Origin: Isurus oxyrinchus
Taxonomy: Eukaryota
Reading direction: 5' to 3'
Length of the DNA stretch: 64,000 bases
NCBI GenBank assembly: GCA_026770705.1
Contig: JANJGN010000838.1
Coordinates: 1 to 64,000, forward strand
Below the pieces are notes generated by a model that had not been told where the DNA came from, did not search any database, and saw nothing but the letters and a program-made list of their open reading frames with translations. The position numbers and the translations under genes are program-made. This document shows positions 1-64,000 of the stretch, in pieces. Numbering within the stretch: position 1 is the stretch's first letter; every line of letters begins with the position of its first letter.

Positions 1-714
1 GCAGTGAGGTACAGACCCAGAACATCTGTTTTTTTTTTTAATGATGTTGGTTTAGGGATAAATATTGGTCCCAGGACACTGGGGATAACTGCCCCACCCG
101 ACTCCATACCCACCCCCTACACTTCACCCAAAAAGTGTCCATGGGGTTTTTGATATCCATCCGAGGTGTCCACTCTGTGCCTGTTCCAGGATCTTGAGGC
201 TCAAGACCCAACATTGGGTTCACTTTGAGCCTATCCAATCGGGCACAGGGACTGTTCCCACAAACTGCCAGGCCCTGACTTAAGGCTATTGTTCCCTCGC
301 GGCATGAGAGTGATGATGGGTTGAAGGTCATCTTTCACCCGAATCCTGTCTTAACAACATTGTAAACGCAGTAGGAAAAATCCCACTGGCCCCTTGTATC
401 TTAACAACATCGTAAACATGACCTAAAGAATCCCCTGGTCACCCCTGAGTGTTTCTAATATTGTAAATACAGTGGATATATTTCCTCCATCTTCTGAGAG
501 GTAAAACTATGACACTAGAGCACTGCCACTGGCAGGAGGGTGTAACTACAGTGTGACATGTTTACATGGGAATGTTACATTACAAACGAAGATACATGAT
601 TGTAAATAATGAAAAGGGCATGTGATAACAGGAAATGGTGCCTTGGAGAATGCAGTTATTCACCAGAGTATGGTATTTCATTTGAAAAACAATATAGAGA
701 AATGTTTTTTATAT

Positions 715-2812
715 TCATTTATGGGATGTGGGTGGCACTGTCTAAGCCAGAATTATTGCCCATCCCTAATGGGCCTTGAGAATGTGGTAGTGAGCTGCCG
801 TCTAGAACTGTTGTAGTCCATGTTGGGTAGGTACACCCACAGTGCTGTTAGGGAGGGAATTGCAGGATTTGGACCCAGTGACAGTGAAGGAACGGCCGAT
901 ATATTTCCAAGTCAGGATGGTGAGTGACTTGGAGGGTAACTTCCAGGTGGTGGTGTTACCATGTATCTGCTGACCTGTACTTTGAGATGGTACTGGTCGT
1001 GTGTTTGAAGGTGCTGCCTAAGGAGTTTTGGTGAGTTCCTGCAGTGCACCTTGTAGCTGGTACACACTGCTGCTACTGTGTGTCGCTTGTGCAGAGAGTG
1101 AATGTTTGTGGATGGGGAGCCGAACTAGTGGGGCTGCTTTGTCCTGAGTGGTGTTGAGTTTATTGAATCTTGTTGGAGCTGCACTCATCCAGGCAAGTGG
1201 AGAGTCTTCCATCACACTCCTGACCTGTGCCTTGAAGACGGTGGACAGGTTTTGGGGAGTCTGGAGTGAGTTACTCACTGCATGATTCCCAGCCTCTGAC
1301 CTGCTCTTGAAACCACAGTATTTTTATGGCTGGTCCAGTACAATTTCTGGTCAATGGTAACCACCAGGATGTTGATAGTGGGGTATTCAGCAGTGGTAAT
1401 GTCATTGAACATCAAGGAGCGATGGTTAGATTCTCTCTTATTGGAGATGGTCATTGCCTGACACTTGTCAGCCCAAGCCTGGATATTGTCCAGGTCTTGC
1501 TGCATTTGGACAAGGACTGCCTCAGTATCTGAGGAGACGTGAATGGTGCTGAACATTGTGCAATCATCAGTGAACATCCACACTTCTGTCCTTATGATGG
1601 AAGGAAGGTCATTGATGAAGCAGCTGAAAGTGGTTGCGCCTTGGACACTACCCTGAGGAACTCCTGCAGTGATGTCCTGGAACTGGGATGATTGACCTCC
1701 AACATCCACAACTATCTTCCTTTGTGCTGGGTATGGCTCCAACCAGTGGAGAGTTTTCCCTCTGTTATGATGTGGTAGATGATGTGTGCCAGGGGACCAA
1801 ATCCACAAGGGAAACTTGGTCACACTATCACAACGGTTTTGCAATTTGTATTTATTATGAGATGTGTGCACTGAATTCAGGAGTAATGTGTCAACCAAGA
1901 CATTTAGAGATCTTAAAAATTAAATTTTAATATTTATTTAAGATTTAAAGCACACACATAAGGATACGGTTACTATTATAACAAATCCTAAACTTCCTAA
2001 TTAACCTTGAAGATGGTGGACAGGCATTGGGAAGTCTGGAAGTGAGCAGTAAAACTCCTTTTAGGCAATAAACCAAAATAGATTTCAGATTTAAAAACAA
2101 AACCAGCAAGTTAACACAAAACACACTTGAGAGTGGATTTCCAAATGGCTTTCTCGAACGACAGTCACTGAACATAACAGACCTATGGACAAATGCCTGG
2201 AGGCTTCTTCAAGGCTGATTCACACACTCTTGTTAGATTTTACATGGTCCCCAAAATAGCCTTTCATTCTCCTTTGTTGATGTTTCTCTCTCTTTGATAT
2301 GTAAATTTCATTGTTCCAAATGTCTTGGGAATTATACTTTTCCCATAATATAAAAACTTTCATGTTGCCAATGTTGTCAATAACCTTTGGGGAAAAATAA
2401 ACACACTCCTTTGCCTTGCATATCGGCCTCATTGTAAACAGACCAACAGCCCTTTGAAATCCAAACAATCCCGTCACTAATCTAAAAATGCAAATTCCCT
2501 TTCTCACCTCACATGCAAAGGAAGCCTCCATGTTCACTCATTAGCATTTCAAGTACATTTCTACACCTAGCTTCTTCTGATAATCTCAAACTTGCAGTCT
2601 ACCTGACTCCAGATGTAATTAAGCCACACAGACAGACCCATCTACACTCACACCCATAAACCTAGTTTACAACAAAACAGGAAAATATTATGCAAATTAT
2701 TATAATTTCATACCACCCCTGATCACATTGACTCCAGTTTTACTCGGGATCCTAGGTGCCACATTCGGTCAAATGCAGCCTTGATGTAAAAGGCAGTCAC
2801 TCTCACCTCACC
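715..2812 (-). mobile_element. Degraded non-LTR retrotransposon (CR1/L2 group) with RT remnant and 3' tail, split by an insertion at 1763-2715
   Basis: ORF 1275-1898 contains GVPQGSV...FINDL...MFTDDCT RT motifs. Element sequence appears to resume at ~2716. Confidence 0.8.
1763..2715 (-). mobile_element. Solo-LTR-like insertion
   Basis: Ends TGTTATGA...TCATACCA, interrupts a LINE, and resembles the 3751-4683 element in the opposite orientation. Confidence 0.6.
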
Positions 2813-3004
2813 TTGTATTAACAGAAGTAAAATTACACATAATACAAAAGCTTCTCACAATCTTTTACAGCATGGAAAAAGGTGCAGCATTCAGAAAGCT
2901 CACTCAGAACCAATAAAAAAAGTTGAGCAACATCATATTTGTGTTCATTACTATTTGGCCATGTTGGCTGCACACACTCCACAGCCCCGCTCCCTGTTTC
3001 ACAC

Positions 3005-3253
3005 TCAATTTTTCTGGAACCTGATCTGTGTGTATTCTGTGTCCTCGCTCCTGTGCACAGTCCTGTCACCGCTGGGCAGCTTTGAAAAGTTGATGTTGGC
3101 GTAGAAAAGCTCGCCTGGTTTGTCGGGGTTCCCATGTCCAACATCGCCTCCCACTGCATCTTCAGAGAGACCCCGGGGAGCTGGGGTCTCCCCCTCGCTA
3201 GTTGCGTCTCTCTTTGTGTTCTGGGGCTCAGTAATCAGCACGTTCTGTTCATC
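3005..3253 (-). CDS. Tail cassette 4 terminal exon DEQN...GELFYANINF...TEYTQIRFQKN* (ITIM-like plus ITSM-like)
   Basis: Intact acceptor, 249 nt open. LFYANI and TEYTQI parallel the CD33 motifs LHYASL and TEYSEV. Confidence 0.8.
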   Translation of the reverse strand, partial: DEQNVLITEPQNTKRDATSEGETPAPRGLSEDAVGGDVGHGNPDKPGELFYANINFSKLPSGDRTVHRSEDTEYTQIRFQKN

Positions 3254-3750
3254 CTACAGAGAAATGGAAACAGAAGACATCCTCACATCAATTACTGTTA
3301 CTGATAGGGTTAAATTATTGTGCAGACTCATTTAATTCTCTCTCTCCTATCGGATAAAAGAAACCACCAATGGCAGTGCAGCACTCCCTCAGTACTGACC
3401 CTCCAACAGTGCAGCACTCCCTCAGTCCTGACCCTCTGACAATACAGCGCTCCCTCAGTACTGACCCATCGACAGTGCAGCACTCCCTCAGTACTGACCC
3501 TCTGTCAGTGCAGCACTCCCTCAGTACTGACCCTCCAACAGTGCAGCACTCCCTCAGTACTGACCCTCCAACAGTGCAGCACTCCCTCAGTACTGACCCT
3601 CTGTCAGTCTCACACTCAATCGGTAATGGCTCTGGTGAGTGACGGCTTGTATGCTGCACACAGGTGCCTGGTGTGAGGCTCAATAACATGAACCTTGTAA
3701 TCAGAGAGAGGATTAGAGAGAGAGATAGAGATGAAGGGACAGAGACAGAG

Positions 3751-4683
3751 TGTTATGAATCTATTAATGTATGTAATGTAATTGCAAACTGTCTTTTTAA
3801 ACAGAGGTTTAGTCTGTGTGTGTGCCTGTGTGTATTTTAATTGGATTAAAGACAGCCAGTCTGGGTGCTTTGATGTATAGTAGTTTTGAGATGTAAACAA
3901 AGAGGTAAAGTGGTAATTTGCATTTTTAAATAACACATTCAAAGCCTGAGAGTGAAATCTTAAACCAATCAACGTTTATATTACTAATAAAATTGATACG
4001 ATGAAAGGGGATTTATTATTGGAAGAGATGGAGTTCAAAGGTCCTGATGATACAATGCGAATTTACCTTCAAACAGAAGCCATAAGACCATCAGACATAG
4101 GAGGAGAAATTAGACCATTCGGTCCATCGAGTCTGCTCCACCATTCATACATGGCTGATAAGTTTCACAAACCCCATTCTCCCACCTTCTCTCCTAACCT
4201 TTGATCCCCTGACCAATCAAGAGCGTATCAATCTCCGTCTTCTTTACACTCAAGAGCTGGGTATAACTTGAGCAGTTTTGTGTGTGCAGAGCAGACGCTT
4301 GTAACAGCAAAGCAGCTGTAAGCCTACACCTGTCTGCAAAAAAACCAAAGTGAAAGGAACCTCATTTGGAATTTGTGAGGTGAAAATGCTTTGCCTGGTG
4401 TCTGCTTAAAGACAATGGGTTGTCTTAGAGGAGATTAGTTTGAGAATTTGTTAAAAATTTATGATAATACTAGTTTGTAGCCATGTGCATATGTTTAACT
4501 TGTGTAAATTAATAAATGTCTCAAGTAGTTTGATATAAAACCATCTCGAGAACTGGTGGTCTTATTCCTGAATTTAGAGATGCATCTCAAACATTCCACT
4601 GGGAAATATAGGTTATGACAGTTGTTTAAAGTTTCCCTCTGGGATTTTAAACAACAGCCTTTACCAGTTGCTGTGTCATAACA
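3751..4683 (+). mobile_element. Solo-LTR-like element (copies at 6836-7769, 9854-10787, 12946-13699)
   Basis: Inverted termini TGTTATGA...TCATAACA and an internal AATAAA. A CR1-tail fragment is nested at ~4073-4250 in three of the four copies. Confidence 0.65.
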
Positions 4684-4818
4684 GAGAGACAGCATGATAC
4701 TGAACCATTGCTGACTCCACAGATACAAATCAGTGGGTAACTGGGCTGGGAATCTGGGACATGTGTTGTCTACACACTGAGATTGAAGCTTTGGAGTGAG
4801 TGTAAACAGCTCCTGTAC

Positions 4819-4900
4819 CTGGTGTTTCACAGAGAGTGAACTGGGGGTCAATGCAATGTCACTGGTCCCTGAAACTCTCTCCTCCATCGCTGTCTTTCTC
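4819..4900 (-). CDS. Tail cassette 4 juxtamembrane exon RKTAMEERVSGTSDIALTPSSLSVKHQ
   Basis: Intact AG and GT sites, 82 nt, open frame. Confidence 0.7.
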
Positions 4901-5042
4901 CTGCAATAACACAATATCACACTGTGGTTATCATATAGCAGCGAGTCAGTGCAGCACAGACACAGAGTCCTCTGTAACCTTACACCGACAACTGGACTGT
5001 CTCTTTAAATCAGTTCTGCACAAAGCACAGAATCAAGAAACT

Positions 5043-5485
5043 TGACACCATCCAGGACAAAGCAGCCCGATTGATCTACACCCCATCCACCACATTAAAC
5101 GTTCACTCCCTCCACCACGAACACACAGTGGCAGCAGTGTGTGTACCATCTACAAGATGCACTGCAGCAACTCAGCAAGGCTCCTTCAACAGCACCTTCT
5201 AAACCCACGACCTCTACCATCTAGAAGGACAAGGGCAGCAGACACATGGGAACACCACCACCTGGAAGTTCCCCTCCAAGTCACTCAGCATCCTGACTTG
5301 GAAATATATCACCGTTCCTTCACTGTCGCTGGGTCAAAATCCTGGAACTCCCTCTCTAAAATCACTTTGGGTGTACCTACGCCACATGGACTGCAGCGGG
5401 TCAAGAAGGCAGCTCACCACCACCTTCTCAAGGGCAATTAGGGATGGGCATTAACGCTGACATCACCAGTGACAGCCACATTCGA
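5043..5485 (+). mobile_element. LINE 3'-end fragment (copies ~8129-8571, 11147-11589, 14059-14510)
   Basis: Similar to the reverse complement of ~760-1170 (TIYKMHCSNS...FTVAGSKSWNSL). Confidence 0.75.
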
Positions 5486-5517
5486 TGAAAGAATTAAAAA
5501 TCTCACAGCTCAATGTA

Positions 5518-5523
5518 TTTATT
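5518..5523 (-). terminator. Candidate poly(A) signal AATAAA, tail cassette 3
   Basis: tttatt on the + strand, ~535 nt downstream of the stop. Confidence 0.45.
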
Positions 5524-6056
5524 GTGATCCTGCTGCACACACGCCCTGTCGAAGGAGCCTTTGTGGTTCCATTGTTAATCGAAGCAGATCAGAGTTACTA
5601 CAACTACTTGCATTTATATAGCACCTTCAATGTAGCAAAATGTCCCAAGGCTCATCCGGGGCTTGTTAGTGACATCTTCACCTGACTCTGAGGCACATGA
5701 GGAGATATTAGGGACAGGAGACCAACAGCTGAGTCAACAAAGTCAGTTATTAACGGGCATCTTAAAGGAGGAGCTGGAGATAGAGAATGAGAGACAGACA
5801 CAGAAAGAAAGACAGAGAGAGGGAGAGAGAGAGAGAGACAGAGAGACAGAGAGAGACAGTGAATCTCGGTCCCCAATGGCTCAGCATCCAGTCCTCTCTG
5901 GAGAAGCATTTCATTCCAAACCACACCAATCGCAGCCCAATTCCATCCCTTCCTCCCTCTCTCCCCCTGTCCCCCGGTGGGTTGCTTCCTGTTCCCAGGA
6001 ATCTCAATCCCTACCCCCACACCCACACCTCCTCACTCCCATTCCCCATTTCTCAT

Positions 6057-6305
6057 TCAGTTATGCTCGAACCTGATCTGTGCGTATTCCGTCTCCTCTT
6101 CCCTGTGGACAGACCCATCACCACTGGACATCCTCAAGACTTGGGGATTGGCGTAGAGAAACTCTTCAGGTTTGTCGGGGTTCCCATGTCCAACATCGGC
6201 TCCCACTGCATCTTCAGAGAGACCCCGGGGAGCTGGGGTCTCCCCCTCGCCAGTTGCGTCTCTCTTTGTGTTCTGGGGCTCAGTAATCAGCACGTTCTGT
6301 TCATC
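6057..6305 (-). CDS. Tail cassette 3 terminal exon DEQN...EEFLYANPQV...TEYAQIRFEHN*
   Basis: Intact acceptor, 249 nt open. Confidence 0.7.
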   Translation of the reverse strand, partial: DEQNVLITEPQNTKRDATGEGETPAPRGLSEDAVGADVGHGNPDKPEEFLYANPQVLRMSSGDGSVHREEETEYAQIRFEHN

Positions 6306-7904
6306 CTACAGAGAAATGGAAACAGAAGACATCCTCACATCATTTACTGGTACTGATAGGGTTAAATTATTGTGCAGACTCATTTAATTCTCTCTCTCCT
6401 ATCGGATAAAAGAAACCACCTATGGCAGTGCAGCACTCCCTCAGTACTGACCCTCCAACAGTGCAGCACTCCCTCAGTGCTGACCCTCCGACAATACAGC
6501 GCTCCCTCAGTACTGACCCATCGACAGTGCAGCGCTCCCTCAGTACTGACCCTCTGTCAGTGCAGCACTCCCTCAGTACTGACCCTCCAACAGTGCAGCA
6601 CTCCGTCAGTACTGACCCTCTGTCAGTGCAGCACTCCCTCAGTACTGACCCTCCAACAGTGCAGCACTCCCTCAGTACTGACCCTCTGTCAGTCTCGCAC
6701 TCAATCGGTAATGGCTCTGGTGAGTGACGGCTTGGATTCTGCACACAGGTGCCTGGTGTGAGGCTCAATAACATGAACCTTGTAATCAGAGAGAGGATTA
6801 GAGAGAAAGATAGAGATGAAGGGACAGAGACAGAGTGTTATGAATCTATTAATGTATGTAATGTAATTGCAAACTGTCTTTTTAAACAGAGGTTTAGTCT
6901 GTGTGTGTGCCTGTGTGTATTTTAATTGGATTAAAGACAGCCAGTCTGGGTGCTTTGATGTATAGTAGTTTTGAGATGTAAACAAAGAGGTAAAGTGGTA
7001 ATTTGCATTTTTAAATAACACATTCAAAGCCTGAGAGTGAAATCTTAAACCAATCAACGTTTATATTACTAATAAAATTGATACGATGAAAGGGGATTTA
7101 TTATTGGAAGAGATGGAGTTCAAAGGTCCTGATGATACATTGCGAATTTACCTTCAAACAGAAGCCATAAGACCATAAGACATAGGATGAGAAATTAGAC
7201 CATTCGGTCCATCGAGTCTGCTCCACCATTCATACATGGCTGATATGTTTCACAAACCCCATTCTCCCACCTTCTCTCCTAACCTTTGATCCCCTGACCA
7301 ATCAAGAGCGTATCAATCTCCGTCTTCTTTACACTCAAGAGCTGGGTATAACTTGAGCAGTTTTGTGTGTGCAGAGCAGACGCTTGTAACAGCAAAGCAG
7401 CTGTAAGCCTACACTTGTCTGCAAAGGAACCAAAGTGAAAGGAACCTCATTTGGAATTTGTGAGGTGAAAATGCTTTGCCTGGGTGTCTGCTTAAAGACA
7501 ATGGGTTGTCTTAGAGGAGATTAGTTTGAGAATTTGTTAAAAATTTATGATAATACTAGTTTGTAGCCATGTGCATATGTTTAACTTGTGTAAATTAATA
7601 AATGTCTCAAGTAGTTTGATATAAAACCATCTCAAGAACTGGTGGTCTTATTCCTGAATTTAGAGATGCATCTCAAACATTCCACTGGGAAATATAGGTT
7701 ATGACAGTTGTTTAAAGTTTCCCTCTGGGATTTTAAACAACAGCCTTTACCAGTTGCTGTGTCATAACAGAGAGACTGCATGATACTGAACCATTGCTGA
7801 CTGCACAGGTACAAATCAGTGGGTAACTGGGCTGGGAATCTGGGACACGTGTTGTCGACACACTGAGATTGAAGCTTTGGAGTGAGTGTAAACAGCTCCT
7901 GTAC

Positions 7905-7986
7905 CTGGTGTTTCACAGAGAGTGGACTGGGGGTCAATGCAATGTCTCTGGTCCCTGAAACTCTCTCCTCCATCGCTGTCTTTCTC
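7905..7986 (-). CDS. Tail cassette 3 juxtamembrane exon RKTAMEERVSGTRDIALTPSPLSVKHQ
   Basis: Intact AG and GT sites, 82 nt, open frame. Confidence 0.7.
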
Positions 7987-8603
7987 CTGCAATAACACAA
8001 TATCACACTGTGGTTATCATATAGCAGAGAGTCAGTGCAGCACAGACACAGAGCCCACTGAAACCTTACACCGACAACTGGACTGTCTCTTTAAATCAGT
8101 TCTGCACAAAGCACAGAATCAAGAAGCTTGACACCATCCAGGACAAAGCAGCCCGATTGATCGACACCCCATCCCCCACATTAAACATTCACTCCCTTCA
8201 CCATGAACACACAGTGGCAGCAGTGTGTGTACCATCTACAAGATGCACTGCAGCAACTCAGCAAGGCTCCTTCAACAGCACCTTTCAAACCCACGACCTC
8301 TACCATCTAGAAGGACAAGGGCAGCAGACACATGGGAACACCACCACCTGGAAGTTCCCCTCCAAGTCACTCACCATTCTGACTTGGAAATATATCAACG
8401 TTCCTTCACTGTCGCTGGGTCAGAATCCTGGAACTCCCTCTCTAACAGCACTTTGGGTGTACCTACACCACATGGACCGCAGTGGGTCAAGAAGGCAGCT
8501 CACCACCACCTTCTCAAGGGCAATTAGGGATGGGCATTAACGCTGACGTCACCAGTGACAGCCACATTCGATGAAAGAATTAAAAATCTCACAGCTCAAT
8601 GTA

Positions 8604-8609
8604 TTTATT
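8604..8609 (-). terminator. Candidate poly(A) signal AATAAA, tail cassette 2
   Basis: tttatt on the + strand at the homologous position. Confidence 0.45.
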
Positions 8610-8874
8610 GTGACCCTGCTGCACACACGCCCTGTCGAAGGAGCCTTTGTGGTTCGATTGTTAATCGAAGCAGATCAGAGTTACTACAACTACTTGCATT
8701 TATATAGCACCTTCAATGTAGCAAAATGTCCCAAGGCTCATCCGGGGATTGTTAGTGACATCTTCACCTGACTCTGAGGCACATGAGGAGATATTAGGGA
8801 CAGGAGACCAACAGCTGAGTCAACAAAGTCAGTTATTAACGGGCATCTTAAAGGAGGAGCTGGAGATAGGGAAT

Positions 8875-8935
8875 GAGAGACAGACACAGAAAGAAAGACA
8901 GAGACAGGGCGAGAGAGAGAGAGAGAGAGGGAGAG

Positions 8936-8977
<42 letters not shown>
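8875..8977. repeat. (GA)n-rich microsatellite in tail 3' UTR (also ~5785-5857, 11893-11987)
   Basis: Directly visible; length differs between units. Confidence 0.9.
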
Positions 8978-8979
<2 letters not shown>

Positions 8980-9176
8980 TGAATCTCGGTCCCCAATGGC
9001 TCAGCATCCAGTCCTCTCTGGAGAAGCATTTCATTCCAAACCACACCAACCGCAGCCTAATTCCATCCCTTCCTCCCTCTCTCTCCCTCTCCCCCAGTGG
9101 GTTGTTTCCTGTTCCCAGGAATCTCAATCACTACCCCCACCCTGATACCTCTTCACTCACTCTCCCCATTTCTCAT

Positions 9177-9425
9177 TCAGTTATGCTCGAACCTGATCTG
9201 TGCGTATTCCGTCTCCTCTTCCCTGTGGACAGACCCATCACCACTGGACATCCTCAAGACTTGGGGATTGGCGTAGAGAAAATCTTCAGGTTTGTCGGGG
9301 TTCCCATGTCCAACATCGCCTCCCACTGGACCTTCAGAGAGACCCCGGGGAGCTGGGGTCTCCCCCTCACTAGTTGTATCTCTGGTTGTGTTCCGGGGCT
9401 CAGTAATCAGCACGTTCTGTTTACC
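9177..9425 (-). CDS. Tail cassette 2 terminal exon GKQN...EDFLYANPQV...TEYAQIRFEHN*
   Basis: Intact acceptor, 249 nt open. Confidence 0.7.
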   Translation of the reverse strand, partial: GKQNVLITEPRNTTRDTTSEGETPAPRGLSEGPVGGDVGHGNPDKPEDFLYANPQVLRMSSGDGSVHREEETEYAQIRFEHN

Positions 9426-10922
9426 CTACAGAGAAATGGAAACAGAAGACATCCTCACATCATTTACTGGCACTGATAGGGTTAAATTATTGTGCAGACT
9501 CGTTTAATTCTCTCTCTCCTATCGGATAAAAGAAACCACCTATGGCAGTGCAGCACTCCCTCAGTACTGACCCTCCAACAGTGCAGCACTCCCTCAGTGC
9601 TGACCCTCCGACAATACAGCGCTCCCTCAGTACTGACCCTCCGACAGTTCAACATTCCCTCAGTACTGTCCCTCCGACAGTGCAGCACTCCCTCAGTACT
9701 GACCCTCTGTCAGTCTCGCACTCCCTCGGTAATGGCTCTGGTGAGTGACGGCTTGGATGCTGCACACAGGTGCCTGACGTGAGGCTCATTAACAAGAACC
9801 TTGTAATCAGAGAGAGGATGAGAGAGAGGGATAGAGGAGGGAGAGAGACAGAGTGTTATTAATCTATTAATGTTTGTATTGTAATTGCAAACTGTCTTTT
9901 TAAACAGAGGTTTAGTCTGTGTGTGTGTCTGTGTGTATTTTAATTGGATTAAAGCCAGCCAGTCTGGGTGCTTTGATGTATAGTAGTTTTGAGATGTAAA
10001 CAAAGAGGTAAAGTGGTAATTTGCATTTTTAAATAAAACATTCAAAGTCTGAGAGTGAAATCTTAAACCAATCAACGTTTATATTACTAATAAAATTGAT
10101 ACGATGAAAGGGGATTTATTATTGGAAGAGATGGAGTTCAAAGGTCCTGATGATACATTACGAATTTACCTTCAAACAGAAGCCATAAGACCATAAGACA
10201 TAGGAGGAGAAATTAGACCATTCGGTCCATCGAGTCTGCTCCACCATTCATACATGGCTGATATGTTTCACAAACCCCATTCTCCCACCTTCTCTCCTAA
10301 CCTTTGATCCCCTGACCAATCAAGAGCCCATCAATCTCCGTCTTCTTTACACTCAAGAGCTGGGTATAACTTGAGCAGTTTTGTGTGTGCAGAGCAGATG
10401 CTTGTAACTTCAAAGCAGCTGTAAGCCTATACTTGTCTGCAAAGGAACCAAAGTGAAAGGAACCTCATTTGGAATTTGTGAGGTGAAAATGCTTTGCCGG
10501 GGTGTCTGCTTAAAGTCTATGGGTTGTCTTAGAGGAGATTAGTTTGAGAATTGGTTAAAAATTTATGATAATACTAGTTTGTAGCCATGTGCATATGTTT
10601 AACTTGTGTAAATTAATAAATGTCTCATGTAGTTTGATATAAAACCATCTCGAGAACTGGTGGTCTTATTCCTGAATTTAGAGATGCATCTCAAACATTC
10701 CACTGGGAAATATAGGTTATGACAGTTGTTTAAAGTTTCCCTCTGGGATTTTAAACAACAGCCTTTACCAGTTGCTGTGTCATAACAGAGAGACTGCATG
10801 ATACTGAACCATTGCTGACTCCACAGGTACAAATCAGTGGGTAACTGGGCTGGGAATCTGGTACACGTGTTGTCTACACACTGAGATTGAAGCTTTGGAG
10901 TGAGTGTAAACAGCTCCTGTAC

Positions 10923-11004
10923 CTGGTGCTTCACAGAGAGTGAACTGGGGGTCAATGCAATGTCACTGGTCCCTGAAACTCTCTCCTCCATCGCTGTCTT
11001 TCTC
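10923..11004 (-). CDS. Tail cassette 2 juxtamembrane exon RKTAMEERVSGTSDIALTPSSLSVKHQ
   Basis: Intact AG and GT sites, 82 nt, open frame. Confidence 0.7.
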
Positions 11005-11621
11005 CTGCAATAACACAATATCACACTGTGGTTATCATATAGCAGAGAGTCAGTGCAGCACAGACACAGAGCCCACTGAAACCTTACACCGACAACTGGA
11101 CTGTCTCTTTAAATCAGTTCTGCACAAAGCACAGAATCAAGAATCTCGACACCATCCACAACAAAGCAGCCCGATTGATCGACACCCCATCCACCACATT
11201 AAACATTCACTCCCTCCACCATGAACACACAGTGGCAGCAGTGTGTGTACCATCTACAAGATGCACTGCAGCAACTCAGCAAGGATCCTTCAACAGCACC
11301 TTCCAAACCCACGACCTCTACCATCTAGAAGGACAAGGGCAGCAGACACATGGGAACACCACCACCTGGAAGTTCCCCTCCAAGTCACTCACCATCCTGA
11401 CTTGGAAATATATCACCGTTCCTTCACTGTCGCTGGGTCAAGATCCTGGAACTCCCTCTCTAACAGCACTGTGGGTGTACCTACACCACATGGACCGCAG
11501 CGGGTCAAGGAGGCAGCTCACCACCACCTTCTCAAGGGCAATTAGGGATGGGCATTAACGCTGACATCACCAGTGACAGCCACATTCGATGAAAGAATTA
11601 AAAATCTCACATCTCAATGTA

Positions 11622-11627
11622 TTTACT
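11622..11627 (-). terminator. Candidate variant poly(A) signal AGTAAA, tail cassette 1
   Basis: tttact on the + strand at the homologous position. Confidence 0.35.
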
Positions 11628-11953
11628 GTGACCCTGCTGCACACACGCCCTGTCGAAGGAACCTTTGTGGTTCCATTGTTAATCGAAGCAGATCAGTGTT
11701 ACTACAACTACTTGCATTTATATAGCACCTTCAATGTAGCAAAATGTCCCAAGGCTCATCCGGGGCTTGTTAGTGACATCTTCACCTGACTCTGAGGCAC
11801 ATGAGGAGATATTAGGGACAGGAGACCAACAGCTGAGTCAACAAAGTCAGTTATTAACGGGCATCTTAAAGGAGGAGCTGGAGATAGGGAATGAGAGACA
11901 GACACAGAAAGAAAGACAGAGACAGGGAGAGAGAGAGAGAGAGAGAGAGGGAC

Positions 11954-11989
<36 letters not shown>

Positions 11990-12185
11990 TGAATCTCTAT
12001 CCCCAATGGCTCAGCATCCAGTCATCTCTGGAGAAGCATTTCATTCCAAACCACACCAACCGCAGCCCAATTCCATCCCTTCCTCCCTCTCCCCCCTCTC
12101 CCCCAGTGGGTTGTTTCCTGTTCCCAGGAATCTCAATCACTACCCCCACCCTGATACCTCCTCACTCACTCTCCCCATTTCTCAT

Positions 12186-12434
12186 TCAGTTATGCTCGAA
12201 CCTGATCTGTGCGTATTCCGTCTCCTCTTCTCTGTGGACAGACCCATCACCACTGGACATCCTCAAGACTTGGGGATTGGCGTAGAGAAACTCTTCAGGT
12301 TTGTCAGGGTTCCCATGTCCAACATCGCCTCCCACTGCATCTTCAGAGAGACCCCGGGGAGCTGGGGTCTCCCCCTCGCCAGTTGCGTCTCTCTTTGTGT
12401 TCTGGGGCTCAGTAATCAGCACGTTCTGTTTACC
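12186..12434 (-). CDS. Tail cassette 1 terminal exon GKQN...EEFLYANPQV...TEYAQIRFEHN*
   Basis: tttctctgtag acceptor, phase 0, 249 nt to stop, two Tyr motifs placed as in CD33-related Siglecs. Confidence 0.85.
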   Translation of the reverse strand, partial: GKQNVLITEPQNTKRDATGEGETPAPRGLSEDAVGGDVGHGNPDKPEEFLYANPQVLRMSSGDGSVHREEETEYAQIRFEHN

Positions 12435-15400
12435 CTACAGAGAAATCGAAACAGAAGTTATCCTCACATCATTTACTGGCACTGATAGGGTTAAATTATT
12501 GTGCAGCCTTGTTAATGTCAGTCGTGTCTCAGTTGGTTTAACCCTCTCTCTCATGTCATATGAAAGATACCACCTATGGCAGTGCAACGCTCCCTCAGGA
12601 CTGACCCTCCGACAGTGCAGCGCTCCCTCAGTACTGACCCTCCGACAGTGCAGCGCTCCCTCAGTATTGACCCTCCGACAGTGCAGCGCTCCCTCAGTAC
12701 TGACACTCCGACAGTGCAGCTCTCCCTCAGTACTGACCCTCCGACAGTGCAGCACTCCCTCAGTACTGACCCTCTGTCAGTCTTGCACTCCCTCGGTAAT
12801 GGTTCTGGTGAGTGACGGCTTGGATTCTGCACTCAAGTGTCTGGTGTGAAGCTCATTAACATGCACCTTGTAATCAGAGAGAGGATGAGAGAGAGAGAAA
12901 GAGAGAGAGAGAGAAAGAAAGGGAGGTTGGGATAGAGAGAGAGACTGTCATGATGCGATTAATAAATATTATGTTATTGGAAATTATTTTTATTCACATC
13001 GGGGTTTAGTCTGTGGGTGTGTCTGTGTGTGTTTTAATTGGATTAAAGCCAGCCAGTCTGGGTATTTGATGTATAGTAGTTTTGAGATGTAAACTGAGAG
13101 ATAGAGATTTGTATTTTTAAACAGAGCATTCAAAGCCTGGGAGTGAAATCTTAAACCAATCAACATTTATTTTATTGATAAAATTGATACTATGACAGAG
13201 GATTTATTGTTAGAAGAGATGGAGTTCAAAGGTCCTGATGATTCAATGAGAATTTACATTCAAAGAGCAGTGTTGGGTATAACTTGAGCAGTTTTGTGTG
13301 TGCAGAGCAGAGGCTTGTAACATCAAAGCAGCTGTAAGCCTACACCTGTCTGCAAAGGAACCAAAGTGAAAGGAACCTCATTTGGAATTTGTGAGGTGAA
13401 AATGCTTTGCCTGGAATCTGCTGAAAGTCTACGGGTTATCTTAGAGGAGATTAGTTTGGGAATTTGTTAAAATGTTATGATAATGCTAGCTTGTAGCCAT
13501 GTGCATATGTTTAACTTGTGTTAATTAATAAATGTCTCATGTAGATTGATATAAAACCATCTCGAGAACTGGTGGTCCTATTCTTGAATTTAGAGCTGCA
13601 TCTCAAACATTCCACTGGGAAATATAGGTTATGACAGTTGTTTAAAGTTTCCCTCTGGGATTTTAAACAACAGCCTTTACCAGTTGCTGTGTCATAACAG
13701 AGAGACAGCATGATACTGAACCATTGCTGACTCCACAGGTACAAATCAGTGGGTAACTGGGCTGGGAATCTGGGACACATGTTGTCTACACACTGAGATT
13801 GAAGCTTTGGAGTGAGTGTAAACAGCTCCTGTACCTGGTGATTCACAGAGAGTGGACTGGGGGTCAATGCAATGTCTCTGGTCCCTGAAACTCTCTCCTC
13901 CATCGCTGTCTTTCTCCTGTAATAACACAATATCACACTGTGGTTATCATATAGCAGAGAGTCAGTGCAGCACAGACACAGAGCCCACTGTAACCTTACA
14001 CCAATAACTGGACTCTCTCATTAAATTACATCTGCACAAAGCACAGAATCTAGAATCTCGACACCATCAACAACAAAGCAGCCCGATTTATCGACACCCC
14101 ATCCACCACATTAAACATTCACTCCCTCCACCATGAACACACAGTGGCAGCAGTGTGTGTACCATCTACAAGATGCACTGCAGCAACTCAGCAAGGCTCC
14201 TTCGACAGCACCTTCCAAACCCACGACCTCTACCATCTAGAAGGACAAGGGCAGCAGACACATGGGAACACCACCACCTGGAAGTTCCCCTCCAAGTCAC
14301 TCACCATCCTGACTTGGAAATATATCACCGTTCCTTTACTGTCGCTGGGTCAAGATCCTGGAACTCCCTCTCTAACAGCACTGTGGGTGTACCTACACCA
14401 CATGGACTGCAGCGGGTCAAGAAGGCAGCTCACCAACACCTTCTCAAGGGCAATTAGAGATAGCATATTAATAGCGGCCTCATCAGTGACCGCCACATTC
14501 GATGTAAGAATTTAAAATCTCACAGCTCAGGAGGAAGCCACTCAGCCTATCGTGCCTGTGCTGGCCCTTTGTAAAAACTGTCCAATTAGTCCTAAACAAA
14601 TTTTTATATTAAAATCAAGTTAAATCTTCAGACTTACTTTCTCACACAGATGAAGATGAAGATTTCAGCCAGTAAAACACTCAACATGATCCCAGCCGTG
14701 AACAATCCTACTGTCCATTTACTGGTGTCTCTACCTGTAAAAACAGCCATGAATTACTGCACTACAGGTTTGGAATGATGCTCCGATGTATCTCTTCCTC
14801 CCTCCTCTCCATCTGTAAAGTACCTAGTCTNNNNNNNNNNNNNNNNNNNNNNNNNNNNNNNNNNNNNNNNNNNNNNNNNNNNNNNNNNNNNNNNNNNNNN
14901 NNNNNNNNNNNNNNNNNNNNNNNNNNNNNNNNNNNNNNNNNNNNNNNNNNNNNNNNNNNNNNNNNNNNNNNNNNNNNNNNNNNNNNNNNNNNNNNNNNNN
15001 NNNNNNNNNNNNNNNNNNNNNNNNNNNNNNNNNNNNNNNNNNNNNNNNNNNNNNNNNNNNNNNNNNNNNNNNNNNNNNNNNNNNNNNNNNNNNNNNNNNN
15101 GTTGAAGTTTGCATTAACTCACGTTCCACAGTGATGATTATGAACCCCTCCACTGCTCCATGTTCATTCTCTGCCACACACTGATAGTCTCCAGTGTCCC
15201 TGGATGTAACGTGAGGAATCACCAACCACAGCTCATTGTTGGAACTTGTTCTGTTCATTGGGACATTAAGATGTCGCCACGTCAGGTTAGAAGCTGGGAA
15301 GCTCTCGACAGAGCAGATTATCACTGCAGAATTCCCCTCAATTATATTGATCGATGAAGCATTAATCACATCAAGAGAAGCAATTGAGAGATTCTGTGGT

Positions 15401-18400
15401 GCGTCTGAAAACAAATAAAGATCAGTTGCTTACATTGACTGTGAAACACTTTGAGAGACTTTGAGAATGTGAAAGGTGTGACATCAATGAAGGTTCCTTC
15501 ACCACAAAGCACATAATCCAGGCAGACACTTCAGTTCAGCACTGAGAGAGTGCTGAGGGAGAGCTGCACTGTAGCAGGTGCAGTGCTGATGGAGTGCTGC
15601 ACAGTCAGACTGTCAGTTCTGATTGAGAACTGCAATGTGGGAGGGACAGTACTGAGGGAGCATTGCACTGTTAGAGAGTCAGTAATGAAAGAGTGCTGCA
15701 CTGTGGGTAGGTCAGTACTGAGGGAGAGCTGCACTGTAGCAGGTGCAGTGCTGATGGAGTGCTGCACAGTCAGACTGTCAGTTCTGATTGAGAACTGCAA
15801 TGTGGGAGGGACAGTACTGAGGGAGCATTGCACTGTTAGCGAGTCAGTACTGAGGCAAACACACTGTTGGCTGTATACTTCAGGCCCTCTATGGTCAAGT
15901 GGAGCACCATGTACCTTTAAGAGAATGCAAGCGGACTAACCATGTGACAGTACTGACCAATCATCAGACAGGTTGGGCTACTGGGTAACTGTATTTCTCG
16001 AGCTGGAGGTGGTTGTGGGGGTGCGCAAGGATTCAGTGTTCAGTCCTCTGCTACAATAAATAATCACAGTTTGTTCTTATGTCTGTCTCTGTCCGTTACT
16101 GATAGTAAGAATCAACTAGCGAGTGTATATGAAGGTGTGCAATTCGAGTTTACTCGACTGGTGAATTCAGAGACTCAAGACATAAAACTGGGGGTGAGGA
16201 TGAACACAGCTAAAAACACAGCCCCTGAGTGAGGACCCACAAGGCCAGTGGCGCAGAGCATTAGAAAGAGAATCTGTACGGAGGGTGTAAAATAGGCTGC
16301 AGTCCGAGCAGGAAGCAGTGCTGCACTGAGAATTTGGGGGAAAAACCCTGCAGAATCCTGATCACAGGGATCCCAGCAAAACTCAAAGAGAGCACGAAAC
16401 CCAGCGCAGAAAAGACAAGAGCGACAGAGAGGGAGTTAACAAAGAGGTGACTGCTCTTAAAGCAACAATACATTTAAAGAGGTACATGAAAGGACAATGG
16501 CTGTGGACAGAATGTTATAAGAGACCCCAGAGAGCGGGTAACTCTGCGGAAGGTAAAAGATGAATCAATCGACGGCAGTGAAGGAAGCTGCAGTAAGACA
16601 AACACCTGAATTGGACATTAACTGGGAAGACATCGGAAGTGCTGCCCCCTTGCAGTCGTCGACGATGCTGCAGTTCCGGCGTGTCGATCCATTCAACCCC
16701 ATTTCAGGTGACTGGTCTCAGTGTGTCGAACGCCTAGTGTTCTTTTTTTACCGCTAATGACATCACGGGAGAGGAGAAGAAGAGGGAGATTCTTGTATCC
16801 ACATGTGGGAGCAAAACGTCCGGGCTGATCCTCAGCCTCACGTCACCGACCATCCCCGACTCGAAGACTGTCAACCAGTGAATAAAAATTGTTCCAAACC
16901 ACCTGAGACCACAGCCCTCAGTTACTATTCAGCACTTCATCACCCATATCAAACCCTTACCCTACCGCCCAGCATCGAACGGCAGGGCTGAGCAGGGCAT
17001 CCAAACCTTTAAATCCAGGGTGAGAAAGATGGAAGGGGATTCCATCGGCACGAGATTGTCCCGGTTCCTCTTCACAAACTGGGCCAGGCCACAAACAACG
17101 ACCAGCATTGGCCCTGCAGAACTACTAATGAAGAGACATCTCCGCACCCACCTGACCCTTATCCAGCCGGATTTAAAGGGGAGGCTGGAGAAAAGCCAAG
17201 AGACGCAGGAGACCAGGCACGATGGTCATGCTGGGAAAGAACTTTCACTGTGGGAGGTGCAGTCCTCGCGATGAACTATGGAGATGGGTCCAATTGGCTG
17301 TTAGGCAAGGTGAGTGCAGTAACTGGATCCCTCTCCTCTCATGTATCAGTAAGCGACACATGGATCATTTCCCCAAAATAACGCTGGTCCCACAAGAAGA
17401 AATGAAGTCTTCATCTACACTTGAGTCTGGGCCACATGTAGAGGACAGGTCCCAAAATTTGGAAGGAGCAACATTCGAGAAAGCCTCCTGAGAGACTTGA
17501 TTTGTAAATAGTTATTAGTGTAATTAGTTCACTGGTTATTAAGTTTGTCAACTGCACTTTTTAAGTAAAGGGGGAAGGATGTGGTAAAGTGGAGTTCCAT
17601 GTACAGTTAAGAGAATGCAAGTGGATAAACCATGTGACAGTGCTGCCCAATCATTGTACAGTGCGGGCTACTGGTTAACTGTAAGTCTAGAGCTGGAGGT
17701 GGGTGTGGGAACATGCAAGGATTTAGTGCTCTGCCCTCTTGTAATAAATAATCAGCTTGTTCTAATGTCGGTCTCTCTTGGTTATTGATAGCGAGCATCA
17801 ACTAACAAGTGTATATGAAGGAGTGCAATTCGAGTTTACTCAACCAGTGAACTCATAGACTCAAGATATAAAACCAACAAACAGTCAGGGAGAGATGGAC
17901 AATCCAACATGTGATCACATTTCAGAGATGTGTAAGAATAATAAAGCAGTAATACTCAGGGATTTTAACTACCCAAATATTAACTGGGACAGCTTTAGTG
18001 AGCAAGGTAGGGAGGGAGAAAAATTCTGAAGTTGCATCCAGGAGAACTTTTTTAGTCTGTGCATAGAAAGCTCAACAAGGGAGGGGACAGTTCTGGACCT
18101 AATATATGGAAAAGCGCCGGGAAAGGTGGAAAGCGTATCAGTAGGGGAGATAGTGATTGTAACTCAATTGGATTTAGGACAGGTATGGAGAAGGATAAGT
18201 TTGTGCTGGGAATAAAAATTCTAAACTGGGGAAAGGCTAATTTTTCTAAGATGAGATATGATTTAGTCCAATTGGACTGGGAGAAGCTCTTTGCAGATAA
18301 AACTGTGTCAGAGCAGTGGGAGGCATTCAAGGAGGGAATAGCGAGAGTACAGAGCAGATATCTTCCTGTAAAGACAAAGAGGGAGACCAAGTCTGGAGAA

Positions 18401-21400
18401 CCCTGGAAGACAAGGAACATAAAGGTTAGGATTGAGAAAAAAGAGAAGCTTATGGCAGATACTGAGGGCTCAATACAACAGAGTCCCTAGAGGAGTATAA
18501 ATAGTGCAGAGGGGAACTGAAAAAGGACATTAGGAAAGATAAGAGAGTGCATGAGAAAGCACTGGTGGGTAGAATAAAGCAAAACCCAGAGGGATTTTTT
18601 AAATATGTAAAGAGCAGCAGAATAACTCGGTAAAGAGTGGGGCCGATTAGGGACTATCGAGGTAATGTGTGTGTGGACCTGGAAGACGTGGGTACAGTCC
18701 TCAATGAATACTTTGCATCAGTCTTCACAATGGAAAAGGATGATGCAGGTATAACATCAGGGTGGAGGGCAGTGAAATATGAGAGGAAATTAACACAGAG
18801 AGAGGAGGTACTAGTGGGTTTAGTGGCCTGAAAAGTGGATAAATCCACAAGCCTGGATGAGATGAATCCAAAGCTGTTGAGGGAGGAAAGGGAAGAGATA
18901 TCAGGGGCCCTGGCAGTAATTTTCAAATCCTCTCTGGCCACAGGTGAGGTGCCAGAGGACTGGAGGATGGCTAATGTTGTCCCATTGTTAAAAAAGGGAG
19001 GAAGGGATAGATCAGGAAATTACAGGCCAGTCAGTCTAACCTCGGTGGTGGGGAAGTTACTAGTAAGAATTCTGAAGGACAGAATGAATCTGCACTGGGA
19101 GAGACAAGGATTAATCTGGGATATTCAGCATGGATTTGTTAAGGGAAGGTCATGTTTGACAAACCTGATCAAATCTTTTGAGGAGGTAACCAGGAGTGTT
19201 GATCAGAGTAATGCCTTTGATGTGGTCGACATGGGCTGAGGAAGGCTTTTGATCAGGTGCCTCATGGCAGAGAGGCCAGGAAAGTAAGAGCCCATGGGAT
19301 CCAAGGCAAAGTGGCACGTTGGATCCAATATTGGCTGAGGCAGGAAGCAGAGGGTGATGGTGGAGGGATGTTTCTGTGACTGGATGTCTGTTTCCAGTGG
19401 GGTTCCACAGGGCTCAGTGCTGGGGCACTTGCTGTTTGTGGTGTATATAAATGAATTGGACTTATATAAAGGGGGAATGATCAAGACGCAAATGGAATTC
19501 AACCTGGAAAAGTGTGAGGTGATGCACTTGGGGAGGGAGTTGCTGACCAGCATGGACATGATGGGCTAAATGGCCTCCTTCTGTCCTGTAAGTGTCTATG
19601 AGTCTATGAGTCCATGATGCACTGTTGAGTCAGTAGTAAGGATGTACTGCCTGTCAGGGGTCACTTTTTACCAGTGAAACACCAATGGTTTGTTGGTAAA
19701 CAAAGTGCTGTATGTGGGAGCTTGCTGTGCACATTTGATACTATTCCAGCTAATGTAGAATGAAGGGTGTTTGTACTTACATAGCACAGTCAGTACGAGG
19801 GTCCGCTTCGATGAAACAGATGGATATCTCACTCTGCAGCTGAGAGTGTGTCCGTGGTGTTTGAGTGATGGGATCAGGGTCAGAACAGAAGTATAGGTCA
19901 GAGTGACACCATGCTGAGTTACAGTGTTTGAGACTGATCCAGGTACGTCAGTGAGAGTGTCCCAGGTTAAGACAGGTGCTGCTGTTCCATTGCACCTTGT
20001 GTTGAAGGTGCAGCTTACATCCACACGCTTTCCTGCAATAATTTCAGCAGGGAATATCATGGGTTTATCTGTGAAATCTAACAGACAGAGAATGGATCCT
20101 TTTAGAGAAATATAACGTGAAGCATCAGTTCAAATAGAAACCACAGTCCCACAAGAGAAAGCACTTTTACAAGGATGATATCAGAACTGAGAGGTTACAA
20201 TGATCATTTTAGAATTGTCTCTTTTTACACTTGTTGAATCTCTGTCACTCAGATTAATACACTCTCACTCAGTGACCCTTGATTTGACCAGACTGGGTGA
20301 GGGTGGAGGAACAGCTCACAGCTTGGGGAGAACAGACTCAGCATTTGGAAATGGATATGGAGACACTGGAGAGGGTGGTAAAAAGCTTCACAAGGATGAT
20401 CGCAGCAATGTGAGGCTTTACCTATCAGGAGAGGATGTACAGGCTGGGTCTCTGTTCTCTTGAACAGAGAAGGTTGAGGGGTGACATCATTTGATCTTTG
20501 AAGTAGTGAAAGGTTTTGATCGAGTAGACATGGAGAGAGTTTTTCCACTCCTCACAATGAACAAAACCAGAGGCTGACAATATAAGATCCTCACTAATAA
20601 ATCCAATGGGGAATTCAGGAGAAACTTCTTTACCCAGAGAGTGGGGAGAATGTGTGCTTCAAGAATCACTTCATTGGCTGTGAATCGATTTTGGATCGTC
20701 CTGAGGTGGTGAAAGGCGCTATAGGAATGCAAGTCATTCTGTTGTCAATTTGTTGGAATTTAAAACAGGATTAGAGAGCTTGATAAGATTGGATAACCTG
20801 ATAACATTGATGGACACACTCAATCTATTTAATCATTGATATTAAAGTGAGTAATAGAGGTTGCTTTAGGACTGAACTGGAAGCTATCACCAGGTTATTG
20901 AGAATCAGACAGTGTGTTACAATAAGCTTTGTTTTGTGTTAATATGTAAACGTCACAGTTGTGTTATTTCCCACTGAGTGTTGGATGTGAATTGTTGAGT
21001 AATTATAACACAGCACTTACCAGAAATGTGAAGCCGGGTTCCAGGGTAATAGTTGTAGTTATTTGGACTGCCAAATTCTATTCTGAAAAGATAAGGTCCT
21101 TCATCTTCCTGTCTGATGTTGTTTATAATCAGGGAACAGTCGCCATCTTTCAGGTCTCCAGACAGCCGGGTCCGATGGTGGAACCGTGGTAACTCGTGAC
21201 TGTGATCCTTGGAGTGAAAGGCAAAGGGATTGTCGAATTTGTGTTTCTCGTTATTAAACCAGATTCCGACTCGTGGTTGGCTTTCCAAATGTGCTGGATA
21301 ACTGTAATGACATGGAATCTGTACACACGAACCTTCCTGCGCTGTCACCTCTCGTGGAGTGTCACCTTTCCACTCTTGTGACAGTCCAACTGGGGAGAGA

Positions 21401-22379
21401 AATATCTATATTTAATTCTGGATCCTCAATGTCAACTGAATCTTCATTGTCACTTCATTGTCTAAGGAATCTCGTTGGATCCTCATTGTCTGAGGAGTCT
21501 CTTTGGATCCTCAATGTCTAAGGGATTATTTCTGATCCAAACCCCATATTGTTGTATTGTTGATTCCGATGCAGCATTGTAGACTGACTTGTCCCCAAGC
21601 TCAGCACTGACCCTACTCCAGCAGACACTGTGAAACACACTAACAAAGTGCCTCTAGCCTGAGCTCTGCATGTGTTGAGAGAAAGACAAATATGCAAACT
21701 GAATATTGACACCTTTACACACGGACAGCTTTACCTTCCTTCTCTCTTTCAGTTATCTTGCTCCCTTATTGAAGTATCTAGCAAGGTGAGAATGGACAGG
21801 AAGTGTGACACTGAACAGCCTGTCTATTCTAGGAGCTGCTGTGTTGTCTTCATGGGAAATTCTGACGAAAATCAGCAAAAGACACTAATTTCAGGCCATT
21901 GCTGTCAGAGTCCTAGCCACAAGATAGACTTCATCCCCTGAATTTTGTGTCCAATTTTCTACTCAAACTTTCACCTCCCCAAACCTCCACCCCGACCCCA
22001 CAAGTCACTCGCTGACCTACACTGGCTCCCAGTCCAGCAACACCTCGATGTGATTATTTTCACACTTGATTTCCAATCCCTCCATCACTCCGCTCCACTC
22101 CCTGTCTCTGTAACCCCCTCCAAACCTACAACCCTCTGTGATCTCTGCTCTCCTCCAATTCTGCTGTCAGACAGGGAGTCAGTGTATATCAGTGAGCACA
22201 GGGGTGATGGGTGAATGGGACTTGGTGTGAGATTGTACACTGGCTCACTGCTGAATCAGTTGCCAATCACAGCTCAATAAGAATGGTCTTTTACAAAGAC
22301 TATTAACCATAAATCTGTCCAAGCTGACAATGATATTACCTTGGAGAAGTGACAGGAGGAAGTAAGATTTCCCGATCAT
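12186..22379 (-). CDS. Siglec/CD33-like receptor, spliced gene model (leader-V-C2-C2-TM-cytoplasmic), 471 aa with the proximal tail if the gap hides no exon
   Basis: Exons of 40+369+297+282+97+82+249 nt (1416 nt) join in frame through GT-AG introns with phases 1,1,1,1,2,0. Siglec V-set signature: GSCVQIPC, DCSL and YLFRIE with the essential Arg. Confidence 0.88.
13835..13916 (-). CDS. Tail cassette 1 juxtamembrane exon RKTAMEERVSGTRDIALTPSPLSVNHQ
   Basis: ttattacag acceptor, CAG|GTACAG donor, 82 nt, phase 2-0, matching both the TM exon and the terminal exon. Confidence 0.82.
14638..14734 (-). CDS. Transmembrane exon RDTSKWTVGLFTAGIMLSVLLAEIFIFICVRK (not in ORF track)
   Basis: tttttacag acceptor, GTAAGT donor, 97 nt, phase 1-2. 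Hydrophobic stretch followed by a basic stop-transfer. Confidence 0.88.
14831..15100. other. Assembly gap (270 N)
   Basis: Run of n between the second C2 exon and the TM exon. Confidence 1.
15123..15404 (-). CDS. Siglec second C2/I-set Ig exon
   Basis: ttgttttcag acceptor, GTGAGT donor, 282 nt. Encodes YAPQNLSI...IICSVESFPASNLTW...DTGDYQCVAENEHG. Confidence 0.9.
15889..17874 (+). mobile_element. Internally deleted Gypsy-type LTR retrotransposon in a Siglec intron
   Basis: Diverged direct repeats at ~15889-16188 and ~17580-17874, PBS-like tgggggtgagga, PPT taaagggggaagga. Gag-like DPFNPISGDWSQCVERL and integrase-like RFLF...PQTTTSIGPAELLM remnants. Confidence 0.85.
17880..19610 (+). mobile_element. 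Degraded CR1 LINE
   Basis: ORF2 pieces NYRPVSLTSVVGK, QHGFVKGRSCLTNL and SGVPQGSVLG; tail gatgggctaaatggcctccttctg...ctatgagtctatgag. Confidence 0.9.
19781..20077 (-). CDS. Siglec first C2-set Ig exon
   Basis: 297 nt, phase 1-1. Encodes DFTDKP...VSCTFNTRCNGTAAPVLTW...TSVLTLIPSLKHHGHTLSCRV, including the extra Cys typical of Siglec domain 2. Confidence 0.92.
20330..20740 (+). mobile_element. CR1 3' fragment plus SINE-like tail
   Basis: Resembles the C-terminal ORF2 region of the CR1 at 40600-41000. Confidence 0.6.
21021..21389 (-). CDS. Siglec V-set Ig exon
   Basis: tctctccccag acceptor, GTAAGT donor, 369 nt, phase 1-1. Encodes QEWKGDTPREVTAQEGSCVQIPCHYSY...GDCSLIINN...GPYLFRIEF. Confidence 0.93.
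22340..22379 (-). CDS. Siglec leader exon MIGKSYFLLSLLQ
   Basis: ATG at 22379, hydrophobic peptide, phase-1 donor GTAATA. Upstream acceptor (ctttctctttcacag) puts the exon start at 22412. Conserved in three plus-strand copies. Confidence 0.85.
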
Positions 22380-22823
22380 CGTCCACTCTCAGGTATTTCA
22401 TTCGCTCTCAAACTGTGAAAGAGAAAGGAGTTAATGAGACCTCACCTCTTGTCCGACAGCTCTAGAGAGATCAGAACTGCTTTTAGACAATGTCTTCACA
22501 GACCTAATTTGACTCTCTGTGGGATGAAAGGTGCTCTGTAGAGAGTTACAAGGCTTTAAGGAAGAAAAACAACGATGAACTTGCATTTCTATAGCACCTT
22601 TCACCACCTCAGGATGTCCCAAAGCTCATGTCTCTCCACTTCCCTCATCCCTTGAGCTAGAAAGATGTTCTGTACAACAGACTTGAGCCTCACACTCGGA
22701 TCTCAATAATCAGTAGAAATCTTTCAAAGGCATCAATCATTGGAATCTCTCTTTATAAAGTCATAACATCAACAAAGGACGGTGTTGGTGGTGGAAGTGA
22801 ATTCCAGTCATTCCGTTACTTAC

Positions 22824-22960
22824 CCAGGACCTGTCCGACTGCTCGCCTGGGGAGGAACTGCCCACACACACTGCTTGGGCTGAATGACCTCTTCCTGTGC
22901 TGCTCCCTCTGTGTGTTTAATTAGAAAGGGTTGATGTGTCTCTGTGAGACAAAATGAGGA
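22824..22960 (-). promoter_or_regulatory. Putative promoter / non-coding first exon of the minus-strand Siglec
   Basis: Strong donor CTGG|GTAAGT ~410 nt upstream of the leader-exon acceptor, plus an ETS-like CAGGAAG. Conserved upstream of every leader (donors at 33640, 44194, 54237). The 5' boundary is a guess. Confidence 0.5.
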
Positions 22961-23889
22961 AGTCAGATCAAAGTGACAGAGCAGCTGATGTTTAGAGTTT
23001 TTTGAAGCTGTTAACCCTTTGCGTTCTGGACTTGTGATGATATTTCTGCTCAAAAGTGGAAAGTCATTGACCAGGAATTTCTCCTGTGGGTCACTGGGTT
23101 TCGAACCCTCTCTCGCTCTCTGAGTGGATGGTCACCTGTTCGAGATTCATTTGGCAAAATTCAGGCTGGCAAACCAGATCAGCACTCAGTGTCAGGACTG
23201 AGAGTCCTGCACAATCGGAGGGTCAGTACTGAGAGAGAGCTGCACTGTTGGAGGGTGAGTATTGAGGGAGTGCTGCATAGTCAGAGGGTCAGTACTGAGG
23301 GAGTGCTGCAAGGTCAGAGGGTCAGTGCTAAGAGAGAGCTGCATTGTCAGAGGGTCAGTACAGAGGGACTGCTGCACAATCGGAGCGTCAGTACTGAGGG
23401 AGTGCTGCACTGTCAGAGGGTCAGTACTGAGGGAGTACTGCACTGTTGGAGGGTCAGTACTGAGGGAGTGTTGCACTGTGAGAGGGTCAGTACAGAGGTA
23501 GAGCTGCACTGTCAGAGGGTCAGTACTGAGGGAGTGCTGCACTGTCAGAGGGTCAGTACTGAGACAGAGCTGCACTGTCAGATGGGCAGTACTGAGGGAG
23601 TGTTGCACTGTGGGAGGGTCAGTACTGAGAGAGTGCTGCACAGTCGGAGGGTCAGTACTGAGGGAGTGCTGCACAATCGGAGGGTCAGTACTGAGGGAGT
23701 GCTGCACTTTCGGAGGGTCAGTACTGAGGGAATGCTGCACTGTTGGAGGGTCAGTACCGAGGGAATGCTGCACCGTCGGAGTGTCAGTACTGAGGGAGTG
23801 CTGCACTGCTGGAGGGTCAGTACCGAGGGACTGCTGCACTGTCGCAGGCTCAGTACCGAGGGAATGTAAACCGAACCCATTGGTCAACT

Positions 23890-26800
23890 AAAATAGTGAC
23901 AAGGGTTGAATAAACTGGTGATAAGGTGAAAAACAAGGAAGAAAAAGCAAGGAATGAAAGCAAGCAAATTGAAATCTGGCCGTGCCTCGCACAGTGATTA
24001 TAAATATAATTTCCATCCTAATAACCGAAGCAGTCCCCTCGAAGAATGCTGCAGTTTGGAAGAGTTGATCCTTTCGACCCAACGGTGGGTGATTGGTCTC
24101 ATTATGGTGAACTTCTCGCGTTCTTTTTCCAAGTGAAAGACATTGATGGGGAGGAGAAGAGGCGAGCAACCCTCTTATCCACGTGTGGCAGTAAGATTTA
24201 GGGATTGATGCGAACTTTAATGCCACCCGGTGCCATGGATTCAAAAAGTTTAGATGATATAGTGAACCTTGTGAAGATTCCTTCCCAGCCCCAGCCCTCG
24301 GTAACGATGCAACGGTCCAAATTTAACTCAAGAAATAGAGTCCCAGGGGAGGCAGCTGCATGTTATGTGGAAAGTCTGAAACAGTTAACAGGACATTGTG
24401 AGTTTGGTAATTCTATAAATGATATGCTGAGAGATCGACTGGTGTGCAGTATAAATGAAGATGCGATTCAGAAGAGATTACTGTCTGAAACAGATTTGGA
24501 TATTCAGAAGGCTCTGGGAAGAGTGCTGGCTATGGAAAGAGCAGTGAGGGACTCGAAAAACATATGGAGAGTGCAAAATGTCACCGTCCTCATGTTGGGT
24601 GAGGAGCCTCAGCCAAGAAGTGCGGGAAAATGTACAGCTCTGATGAGAAACGGGAAACCTCCACCACTAGCAGCAAATAAAAAGGAATGACTTAGCAGAG
24701 AAAACATGGAATAATGGGAACAGAGGTGAAGCAGACAACCTCGTAGAATGGAACTTTAAAAAAATCAATTGTTTTTACTGTCATCGAAACAGAGAGCCCA
24801 TGAGAAATTGCAAGGATAGAATCAGGCAGAGTTTCAATCAAGAGAGAAAACCCTGTGAGATCCATAACATAGAAGAGCCTGAAGTAACAGATTCAGATAG
24901 TTATTCATTGTATAATTTAAAGGTAGGAAGAACAGAGCCAATCTATGTAACAGTGAGGGTGAATGATAGAGCTCTCAGAATGGGGGTGGATACAGGAGCT
25001 AACACTACGCTAATTGGTGAGCATACTTTCAAATACTGGAATCATGGGGAAAGTCAATTAAATTTGGAAGAAACAGATGACTAACTGAAAACTTACACGG
25101 GAGAAGACATTCAAGCCAAAGACATAAGCAGGGTTATTATACAGTATGGAAGTCAATCAGTAAAATGACCCTTGATGATGGGAGCTGGTGAGGGACCAAG
25201 CCTCCTTGGACAAAACTGGCTGAAAGATATTAAACTGGATTGGTCTGAGATCTTCCAACTGAGAGCCAGTGGGCTACCTGAGCTACTACAAAAATACATC
25301 TCAGTTTTCCAAGATGAACTCGGGGAGATCCAGGGGCTGCAAGCAAAAATTCATGTGGATCCAGACTCTACCCCTCTGATTTATGAAGGCACGACCAGTA
25401 CCTTATGCAATGTGGGAAAAGGCAGATGCTGAATTGGGCAGGTTCTAGAAACTGGGAGGGATACAATCTGTGCTGTCCTCAGAATGGGCAGCACCAATAG
25501 TCCCTGTACCTGAGCCTGGCCAAAGTGTTTGTGGAGATGACAAGAATTGACTGGAACGGCCTACACGGAGCTGATATGAGCCATGCTTATCAACAATTGG
25601 AGTTTGAGAAGGCCTCCCAGAAGTTTGTCACAATTAATACACACAAAGGGTTGTATCAATAAACCGGTTTGCCTTTCAGAGTCTCCTCTGCAGGATCACA
25701 GAGTCTTAATGGCACAGCAGGAGGCCATTCAGCCCATCGTGTCTATCCCAGCTCTCCAAATGAGCATCATGACCTAGTGTCATTGCCCTGCCTTTCCCCA
25801 TGCCCCTGCACCTTTTCTCTATCCAAATAACCATCTAATGCCCTCCTGAATGCCTCGATTGAACCTGCCTCCACAACACTTCCAGGCCGTGCATTCCAGG
25901 CCCAAAACTTAGTTGTGTGAAAAAGTTTTTTCTCACGTCACATTTGCAACATCAGTCATGCTAAATGTCAGCGGGAAGGTGGAAAGGAGTCCAGGAAGAC
26001 AGGAAACTGGACATGACTGGCATAGTCATGACAGGAAGCTGACCGTAGGAGAGACGGTATATGTGAAGGATTTTAGAGAGGGGCCAAAGTGGTCACCGGG
26101 TGAAATAAATGCAGCGATTGGAACTCTTTCTCACCATGTGAAAGTGGAAGACCGAGTCATATGGAGACATGTGGGTCATATAAGGAGGAGAGAAACAAAG
26201 TACCAAGAAACAACCCCACCAGTCTTCACGGCTGCGTCTATGTCTCCTGTTGAAAGAACTCAGCTGAGAACAGATGTGTCTGAAGGGTCCGTTGTACCTG
26301 CAAGAGTTGAGGAAACAGGTTTGCAGGTGTCCACCGAAGAAGCTGGTGTTGGGACAACATCAGAAAAGGAGACTCCTGACAAAGCATCTGAAGCTGTGGA
26401 TCTGAGACGTTCCAGACGCATAAGGAAACCCCCCAGAAAGACTGAATTTGTAAATTACTGATCTGTGTAAATCATCTGATACTTTGAGAAAATGGTAAAA
26501 GTAAGTGTAAAATGTATTTCTGAGTAAAGGGGGAGGGTGGTGGTAATCTGATGTGTGATGTACCTTTAAGAAGAAGGTTACAATGGAAGATAACATGAGC
26601 TCAGTGTTGTGGTGTGTTCTCAGAATCAACTTCAGGCCTGGCTAAAAACAGAACTCTACCCATTACAGGGAAACCATCTTTTTTGTTCACAGAGTTAGTC
26701 ACGTACACATTGGGTTATTTAAATTCAAATCTTGTCAGTACATAATCACATAATAAGCAGATGTTCCCAGTCCCAGGTACATATCTGCTCCTTACCCAAG

Positions 26801-27270
26801 CAAGAGCTGTTTATCTCGTTCTAGCCTGGTGCTGTTTGCCTTTACCTTATCTCTTTACCCTCAGCATCTCTTTATGTCTCTTCTCGAGTTAATCCCTTGT
26901 GATCTTCAATGCCTTTCTGGAGAGTTCTGCTGATGTCAGCCCCATGGTGCACAAGGTTCACCTGGAGAATTCTGCTGACCTTGGGTTTTCACTAATAGAA
27001 GTCCCTGTTTAACTCTTATATCAGTGTCCAACAGCCGAGTGGCGCAGGTACCTCAGTAGTCGGTCACCTTTAGTTAGAGCCTGTAATGCGGAGACAGGCT
27101 TTGAGTTGAAAGCACACAAGTGTAGCTGCTGAGTTCCTTTGTAAATAAGCAGAATGTGTTTCATCTAAGAACTGTCTGCTGATCTACTCTGTCTATTGTA
27201 CCTACTCAGCCTCTCCAAAACAAGCCTGGATCCATAAGTCCCAACAAACTCGTGAGCAGCATCCAACAGT
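23890..27270 (+). mobile_element. Degraded Gypsy-type LTR retrotransposon
   Basis: Gag-like HCEFG...MLRDRLVCSINEDAIQKRLL, protease VDTGA, integrase C-terminus VGETVYVKDFREGPKW, and PPT taaagggggaggg at ~26525 followed by a probable 3' LTR. Ends are approximate. Confidence 0.85.
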
Positions 27271-27377
27271 ATCAATAATTAATGTATGTATTGTGGGTGG
27301 AATTTTCGATTTGGATCAATAATACTAAACACTGATCACTCTGATTGTCACTCTGATCATTTCTGTTTCTATTACAG

Positions 27378-27494
27378 AAGAAAGATGAGAAGGATCTGGA
27401 AATGAAATCTAACCGCGGAGTCAATCCTGATACAGATGATGATCTTTACGCAAACTGTGATTTTGCCAAGGATTCTGTTTATGGGAATTTATAA
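27378..27494 (+). pseudogene. Orphan terminal cytoplasmic exon KKDEKDLEMKSNRGVNPDTDDDLYANCDFAKDSVYGNL*
   Basis: ttctgtttctattacag acceptor, phase-0 open frame of 38 aa, two YxN motifs after acidic residues. No upstream plus-strand exons found in the window. Confidence 0.6.
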
Positions 27495-28573
27495 ACTGAG
27501 CAAGAATGAGACACACACAGTGTGGGGAGAATACAGAACGGGAGAATCATTCAAAACTCCAATTTACCTTCCTAATATCCACAGGAACTCACTCCCAGGA
27601 AATAGATTTAAACCTCTTGTTACAATCTGATGGAATTTCTTTGGAATGATCTATCCAGGATGATTGTCTGTGGGTTTCAATTCGAACATCCTCCTTCAGA
27701 TTTGTCCCTCACTGTTGGAAACATCCTTCTCTCCATTCTGATTGTAAATGTCTTTAGATATCGTTCGATGATGTACCAGGACAGAACGGACAAATTCAAT
27801 ACCGTGTCCGTGATTATGAGTTAATTTTCATTCTGTTATTCACCTTCCTGTCTGTCAGTGTTTACAGAATATTCACCAGCCAGTGTAGACTTCAGGAAAT
27901 GCAGGATCAGTGGATAATTGGACCAGAGCAAATCCCTATAAATTATTCACCATTTTGCAGTCAAACATATGTTCAGAGAACATGTGTATTTTATGAGTTA
28001 TTGTTTAATATTAAACTAATCGCAGCCTGGGAAAGGGAAACAATTTGATTGGAGAATTGGTAGACTTCCGACAACACAGAGGAAAACAGGTGTGCTATGG
28101 TGTCAGCACTGGTGGGAGGATGTCATTACAGCGTGACATGTTTACATTGATGTTGCCAATGTCATTGTGAACAGAGGGAGCTATGATGTGAAAAGTTGCT
28201 TGCAAATGTACGTTTTTCACTGTATCCTGGATGGCTGAAACAGCTTGGACAACAGAATGAGCTAAAGCTACAACTTACAACCATTTCAGTCTTTCAGTTT
28301 TTGAAAGAACAATTAGCCTCCATCCTGAAGGCTGAGTGAATGGGCGGACTGTGCGATGTGTTACAGATTTCAAACACCAACATCCTCGATCCTGGTTCTG
28401 CTCTGTGTTTGATGAAAAGATCCTAACCAGACACATGGATAAAAGATTGGGAAAATAAATAGTCCTCCTGCATTAACCAGTAACCAGTCACTAACTAAGT
28501 TAATCATGTGAGGACAGGATTGTGTTGGAGGCCATTAACCCCAGCATCAAACACATCCTTTGGACTGTCCATT

Positions 28574-29530
28574 TACACAGAAGAAAGGAGGAGGCCCATT
28601 CAGCTCCTCGAGCCTGTTACACAGCAACAGTAGGAGGCCCATTCAGCTCCTCGAGCCTGTTACACAGGAACAGGAGGAGGCCCATTCAGCTCCTCGAGCC
28701 TGTTACACAGGAACAGGAGGACGCCCATTCAGCCGCCTCGAGTCTGTTACACAGAAGAAAGGAGGAGGCCCAATCAGCCCCTTGAGCCTGTTACACAGTA
28801 ACAGGAGGAGGCCCATTCAGCCGCCTCGAGTCTGTTACACAGAAGAAAGGAGGAGGCCATTCAGCCCTTTGAGCCTGTTACACAGGAACAGGAGGAGGCC
28901 CATTCAGCCCCTCAAGCCTGTTACACAGGAACAGGAGGAGGCCCATTCAGCCTCTTGAGCCTGTTACACAGTAACAGGAGGAGGCCCATTCAGCCGCCTC
29001 GAGTCTGTTACACAGAAGAAAGGAGGAGGCCATTCAGCCCTTTGAGCCTGTTACACAGGAACAGGAGGAGGCCCATTCAGCCCCTTGAGCCTGTTACACA
29101 GCAACAGGAGGAGGCCCACTCAGCCCCCTCGAGCCTGTTACACAGGAACAGGAGGAGGCCCATTCAGCCCCTTGAGCCTGTTACACAGTAACAGGAGGAG
29201 GCCCATTCAGCCCCCTCGAGCCTGTTACGCAGGAACAGGAGGAGGCCCATTCAGCCCCCTCAAGCCTGTGACACAGGAACAGGAGGAGGCCCATTCAGCC
29301 CATCGAGCCTGTGACACAGGAACAGGAGGAGGCCCATTCAGCCCATCGAGCCTATGACACAGGAACAGGAGGAGGCCCATTCAGCCTCTCGAGCTTGTAA
29401 GAAAAGAAAAGGAGGAGGCCGTTCAACCCCTTGAGCCTGTTACACATGAACATGAGGGGCCCATTCAGCCCACTCAATCCCATTACACAGGAACAAGAGC
29501 AGGCCATTCAGCCCCTCGAGCCTGTTACAT
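28574..29530. repeat. 42-44-bp minisatellite, ~22 copies (gttacacaggaacaggaggaggcccattcagccccttgagcct)
   Basis: Directly visible tandem array. Confidence 0.95.
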
Positions 29531-29619
29531 GGGAAAAAGGTTAGTCACATTCGGACACAGCCTTGGCACTCCAAGGTTTAACAGTTTGCTTTCATACTTT
29601 GACAGCAACCACCTCCCAC

Positions 29620-29840
29620 TTTGTCTCACAGTGACACATCCACCCTTTCTCATTAAATACACAGAGGGAGCAGCACAGGAAGAGGTCATTCAGCCCAAGC
29701 AGAGTGTGTGGGCAGTTCCTCCCCAGGCGAGCAGTCGGACAGGTCCTGGGTAAGTAACGGAACGATTGGAATTCACTTCCACCACCAACACCGTCCTTTG
29801 TTGATGTTGTGACTTTATAAAGACAGATTCCAATAATTCA
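29620..29840 (+). pseudogene. Orphan copy of the putative Siglec promoter / first non-coding exon (partial copy also at 42259-42400)
   Basis: Near-identical to 33510-33725, donor at 29750, truncated by satellite. Confidence 0.7.
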
Positions 29841-32238
29841 CAGTGCAGCACTCCCTCAGTACTGACCCTCTGACAGTGCAACACTTCCTCAGTACTGACC
29901 CTCTGACAGTGCAGCACTCCCTCAGTACTGACCCACCGATAATGCAGCATTCCCTCAGTACTGAACTTCTGGCAGTGCAGCACTCCCTCAGTACTGTCCC
30001 TCTGACAGTGCAGTTCTGCCTCAGTACTGACCCTCCGACAGTGCAGCACTCCCTCAGTACTGACTCTCCCACAGTGCAGCACACCCTCAGCATTGACCCT
30101 CTGACAGTGCAGCACCCTCTCAGTACTGAAACTCTGACAGTGCAGCACTCACTCAGTACTGACCATATGACAGTTCAGCACTCCCTCAGTACTGACCCTA
30201 TGACAGTGCATCAATCCCTCAATACTGACCCTCTGACAGTGCAGCATTGCCTCAGTACTGACCCTCTGACAGTGCAGCACTCCCTCAGTACTGACCCTCT
30301 GACAGTGCAGCACTCCCTCAGTACTGACCCTCTGACAATGCAGCACTCCCTCAGTACTGACCCTCTGACAGTGCAGCATTGCTTCAGTACTGACCCTCTT
30401 ACAATGCAGCACTCCCTCAGTACTGACCCTCTGACAGTGCAGCATTGCTTCAGTACTGACCCTCTTACAGTGCAGCACTCCCTCAGTACTGACCCTCTGA
30501 CAGTGCAGCACTCCCTCAGTACTGACCCTCTGACAGTGCAGCTCTGCCTCAGTACTGACCCTCCGACAGTGCAGCACTCCCTCAGTACTGACTCTCCCAC
30601 AGTGCAGCACTCCCTCAGCATTGACCCTCTGACAGTGTAGCACTCTCTCAGTACTGACCCTCTGAAAGTGCAGCACTCACTCAGTACTGACCCTATGACA
30701 GTGCAGCACTCGCTCAGTTCTGACCCTCCCACAGTGCAGCACTCCCTCAGTACTGACCCTCTGACAGTGCAGCATTGCTTCAGTACTGAACCTCTTACAG
30801 TGCAGCACCTCTTCAGTACTGACTCTCTGACAGTGCAGCACTCCCTCAATACTGACCCTCTGACAGTGCAGCACTCCCTCAGTACTGACCCTCTGACAGT
30901 GCAGCACTCCCTCAGTACTGACCCTCTGACAGTGCAGCACTCCCTCAGTACTGACCCTCTTACAGTGCAGCACTCCCTCAGTACTGACCCTCTGACAGTG
31001 CAGCACTCCCTCAGTACTGACCCTCTGACAGTGCAGCACTCCCTCAGTACTGACCCTCTTAGAGTGCAGCACCTCTTCAGTACTGACCCTCTTACAGTGC
31101 AGCACTCCCTCAGTACTGACTCTCTGACAGTGCAGCACTCCCTCAATACTGACCCTCTGACAGTGCAGCACTCCCTCAGTACTGACCCTCTGACAGTGCA
31201 GCATTGCTTCAGTACTGACCCTCTGACAGTGCAGCACTCACTCAGTACTGACCCTCCCACAGTGCAGCACTCCCTCAGTACTGACCCTCTGACAGTGCAG
31301 CATTGCTTCAGAACTGACCCTCTTACAGTGCAGCACTCCCTCAGTACTGACCCTCTGACAGTGCAGCACTCCCTCAGTACTGACACTCTGACAGTGCAGC
31401 ATTGCTTCAGTACTGACCCTCTGACAATGCAGCACTCCCTCAGTACTGACCCTCTGACAGTGCAGCACTCCCTCAGTACTGACCCTCTGACAGTGCAGCA
31501 CTCCCTCAGTACTGACCCTCTTACAGTGCAGCACTCCCTCAGTACTGACACTCTGACAGTGCAGCATTGCTTCAGTACTGACCCTCTGACAATGCAGCAC
31601 TCCCTCAGTACTGACCCTCTGACAGTGCAGCACTCCCTCAGTACTGACCCTCTGACAGTGCAGCACTCCCTCAGTACTGACCCTCTTACAGTGCAGCACC
31701 TCTTCAGTACTGACCCTCTGACAGTGCAGCATTGCTTCAGTACTGACCCTCTGACAGTGCAGCACTCCCTCAGTACTGACTCTCTGACAGTGCAGCACTC
31801 CCTCAATACTGACCCTCTGACAGTGCAGCACTCCCTCAATACTGACCCTCTGACAGTGCAGCATTGCTTCAGTACTGACCCTCTGACAGTGCAGCACTCC
31901 CTCAGTACTGACCCTCTGACAGTGCAGCACTCCCTCAGTACTGACCCTCTGACAGTGCAGCACTCCCTCAGTACTGACCCTCTGACAGTGCAGCACTCCC
32001 TCAGTACTGACCCTCTGACAGTGCAGCACTCCCTCAGTACTGACCCTCTGACAGTGCAGCACTCCCTCAGTACTGACCCTCTGACAGTGCAGCACTCCCT
32101 CAGTACTGACCCTCTGACAGTGCAGCACTCCCTCAGTACTGACCCTCTGACAGTGCAGCACTCCCTCAGTACTGACCCTCTGACAGTGCAGCACTCCCTC
32201 AGTACTGACCCTCTGACAGTGCAGCACCTCTTCAGTAC
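29841..32238 (+). repeat. 33-bp satellite (cagtgcagcactccctcagtactgaccctctga)n, largest array, ~72 units
   Basis: Directly visible. Other arrays at ~3375-3608, 6427-6693, 9547-9715, 12580-12780, 15541-15855(-), 23200-23865(-), 32963-33262, 37410-38097, 42090-42587, 43596-43808, 47966-48222, 53572-53850, 57984-58240 and 63545-63965. Confidence 0.98.
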
Positions 32239-34089
32239 AGGGTCCTGAATCTTTGGAAGTCTCTCCTTAATCCTTGGGTGTGGAGGATCTCAGAGACTCT
32301 CATGTAATTGAGAAGTCACCATGAGCACAGCAGCAGTCAGAATAGACAGATCTACAACCCAACACTCACACTTGCTGCACAGTTTCACCACCAAACCACA
32401 AGAATTAAGCAAACTGGCTGAAAATAAAGAGATGACAATTCAGCCTGTGTGGAAAGGTCAGAAGTTTATTGTTTCCTGTTTGTCTCTGATCTGCAGCGCA
32501 GATAAATATTAGAAAACCACAGAATCAAACAGCACAGAAAGGGGCCACTCAGCCCATTGTCCCTGTCCTGGTCTCCTGGGACAGATATCCAATTGATCCC
32601 AATCTCCCATTCTCTCACACTCTGCAAGTATTTTGAAAGATCCTATTGAATCTGCTTCCACCGCCCTTTCAGGCAGCACCTTCCAGATCACAGCAACTCG
32701 CTGTGTACAATCAAACCTAACCTGCCTGCTCAGTGATGGTTACTCCCGTCTGAGGGGATTTATATTCATGAATTTGGATTCAATCTGCAACAGGAAGAAT
32801 TTGAAGGACGATGGGGGAAGAGAGGTGGATTGAAACCAACTGTGTGCTTCTTTTAAAGAGCTAGCACAGCCAAGATGGCATGAATGGCCTCCTGCTATTC
32901 TGTGTGATTCTGTGATATGATGAAGAAAGTTCCTTTTCAGCAACAGTTTACTGATTCTCCAATAGTGCAGCACTCCCTCAGTACTGACCCTCTGACAGTG
33001 CAGCACTCAGTACTGATACTCCAACAGTGCAGCACTCCCTCAGTACTGATCCTCCAACAGTGCGGCACTCCCTCAGTACTGACCCTCCAACAGTGCAGCA
33101 CTCCCTTAGTACTGACCCTCTGACAGTGCAGCACTCCCTCAGTACTGACCCTCTGGCCGTGCAGCACTCCCACAATACTGAGCCTCTGACAGTGCAGCAC
33201 TGCTTCAGTACTGATCCTCCAACAGTGTAGCACGCCCTCAGGAATGACCCTCTGACAGTGCAGGACTCTCAGTCCTGACACCGAGTGCCGGTCTGGTTTG
33301 TCAGTCTGAATTTTGCCAAATGAATCTCGAACAGACGACCTTCTCACTCAGAGAGAGAGAGAGGGTTTGAAACACAATGACACACAGCAGAAATTCAATG
33401 ACTTTCCACTTTTGAGCAGAATTATCATCACAAGTCCAGAACGCAAAGGGTTAACAGCTTCAAAAACTCAAAACATCAGCTGCATTCTCACAAAGTGACC
33501 ACTACCACATTTTGTCTCACAGTGACACATCAACCCTTTCTAATTAAACACACAGAGGAGCAGCACAGGAAGAGGTCATTCAGCTCAAGCAGAGCGTGTG
33601 GGCAGTTCCTCCCCAGGCGAGCAGTCGGACAGGTCCTGGGTAAGTAACGGAACAATTGGAATTCACTTCCACCACCAACACCGTCCTTTGTTGATGTTGT
33701 GACTTTATAAAGACAGATTCCAATGATTGATGCCTTTGAAAGATTTCTACTGATTATTGAGATCAGGGTGTGAGACTCAAGTCTGTTGTACAGAACATCT
33801 TTCTAGCTCAAGGGATGAGGGAAGTGCAAGGACATGAGCTTTGGGACATCCTGAGGTGTTGAAAGGTGCTATAGAAATGCAAGTCCTTCAATGTTTTTCT
33901 TTCTTAAAGCCTTGTAACTCTCTGCAGAACACCTATCATCCCACAGAGAATCAAATTAATCTGTGAAGACATTGTCTAAAAGCAGTTCTGATCTCTCGAG
34001 AGCTGTCGGACAAGAGGTGAAGTCTCATTAACTCCTTTCTCTTTCAGAACTTCAGAGTTAGAAGCTGAGGAAATATCTGGGAGTGGACA

Positions 34090-34129
34090 ATGATCGGGAA
34101 ATCTTACTTCCTCCTGTCACTTCTCCAAG
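34090..34129 (+). CDS. Cassette A leader exon MIGKSYFLLSLLQ
   Basis: Identical peptide to the minus-strand leader, GTAATA donor, exon start 34048. Confidence 0.8.
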
Positions 34130-34929
34130 GTAATATCATCGTCAGCTCGGACAGATTTATGGTTAATAGTCTTTGTAAAAGATCATTCTTATTGAGTGTG
34201 ATTGGGAACCGATTTAGCAGTCACCCAGTGTACAAACTGACACCAAGTCCCATTCACCCATCACCCCTGTGCTCACTGATATACACTGACTCCCTGTCTG
34301 ACAGCAGAATTGGAGGAGAGCAGAGATCTCAGAGGGATGAAGGGGCTGGATGAGGTTACAGAGGTCGGGACTGGAGAGGGGGTTGGGGGGATTGGGAATT
34401 GAGCATGAGAATCTTAAAATGGAGGCACTGCTTGACTGGGAGCCTATGTAAGTCAGTGTGGATGGGGGGAAGGGTGGTAAAAGGTTGAGTAGAAAATCAG
34501 GGATAAAAACTGGAGGATGAAGTCTCTCCCTATGTTAGGTGTCTGATAGCAATATCCTGAAATGTGTCTTTTGCTGATTTTATTCAGAATTTCCCATGAA
34601 GACAACACAGCAGCTCCTAGAATAGACAGGCTGTTCAGTGTCACACTTCCTGTCCATTCTCACCTTGCTAGATACTTCAATAAGGGAGCAAGATAACTGA
34701 AAGAGAGAAGGAAGGTAAAGCTGTCCGTGTGTAAAGGTGTCAATATTCAGTTTGTATATTTGTCTTTCTCTCGACACATGCAGAGCTCAGGCGAGAGGCG
34801 CTTTGTTAGTGTGTTTCACAGTGTCTGCTGGAGTAGGGTCAGTGCTGAGCTTGGGGACAAGTCAGTCTACAATGCTGCATCGGAATCAACAATACAACAA
34901 TATGGGGTTTGGATCAGAAATAATCCCTT

Positions 34930-35030
34930 AGACAATGAGGATCCAAAGAGATTCCTTCAACAATGAGGATCCAAAGATATTCCTAAAACAATGAGGATCC
35001 AAAGTGATTCCTCAGTCAATGAAGGTCCAA
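34930..35030 (+). repeat. 28-bp tandem repeat (caatgaggatccaaagagattccttaga) in the leader-V intron, 3-4 copies per gene
   Basis: Also at ~45487-45587, 55532-55605 and inverted at ~21420-21520. Confidence 0.8.
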
Positions 35031-35663
35031 AGTGCACCAATCAGATTGAATCAGATTAGCCAATCAGCTGTGTTGAAGAGCAGACAGGAATGTTAGGCTA
35101 ATTAGTGATTCATGACGGTGATAATGGGGGGAGTTCTGAGGGCTCCTAATCCATTGTCCTGTCTTGTAAATCAGCACTGAATGGATCTCAGTTGGTGTGT
35201 CTTGTAGACAGTGTGTTGGGTCACATTTAATCATTGACATTAAAGTGATAATTAGAGGCTGCATTTGGACTGAACATGAAGCTGTCACCAGGCCGCTTGA
35301 AATTAACAATCCAAATGGTCCAGATGAGCAGAGAGCAATAGATTATATTTACATAGCGCCTTAACTGTAAAAAAAAACAATCCAAGGGGCTACACAGGAG
35401 CATTATAATACAAGGCACAGTGACACTGTCTCACTGTCTTCACTAAACAGGGTCCTGAGGACCATGAGCCAAAGTAGAATGAACTTGTCCACTCCTGTGT
35501 CCAGGATTCTCTTCCATCCATTGTGAAACCTTGGGGAGTTCCTTGTGTGTCCTGTAGATGTTCCACACTGCAGCCACTGTGCCCCAGTGATGGAGGGGGT
35601 GGATATCGAGTCTAGTGGATCTACAAACCTTCCAGAGTTAAATATTGATATTTCTCTCCCCAG

Positions 35664-36032
35664 TTGGACTGTCACAAGAGTGGAAAGGTGACAGTCCCCG
35701 AGAGGTGACAGCGCAGGAAGGTTCGTGTGTACAGATTCCATGTCATTACAGTTATCCATCACATTTGGAAAGCCAACCGCGAGGTGGAGTCTGGTTTAAT
35801 AATGAGAAACAGATTCCCTGGGCTCCCATTGCCTTTCACTCCAAGGATCACAGTCACGAGTTACCACGGTTCCACAATCGGACCCGGCTGTCTGGAGACC
35901 TGAAAGATGGCGACTGTTCCCTGATTATAAACAACATCACACGGGAAGATGCAGGACCTTATTTTTTCAGGATAGAATTTGACAATGGTCCGAGCCATAA
36001 CTATTACCCTGTAACCCAGCTTCACGTTTCTG
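35664..36032 (+). CDS. Cassette A Siglec V-set exon
   Basis: 369 nt open, intact splice sites, YFFRIE essential Arg. Confidence 0.88.
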
Positions 36033-36891
36033 GTAAGTGCTGTGTTATAATTACTCAACAATTCACATTCAACACTCAATGGGAAATAACACAAACTGTG
36101 ACGTTTACATATTAACACAAAACACAGCTTATTATAACACACTGCCTGATTCTCAATAACCTGGTGATAGCTTCCGGTTCAGTCCTAAAGCAACCTCTAA
36201 TACTCACTTTAATATCAATAATGAAAAGCATTAACTGTATTCTCAGGTTATCCACACCCATCAATCTCTCCTGTCCTGTGTAAAAGTCTGACGTATCGAT
36301 AAAAGAAAGATGTGCATTTCTGCAGCGCAATTTACCACCTCAGGAGGATCCAAATCCCTTCACAGCCAATGAAATTATTCCTGAATTGTAGTCACAGAGG
36401 TTAAACACAGCAGGCCGTTTGTGCACAGCAAGATCCAACAAACCACAAGGTGATAAATCACCTAGATCACTGAGGAAATGAGATGCCAGTGAACTCAAAC
36501 CTCTGGTCTTATGAAGAGTCATACGGACTCAAAACGTTAACCCTGTCTTCCTCTCCACTGATACTGTCAGACCTGCTGAGTCTTTCCAGCAATTTTTGTT
36601 TTTGTTTCAGATTTCCAGCATCCACAGTATTCTGCTTTGAACTCCAATCTCTGGTCTGAGCCTCTTCTCTCATCCAGTGTTCTCAATTCACATGTCTCGG
36701 AGTGAACGTGTATTAAGCTGAGAGACAGAAACACTACTGCCAAAGAGCAAGAAAATCTTTCCTGATCATTGTAACCTCTCAGTTCTGATATCATCCTTGT
36801 AAAAGTGCTTTCTCTTGTGGGACTGTGATTTCTATTTGAACTGATGCTTCACGTTATATTTGTCTAAAAGGATCCATTCTCTGTCTGTTAG

Positions 36892-37188
36892 ATTTCACAG
36901 ATAAACCCACGATATTCCCTGCTGAAATTATTGCTGGAAAGCGTGTGGATGTAAGCTGCACCTTCAACACAACGTGCAGTGGAACAGCAGCACCTGTCTT
37001 AACCTGGGACACTCCCACTGACGTACCTGGATCAGTCTTAAACACTGTAACTCAGCATGGTGTCACTCTGACCTATACTTCTGTTCTGACCCTGATCCCA
37101 TCACTCAAACACCACGGACACACTCTCAGCTGCAGAGTGAGATATCCATCTGTTTCATCGGAGCGGACCCTCGTACTAACTGTGCAAC
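36892..37188 (+). CDS. Cassette A Siglec C2 exon
   Basis: 297 nt open, intact splice sites. Read-through stop at 37223. Confidence 0.88.
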
Positions 37189-38099
37189 GTAAGTACGGAC
37201 ACCTTTCATTGTACATTAGCTAGAACAGTGTAGATAATGCACAGCAGGATCCCATAGAAAGGTATTCTGATGAGAATCAGATAATCTGTTTTTTAGGGAA
37301 AATAGTGACCAGAACACAATTAATAACAGTTTCTGAACAGTAACACAGCGGCTTTTATTTCCAGCCAAGAGACCGATAGAGCAGAGCAGGAATCGCAATG
37401 TACTCACCCCCTGACACTGCAGCACTCACTCGGTACTGACCCTCTGACAGTGCAGCACTCCTTCAGTACTGACCCTATGACAGTGCAGCACTCCCTCATT
37501 ACTGACCCTATGACAGTGCAACACTCCCTCAGTACTGACCCTCTGACAGTCAGCACTCCCTCAGTACTGACCCTCCGACAGTGCAGCACTCCCTCAGTAC
37601 TGACCCTCTGACAGTGCAGCACTCCCTCAGTCCTGACCCATTGACAGTGTAGCACTCCCTCAGTCCTGTCCCACTGATAGTGCAACTCTCTCTCAGTACT
37701 GACCCTCTGACAGTGCAGCACTCCCTCAGTACTGACCCTCTGACAGTGCAGCACTCCCTCAGTACTGATCCTCCAACAGTTTAGAAATCTCTTCGTACTG
37801 ATCCTCCGTCAGTGCAGCACTCCCACAGTACTGACCCTCCAACAGTGCAGCACTCCCTCAGTACTGATCCTCTGACAGTGCAGCACTCCCTCAGTACTGA
37901 CCCTCTGACAGTGCAGCACTCCTTCACTACTGAACCTCCAACTCTGCAGCGCTCCCTCAGAACTTACAATCCAACATTGAATACCTCCCTCCCGATTGAC
38001 CCTCAGATAATGCTGCAGTCCCTTGTTCCAGAGCTTCCAACTGTGCAACACTCCCTCAGTAATGACCCTTTGACAGTGCTGCTCTCCCTCAGTATTGCC

Positions 38100-41000
38100 T
38101 TTAAACTAAATAGATGGGGAGAGTGTTCTGGAGAGGGTATATGTAGGCTTACAAAGCAAAAGGATTTGTCAGCATTGCAGGATAACTGTTTTGGTGATGA
38201 TACCCAGTGTGTGACAGGTGGGTACACAGTGTCCAAACATTAAAATACATCAGCAAATAGTGTCAGAGGGAGGAAAATGATAAAAAGACAAAATTAATGG
38301 CTCTTGACTTAAATGCACATAGTATTTGGAACAACATAAATGAATTAAAGGCACAAATAGAGGTTAATGGGTTTGATCTTATAGCCATTATGGAGACATG
38401 GTTACAAGGAGATCAAAGCTTTGAAATAAATATTCAGGGTGATGTGACTTTTCAAAAAGACAGGCAGGAAGGAAAGGTGGTGGGGTAGCTTTGTTAATAG
38501 GAGATGGATTAAGTACGAAAGCAAGAAATGATCTTGGATCGGAGGGTATAGAATCCATATGGCTCGAGGTAATGAATAACAAGGGGAACAAGGAACTGGT
38601 GGGAGGGTCTATCAGCCCCATGACTGTAGCTCAGCTGTAGGACAGAGAATAAATCATGAGATAATGAGGGCATGTAAAAAAGGCAGTACATTAATCTTCA
38701 TGTAGATTGGGAAAACCCAATTGGCAGAGGTAGCCATGAGCAAGAATTCATAGAGTGTATTCAAGACAGTTTCCTGGAATAATATGTCGTGGATCTAACC
38801 AGGGATCAGGCTATTTTGGATCTGGTAATGTGTAATGAGGCAGGTTTCATACATGATCTCAGAATAAATGATCCCCTGGAAAACAGTGACCATAACATGG
38901 TAGAATTTAGCATTCCGTTTGAGACTGAGAAACCTGGGTCGGAAACAACTGTGCTGGACTTAAATAAGTGTAATTACAAAGGAATAAGGACAGGGTTGTC
39001 TGGAGTGGACTGGGAAAGGGGTTTAGCAGAAAAGATGCTCAATGAACAAAGCAGATCTTTAAGAAAATAGCTCATGACTCACAACAAAGATATATCCCAG
39101 TGAGGAAGACGGATTGTAGGAAGAGAATAAACCAACCTGGGTTACCCAAAGAAGTTAAGGTGTGTGTCAAATTGAAAGAAAAAACATGCAGCACGACAAA
39201 GATTAGTGGTAAGCCAGAGGATTGAGAGAGATTTAAAAACCAACAGAAGATGACCAAAAAATAAATAAAGAGGGAGAAAACTAGGTAAACTAGTAATTGA
39301 TATAAAAAAGGAAAATAAAAGCTTCTTTAAATATATAAAAAGGGAGAGAGAGACCAAAGTGAACATGGGCCCCTTAGAGAACTAGGCTGGGGAAATAATA
39401 ATGAGGAACCAGGAAATGACGGAGGAATTGAATAAATACTTTGCATCAGTCTTCACGGTAGAACACACTAATAGCATTCCAAAAATACTAAATAATCAAG
39501 GGGCAAAAGGGGGGTGCGGAGAGGAAATAAATACAGTAACAATCACTAGAGAATAACGCTAGCGAAATTAATGGGTCTCAAGGCTGATAAGTCCCCTGGA
39601 CCTGATAGGTTGCATCTTAGGATATTAAAGGAAGTAGATGCAGAGATAGTGGATGTACTGGTTTTAATCTTCCATGAATCCTTAGATTCTGGGAAAGTCT
39701 CAGAGGATTGGAAAACTGCCAAAGTAACACCCATATCAAAAAGGGAGGGAGACAACAAACAGGTAACTATAGGCCAGTGAGTTTAACATCTGTCATTGGG
39801 AACATGTTAGAGTCCATTATAAAGGATGTAATAGCAGTCTATTTAGAAATGCATAATTTAATCACACACAGGCTTCATGAAGGGGAAATCATGCATGACA
39901 AATTTATTAGAATTCTTTGAGGAGGTAACAAACAGGATAGATAAAGGGGAACCAGTAGATGTAATATATTTGGATTTCCAAAAGGCATTCAGTAAATTAC
40001 CACATATAAGGCTACTTAATAAGATAAGAGCCCATGGTGTTGGGGGCAGTATATTAGCATGGATAGAGGATCGGCTAACTAATAGAAGTCAGAGAGTTGG
40101 GATAAGGGGGCATTTTCAGGATGGCAACCTGTGGAGTGCCACACGGATCAGTGCTGGGGCCACAATTATTTACAATATATATTAATGACTTGGATGAGGG
40201 AAATTAATGTACTATCGCCAAGTTTGTGGATGACACAAAAATAGATGGGAAGGCAAGTGGTGAGGGTGTCACAAAGAGTCTACAGAGAGACATAGACAGG
40301 TTCAGTGAGTGGACATCAACTTGGCAGATGGAATATAATGTGGGAAAATGTGAGCTGCTGCACTGTGGCAGGATGTATAGAGGAGCTGAATATTATTTCA
40401 ATGGAGAAAGACATTGGAAAGGTGAAGCATATTGGAATTTGGGGGTCATCAGAAAGATAACATACAAGTTCAACAGTTAATAGGGAAGGCAGGTGGAATG
40501 TTGGCCTTTATTTCAAAGGGAATGGAGTATAAAAATAGGGAAGTCTTGCTAAAACTATACAAGGCACTAGTTAGACCACACCTAGAATACTGTGAGCAGT
40601 TTTGGTTCCCTTATCTAAGGAAAGATGTACTGGCATTGGAGGCAGTCCAGAGAAGGTTCACTAGGTTGATCCCAGTAATGGAGGGATTTTCATATGAGGA
40701 GAGGTTGAGTAGGATGGACCTGTACTCATTGGAGTTTAGGAGAATGAGAGCTGACCTTATTGAAACATATAAGATTCTTAGGGTGCTTGACAGGGTAGAT
40801 GCTGAGAGGTTGTTTCCCCTTGTGGGAGAGTCTAGGACCAGAGGGCATAATCTCAGAGTAAGGGGTCACCCATTTAAGACAGAGATGAGGAGTTTCTTCT
40901 CTCAGAGGGTAGTGAATGTGTGGAATTCTTTACTGCAGACAGCTGCAGAGGCTGGGTCATTAATTATATTCAAGGCTGAGATACACAGTTTTTTAATCAG

Positions 41001-41145
41001 TCAGGGAATCAAAGGCTATGGGGAAGAGGCAGGAAAGTGGAGTTGAGGATTGTCAGATCAGCCATGGTGTCATTGAATGGCGGAGCAGAGTTGATTGGCC
41101 GAATGGCCTCCTTCTGCTCTGACGTCTTGTGGTCTTATGGTCTTA
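38100..41145 (+). mobile_element. Degraded CR1 LINE (endonuclease and RT remnants)
   Basis: DLIAIMETWL, SDHNMVEF, NYRPVSLTS, YLDFQKAF and LVRPHLEYC motifs broken by stops and frameshifts; tail ggtcttatggtcttat. Confidence 0.93.
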
Positions 41146-41147
41146 TC

Positions 41148-42003
41148 ACCCTCCGACAGTGCAGAGCTCCCTAATTACTGACCCTCCAACAGTGCAGCAC
41201 TCCCTCAGTACTGACCCTCCGACAGTGCAGCATTCCCTAAGTATTGACCCTCCAACAGTGCAGCACTCCCTCAGTACTGACCCTCTGGCAGTGCAGCATT
41301 CCCTAAGTATTGACCCTCCAACAGTGCAGCACTCCCTCAGTACTGACCCTCCAACAGTGCAGAGCTCCCTAATTACTGACCCTCCGACAGTGCAGCACTC
41401 CCTCAGTACTGACCCTCCGACAGTGCAGCATTCCCTAAGTACTGACCCTCCGAGAGTGCAGCACTCTTCCAGTACTGGCCCTCCAACAGTGCAACACTCC
41501 CCTAGTACTGACCCTCCAACAGTGCAGCACTCCCTCAGTACTGACCCTCCAACAGTGCAGCACTCCCTCAGTACTGACCCTCTGACAGTGCACCACTCCA
41601 TCAGTACTGACCCTCCGACAGTGCAGCACTCCCTCAGTTCTGATCTTCCAACAGTGCAGCAGTCCATCAGTACTGACCCTCCAACAGTGCACCACTCCCT
41701 CAGTCCTGATCCTCCAACAGTGCAGCACTCCCTCAGTACTGATCCTCCAACAGTTCAGCACTCCCTTAGTACTGATTCTCTGACAGTGAAGTACTTGCTC
41801 AGTACTGACTATGCGGCAGTGCAGCTTTCACAGTACCTGCCCTCCAACAGTGCAGCAGGTCATCAGTACTCACGCGCCAAGAGGGCAGCTCTCCCTCAGT
41901 ACTGACCCTCCCACAGTGCAGCACTACCTCAGTACTGACCCTCCAACAGTGCAGCACTCCATCAGTACTGACCCTCCAACAATACAGCACTCCCTCAGTA
42001 CTG
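41148..42003 (+). repeat. 33-bp satellite array
   Basis: Directly follows the CR1 tail. Confidence 0.95.
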
Positions 42004-44644
42004 AACTGAAGTGTCTGCCTGAATTAAGTGCTTTGTGGTGAAGGAACCTACATTGATATCACACCTTTCACATTCTCAGGGTCCCTCTTCAGTACTGACC
42101 CTCTGACAGTGCAGCATTGCTTCAGTACTGACTCTCTTACAGTGCAGCACTCCCTCAATACTGACCCTCTGACAGTGCAGCACTCCCTCAATACTGACCC
42201 TCTGACAGTGCAGCATTGCTTCAGTACTGACCCTCTGACAGTGCAGCACTCCCTCAGTACAGAGCGTGTGGGCAGTTCCTCCCCAGGCGAGCAGTCGGAC
42301 AGGTCCTGGGTAAGTAACGGAACGATTGGAATTCACTTCCACCACCAACACCGTCCTTTGTTGATGTTGTGACTTTATAAAGAGAGATTCCAATAATTCA
42401 CAGTGCAGCACTCCCTCAGTACTGACCCTCTGACAGTTTAGCACTCCCTCAGTAATGACCCTCTGACAGTGCAGCACTCCCTCAGTACTGACCCTCTGAC
42501 AGTGCAGCACTCCCTCAGTACTGACCCTCTGACAGTGCAGCACTCCCTCAGTACTGACCCTCTGACAGTGCAGCACCTCTTCAGTACAGGGTCCTGAATC
42601 TTTGGAAGTCTCTCCTTAATCCTTGGGTGTGGAGGATCTCAGAGACTCTCATGTAATTGAGAAGTCACCATGAGCACAGCAGCAGTCAGAATAGACAGAT
42701 CTACAACCCAACACTCACACTTGCTGCACAGTTTCACCACCAAACCACAAGAATTAAGCAAACTGGCTGAAAATAAAGAGATGACAATTCAGCCTGTGTG
42801 GAAAGGTCAGAAGTTTATTGTTTCCTGTTTGTCTCTGATCTGCAGCGCAGATAAATATTAGAAAACCACAGAATCAAACAGCACAGAAAGAGGCCACTCA
42901 GCCCATTGTCCCTGTCCTGGTCTCCTGGGACAGATATCCAATTGGTCCCAATCTCCCATTCTCTCACACTCTGCAAGTATTTTGAAAGATCCTATTGAAT
43001 CTGCTTCCACCGCCCTTTCAGGCAGCACCTTCCAGATCACAGCAACTCGCTGTGTACAATAAAACCTAACCTGCCTGCTCAGTGATGGTTACTCCCATCT
43101 GAGGGGATGTATATTCATGAATTTGGATTCAATCTGGAACAGGAAGAATTTGAAGGACGATGGGGGAAGAGAGGTGGATTGAAACCAATTGTGTGCTTCT
43201 TTTAAAGAGCTAACACAGCCAAGATGGCATGAATGGCCTCCTGCTATTCTGTGTGATTCTGTGATATGATGAAGAAAGTTCCTTTTCAGCAACATTTTAC
43301 CTCTTCTGCTGAAACTCTTCATGTTGGAGAAGAGGAAGTGATGGTTTCCATCAGCGTTTAGTGTGTGTTCCAGTTCAGTTTTAACCGAAACTCAGTGAAG
43401 CGGATGGTGAAGGTCATGAACCCACCACAGCGGCACCTCCAACACATGCAGAGCTCAGTCTAGAGGCGCTTTGTTAGCCTGTTTCACAGGGTCTGCTGGA
43501 GTAGGGTCAGTGCTGAGCTTGGGGACAAGTCAGTCTACAATGCTGCATCGGAATCAACAATACAACAATATGGGGTTTGGATCGAAATAATTTGATCCTC
43601 TGACAGTGCAGCACTCCCTCAGTACTGATTCTCCAACAGTGCAGCACTCCCTCAGTACTGACCCTCTGACAGTGCAGCACTCCCTCAGTACTGACCCTCT
43701 GGCAGTGCAGCACTCCCACAATACTGAGCCTCTGACAGTGCAGCACTGCTTCAGTACTGACCCTCCAACTGTGCAGCACGCCCTTAGGAATGATCCTCTG
43801 ACAGTGCAGGACTCTCAATCCTGACACCGATTGCCGGTCTGGTTTGTCAGTCTGAATTTTGCCAAATGAATCTCGAACAGACGACCTTCTCACTCAGAGA
43901 GAGAGAGAGGGTTTGAAACTCAATGACCCACAGGAGAAATTTCTGGTCAATGTCTTTCCACTTTTGAGCAGAAATATCATCACAAGTCCAGAACGCAAAG
44001 GGTTAACAGCTTCAAAGAACTCTAAACATGAGCTGCATCCTCACAAAGTGACCACTTCCACATTTTGTCTCACAGAGACACATCAACCCTTTCTAATTAA
44101 ACACACAGAGGGAGCAGCACAGGAAGAGGTCATTCAGCCCAAGCAGAGCGTGTGGGCAGTTCCTCCCCAGGCGAGCAGACGGACAGGTCCTGGGTAAGTA
44201 ACAGAACGATTGGAATTCACTTCCACGACCAACACCTTCCTTTGTTGATGTTGTGACTTTATAAAGACAGATTCCAATGATTGATGCCTTTGAAAGATTT
44301 CTACTGATTATTGAGATCTGGGTGTGAGGCTCAAGTCTGTTGTACAGAACATCTTTCCAGCTCAAGGGATGAGGGAAGTGCAGGGACATGAGCTTTGGGA
44401 TATCCTGAGGTGTTGAAAGGTGCTATAGAAATGCAAGTCCTTCAATGTTTTTCTTTCTTAAAGCCTTGTACCTCTCTGCAGAGCACCTATCATCCCACAG
44501 AGAATCAAATTAGATCCGTGAAGACATTGTCTAAAAGCAGTTCTAATCTCTCGAGAGCTGTCGGACAAGAGGTGAGGTCTCATTAACTCCTTTCTCTTTC
44601 AGAACTTCAGAGTTAGAAGCTGAGGAATTATCTGGGAGTGGACA

Positions 44645-44684
44645 ATGATCGGGAAATCTTTCTTCCTCCTGTCACTTCTCCAAG
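44645..44684 (+). CDS. Cassette B leader exon MIGKSFFLLSLLQ
   Basis: Intact ATG and donor. Confidence 0.8.
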
Positions 44685-46218
44685 GTAATATCATCGTCAG
44701 CTCAAACAGATTTATGGCTAATAGTCTTTGTAAAAGATCATTCTTATTGAGATCTGATTGGGAACCGATTCAGCAGTGTGCCAGTGTACAAACTCACACC
44801 AAGTCCCAATGACCCATCACCCCTGTGCTCACTGATATACACTGACTCCCTGTCTGACAGCAGAATTGGAGGACAGCAGAGATCTCAGAGGGGTGAAGGG
44901 GCTGGATGAGGTTACAGAGGTAGGGACTGGAGAGGTGGTTGGGGGGATTGGGAATTGAGCATGAGAATCTTAAAATGGAGGCACTGCTTGACTGGGAGCC
45001 TATGTAAGTCAGTGTGGATGGGGGGAAGGGTGGTAAAAGGTTGAGTAGAAAATCAGGATAAAAACTGGAGGATGAAGTCTCTCTCTATGTTAGGTGTCTG
45101 ATAGCAATATCCTGAAATGTGTCTTTTGCTGATTTTATTCAGAATTTCCCATGAAGACAACACAGCAGCTCCTAGAATAGACAGGCTGTTCAGTGTCACA
45201 CTTCCTGTCCATTCTCACCTTGCTAGATACTTCAATAAGGGAGCAAGATAACTGAAAGAGAAAAGGAAGGTAAAGCTGTCCGTGTGTAAAGGTGTCAATA
45301 TTCAGTTTGTATATTTGTCTTTCTCTCGACACATGCAGAGCTCAGGCTAGAGGCGCTTTGTTAGTGTGTTTCACAGTGTCTGCTGGAGTAGGGTCAGTGC
45401 TGAGCTTGGGGACAAGTCAGTCTACAATGCTGCATCGGAATCAACAATACAACAATATGGGGTTTGGATCAGAAATAATCCCTTAGACAATGAGGATCCA
45501 TAGAGATTCCTTAGACAATGAGGATCCAAAGAGATTCCTTAAACAATGAGGATGCAAAGAGATTCCTCAGACAATGAAGGTCCAAAGTGCACCAATCAGA
45601 TTGAATCAGATTAGCCAATCAGCTGTGTTGAGGAGCAGACAGGAATGTTAGGCTAATTAGTGATTCATGACGGTGATAATGGGGGGAGTTCTGAGGGCTC
45701 CTAATCCATTGTCCTGTCTTGTAAATCAGCACTGAATGGATCTCAGTTGGTGGGTCTTGTAGACAGTGTGTTGGGTCACATTTAATCATTGACATTAAAG
45801 TGATAATTAGAGGCTGCATTTGGACTGAACATGAAGCTGTCACCAGGCCGTTTGAAATTAACAATCCAAATGGTCCAGATGAGCAGAGAGCAATAGATTA
45901 TATTTACATAGTGCCGTAACTGTAAAAAAAAATAATCCAAGGGGCGACACAGGAGCATGATAATACAAGGCACAGTGACATTGTTTCACTGGCTTCACTA
46001 AACAGGGTCCTGAGGACCATGAGCCAATGTAGAATGAACTAGTCCACTCCTGTGTCCAGGATTCTCTTCCATCCATTGTGAAACCTTGGGGATATCCCTG
46101 TGTGTCCTGTAGATGGTCCACACTGCAGCCACTGTGCCCCAGTGATGGAGGGGGTGGATATTGAGCCTAATGGATCTTCAAAACATCCAGAGTTAAATAT
46201 TGATATTTCTCTCCCCAG

Positions 46219-46587
46219 TTGGACAGTCACAAGAGTGGAAAGGTGACAGTCCCCGAGAGGTGACAGCGCAGGAAGGTTCGTGTGTACAGATTCCATGTCA
46301 TTACAGTTATCCATCACATTTGGAAAGCCAACCGCGAGGTGGAGTCTGGTTTAATAATGAGAAACAGATTCCCTGGGCTCCCATTGCCTTTCACTCCAAG
46401 GATCACAGTCACGAGTTACCACGGTTCCACCATCGGACCCGGCTGTCTGGAGACCTGAAAGATGGCGACTGTTCCCTGATTATAAACAATATCAGACGGG
46501 AAGATGCAGGACCTTATTTTTTCAGGATAGAATTTGACAATGGTCCGAGCCATAACTATTACCCTGTAACCCAGCTTCACGTTTCTG
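46219..46587 (+). CDS. Cassette B Siglec V-set exon
   Basis: 369 nt open, intact splice sites. Confidence 0.88.
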
Positions 46588-47445
46588 GTAAGTGCTGTGT
46601 TATAATTACTCAACAATTCACATTCAACACTCAATGGGAAATAACGCAAACTGTGACGTTTACATATTAACACAAAACACAGCTTAATATAACACACTGT
46701 CTGATTCTCAATAACCTGGTGATAGCTTCCGGTTCAGTCCTAAAGCAACCTCTAATACTCACTTTAATATCAATAATGAAAAGCATTAACTGTATTATCA
46801 GGTTACCACACCCATCAATCTCTCCTGTCCTGTTTAAAAGTCTGACGTATCGATAAAAGAAAGATGTGCATTTCTGCAGCGCAATTTACCACCTCAGGTG
46901 GATCCAAATCCCTTCACAGCCAATGAAATTACTCCTGAATTGTGGTCACAGATGTTAAACACAGCAGGCAGTTTGTGCACAGCAAGATCCAACAAACCAC
47001 AAGGTGCTAAATCACCCAGATCACAGAGGAAATGAGAAGCCAGTGAACTCAAACCTCTGGTCTGATGAAGAGTCATACGGACTCGAAACGTTAACCCTGT
47101 CTTCCTCTCCACTGATACTGTCAGACCTGCTGAGTCTTTCCAGCAATTTTTGTTTTGGTTTCAGATTTCCAGCATCCACAGTATTCTGCTTTGAACTCCA
47201 ATCTCTGGTCTGAGCCTCTTCTCTCATCCAGTGTTCTCAATTCACATGTCTCGGAGTGAACGTGTATTAAGCTGAGAGACAGAAACACTACTGCCAAAGA
47301 GCAAGAAAATCTTTCCTGATCATTGTAACCTCTCAGTTCTGATATCATCCTTGTAAAAGTGCTTTCTCTTGTGGGACTGTGATTTCTATTTGAACTGATG
47401 CTTCACGTTATATTTCTCTAAAAAGATCCATTTTCTGTCTGTTAG

Positions 47446-47742
47446 ATTTCACAGATAAACCCACGATATTCCCTGCTGAAATTATTGCAGGAAAGCGTGT
47501 GGATGTAAGCTGCACCTTCAACACAACGTGCAATGGAACAGCAGCACCTGTCTTAACCTGGGACACTCCCACTGACGTACCTGGATCAGTCTCAAACACT
47601 GTAACTCAGCATGGTGTCACTCTGACCTATACTTCTGTTCTGACCCTGATCCCATCACTCAAACACCACGGACACACTCTCAGCTGCAGAGTGAGATATC
47701 CATCTGTTTCATCGGAGCGGACCCTCGTAATAACTGTGCAAT
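47446..47742 (+). CDS. Cassette B Siglec C2 exon
   Basis: 297 nt open, intact splice sites. Confidence 0.88.
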
Positions 47743-48224
47743 GTAAGTACGGACACCTTTCATTCTACATTAGCTAGAACAGTGTAGATAATGCACAGCA
47801 GGATCCCATAGAAAGGTATTCTGAGGAGAATCAGATAATCTGTTTTTTAGGGAAAATAGTGACCAGAACACAATTAATAACAGTTTCTGAACAGTAACAC
47901 AGCGGCTTTTATTTCCAGCCAAGAGACCGATAGAGCAGAGCAGGAATCGCAATGTACTCACCCCCTGACAGTGCAGCACTCCCTCAGTACTGACCCTATG
48001 ACAGTGCAGCACTCCCTCAGTACTGACCCTATGACAATGCAACACTCCCTCAGTACTGACCCTCTGACAGTCAGCACTCCCTCAGTACTGACCCTCCGAC
48101 AGTGCAGCACTCCCTCAGTACTGACCCTCTGACAGTGCAGCACTCCCTCAGTCCTGACCCACTGACAGTGCAACACTCCCTCAGTAATGACCCATTGACA
48201 GTGCTGCTCTCCCTCAGTATTGCC

Positions 48225-51200
48225 TTTAAACTAAATAGATGGGGAGAGTGTTCTGGAGAGGGTATATGTAGGCTTACAAAGCAAAAGGATTTGTCAGCAT
48301 TGCAGGATAGCTGTTTTGGTGATGATACCCAGTGTGTGACAGGTGGGTACACAGTGTCCAAACATTAAAATACATCAGCAAATAGAGTCAGAGGGAGGAA
48401 AATGATAAAAAGACAAAATTAATGGCTCTTGACTTAAATGCACATAGTATTTGGAACAAAATAAATGAATTAAAGGCAAAAATAGAGGTTAATGGGTTTG
48501 ATCTTATAGCCATTATGGAGACATGGTTACAAGGAGATCAAAGCTTTGAAATAAATATTCAAGGGAATGTGTCTTTTCAAAAAGACAGGCAGGAAGGAAA
48601 GGTGGTGGGGTAGCTTTGTTAATAGGAGATGGAATAAGTACGAAAGCAAGAAATGATCTTCGATCGGAGGGTATAGAATCCATATGGCTCGAGGTAATGA
48701 ATAACAAGGGGAACAAGGAACTGGTGGGAGTGGTCTATCAGCCCCATGACTGTAGCTCGGCTGTAGGACAGAGAATAAATCATGAGATAATGAGGGCATG
48801 TAAAAAAGGCAGTACATTAATCTTCATGTAGATTGGGAAAACCAAATTGGCAGAGGTGGCCATGAGCAAGAATTCATAGAATGTATTCAAGACAGTTTCC
48901 TGGAATAATATGTCGTGTATCTAACCAGGGATCAGGCTATTTTGGATCTGGTAATGTGTAATGAGGCAGGTTTCATACATGATCTCAGAATAAATGATCC
49001 CCTGGAAAACAGTGACCATAACATGGTAGAATTTAGCATTCCGTTTGAGACTGAGAAACTTGGGTCGGAAACAACTGTGCTGGACTTAAATAAGTGTAAT
49101 TACAAAGGAATAAGGACAGGGTTGTCTGGAATGGACTGGGAAAGGGGTTTAGCAGAAAAGATGCTGGATGAACAATAGCAGATGTTAAAGAAAATATCTC
49201 ATGACTCACAACAAAGATATATCCCGGTGAGGAAGACGGATTGTAGGAAGAGAATAAACCAACCTGGGTTACCCAAAGAAGTTAAGGTGTGTGTCAAATT
49301 GAAAGAAAAAACATGCAGCACGACAAAGATTAGTGGTAAGCCAGAGGATTGAGAGAGATTTAAAAACCAACAGAAGATGACCAAAAAATAAATAAAGAGG
49401 GAGAAAACTAGGTAAACTAGTAATTGATATAAAAAAGAACAATAAAAGCTTCTTTAAATATATAAAAAGGGAGAGAGAGACCAAAGTGAACATGGGCCCC
49501 TTAGAGAACTAGGCTGGGGAAATAATAATGAGGAACCAGGAAATGACAGAGGAGTTGAATAAATACTTTGCATCAGTCTTCACGGTAGAACACACTAATA
49601 GCATTCCAAAAATACTAAATAATCAAGGGGCAAAAGGGGGGTGGGGAGAGGAAATAAATACAGTAACTATCACTAGAGAATAATGCTAGCGAAATTAATG
49701 GGTCTCAAGTCTGATAAGTCCCCTGGACCTGATAGGTTGCATCTTAGGATATTAAAGGAAGTAGATGCAGAGATAGTGGGTGTACTGGTTTTAATCTTCC
49801 ATGAATCCTTAGATTCTGGGAAACTCCCAGAGGATTGGAAAACTGCCAATGTAACACCCATATTCAATAAGGGAGGGAGACAACAAACAGGTAACTATAG
49901 GGCAGTGAGCTTAACATCTGTCATTGGGAACATGTTAGAGTCCATTATAAAGGATGTAATAGCAGACTATTTAGAAATGCATAATTTAATCACACACAGG
50001 CTTCATGAAGGTGAAATCATGCATGACAAATTTATTAGAATTCTTTGAGGAGGTAACAAACAGGATAGATAAAGGGGAACCAGTAGATGTAATATATTTG
50101 GATTTCCAAAAGGCATTCAGTAAAGTATCACATATAAGGCTACTTAATAAGATAAGAGCCCATGGTGTTGGGGGCAGTATATTAGCATGGATAGAGGATC
50201 GGCTAACTAATAGAAGTCAGAGAGTTGGGATAAGGGGGGCATTTTCAGGATGGCAACCTGTGGATTGCCACAGGGATCAGTGCTGGGGCCACAATTATTT
50301 ACAAAATATAATTAATGACTTGGATGAGGGAAATTAATGTACTATTGCCAAGTTTGTGGATGACACAAAAATAGATGGGAAGGTAAGTGGTGAGGGTGAC
50401 ACGAAGAGTCTACAGAGAGACATAGACAGGTTCAGTGAGTGGGCATCAACTTGGCAGATGGAATATAATGTGGGAAAATGTGAGCTGCTGCACTGTGGCA
50501 GGATCTATAGAGGAGCTGAATATTATTTCAATGGAGAAAGACATTGGAAAGCTGAAGCATAGAGGAATTTGGGGGTCATCAGAAAGATAACATACAAGTT
50601 CAACAGTTAATAGGGAAGGCAGGTGGAATGTTGGCCTTTATTTCAAAGGGAATGGAGTATAAAAATAGGGAAGTCTTGCTAAAACTATACAAGGCACTAG
50701 TTAGACCACACCTAGAATACTGTGAGCAGTTTTGGTTCCCTTATCTAAGGAAAGATGTACTGGCATTGGAGGCAGTCCAGAGAAGGTTCACTAGGTTGAT
50801 CCCAGTAATGGAGGGATTTTCATATGAGGAGAGGTTGAGTAGGATGGGCCTGTACTCATTGGAGTTTAGGAGAATGAGAGCTGACCTTATTGAAACATAT
50901 AAGATTCTTAGGGTGCTTGACAGGGTAGATGCTGAGAGGTTGTTTCCCCTTGTGGGAGAGTCTAGGACCAGAGGGCATAATCTCAGAGTAAGGGGTCACC
51001 CATTTAAGACAGAGATGAGGAGTTTCTTCCCTCAGAGGGTAGTGAATGTGTGGAATTATTTACTACAGAGAGCTGCAGAGGCTGGGTCATTAATTATATT
51101 CAAGGCTGAGATACACAGTTTTTTAATCAGTCAGGGAATCAAAGGCTATGGGGAAGAGGCAGGAAAGTGGAGTTGAGGATTGTCAGATCAGCCATGGTGT

Positions 51201-51275
51201 CATTGAATGGCGGAGCAGAGTTGATTGGCCGAATGGCCTCCTTCTGCTCTGACGTCCGGTGGTCTTATGGTCTTA
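48225..51275 (+). mobile_element. Degraded CR1 LINE (co-duplicated copy)
   Basis: Near-identical to 38100-41145. Confidence 0.93.
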
Positions 51276-51277
51276 TC

Positions 51278-52563
51278 ACCCTCCGACAGTGCAGATCTCC
51301 CTAATTACTGACCCTCCAACAGTGCAGCACTCCCTCAGTACTGACCCTCTGGCAGTGCAGCATTCCCTAAGTATTGACCCTCCAACAGTGCAGCACTCCC
51401 TCAGTACTGACCCTCCAACAGTGCAGAGCTCCCTAATTACTGACCCTCCGACAGTGCAGCACTCCCTCAGTACTGACCCTCCGACAGTGCAGCATTCCCT
51501 AAGTACTGACCCTCCGAGAGTGCAGCACTCTTCCAGTACTGGCCCTCCAACAGTGCAACACTCCCCTAGTACTGAACCTCCAACAGTGCAGCACTCCCTC
51601 AGTACTGACCCTCCAACAGTGCAGCACTCCCTCAGTACTGACCCTCTGACAGTGCACCACTCCATCAGTACTGACCCTCCGACAGTGCAGCACTCCCTCA
51701 GTACTGATCTTCCAACAGTGCAGCAGTCCATCAGTACTGACCCTCCGACAGTGCACCACTCCCTCAGTCCTGATCCTCCAACGGTGCAGCACTCCCTCAG
51801 TACTGATCCTCCAACAGTTCAGCACTCCCTCAGTACTGACCCTCTGACAGTGCACCACTCCCTCAGTCCTGATCCTCCAACGGTGCAGCACTCCCTCAGT
51901 ACTGATCCTCCAACAGTTCAGCACTCCCTCAGTACTGACCCTCTGACAGTGCACCACTCCATCAGTACTGACCCTCCGACAGTGCAGCACTCCCTCAGTA
52001 CTGATCTTCCAACAGTGCAGCAGTCCATCAGTACTGACCCTCCGACAGTGCAGCACTCCCTCAGTACTTACCCTCTGACAGTGCAGCACTCCTTCAGTAC
52101 TGACCCTCTGACAGTGCAGCACTCTCTCAGTACTGACCCTCTGACAGTGCAGTACTCCCTCAGTACTGACCCTCTGAGAGTGCAGCACTCCCTGAGTACT
52201 GACCCTCTGATAGTGCAGCACTCCCTCAGTACTGACCCTCCAACAGTGCAGCACTCCCTCAGTACTGACCCTCTGACAGTGCAGCACTCCCTCAGTACTG
52301 ACCCTCTGACAGTGCAGCACTCCCTCAGTACTGACCCTCTGACAGTGCAGCACTCCCTCAGTACTGACCCTCTGACAGTGCAGCACTCCCTCAGTACTGA
52401 CCCTCTGACAGTGCAGCACTCCCTCAGTACTGACCCTCTGACAGTGCAGCACTCCCTCAGTACTGACCCTCTGACAGTGCAGCACTCCCTCAGTACTGAC
52501 CCTCTGACAGTGCAGCACTCCCTCAGTACTGACCCTCTGACAGTGCAGCACCTCTTCAGTACT
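51278..52563 (+). repeat. 33-bp satellite array at the cassette B/C junction
   Basis: Directly visible. Confidence 0.95.
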
Positions 52564-54687
52564 GCGTCCTGTATCTTTGGAAGTCTCTCCTTAATCCTTG
52601 GGTTGTGGAGGATCTCAGAGACTCTCATGTAATTGAGAAGTCACCATGAGCACAGCAGCAGTCAGAATAGACAGATCTACAACCCAACACTCACACTTGC
52701 TGCACAGTTTCACCACCAAACCACAAGAATTAAGCAAACTGGCTTAAAATAAAGAGATGACAATTCAGCCTGTGTGGAAAGGTCAGAAGTTTATTGTTTC
52801 CTGTTTGTCTCTGATCTGCAGCGCAGATAAATATTAGAAAACCACAGAATCAAACAGCACAGAAAGAGGCCACTCAGTCCATTGTCCCTGTCCTGGTCTC
52901 CTGGGACAGATATCCAATTGGTCCCAATCTCCCATTCTCTCACACTCTGCAAGTATTTTGAAAGATCCTATTGAATCTGCTTCCACCGCCCTTTCAGGCA
53001 GCACCTTCCAGATCACAGCAACTCGCTGTGTACAATCAAACCTAACCTGCCTGCTCAGTGATGGTTACTCCCGTCTGAGGGGATGTATATTCATGAATTT
53101 GGATTCAATCTGGAACAGGAAGAATTTGAAGGACGATGGGGGAAGAGAGGTGGATTGAAACCAATTGTGTGCTTCTTTTAAAGAGCTAGCACAGCCAAGA
53201 TGGCATGAATGGCCTCCTGCTATTCTATATGATTCTGTGATATGATGAAGAAAGTTCCTTTTCAGCAACAGTTTACCTCTTCTGCTGAAACTCTTCATGT
53301 TGGAGAAGAGGAAGTGATGGTTTCCATCAGCGTTTAGTGTGTGTTCCAGTTCAGTTTTAACCGAAACTCAGTGAAGCGGATGGTGAAGGTCATGAACCCA
53401 CCACAGCGGCACCTCCAACACATGCAGAGCTCAGGCTAGAGGCGCTTTGTTAGTGTGTTTCACAGTGTCTGCTGGGGTAGGGTCAGTGCTGAGCTTGGGG
53501 ACATGTCAGTCTACAATGCTGCATCGGAATCAACAATACAACAATATGGGGTTTGGATCAGAAATAATTTGATCCTCTGACAGTGCAGCACTCCCTCAGT
53601 ACTGATTCTCCAACAGTGCAGCACTCCCTCAGTACTGACCCTCTGACAGTGCAGCACTCCCTCAGTACTGACCCTCTGGCAGTGCAGCACTCCCACAATA
53701 CTGAGCCTCTGACAGTGCAGCATTCCCTCAGTACTGACCCTCTGGCAGTGCAGCACTACCACAATACTGAGCCTCTGACAGTGCAGCACTGCTTCAGTAC
53801 TGACCCTGCAACAGTGCAGCACGCCCTCAGGAATGACCCTCTGACAGTGCAGGACTCTCAGTCCTGACAGCGAGTGCCGGTCTGGTTTGGCAGTCTGAAT
53901 TTTGCCAAATGAATCTCGAACAGACGACCTTCTCACTCAGACAGTGAGAGAGGGTTTGAAACCCAATGACCCACAGGAGAAATTCCTGGTCAATGACTTT
54001 CCACTTTTGAGCAGAAATATCATCACAAGTCCAGAACGCAAAGGGTTAACAGCTTCAAAAAACTCTAAACATGAGCTGCATTCTCACAAAGTGACCACTT
54101 CCACATTTTGACTCACAGTGACACATCAACCCTTTCTAATTAAATACACAGAGGGAGCAGCACAGGAAGAGGTCATTCAGCCCAAGCAGAGTGTGTGGAT
54201 AGTTCCTCCCCAGGCGAGCAGTCGGACAGGTACTGGGTAAGTAACGGAACGATTGGAATTCACTTCCACGACCAACACCGTCCTATGTTGATGTTGTGAC
54301 TTTATAAAGACAGATTCCAATGATTGATGCCTTTGAAAGATTTCTACTAATTATTGAGATCTGGGTGTGAGGCTCAAGTCTGTTGTACAGAACATCTTTC
54401 TAGCTCAAGGGATGAGGGAAGTGCAGGGACATGAGCTTTGGGACACCCTGAGGTGGTGAAAGGTGCTATAGAAATGCAAGTCCTTCAATGTTTTTCTTTC
54501 TTAAAGCCTTGTAACTCTCTGCAGAGCACCTATCATCCCACAGAGAATCAAATTAGATCCGTGAAGACATTGTCTAAAAGCAGTTCTGATCTCTCGAGAG
54601 CTGTCGGACAAGAGGTGAGGTCTCATTAACTCCTTTCTCTTTCAGAACTTCAGAGTTAGAAGCTGAGGAATTATCTGGGAGTGGACA

Positions 54688-54727
54688 ATGATCGGGAAAT
54701 CTTTCTTCCTCCTGTCACTTCTCCAAG
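54688..54727 (+). CDS. Cassette C leader exon MIGKSFFLLSLLQ
   Basis: Intact ATG and donor. Confidence 0.8.
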
Positions 54728-56235
54728 GTAATATCATTGTCATCTCGGACAGATTTATGATTAATAGTCTTTGTAAAAGATCATTCTTATTAAGCTGTGA
54801 CTGTCGAACTGATTCAGCAGTGAGCCAGTGTACAAACTCACACCAAGTCCCATTCACCCATCACCCCTGTGCTCACTGATATACACTGACTCCCTGTCTG
54901 ACAGCAGAATTGGAGGAGAGCAGAGATCTCAGAGGGTTGAAGGGGCTGGATGAGGTTACAGAGCCAGCGAGTGGAGAGGGGGTTGGGGGGATTGGGAATT
55001 GAGCATGAGAATCTTAAAATGGAGGCACTGCTTGACTGGGAGCCTATGTAAGTCAGTGTGGATGGGGGGAAGGGTGGTAAAAGGTTGAGTAGAAAATCAG
55101 GGATAAAAACTGGAGGATGAAGTCTCTCCCTATGTTAGGTGTCTGATAGCAATATCCTGAAATGTGTCTTTTGCTGATTTTATTCAGAATTTCCCATGAA
55201 GACAACACAGCAGCTCCTAGAATAGACAGGCTGTTCAGTGTCACACTTCCTGTCCATTCTCACCATGCTAGATACTTCAATAAGGGAGCAAGATAACTGA
55301 AAGAGAAAAGGAAGGTAAAGCTGTCCGTGTGTAAAGGTGTCAATATTCAGTTTGTATATTTGTCTTTCTCTCGACACATGCAGAGCTCAGGCTAGAGGCA
55401 CTATGTTATTGTGTTTCACAGTGTCTGCTGGAGTAGGGTCAGTGCTGAGCTTGGGGACAAGTCAGTCTACAATGCTGCATCGGAATCAACAATACAACAA
55501 TATGGGGTTTGGATCAGAAATAATCCCTTAGACAATGAGGATCCAAAGATATTCCTAAAACAATGAGGATCCAAAGAGATTCCTCAGTCAATGAAGGTCC
55601 AAAGTGCACCAATCAGATTGAATCAGATTAGCCAATCAGCTGTGTTGAAGAGCAGACAGGAATGTTAGGCTAATTAGTGATTCATGACGGTGATAATGGG
55701 GGGAGTTCTGAGGGCTCCTAATCCATTGTCCTGTCTTGTAAATCAGCACTGAATGGATCTCAGTTGGTGTGTCTTGTAGACAGTGTGTTGGGTCACATTT
55801 AATCATTGACATTAAAGTGATAATTAGAGGCTGCATTTGGACTGAACATGAAGCTGTCACCAGGCCGCTTGAAATTAACAATCCAAATGGTCCAGATGAG
55901 CAGAGAGCAATAGATTATATTTACATAGCGCCTTAACTGTAAAAAAAAACAATCCAAGGGGCTACACAGGAGCATTATAATACAAGGCACAGTGACACTG
56001 TCTCACTGGCTTCACTAAACAGGGTCCTGAGGACCATGAGCCAATGTAGAATGAACTAGTCCACTCCTGTGTCCAGGACTCTCTTCCATCCATTGTGAAA
56101 CCTTGGGGAGTACCTTGTGTGTCCTGTAGATGGTCCACACTGCAGCCACTGTGCCCCAGTGATGGAGGGGGTGGATATTGAGCCTAATGGATCTTCAAAA
56201 CATCCAGAGTTAAATATTGATATTTCTCTCCCCAG

Positions 56236-56604
56236 TTGGACTGTCACAAGAGTGGAAAGGTGACACTCCCCGAGAGGTGACAGCGCAGGAAGGTTCGTGT
56301 GTACAGATTCCATGTCATTACAGTTATCCATCACATTTGGAAAGCCAACCGCGAGGTGGAGTCTGGTTTAATAATGAGAAACAGATTCCCTGGGCTCCCA
56401 TTGCCTTTCACTCCAAGGATCACAGTCACGAGTTACCACGGTTCCACCATCGGACCCGGCTGTCTGGAGACCTGAAAGATGGCGACTGTTCCCTGATTAT
56501 AAACAACATCAGACGGGAAGATGCAGGACCTTATTTTTTCAGGATAGAATTTGACAATGGTCCGAGCCATAACTATTACCCTGTAACCCAGCTTCACGTT
56601 TCTG
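56236..56604 (+). CDS. Cassette C Siglec V-set exon
   Basis: 369 nt open, intact splice sites. Confidence 0.88.
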
Positions 56605-57463
56605 GTAAGTGCTGTGTTATAATTACTCAACAATTCACATTCAACACTCAATGGGAAATAACACAAACTGTGACGTTTACATATTAACACAAAACACAGC
56701 TTAATATAACACACTGTCTGATTCTCAATAACCTGGTGATAGCTTCCAGTTCAGTCCTAAAGCAACCTCTAATACTCACTTTAATATCAATGATGAAAAG
56801 CATTAACTGTATTATCAGGTTATCCACACCCATCAATCTCTCCTGTCCTGTTTAAAAGTCTGACGTATCGATAAAAGAAAGATGTGCATTTCTGCAGCGC
56901 AATTTACCACCTCAGGTGGATCCAAATCCCTTCACAGCCAATGAAATTATTCCTGAATTGTGGTCACAGATGTTAAACACAGCAGGCAGTTTGTGCACAG
57001 CAAGATCCAACAAACCACAAGGTGATAAATCACCCAGATCACTGAGGAAATGAGAAGCCAGTGAACTCAAACCTCTGGTCTGATGAAGAGTCATACGGAC
57101 TCGAAACGTTAACTCTGTCTTCCTCTCCACTGATACTGTCAGACCTGCTGAGTCTTTCCAGCAATTTTTGTTTTTGTTTCAGATTTCCAGCATCCACAGT
57201 ATTCTGCTTTTAACTCCAATCTCTGGTCTGAGCCTCTTCTCTCATCCAGTGTTCTCAATTCACATGTCTCGGAGTGAACGTGTATTAAGCTGAGAGACAG
57301 AAACACTACTGCCAAAGAGCAAGAAAATCTTTCCTGATCATTGTAACCTCTCAGTTCTGATATCATCCTTGTAAAAGTGCTTTCTCTTGTGGGACTGTGA
57401 TTTCTATTTGAACTGATGCTTCACGTTATATTTGTCTAAAAGGATCCATTCTCTGTCTGTTAG

Positions 57464-57760
57464 ATTTCACAGATAAACCCACGATATTCCCTGCTGAAAT
57501 TATTGCAGGAAAGCGTGTGGATGTAAGCTGCACCTTCAACACAAAGTGCAATGGAACAGCAGCACCTGTCTTAACCTGGGACACTCCCACTGACGTACCT
57601 GGATCCGTCTCAAACACTGTAACTCAGCATGGTGTCACTCTGACCTATACTTCTGTTCTGACCCTGACCCCATCACTCAAACACCACGGACACACTCTCA
57701 GCTGCAGAGTGAGATATCCATCTGTTTCATCGGAGCGGACCCTCGTACTAACTGTGCAAT
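57464..57760 (+). CDS. Cassette C Siglec C2 exon
   Basis: 297 nt open, intact splice sites. Confidence 0.88.
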
Positions 57761-58242
57761 GTAAGTACGGACACCTTTCATTCTACATTAGCTAGAACAG
57801 TGTAGATAATGCACAGCAGGATCCCATAGAAAGGTATTCTGATGAGAATCAGATAATCTGTTTTTTAGGGAAAATAGTGACCAGAACACAATTAATAACA
57901 GTTTCTGAACAGTAACACAGCGGCTTTTATTTCCAGCCAAGAGACCGATAGAGCAGAGCAGGAATCGCAATGTACTCACCCCCTGACAGTGCAGCACTCC
58001 CTCAGTACTGACCCTATGACAGTGCAGCACTCCCTCAGTACTGACCCTATGACAATGCAACACTCCCTCAGTACTGACCCTCTGACAGTCAGCACTCCCT
58101 CAGTACTGACCCTCCGACAGTGCAGCACTCCCTCAGTACTGACCCTCTGACAGTGCAGCACTCCCTCAGTCCTGACCCACTGACAGTGCAACACTCCCTC
58201 AGTAATGACCCTTTGACAGTGCTGCTCTCCCTCAGTATTGCC

Positions 58243-61200
58243 TTTAAACTAAATAGATGGGGAGAGTGTTCTGGAGAGGGTATATGTAGGCTTACAAAGC
58301 AAAAGGATTTGCCAGCATTGCAGGATAGCTGTTTTGGTGATGATACCCAGTGTGTGACAGGTGGGTACACAGTGTCCAAACATTAAAATACATCAGCAAA
58401 TAGAGTCAAAGGGAGGAAAATGATAAAAAGACAAAATTAATGGCTCTTGACTTAAATGCACATAGTATTTGGAACAAAATAAATGAATTAAAGGCAAAAA
58501 TAGAGGTTAATGGGTTTGATCTTATAGCCATTATGGAGACATGGTTACAAGGAGATCAAAGCTTTGAAATAAATATTCAGGGGTATGTGTCTTTTCAAAA
58601 AGACAGGCAGGAAGGAAAGGTGGTGGGGTAGCTTTGTTAATAGGAGATGGAATAAGTACGAAAGCAAGAAATGATCTTGGATCGGAGGGTATAGAATCCA
58701 TATGGCTCGAGGTAATGAATAACAAGGGGAGGTAGGAACTGGTGGGAGTGGTCTATCAGCCCCATGACTGTAGCTCGGCTGTAGGACAGAGAATAAATCA
58801 TGAGATAATGAGGGCATGTAAAAAAGGCAGTACATTAATCTTCATGTAGATTGGGAAAACCCAATTGGCAGAGGTAGCCATGAGCAAGAATTCATAGAGT
58901 GTATTCAAGACAGTTTCCTGGAATAATATGTCGTGGATCTAACCAGGGATCAGGCTATTTTGGATCTGGTAATGTGTAATGAGGCAGGTTTCATACATGA
59001 TCTCAGAATAAATGATCCCGTGGAAAACAGTGAACATAACCTGGTAGAATTTAGCATTCCCTCTGAGACTGAGAAACCTGGGTCGGAAACAACTGTGCTG
59101 GACTTAAATAAGTGTAATTACAAAGGAATAAGGACAGGGTTGTCTGGAGTGGACTGGGAAAGGGGTTTAGCAGAAAAGATGCTGGATGAACAAAGCAGAT
59201 GTTTAAGAAAATAGCTCATGACTCACAACAACGATATATCCCAGTGAGAAAGAAGGATTGTAGGAAGAGAATAAACCAACCTGGGTTACCCAAAGAAGTT
59301 AAGGTGTGTGTCAAATTGAAAGAAAAAACATGCAGCACGACAAAGATTAGTGGTAAGCCAGAGGATTGAGAGAGTTTTAAAAACCAACAGAAGATGACCA
59401 AAAAATAAATAAAGAGGGAGAAAACTAGGTAAACTAGCAATTGATATAAAAAAGGACAATAAAAGCTCCTTTAAATATATAAAAAGGGAGAGAGAGACCA
59501 AAGTGTTCATAGGCCCCTTAGAGAACTAGGCTGGGGAAATAATAATGGGGAACCAGAAAATGACAGAGGAGTTGAAAAAATACTTTGCATCAGTCTTCAC
59601 GGTAGAACACACTAATATCATTCCAAAAATACTAAATAATCAAGGGGCAAAAGGGGGGTGGGGAGAGGAAATAAATACAATAACTATCACTAGAGAATAA
59701 CGCTAGCGAAACTAATGGGTCTCAAGTCTGATAGGTCCCCTGGACCTGATAGGTTGCATCTTAGGATATTAAAGGAAGTAGATGCAGAGATAGTGGATGT
59801 ACTGGTTTTAATCTTCCAAGAATCCTTAGATTCTGGGAAACTCCCAGAGGATTGGAAATCTGCCAAAGTAACACCCATATTCAAAAAGGGAGGGAGACAA
59901 CAAACAGGTAACTATAGGCCAGTTAGCTTAACATCTGTCATTGGGAACATGTTAGAGTCCATTATAAAGGATGTAATAGCAGACTATTTAGAAATGCATA
60001 ATTTAATCACACACAGGCTTCATGAAGGGGAAATCATGCATGACAAATTTATTAGAATTCTTTGAGGAGGTAACAAACAGGATAGATAAAGGGGAACCAG
60101 TAGATGTAATATATTTGGATTTCCAAAAGTTGTTCAGTAAAGTATCACATATAAGGCTACTTAATAAGATAAGAGCCCATGGTGATGCAGGCAGTATATT
60201 AGCATGGACAGAGGATCGGCTAACTAATAGAAGTCAGAGAGTTGGGATAAGGGGGGCATTTTCAGGATGGCAACCTGTGGAGTGCCACAGGGATCAGTGC
60301 TGGGGCCACAATTATTTACAATATATAATTAATGACTTGGATGAGGGAAATTAATGTACTATCGCCAAGTTTGTGGATGGCACAAAAATAGATGGGAAGG
60401 CAAGTGGTGAGGGTGTCACAAAGAGTCTACAGAGAGACATAGACAGGTTCAGTGAGTGGACATCAACTTGGCAGATGGAATATAATGTGGGAAAATGTGA
60501 GCTGCTGCACTGTGGCAGGATGTATAGAGGAGCTGAATATTATTTCAATGGAGAAAGACATTGGAAAGGTGAAGCATAGAGGAATTTGGGGGTCATCAGA
60601 AAGATAACATACAAGTTCAACAGTTAATAGGGAAGGCAGGTGGAATGTTGGCCTTTATTTCAAAGGGAATGGAGTATAAAAATAGGGAAGACTTGCCAAA
60701 ACTTTACAAGGCACTAGTTAGACCACACCTAGAATACTGTGAGCAGTTTTGGTTCCCTTATCTAAGGAAAGATGTACTGGCATTGGAGGCAGTCCAGAGA
60801 AGGTTCACTAGGTTGATCTCAGTAATGGAGGGATTTTCATATGAGGAGAGGTTGAGTAGGATGGGCCTGTACTCATTGGAGTTTAGGAGAATGAGAGCTG
60901 ACCTTATTGAAACATATAAGATTCTTAGGGTGCTTGACAGGGTAGATGCTGAGAGGTTGTTTCCCCTTGTGGGAGAGTCTAGGACCAGAGGGCATAATCT
61001 CAGAGTAAGGGGTCACCCATTTAAGACAGAGATGAGGAGTTTCTTCTCTCAGAGGGTAGTGAATGTGTGGAATTCTTTACTGCAGAGAGCTGCAGAGGCT
61101 GGGTCATTAATTATATTCAAGGCTGAGATACACAGTTTTTTAATCAGTCAGGGAATCAAAGGCTATGGGGAAGAGGCAGGAAAGTGGAGTTGAGGATTGT

Positions 61201-61292
61201 CAGATCAGCCATGGTGTCATTGAATGGCGGAGCAGAGTTGATTGGCCGAATGGCCTCCTTCTGCTCTGACGTCTTGTGGTCTTATGGTCTTA
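58243..61292 (+). mobile_element. Degraded CR1 LINE (co-duplicated copy)
   Basis: Near-identical to 38100-41145. Confidence 0.93.
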
Positions 61293-61294
61293 TC

Positions 61295-62540
61295 ACCCTC
61301 CGACAGTGCAGATCTCCCTAATTACTGACCCTCCAACAGTGCAGCACTCCCTCAGTACTGACCCTCTGGCAGTGCAGCATTCCCTAAGTATTGACCCTCC
61401 AACAGTGCAGCACTCCCTCAGTACTGACCCTCCAACAGTGCAGAGCTCCCTAATTACTGACCCTCCAACAGTGCAGCACTCCCTCAGTACTGACCCTCCG
61501 ACAGTGCAGCATTCCCTAAGTACTGACCCTCCGAGAGTGCAGCACTCTTCCAGTACTGGCCCTCCAACAGTGCAACACTCCCCTAGTACTGACCCTCCAA
61601 CAGTGCAGCACTCCCTCAGTACTGACCCTCCAACAGTGCAGCACTCCCTCAGTACTGACCCTCTGACAGTGCACCACTCCATCAGTACTGACCCTCCGAC
61701 AGTGCAGCACTCCCTCAGTACTGATCTTCCAACAGTGCAGCAGTCCATCAGTACTGACCCTCCGACAGTGCACCACTCCCTCAGTCCTGATCCTCCAACA
61801 GTGCAGCACTCCCTCAGTACTGATCCTCCAACAGTTCAGCACTCCCTCAGTACTGATTCTCTGACAGTGAAGTACTTGCTCAGTACTGACTATGCGGCAG
61901 TGCAGCTTTCACAGTACCTGCCCTCCAACAGTGCAGCAGGTCATCAGTACTCACGCGCCAAGAGGGCAGCTCTCCCTCAGTACTGACCCTCCCACAGTGC
62001 AGCACTACCTCAGTACTGACCCTCCAACAGTGCAGCAATCCTTCAGTACTGACCCTCCAACAATACAGCACTCCCTCAGTACTGAACTGAAGTGTCTGCC
62101 TGAATTAAGTGCTTTGTGGTGAAGGAACCTACATTGATATCACACCTTTCACATTCTCAGGGTCCCTCTTCAGTACTGACCCTCTGACAGTGCAGCATTG
62201 CTTCAGTACTGACTCTCTTACAGTGCAGCACTCCCTCAGTACTGACCCTCTGACAGTGCAGCACTCCCTCAATACTGACCCTCTGACAGTGCAGCATTGC
62301 TTCAGTACTGACCCTCTGACAGTGCAGCACTCCCTCAGTACTGACCCTCTGACAGTGCAGCACTCCCTCAGTACTGACTCTCTGACAGTGCAGCACTCCC
62401 TCAGTACTGACCCTCTGACAGTGCAGCACTCCCTCAGTACTGACCCTCTGACAGTGCAGCACTCCCTCAGTACTGACCCTCTGACAGTGCAGCACTCCCT
62501 CAGTACTGACCCTCTGACAGTGCAGCACCTCTTCAGTACA
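61295..62540 (+). repeat. 33-bp satellite arrays at the end of cassette C
   Basis: Directly visible. Confidence 0.95.
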
Positions 62541-64000
62541 GGGTCCTGAATCTTTGGAAGTCTCTCCTTAATCCTTGGGTGTGGAGGATCTCAGAGACTC
62601 TCATGTAATTGAGAAGTCACCATGAGCACAGCAGCAGTCAGAATAGACAGATCTACAACCCAACACTCACACTTGCTGCACAGTTTCACCACCAAACCAC
62701 AAGAATTAAGCAAACTGGCTGAAAATAAAGATGACAATTCAGCCTGTGTGGAAAGGTCAGAAGTTTATTGTTTCCTGTTTGTCTCTGATCTGCAGTGCAG
62801 ATAAATATTAGAAAACCACAGAATCAAACAGCACAGAAAGAGGCCACTCAGCCCATTGTCCCTGTCCTGGTCTCCTGGGACAGATATCCAATTGGTCCCA
62901 ATCTCCCATTCTCTCACACTCTGCAAGTATTTTGAAAGATCCTATTGAATCTGCTTCCACCGCCCTTTCAGGCAGCACCTTCCAGATCACAGCAACTCGC
63001 TGTGCACAATAAAACCTAACCTGCCTGCTCAGTGATGGTTACTCCCATCTGAGGGGATTTATATTCATGAATTTGGATTCAATCTGGAACAGGAAGAATT
63101 TGAAGGACGATGGGGGAAGAGAGGTGGATTGAAACCAATTGTGTGCTTCTTTTAAAGAGCTAGCACAGCCAAGATGGCATGAATGGCCTCCTGCTATTCT
63201 GTGTGATTCTGTGATATGATGAAGAAAGTTCCTTTTCAGCAACAGTTTACCTCTTCTGCTGAAACTCTTCATGTTGGAGAAGAGGAAGTGATGGTTTCCA
63301 TCAGCGTTTAGTTTGTGTTCCAGTTCAGTTTTAACCGAAACTCAGTGAAGCGGATGGTGAAGGTCATGAACCCACCACAGCGGCACCTCCAACACATGCA
63401 GAGCTCAGGCTAGAGGCACTTTGTTAGTGTGTTTCACAGGGTCTGCTGGAGTAGGGTCAGTGCTGAGCTTGGGGACAAGTCAGTCTACAATGCTGCATCG
63501 GAATCAACAATACAACAATATGGGGTTTGGATCAGAAATAATTTGATCCTCTGACAGTGCAGCACTCCCTCAGTACTGATTCTCCAACAGTGCAGCACTC
63601 CCTCAGTACTGACCCTCTGACAGTGTGTGTTCCAGTTCAGTTTTAACCGAAACTCAGTGAAGCGGTTCTGATCCTCCAACAGTGCAGCACTCCCTCAGTA
63701 CTGATCCTCCAACAGTTCAGCACTCCCTCAGTACTGATTCTCTGACAGTGAAGTACTTGCTCAGTACTGACTATGCGGCAGTGCAGCTTTCACAGTACCT
63801 GCCCTCCAAAAGTGCAGCAGGTCATCAGTACTCACGCGCCAAGAGGGCAGCTCTCCCTCAGTACTGACCCTCTGACAGTGCAGCACTACCTCAGTACTGA
63901 CCCTCCAACAGTGCAGCACTCCATCAGTACTGACCCTCCAACAATACAGCACTCCCTCACTACTGAACTGAATTGTCTGCCTGAATTAAGTGCTTTGTGG

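Follow-up and report, generated by a model that had tools for sequence, protein, structure and literature searches.

The cytoplasmic tail of a Siglec-type receptor gene, encoded on the minus strand of a 64-kb window (the whole stretch of DNA that was analysed) from a lamniform-like shark, has been amplified in tandem as a whole module, and four tail cassettes stand behind a single transmembrane (TM) exon. The array is real. With a probability of roughly 40%, it reflects the young amplification of an older two-cassette tail in which cassettes may be added to one another, by transcriptional read-through combined with chaining or skipping.

Receptor gene and ectodomain

All exons, poly(A) signals and SINE-like sequence given below lie on the minus strand. 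As placed by tblastn, the ectodomain exons run from a leader exon starting at 22379 (MIGKSYFLLSLLQ) through a V-set exon (20962-21405) and a C2-set exon (19776-20090) to the last Ig exon before the TM exon (15118-15405, ending at about 15118), and a retroelement lies inside the gene between 15.5 and 19.6 kb. The Siglec-type N-terminal V-set domain matches the Pfam profiles V-set (4.6e-11) and Ig_CD22 (4.6e-10), both above the cut-offs, and is followed by C2-set domains (C2-set_2, 6.3e-08; Ig_3, 7.7e-13) and then by the single hydrophobic TM exon. The best solved relatives of the ectodomain are Siglec-5 (3.3e-14), MAG, Siglec-8, Siglec-10 and CD33. In the alignment with Siglec-5, the strand F arginine (F-R-x-E) is conserved (ylFRIEfg with yfFRVErg), and so is the Siglec cysteine pattern C-x5-C ... 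C-S-L (sCvqipC with lCvlvpC, dCSL with nCSL). The V-set and Ig_CD22 matches and the rank of Siglec-5 among solved relatives uphold the Siglec-like identity proposed in an earlier note on this DNA.

The TM exon (14638-14734; 97 nt, entry phase 1, exit phase 2, ..WTVGLFTAGIMLSVLLAEIFIFICVRK) starts with GT after its AG acceptor, ends in ..GTGAGAAA with the donor AAA|gtaagt, and is 84-88% identical to shark Siglec models by tblastn. The intron that separates the last Ig exon from the TM exon contains a stretch of 270 N (14831-15100), so that the link between one ectodomain and the tail array crosses unread sequence.

Four cassettes behind one TM exon

The cassettes, numbered from c4 nearest the TM exon to c1 at the distal end, each comprise an 82-nt exon and a 249-nt last exon. 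The 82-nt exons lie at 13835-13916 (c4; phase 2 to 0, RKTAMEERVSGTRDIALTPSPLSVNHQ), 10923-11004 (c3), 7905-7986 (c2) and 4819-4900 (c1), and all four can be read without a stop in the frame that the TM exon dictates, with ..cag| acceptors and CAG|gtacag donors. The last exons, each of 82 codons plus TGA behind a ..ctgtag| acceptor, are T4 (12186-12434), T3 (9177-9425) and T2 (6057-6305), all of type B, and T1 (3005-3253), a B/A hybrid. This agrees with the earlier description of four open cassettes with their AG and GT sites kept behind one TM exon of exit phase 2, and no further copies of the 82-nt or 249-nt exon were found elsewhere in the 64-kb window.

The last exons differ in their tyrosine motifs. 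TEYxQI is kept in all four, and T1 carries the ITIM LFYANI together with TEYTQI, matching [ILVS]xYxx[ILV] plus the distal ITIM-like TEYxx[IV], whereas T2-T4 fail the ITIM with FLYANP (F at -2, P at +3) and retain TEYAQI. The hybrid break of T1 falls mid-exon: over its first ~135 nt it matches T2 at 98-99% identity, over its last ~115 nt it is only ~80% identical and of type A, and its homology to the other units stops about 34 nt beyond the stop codon. The private changes of T3 are clustered (RNTTRDTTS, EGPV, EDF), with the same states present in paralogues of other sharks, and the 5' half of T3 differs from T2 by 9.5 non-synonymous versus 2.5 synonymous changes.

History of the array

The four units are arranged head to tail, are 2.9-3.1 kb long, and have exon-to-exon spacings of 2912, 3018 and 3086 nt; their length differences stem mostly from a 33-nt satellite and a CT microsatellite, and the unit nearest the TM exon has in addition an indel of about 160 nt. 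A SINE-like element of very high copy number opens the repeat unit in the TM-to-82 intron (14140-14529) and again starts the units at about 11616, 8598 and 5512, and contig depth is very high in the bins covering regions of this element (14048-14443 and 11276-11671). The element meets the preceding 3'UTR at the same junction among the units, with the common letters TGAGCTGTGAG. The amplified module consists of the 82-nt exon, the 249-nt last exon and the 3'UTR as far as a point some 10 nt beyond the poly(A) signal. Head-to-tail units, one junction type and a mosaic of identity characterize the array as a tandem segmental duplication with concerted evolution.

Introns lie 1.4-1.7% from the consensus in c1-c3 and 6.9% in c4, and over a stretch of about 2 kb c1 matches c2 at 98-99% identity. 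Identity among the units is patchy, with the site patterns 12|34 and 13|24, and a high-identity patch around T4 extends through about 570 nt of 3'UTR, an extent that points to a conversion or crossover tract rather than an exon-limited island. The ancestral tail would have held two cassettes, an ITIM-less type B in the TM-proximal place and an ITIM-bearing type A behind it; type B may later have gained copies through unequal crossing-over, with gene conversion patching them, to give B-B-B-(B/A hybrid).

Internal donor, poly(A) signals and chaining

Each of the four last exons holds an in-phase GT (CAG|GT) after nt 233, 16 nt before its end, with exit phase 2, and this is the sole in-phase GT that keeps both Tyr motifs. 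It reads CAG|GTTCGA in T4 (last exonic base 12202), T3 (after 9193) and T2 (after 6073), and stands in a weaker context in T1 (CAG|GTTCCA). As 82 + 233 nt make 315 nt, a cassette cut at this site is a symmetric in-frame module of 105 residues. The earlier assertion that the 82-nt exons cannot be chained in frame holds for 82-to-82 joining and fails for 82 + 233 nt; its corollary, that the frame enforces one cassette per mRNA, does not follow, given the in-frame 315-nt module and four RefSeq models that chain two cassettes. The predicted chaining junction reads ..CAGATCAG|GAGAAAGAC, with an expected joint at 11004/12202 or its equivalents. The internal donor is weak, matching the MAG|GTRAGT consensus in six of nine places, and the conserved Arg-Phe codons (IRF), found in single-cassette relatives too, are enough to produce its GT.

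In the chained RefSeq models, two cassettes are joined at TEYAQIR|[RK]KTA (P0001 and P0016 from Cetorhinus, P0015 and P0017 from Carcharodon); the first cassette is always 105 aa long, and the Tyr motifs are invariant with a pair identity of only 79-83%. P0017 has the order B then A, as in the window, and its B part, KPEEFLYANPQVLRMSSGDGSVHREEETEYAQIR, is identical to that of T4 and T2. These chained models are predictions by one pipeline, and those for the basking shark (2025) may build on those for the great white (2021). Single-cassette RefSeq models end either in B (P0005, P0018, P0019, P0020) or in A (P0002, P0003, P0023), so that B and A can each be taken as a genuine ending. Conservation of the five closing codons (FxxN, stop) extends across shark orders and argues for a terminal ancestral role of the 249-nt exon and against chaining.

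The poly(A) signals differ among the units. Behind T4 stands AGTAAA (11622-11627, 559 nt after the stop), one change from AATAAA, and no canonical hexamer was found between T4 and the next 82-nt exon. AATAAA is present behind T3 (8604-8609, 568 nt after the stop, with the unit junction some 10 nt further on) and behind T2 (5518-5523, 534 nt after the stop), so that most transcripts should stop before T1, which speaks against distal use. The first canonical AATAAA behind T1 (1933-1938) lies 1067 nt after the stop, with ATTAAA and AATAAA within the 90 nt that follow it. At the sequence level, the features of a composite exon are present: CAG|GTTCGA in T2-T4, a poly(A) signal 534-568 nt past the stop and a fitting phase.

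Under the preferred reading, splicing from the TM exon to the first cassette, c4, would produce the default tail. Each type-B last exon would be composite and may terminate the mRNA by means of a stop and a poly(A) signal of its own; on read-through, which the AGTAAA signal would favour behind T4, its CAG|GT site may instead splice it in frame to the next 82-nt exon. The resulting tails could contain one to four 105-residue modules and end in B (TEYAQI only) or in A (ITIM and TEYTQI). Cassettes would be additive and not necessarily exclusive, and the TM exon may also be spliced directly to a later cassette, skipping those before it. It is unlikely, on present evidence, that a large shark Siglec-like family operates a regulated "module counter" in which poly(A) versus internal splicing sets the number of Tyr-motif modules and the ITIM ending; if it did, one gene would be tunable from weakly to strongly inhibitory.

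RNA-like contigs and rival readings

The joint 12433/13834, which skips 1400 nt with GT..AG on the minus strand, occurs in contigs of runs X1 and X2 and places the splice between the 82-nt and last exons precisely where predicted. At 14637, the loose end of a contig bears the first 13 nt of an 82-nt exon, so the TM-to-82 splice is also seen; this overhang is common to all cassettes and therefore assigns none. One sample contains two kinds of 82-nt exon, each joined to a last exon, with contig depths of 941 and 470, indicating expression of more than one cassette-like sequence. In the second of these kinds, a T4-like exon follows a c3/c1-like 82-nt exon, which the order of exons in the assembly does not allow, and at 9378 all 29 of 29 different X1 contigs carry a letter differing from the window. 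These two observations trace the contigs to paralogues, other alleles or another species, so that they are not assignable to cassettes. Among the best-supported contig joints listed, no skipping or chaining joint was found, an absence that in contig data proves little.

Quite possibly, only c4 is used and the three distal copies are young leftovers of crossing-over that contribute nothing to the protein. The first acceptor and the first 3' end usually prevail, and the lack of a skipping or chaining joint among the listed contig joints fits such disuse. The earlier note had pointed to intact cassettes, a state that the youth of the copies makes unremarkable: at about 1.5% from the consensus, c1-c3 are expected to be intact by chance, with a simulated probability of about 0.32 that none of the three would lose its open frame or splice sites, and their intactness is no evidence of selection. 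The non-synonymous share in T3 is likewise about what would be expected without constraint, and the T4 patch, in spanning the 3'UTR, is not exon-limited. Disuse of the distal copies sits less well with the AGTAAA signal behind T4, where a canonical hexamer is lacking before the next exon, with the B-then-A order common to the window and a Carcharodon model, and with the type-A end of T1, which is still near the A tails of single-cassette genes. Pairs only 79-83% identical also remain open with invariant Tyr motifs at four loci in two species, in a sample biased by the fact that the predictor could chain only open pairs.

It is rather unlikely that the TM exon joins any one 82-nt exon and then a downstream last exon, yielding alternative ITIM-less or ITIM-bearing tails. 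Such a choice is consistent with acceptors and donors that are all kept and nearly identical, with cassettes that differ in motif, with the two 82-nt exon types expressed in one sample, and with the 3-kb distance between units, over which the TM donor may stay free for later acceptors. However, the reading frame does not impose exclusivity, the supporting contigs cannot be assigned to cassettes, and among the RefSeq models found, none shows one ectodomain with different tails (P0019 and P0021, which differ along their whole length, are paralogues). Docking/selector RNA pairing is no better than chance, the TM-intron/selector complement amounting to a single 12-nt match at chance level, with a duplex energy at least as good in 227 of 300 shuffles. 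The alternative last-exon choice envisaged in the earlier note keeps its intact cassettes and differing motifs and loses its exclusivity by frame, and cassette-skipping transcripts are unseen among the best-supported contig joints.

An assembly inflated from near-identical repeats or haplotypes beside the gap, with fewer true units, is highly improbable, for although the run of N begins only 96 nt upstream of the TM exon, c1 and c2 are nearly identical and no more than 0.41 of the sampled words occur in the best DNA-like runs, divergence among the units is 1.5-7%, with private indels, satellite lengths and individual mosaics, and two-cassette arrays occur in models from two other species' assemblies.

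Comparison with known systems

The same TM exon with two cassettes behind it is found in XP_078389619.1, LOC144671602 (Cetorhinus maximus), LOC121274079 and LOC121274124 (Carcharodon carcharias), and these lamniform Siglec/CD33-like models share the 27-residue and 82-residue tail exons and both tail types with the window. LOC121274124 has the order B then A and a B motif block identical to that of the window. The tails of the lamniform RefSeq models are predicted as chains of two cassettes, against four cassettes in the window, and the models' identity to it of 76-90% indicates another species or a paralogue. CD33-like Siglecs have been reported absent from bony fish (PMC7226832). The ectodomains of the Siglec-5/-14 pair are kept alike by gene conversion while their signalling differs (PMC4042635). 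That pairing involves separate genes and TM exons, whereas variation in the window would arise within one gene, and unlike the paired Siglecs the shark array is without an activating partner (charged TM, tailless). Even with silent distal copies, the locus illustrates the rebuilding of a receptor family by unequal crossing-over and gene conversion, and gene models of such loci, chained or single, need long-read RNA support.

The immunoglobulin mu gene has a composite last exon that gives secreted or membrane mRNA, and the competition of cleavage with splicing is proven and regulated there. The shark last exon resembles it in having a stop and poly(A) signal of its own and, shortly ahead of that stop, an internal 5' splice site. 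In mu the downstream membrane-anchor exons differ, whereas the shark downstream exons repeat the same module and the choice between the two outcomes is solely inferred. CEACAM1-L/S, Fc gamma RIIB1/B2 and the short-tail form of CD33 are one-gene ITIM receptors with alternative cytoplasmic tails. In each, one ectodomain keeps or loses inhibitory Tyr motifs through RNA processing, as is envisaged for the window; these receptors use a single small exon or an alternative end, in contrast to the tandem complete tail cassettes of the shark gene.

Clustered protocadherin and UGT1A genes have variable first exons selected by promoter choice, and Dscam-type clusters rely on docking/selector RNA pairing. 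They share with the window tandem duplicated exons beside shared exons and a possible one-of-many choice, and differ from it in that the window shows no pairing above chance and its cassettes can be added in frame. Inhibitory immune receptors usually vary their signalling by separate genes or by a single optional exon; if the shark tail module were used as a repeatable cassette, it would represent a new way for one gene to vary signal strength.

Organization of the tail exon array

A minus-strand TM exon of 97 nt (14638-14734), which encodes ..WTVGLFTAGIMLSVLLAEIFIFICVRK and stops two bases into a codon, is followed downstream by four tandem units spaced 2912, 3018 and 3086 nt apart, each carrying one 82-nt exon and one 249-nt last exon on the same strand; these cassettes are named c4, adjoining the TM exon, to c1, the most distal. 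The 82-nt exons (13835-13916, 10923-11004, 7905-7986 and 4819-4900) all run from phase 2 to phase 0 with a cag/ acceptor and a CAG/gtacag donor, and each of the last exons, T4 to T1 (12186-12434, 9177-9425, 6057-6305 and 3005-3253), comprises 82 codons and a TGA stop. The earlier note's description of a single TM exon followed by four cassettes is exact, and no extra copy of the 82-nt or the 249-nt exon lies elsewhere in the 64-kb window. Its remark that the introns differ by indels also holds, much of the difference being length variation of a 33-nt satellite (..cagcactccctcagtactgaccct..) that forms arrays of 0.3-2.4 kb throughout the window, including one within every tail unit (3308-3772, 6360-6857, 9480-9845, 12514-12945, 15549-15853, 23188-23866, 29840-32238, 37400-38094, 41148-42260, 51278-52564 and 61295-62539). 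The TM segment itself reads LLAEIFIF, with a glutamate at the position that is glycine in all related shark models (LAGIFIF or LVGIFIF); the substitution amounts to one GGA/GAA difference, and a charge within the membrane span is unusual for an ITIM-type receptor.

The cassettes encode two types of tail. T1 ends in ..KPGELFYANINFSKLPSGDRTVHRSEDTEYTQIRFQKN, with an ITIM (LFYANI) and an ITIM/ITSM-like TEYTQI (type A), whereas T2-T4 end in ..KPEEFLYANPQVLRMSSGDGSVHREEETEYAQIRFEHN, which keeps TEYAQI and has lost the ITIM because of a proline at +3 (FLYANP, type B). Type A is the sole tail in the RefSeq shark models P0002, P0003, P0004 and P0023 as well as in more distant species, and type B is the sole tail in P0005, P0018, P0019 and P0020, which makes both of them established tail forms of this family. 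Two Cetorhinus maximus RefSeq models, P0002 and P0021, are identical over TM segment plus tail and differ in their ectodomains (V-V and a different V-C2-C2), reflecting either different ectodomain exon sets modelled on the same 3′ exons or very recent tail duplicates.

Possible in-frame chaining of cassettes, and 3′ ends

Within every last exon a CAG/GT follows nt 233 and lies 16 nt short of the exon end; it has the same exit phase of 2 as the TM exon, and a chainable cassette thus measures 82 + 233 = 315 nt, or 105 codons. This GT is the sole in-phase GT that retains both tyrosine motifs, and two cassettes joined through it would read ..CAGATCAG followed directly by GAGAAAGAC. Two cassettes per predicted protein, meeting at TEYAQIR/[RK]KTA, occur in four RefSeq models (P0001 and P0016 from basking shark, P0015 and P0017 from great white shark), all of them predictions of one pipeline in which the predictor could chain open pairs only. 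The first cassette in these models is always 105 residues long; the cassettes of a pair share only 79-83% identity and show no change at the tyrosines or in TEYAQIR. In P0017 a type-B cassette precedes a type-A one, and the B block is the same as that of T4/T2 in the window. The internal donor is weak, with 6/9 consensus matches, and its GT is present because of conserved Arg-Phe codons that are also found in single-cassette relatives; the T1 donor has C in place of the +5 G, and nothing lies downstream of T1 to join.

The 3′ ends of the units differ in their hexamers. AATAAA follows T2 at a distance of 534 nt and T3 at 568 nt, while the equivalent position behind T4 reads AGTAAA, with the canonical hexamer absent up to the next 82-nt exon; the first AATAAA behind T1 is 1067 nt away. 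Judged by these hexamers, the proximal end at T4 may be leaky and the middle ends at T3 and T2 look strong. The reading that we favor, tentatively and at a probability of about 0.4, is a default proximal tail with an optional in-frame extension into a following cassette.

Intactness and selection

The distal cassettes could instead be silent copies, a somewhat less probable reading. When exons were mutated in simulation at the intronic substitution and indel rate of their own unit and scored as open with splice sites, c1, c2 and c3 each survived with a frequency of 0.64-0.72 and all three together with about 0.32, the value for c4 being 0.10. The non-synonymous share of the T3 changes is about that expected under neutrality. 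With survival at this level and T3 behaving in a neutral-like manner, open frames cannot be taken as evidence that the distal cassettes are used. Intron distance to the four-copy consensus, satellites excluded, is 1.4-1.7% for c1, c2 and c3 and 6.9% for c4, against which the c4 exons lie only 1.7% from consensus (Fisher p ~5e-5). Constraint limited to the c4 exons was considered for this difference and discarded: the high-identity patch around T4 extends for ~570 nt through the 3′UTR into the next unit and is therefore read as a conversion or crossover tract, not an exon-limited island of selection.

RNA-like contigs and the proposed exclusive use of tails

Transcript data consisted of Logan contigs, from runs guessed to be RNA, placed on 8900-14830. 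In contigs from runs X1 and X2, which represent a single sample of organism A, the two c4 exons are spliced together at 12433/13834, with precise excision of the predicted 1400-nt GT..AG intron, and two X1 contigs that stop at 14637 with an overhang of the first 13 nt of an 82-nt exon capture the splice from the TM exon. Another X1 contig combines a c3/c1-like 82-nt exon with a T4-like last exon, an order absent from the assembly; at position 9378 none of 29 different X1 contigs has the window's letter, and at 9329 the T3-specific letter is found in most of the contig depth. Assignment to cassettes by diagnostic letters consequently failed: given mosaics absent from the window, an impossible exon order and 29 variants at one place, these contigs are a mixture of paralogues, alleles or a sister species and are not assignable to cassettes. 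Runs of organism B, probably the species of origin, have almost zero depth on the exons. Among the joints listed for contigs on 8900-14830, which show presence and not absence, none represents chaining or the skipping of a cassette by direct splicing from the TM exon to a later one.

The earlier note had proposed that the tails are mutually exclusive by frame, with one selected per mRNA by alternative last-exon choice. The frame argument stands for 82-to-82 joining, which shifts the frame, but fails for whole cassettes, which are chainable through the internal GT, and an exclusive choice among tails is rather unlikely. In-frame extension and exclusive choice could coexist.

Docking/selector RNA pairing of the Dscam type was sought between the unique piece of the post-TM intron and the regions that precede the four 82-nt exons; it did not rise above chance and is rejected. 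The scan returned one 12-nt complement (14552-14563 with 13968-13979), approximately the chance expectation in 941 nt, and 227 of 300 mononucleotide shuffles gave an equal or better duplex energy.

History of the array

Identity between units is patchy, with a site pattern that is mostly 12/34, and both informative sites within the 82-nt exon follow 13/24. T1 is a hybrid: the stretch that starts in the upstream intron and reaches about nt 135 of the exon is 98-99% identical to c2, the remainder ~80%, and homology of its unit to the others stops 34 nt beyond the stop codon. T3 carries clustered changes (RNTTRDTTS, EGPV and EDF) matching the residues that paralogues have in other sharks, which points to ectopic gene conversion as their probable source. 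The repeat unit starts at a very high-copy SINE-like element in the TM-to-82 intron and ends ~10 nt beyond the poly(A) hexamer of a type-B 3′UTR, the junction sharing the letters TGAGCTGTGAG. Such a pattern is that of unequal crossing-over and conversion within a multigene family. The most plausible reading of the array is that an older two-cassette tail was recently amplified; the older layout was probably B-then-A, as in P0017, with B amplified in the window.

A 270-N stretch (14831-15100) occupies the intron between the Ig exon, which ends at ~15118, and the TM exon, so that the join between array and ectodomain crosses unread sequence. The four-unit array is genuine in the present assembly and agrees with related genomes, and an assembly artefact behind it is highly improbable.

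Neighboring features and relation to known Siglecs

A second Siglec-like gene lies on the plus strand, head-to-head with the first, with its leader exon at 34090 and the two leaders ~11.7 kb apart. It repeats a V-set plus C2-set exon pair three times (35633-37235, 46188-47789 and 56205-57807) in ~10-kb units that are 94-97% identical, and within the window its side lacks TM and tail exons like those of the minus-strand gene. The triple pairs could represent a multi-V ectodomain, alternative ectodomain cassettes or three truncated gene heads. Retroelement-like ORFs (reverse transcriptase, integrase) are located at ~17000-19600 in the large intron of the minus-strand gene and at ~24200-26500 between the genes, and self-matches reveal a tandem repeat of ~1 kb with a period of ~43-44 nt at 28520-29540, between both leader exons.

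No literature on shark Siglec tails was found, and CD33-related Siglecs are reported missing in bony fish (PMC7226832). The closest database proteins are RefSeq models named sialic acid-binding Ig-like lectin or CD33-like from Carcharodon carcharias and Cetorhinus maximus, with remoter relatives in Stegostoma, Hemiscyllium and Scyliorhinus and none identical to the window gene among the relatives found, which makes the window a stretch of another lamniform-like shark or a paralogous locus. Upstream of the TM exon, the minus-strand gene comprises leader (start 22379), V-set, C2-set and Ig exons. Its V exon exceeds the Pfam cut-offs for both the V-set and the CD22-like first Ig domain, has Siglec-5, MAG, Siglec-8, Siglec-10 and CD33 as its best solved relatives, and aligns with Siglec-5 at the essential arginine (FRIE) and in the Siglec cysteine pattern.

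What the first reader, a model, noticed from the sequence alone, without database searches (positions are those of the whole stretch)
3005..12434. The alternative tails differ in signalling motif: ITIM intact only in the most distal copy
Seen: tails 1-3 read EE/DFLYANPQV...TEYAQI; tail 4 reads GELFYANINF...TEYTQI. Known: an ITIM is (I/V/L/S)xYxx(L/V, loosely I) and recruits SHP-1/2; an ITSM is TxYxx(V/I); pYxN binds Grb2. Pro at Y+3 and Phe at Y-2 break the ITIM in tails 1-3 but leave YxN and the ITSM. Inference: cassette choice could switch the receptor between a fully inhibitory form and an ITSM/Grb2-only form.
Basis: partly seen in the sequence, partly recalled or inferred. Interest (0 to 1): 0.8.

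Follow-up and report, generated by a model that had tools for sequence, protein, structure and literature searches.

The report
Shark Siglec gene with repeated tail modules
A shark immune-receptor gene of the Siglec type carries four tandem copies of the two exons that encode its signalling tail, and these copies look like in-frame modules spliced one after another into a long tail rather than four alternative endings.

Summary
Four 249-nt minus-strand tail exons exist (12434..12186, 9425..9177, 6305..6057, 3253..3005). Tails 1-3 read FLYANP...TEYAQI. Only tail 4 fits the ITIM pattern (LFYANI), and all four fit TxYxx(I/V).

The "cassette choice" reading is only partly supported. Each ~3.1-kb unit holds two exons, an 82-nt cyt1 exon and a tail exon. 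Every tail exon has a GT 13 nt before its stop. Cyt1 plus tail-to-GT is 315 nt, or 105 codons, so a cassette is frame-neutral.

Contigs from four public runs (two samples, RNA only guessed) carry exactly this joint, 6073->4900 with GT..AG ends, reading TEYAQIR|RKTAMEE. Seven of 42 fetched RefSeq proteins from Carcharodon and Cetorhinus show the same junction, either A-A or A-B.

The likeliest product is TM-(cyt1-tailA)x3-cyt1-tailB, with the ITIM only in the last module. Endings at tails 1-3 are neither shown nor excluded.

The array looks like an ancestral A-B pair expanded by unequal crossing-over inside the tail exon. Follow-ups of this scan on other pieces of the same genome reached the same series reading.

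The parts
22340..22379 (-). Leader exon (MIGKSYFLLSLLQ, ends in phase 1, followed by gtaat)
21021..21389 (-). V-set Ig exon of Siglec type (369 nt), with ...YLFRIEF... arginine aligned to the FR of MAG
   Evidence: Pfam V-set E 3.6e-13 and Ig_CD22 7.3e-10. The best solved-structure matches are MAG, Siglec-5, Siglec-8, sialoadhesin and CD33, at E 1e-15 to 1e-12. Boundaries.
19781..20077 (-). First C2-set Ig exon (297 nt)
   Evidence: Pfam C2-set_2 E 7.7e-8; boundaries
15123..15404 (-). Second C2/I-type Ig exon (282 nt)
   Evidence: Pfam Ig_3 E 5.8e-13; boundaries
14831..15100 (.). Run of N (270) in the intron between the Ig exon and the TM exon; left unfilled
14638..14734 (-). Transmembrane exon (97 nt; RDTSKWTVGLFTAGIMLSVLLAEIFIFICVR, ends with 2 nt of a codon, donor AAA|gtaagt). 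It is the only TM exon seen upstream of the cassettes.
13835..13916 (-). cyt1 exon of cassette 1 (82 nt, ag|...|gt)
12186..12434 (-). Tail exon 1, type A (FLYANP / TEYAQI). The internal GT donor follows 12202 and the stop is at 12186-12188.
   Evidence: 72/78 identical to the internal cassette of P0032
10923..11004 (-). cyt1 exon of cassette 2 (82 nt)
9177..9425 (-). Tail exon 2, type A; internal GT donor after 9193
7905..7986 (-). cyt1 exon of cassette 3 (82 nt)
6057..6305 (-). Tail exon 3, type A. The internal GT donor follows 6073 and is seen joined to 4900 in contigs.
   Evidence: joint
4819..4900 (-). cyt1 exon of cassette 4 (82 nt); acceptor of the observed joint
3005..3253 (-). Tail exon 4, type B (LFYANI ITIM pattern and TEYTQI); terminal
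   Evidence: Contigs run through its stop into the 3' UTR (record 13 at 2942-3187). 66/80 identical to the terminal cassette of P0032.
1851..3004 (-). Unique sequence behind tail 4, the probable 3' UTR. AATAAA on the minus strand lies at 1933-1938 and 1851-1856.
   Evidence: contigs tile 1827-3249 (table 8)
5518..5523 (-). AATAAA 539 nt behind the stop of tail 3. The same signal lies at 8604-8609 behind tail 2, and the tail 1 copy reads AGTAAA. These are possible poly(A) signals for A-ending isoforms; their use is not shown.

Best explanation
This is the 3' end of a complete minus-strand Siglec-type receptor gene (leader, V-set, two C2 Ig exons, one TM exon). Its cytoplasmic tail is built from a tandem array of four two-exon cassettes.

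Each type-A tail exon (1-3) is a composite exon. A GT donor 13 nt before its stop lets it splice in frame to the cyt1 exon of the next cassette. One cassette adds exactly 105 residues carrying one YANP site and one TEYAQI site. Tail 4 (type B) is the true last exon, with the only ITIM-pattern site, a TEYTQI site and a long 3' UTR.

The predicted main product is TM-(cyt1-tailA)x3-cyt1-tailB. By arithmetic this is about 424 cytoplasmic residues with eight tyrosine motifs, one ITIM-pattern site at the far end and four ITSM-type sites.

What is shown: the exon structure, the reading frames, the motifs, and the A-tail to cyt1 and cyt1 to tail junctions in transcript-like contigs and in relatives' gene models.

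What is inferred: that all three A cassettes of this particular locus are included, and what the motifs recruit. The array arose from an older A-B pair by unequal crossing-over inside the tail exon.
For: 1. Structure. All four cyt1 exons are 82 nt with ag/gt borders. All four tail exons are 249 nt with GATCAG|GTTC at nt 233. 82+233 = 315 = 3x105. The TM exon ends in phase 2 and cyt1 ends in phase 0.

2. Joints. The joint 4899->6072, 'skips 1172, ends CT..AC (cut +1)', corresponds on the minus strand to a GT..AG intron from exon end 6073 to exon start 4900. It appears in 1 contig in each of the 4 runs laid; X1-X3 are one sample and X5 is another organism and study. The same call shows cyt1 to tail junctions: back-joints 6301->4819/4818 in X1 and X2, and a loose end at 3249 in X3.

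3. Relatives. 7 of 42 fetched proteins carry two cassettes in series with the junction TEYAQIR|(R/K)K(T/K)A. These are P0001, P0016, P0017 and P0031 (A-A) and P0018, P0032 and P0033 (A-B), all RefSeq models of Carcharodon carcharias or Cetorhinus maximus.

4. Tail 1 is 72/78 identical to the internal cassette of P0032, and the alignment ends at ...TEYAQIR. Tail 4 matches its terminal cassette 66/80.

5. Contigs read through the stop of tail 4 into 3' UTR that ends at AATAAA signals.

6. Mosaic of the units. Intron B of U2-U4 is alike (93-100%) and differs from U1 (77-91% plus an indel). The tail 3' half plus downstream segment is alike in U1-U3 (90-100%) and unrelated in U4 (43-57%).
Against: - The runs are Logan contigs whose RNA nature is only guessed. 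Contigs also lie on introns (table 8).
- The joint is carried by one contig per run, with only 25-29 letters on the shorter side. It was laid at min_likeness 90, and the tool warns that such joints can come from repeats or relatives.
- The family has many paralogs. The cyt1 sequence in the loose end at 3249 matches none of the four window copies exactly, so the joints are family-level evidence and not proof for this locus.
- No contig linking the TM exon to a cassette was seen, because the TM exon was outside the stretch laid.
- How many cassettes are included is unknown.
- The internal donor (CAG|GTTCGA) is weak by eye.
- AATAAA signals lie behind tails 2 and 3.
Confidence: 0.68

Rival explanations
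1. First reader's model. The four cassettes are mutually exclusive alternative endings of one receptor. Choice of cassette switches the receptor between an ITIM+ITSM tail (tail 4) and an ITSM/YxN-only tail (tails 1-3).
For: - Every tail exon has its own stop.
- AATAAA lies 539 and 573 nt behind the stops of tails 3 and 2.
- The TM donor is phase-compatible with every cyt1 acceptor.
- 11 fetched single-cassette proteins of Carcharodon or Cetorhinus end in a type-A tail, so type A can be a terminal tail.
Against: - The A tail is seen spliced onward to a cyt1 exon in 4 of 4 runs laid and in 7 of 42 fetched gene models, so exclusivity fails.
- No contig or model that ends at an A tail could be assigned to this locus.
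- The AATAAA behind tail 1, the first site met, is mutated to AGTAAA.
- P0020 (type A) and P0021 (type B) of Cetorhinus, which might have looked like isoforms, are paralogs that differ throughout, 407/458 identical.
Confidence: 0.12
2. Recent, largely neutral copy-number expansion. Only part of the array is used, for example cassette 1 then cassette 4, or cassette 4 alone. The middle copies are skipped or variably included with no function of their own.
For: - Units are 94-96% identical over about 3.2 kb.
- U2 and U3 are chimeras of U1 and U4.
- The closest Carcharodon models have only two cassettes, A-B.
- Differences among the cyt1 copies and among the 5' halves of the tails are mostly amino-acid-changing and no rarer than in the introns.
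- Cassettes are frame-neutral, so skipping costs nothing.
Against: - All 8 cassette exons keep open frames, splice sites and the internal donor.
- The 3' halves of tails 1-3, which carry both tyrosine motifs, differ at only one silent position, and their protein sequence is identical to that of Carcharodon P0018 and P0032.
- Nothing in the sequence marks the middle cassettes as weaker.
Confidence: 0.15
3. The fourfold array is an assembly artefact, a mis-expanded two-cassette locus.
For: There is a 270-N gap 100 nt upstream of the TM exon, and tandem repeats are hard to assemble.
Against: - The copies differ by 4-6% with copy-specific substitutions and indels, and have a consistent mosaic. Collapsed or duplicated reads would not give this.
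- The scan noted a similar fourfold array on another piece of the same genome (unchecked by me).
Confidence: 0.05

Closest known systems
RefSeq models of lamniform shark Siglec-like genes: XP_041037239.1 'sialic acid-binding Ig-like lectin 10' and XP_041037234.1 (Carcharodon carcharias), XP_078389619.1 'sialic acid-binding Ig-like lectin 8' (Cetorhinus maximus)
   Same: They share the TM, the cyt1 and both tail types. The in-frame junction ...TEYAQIR|RKTA... is identical. A type-A module is followed by a type-B end (P0018, P0032, P0033) or by a second type-A module (P0001, P0016, P0017, P0031). Tail 1 is 72/78 identical to the internal module of P0032, and tail 4 is 66/80 identical to its end.
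   Different: Those models have two modules, while this locus has four (A-A-A-B). They are automatic annotations, and I found no paper describing the arrangement.
CD33-related Siglecs of mammals (inhibitory Siglecs)
   Same: The domain order is V-set with the sialic-acid arginine, then C2 Ig domains, then one TM. The tail has a membrane-proximal ITIM-pattern site and a distal TxYxx(I/V) site, as in tail 4. That mammalian tails have this pair of motifs is recalled, not tested here.
   Different: The tail module is repeated here, and in the internal modules the proximal site is YxNP instead of an ITIM. No mammalian protein reached E 0.001 with the tail as query; the 13 hits were 11 proteins with this shark tail (10 traced to shark records) and two weak low-complexity matches.
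CD22 (Siglec-2)
   Same: It works in a similar way: a Siglec with a long tail carrying several tyrosine motifs, inhibitory ones plus a Grb2-type YxN site, on one molecule (recalled).
   Different: The CD22 motifs are not products of a recent tandem exon-cassette duplication. The V exon here matches CD22 structures only weakly (E about 1e-6 to 1e-5, against 1e-15 for MAG and Siglec-5).
Composite internal/terminal exons, e.g. the immunoglobulin mu heavy-chain secreted/membrane choice (recalled)
   Same: One exon holds an internal 5' splice site just upstream of its own stop, with a poly(A) signal downstream. Splicing onward removes the stop.
   Different: Here the exon is repeated three times in series. 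Use of the downstream poly(A) signals is not shown.
Tail-switching ITIM receptors such as CEACAM1-L/S and PECAM-1 (recalled)
   Same: Alternative use of small cytoplasmic exons changes the set of tyrosine motifs.
   Different: Those genes use exon skipping within a single set of exons, not a tandem array of duplicated two-exon cassettes.

Membership tests
Siglec (sialic acid-binding Ig-like lectin) | N-terminal V-set Ig domain related to Siglec V domains | tested here: met
   Pfam V-set E 3.6e-13 and Ig_CD22 E 7.3e-10. The top 18 solved-structure matches are all Siglecs (MAG, Siglec-5, -8, -1, -10, CD33, -7, -15), at E 1e-15 to 9e-10.
Siglec (sialic acid-binding Ig-like lectin) | Conserved arginine on the F strand that binds the sialic-acid carboxylate | tested here: met
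   The query's ...gpylFRief... aligns with MAG's ...kyyFRgdl... in the printed alignment. That this is the ligand arginine is recalled.
Siglec (sialic acid-binding Ig-like lectin) | C2-set Ig domains and a single transmembrane segment | tested here: met
   C2-set_2 E 7.7e-8 and Ig_3 E 5.8e-13. The TM exon encodes a hydrophobic stretch of about 23 residues.
Siglec (sialic acid-binding Ig-like lectin) | Binds sialylated glycans | not testable with these tools
   Needs a glycan array or binding assay.
ITIM | (I/V/L/S)xYxx(I/V/L) | tested here: met
   Met only by tail 4 (LFYANI). Tails 1-3 (FLYANP) do not match, so 1 of 4.
ITIM | Phosphorylated and recruits SHP-1/SHP-2 | not testable with these tools
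   Needs phosphopeptide pull-down or receptor assays.
ITSM | TxYxx(V/I) | tested here: met
   TEYAQI in tails 1-3 and TEYTQI in tail 4, so 4 of 4.
Mutually exclusive alternative terminal cassettes | A transcript contains one cassette only; cassettes are never joined to each other | tested here: not met
   The A-tail to next-cyt1 joint with GT..AG ends appears in contigs of 4 of 4 runs. Two cassettes in series occur in 7 of 42 fetched proteins. The evidence is family-level and the locus of origin of the contigs is not proven.
Composite internal/terminal exon (splice versus polyadenylation choice) | Internal 5' splice site upstream of the exon's own stop, and it is used | tested here: met
   GATCAG|GTTCGAGC lies 13 nt before the stop in tails 1-3. 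The joint is at exactly that site.
Composite internal/terminal exon (splice versus polyadenylation choice) | Poly(A) site behind the exon that is used when the donor is not | tested here: inconclusive
   AATAAA lies 539 and 573 nt behind tails 3 and 2, and AGTAAA behind tail 1. Contigs lie on that segment (5425-5765) but also on plain introns, and contigs cannot show RNA ends.

The most novel reading that the evidence does not exclude
Each type-A tail exon is a decision point between cleavage/polyadenylation and splicing onward, as in the immunoglobulin mu secreted/membrane choice. One gene would then yield a nested ladder of receptors with 1, 2, 3 or 4 signalling modules. Only the full-length form would carry the ITIM. 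Cells could tune the receptor from YxNP/ITSM-only signalling to strongly inhibitory signalling by changing poly(A)-site or splice-site strength. Copy number of the cassette, two in Carcharodon models and four here, would be an evolvable dial for tail valency.
Probability: 0.2. Interest if true: 0.65.

Novelty: new variant of a known kind. Interest (0 to 1): 0.45.

Why it matters
Inhibitory Siglecs set activation thresholds of immune cells through a few tyrosine motifs in a short tail. In this gene a vertebrate lineage has multiplied the whole tail module by duplicating a frame-neutral two-exon cassette. Only the last module keeps the ITIM, and the inner ones carry a conserved YxNP site.

This offers a natural series for two questions. 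One is how the number and order of ITIM, ITSM and YxN sites shape signalling. The other is how composite terminal exons let a duplicated 3' end become internal coding sequence.

It also corrects a tempting misreading. Tandem copies of a last exon, each with its own stop, need not be alternative endings.

Tried and rejected
- **Short-protein search with tail 4.** The search for homologous proteins found nothing. Its length window of 45-143 aa excludes full-length relatives. The library-wide HMMER search then found 13 proteins.
- **Orthologous loci.** I therefore could not check internal donors, cassette numbers or dN/dS in other species. The cross-species argument rests on proteins only.
- **P0020 and P0021.** I considered that these two Cetorhinus proteins, of the same length but with type A versus type B ends, were isoforms of one gene. 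I rejected this because they differ throughout, 407/458 identical.
- **P0035.** I considered counting this 1278-aa protein as multi-cassette. I rejected it because its two tails are separated by a second ectodomain, which looks like two genes fused in one model.
- **Depth.** I looked at depth as a measure of exon use. The tool states that contig depth cannot rank parts of a gene, and contigs also lie on introns, so I use only joints and the positions of contigs.
- **Selection among the four copies.** There are too few differences to test. Cyt1 has 3 variable sites in 82 nt, and the 3' halves of tails 1-3 differ at 1 site.
- **Literature.** Four searches found nothing on modular or tandem Siglec tails in sharks: 35 papers, 15 listed; 3 papers; 6 papers; 2 papers. 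I saw only the listings and abstract starts and read no paper. Supplements were closed and not asked for.
- **Joined model.** Exons were searched one by one. The length of the predicted tail is arithmetic only.
- **Species.** The species of the window was not determined. The nearest proteins are from Carcharodon and Cetorhinus, at 83-92% over the tails.


Full report
**What is there**

The stretch 3005-14734 lies in the 3' part of a minus-strand gene. Going upstream on that strand, the exons are:
- a leader exon (22379..22340, MIGKSYFLLSLLQ);
- a V-set exon (21389..21021);
- a C2-set exon (20077..19781);
- a second Ig exon (15404..15123);
- a run of 270 N (14831-15100, left as it is);
- one TM exon (14734..14638).

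All Ig exons are phase 1 and join to give the same boundary residues as related shark proteins, for example ...TVE-R-RD(S/T)SKW... in P0001.

Pfam gives V-set E 3.6e-13, Ig_CD22 7.3e-10, C2-set_2 7.7e-8 and Ig_3 5.8e-13. The V exon's 18 best solved-structure matches are all Siglecs, at E 1e-15 to 9e-10. The FR arginine aligns with that of MAG. The gene is a Siglec-type receptor.

**The observation**

Four tail exons of 249 nt, stop included, lie at 12434..12186, 9425..9177, 6305..6057 and 3253..3005.
- Tails 1-3 read ...FLYANPQVLRMSSGDGSVHREEETEYAQIRFEHN*.
- Tail 4 reads ...LFYANINFSKLPSGDRTVHRSEDTEYTQIRFQKN*.

Each tail has two tyrosines. The ITIM pattern matches 1 of 4 tails (tail 4), the TxYxx(V/I) pattern 4 of 4, YxN 4 of 4, and YxxP 3 of 4.

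1. The repeat unit of about 3.1 kb (94-96% identity between units) holds two exons. An 82-nt exon, cyt1, sits at 13916..13835, 11004..10923, 7986..7905 and 4900..4819. It encodes (K)RKTAMEERVSGT(R/S)DIALTPS(P/S)LSV(N/K)HQ and has ag/gt borders. The tail exon follows about 1.4 kb further on.
2. Tail 4 is nearly identical to tail 3 through the intron and the first ~137 nt of the exon. It diverges only from just before the first tyrosine.
3. All four tail exons carry GATCAG|GTTC 13 nt before the stop. The TM exon ends in phase 2, cyt1 takes 1 nt and ends in phase 0, and tail-to-GT is 233 nt. So cyt1 plus truncated tail is 315 nt, or 105 codons. A cassette can be added or left out without changing the frame.

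**Transcript evidence**

One search for runs listed no run on record as RNA. It listed small runs guessed to be RNA that hold 19-31% of the words of 1800-6400 (X1-X4, one sample), and others that hold less.

I laid X1, X2, X3 and X5 on 1800-6400 at 90% likeness. X5 is from another organism code and another study, and all four are Logan contigs.

**The series joint.** In each of the 4 runs, one contig carries the joint 4899->6072, described as 'skips 1172, ends CT..AC (cut +1)'. On the minus strand this is an intron that begins GT at 6072 and ends AG at 4901. It joins exon end 6073, the internal donor of a type-A tail, to exon start 4900, the cyt1 acceptor. The joined reading is ...TEYAQIR|RKTAMEE..., in frame.

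**The cyt1 to tail joints.** The same call shows cyt1 to tail junctions. There are back-joints 6301->4819 (X1) and 6301->4818 (X2), with the 3-4 differing first letters of the tail between them. There is also a loose end at 3249 in X3 that is the 3' end of a cyt1 exon.

**Tail 4 as last exon.** Contigs run through the stop of tail 4 into the sequence behind it (record 13, 2942-3187; records 12, 19, 25). Together they tile 1827-3249, down to the AATAAA signals at 1933 and 1851.

**Limits of this evidence:**
- The shorter side of the joint is 25-29 letters.
- The runs' RNA nature is guessed.
- Contigs also lie on introns (records 3-6, 14-16, 20-22) and on the segment behind tail 3 (records 7, 8, 23, 31). 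The runs therefore hold unspliced material too, and position alone does not mark an exon.
- The tool forbids ranking by depth.
- The cyt1 in the loose end at 3249 matches none of the four window copies exactly, so paralogs contribute.
- The TM exon was outside the stretch laid, and read laying is capped at one call.

**Relatives**

A library-wide HMMER search with tail 4 gave 13 proteins at E<=0.001. Eleven carry this tail, and the 10 of them that I looked up come from shark records. The other two are weak low-complexity matches.

A second search, using the two-cassette region of P0001, and two cluster look-ups brought the total to 42 proteins.

Seven of the 42 have two cassettes in series, with the junction TEYAQIR|(R/K)K(T/K)A:
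- A-A: P0001 and P0017 (Cetorhinus maximus), P0016 and P0031 (Carcharodon carcharias).
- A-B: P0018, P0032 and P0033 (Carcharodon).

Tail 1 of the window is 72/78 identical to the internal module of P0032, and the alignment stops at ...TEYAQIR. Tail 4 is 66/80 identical to its terminal module.

The type-A proximal site (Yx[NS]P) occurs in 18 of the 42 proteins, all from Carcharodon or Cetorhinus. The 9 proteins from carpet sharks, catsharks and houndsharks all have the type-B form: P0006, P0007, P0008, P0009, P0015, P0011, P0027, P0025 and P0026. So type B looks ancestral and type A looks like a lamniform derivative. This sample was collected by similarity and is not a census.

Eleven single-cassette proteins end in a type-A tail, so type A can also be a last exon in some genes. 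P0020 (type A) and P0021 (type B) are paralogs, not isoforms.

These are automatic RefSeq models.

**Origin of the array**

I aligned the four units in 150-column windows.
- Intron B is alike in U2, U3 and U4 (93-100%). It differs from U1 (77-91%, with an indel of roughly 130-180 nt).
- The 3' half of the tail exon and the ~570 nt behind it are alike in U1, U2 and U3 (90-100%). In U4 they are unrelated (43-57%).

U2 and U3 are therefore chimeras, with the front of U4 and the back of U1. This is what unequal crossing-over inside the shared 5' half of the tail exon would make from an older A-B pair, the state seen in the Carcharodon models. It agrees with the scan's note s1-869236.

**Mechanism proposed**

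The type-A tail exon is a composite exon. If its weak internal donor (CAG|GTTCGA) is used, its stop is removed and the next cassette is added. Tail 4 ends the message.

The likeliest main product is TM-(cyt1-tailA)x3-cyt1-tailB. By arithmetic this is 3x105 + 27 + 82 residues after the TM exon. The product would have three YANP sites, one ITIM-pattern site and four TxYxxI sites.

What these sites recruit is inference from consensus only:
- YxN is the Grb2-type pattern.
- TxYxx(V/I) is the ITSM pattern.
- That pYxxP suits other SH2 domains is recalled, not tested.

Whether some messages end at tails 1-3 is open. AATAAA lies 573 and 539 nt behind tails 2 and 3, and AGTAAA lies behind tail 1.

**Comparison and novelty**

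The gene is a member of the Siglec family by its ectodomain. The terminal module has the ITIM plus ITSM-type pair known from inhibitory Siglecs.

The new element is the serial, frame-neutral tail cassette with a composite exon and its expansion to four copies. It is visible in automatic gene models of two other lamniform sharks. I found it in no paper in four full-text searches (listings only).

Follow-ups of this scan on other pieces of the same genome reached the same series reading (s1-872013, s1-865407, s1-865411). I saw these after and they are not independent support.

I rate it a new variant of a known kind, of moderate interest.

Noticed in passing
window 34090-37220, 44645-47774, 54688-57792 (+ strand): There are three tandem ~10-kb units (93-97% alike). 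Each holds a leader exon (MIGKS(Y/F)FLLSLLQ), a Siglec V-set exon and a first C2 exon on the + strand, head-to-head with the gene studied. No TM or cyt1 exon was found between them by my motif scans. They could be repeated 5' modules of a gene that continues beyond 64000, or truncated gene copies. Related shark proteins with two or three V domains in series exist (P0002, P0009, P0016, P0022).
   Followed up: partly
window 29840-32238, 41148-42260, 51278-52564, 61295-62539; also 3308-3640, 6360-6760, 9480-9750, 12514-12850: Arrays of a 33-nt unit (...CAGTGCAGCACTCCCTCAGTACTGACCCTC...) run up to 2.4 kb. A short array of the same unit sits in the intron between cyt1 and the tail exon of every cassette, and contigs pile up there in all runs.
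   Followed up: no
window 4076-4252: A contig of run X3 (record 21, 110 letters on the shorter side) skips 175 nt inside the cassette-4 intron. Unit 1 lacks a similar piece of this intron. The contig probably comes from unit 1 or a paralog, and it shows that the runs hold unspliced or genomic sequence.
   Followed up: partly
window 14831-15100: A run of 270 N lies in the intron between the last Ig exon and the TM exon. The exon phases fit without a further exon, but a small exon hidden there cannot be excluded. It was not filled.
   Followed up: no
window 15500-19670 and 23900-29800: Retroelement debris lies in and beside the gene. There are reverse-transcriptase-like ORF pieces near 19339-19566 (+) and gag/protease-like ORFs at 24202-25429 (+). 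They account for the long intron between the two C2 exons.
   Followed up: no
proteins P0003 and P0036 (Carcharodon carcharias): P0003 has the type-B tail with Cys in place of the ITIM tyrosine (LLCANINF). P0036 has the same ectodomain type but a different TM with an arginine and a short tail, the look of an activating partner receptor. The family seems to hold paired inhibitory and activating forms.
   Followed up: no
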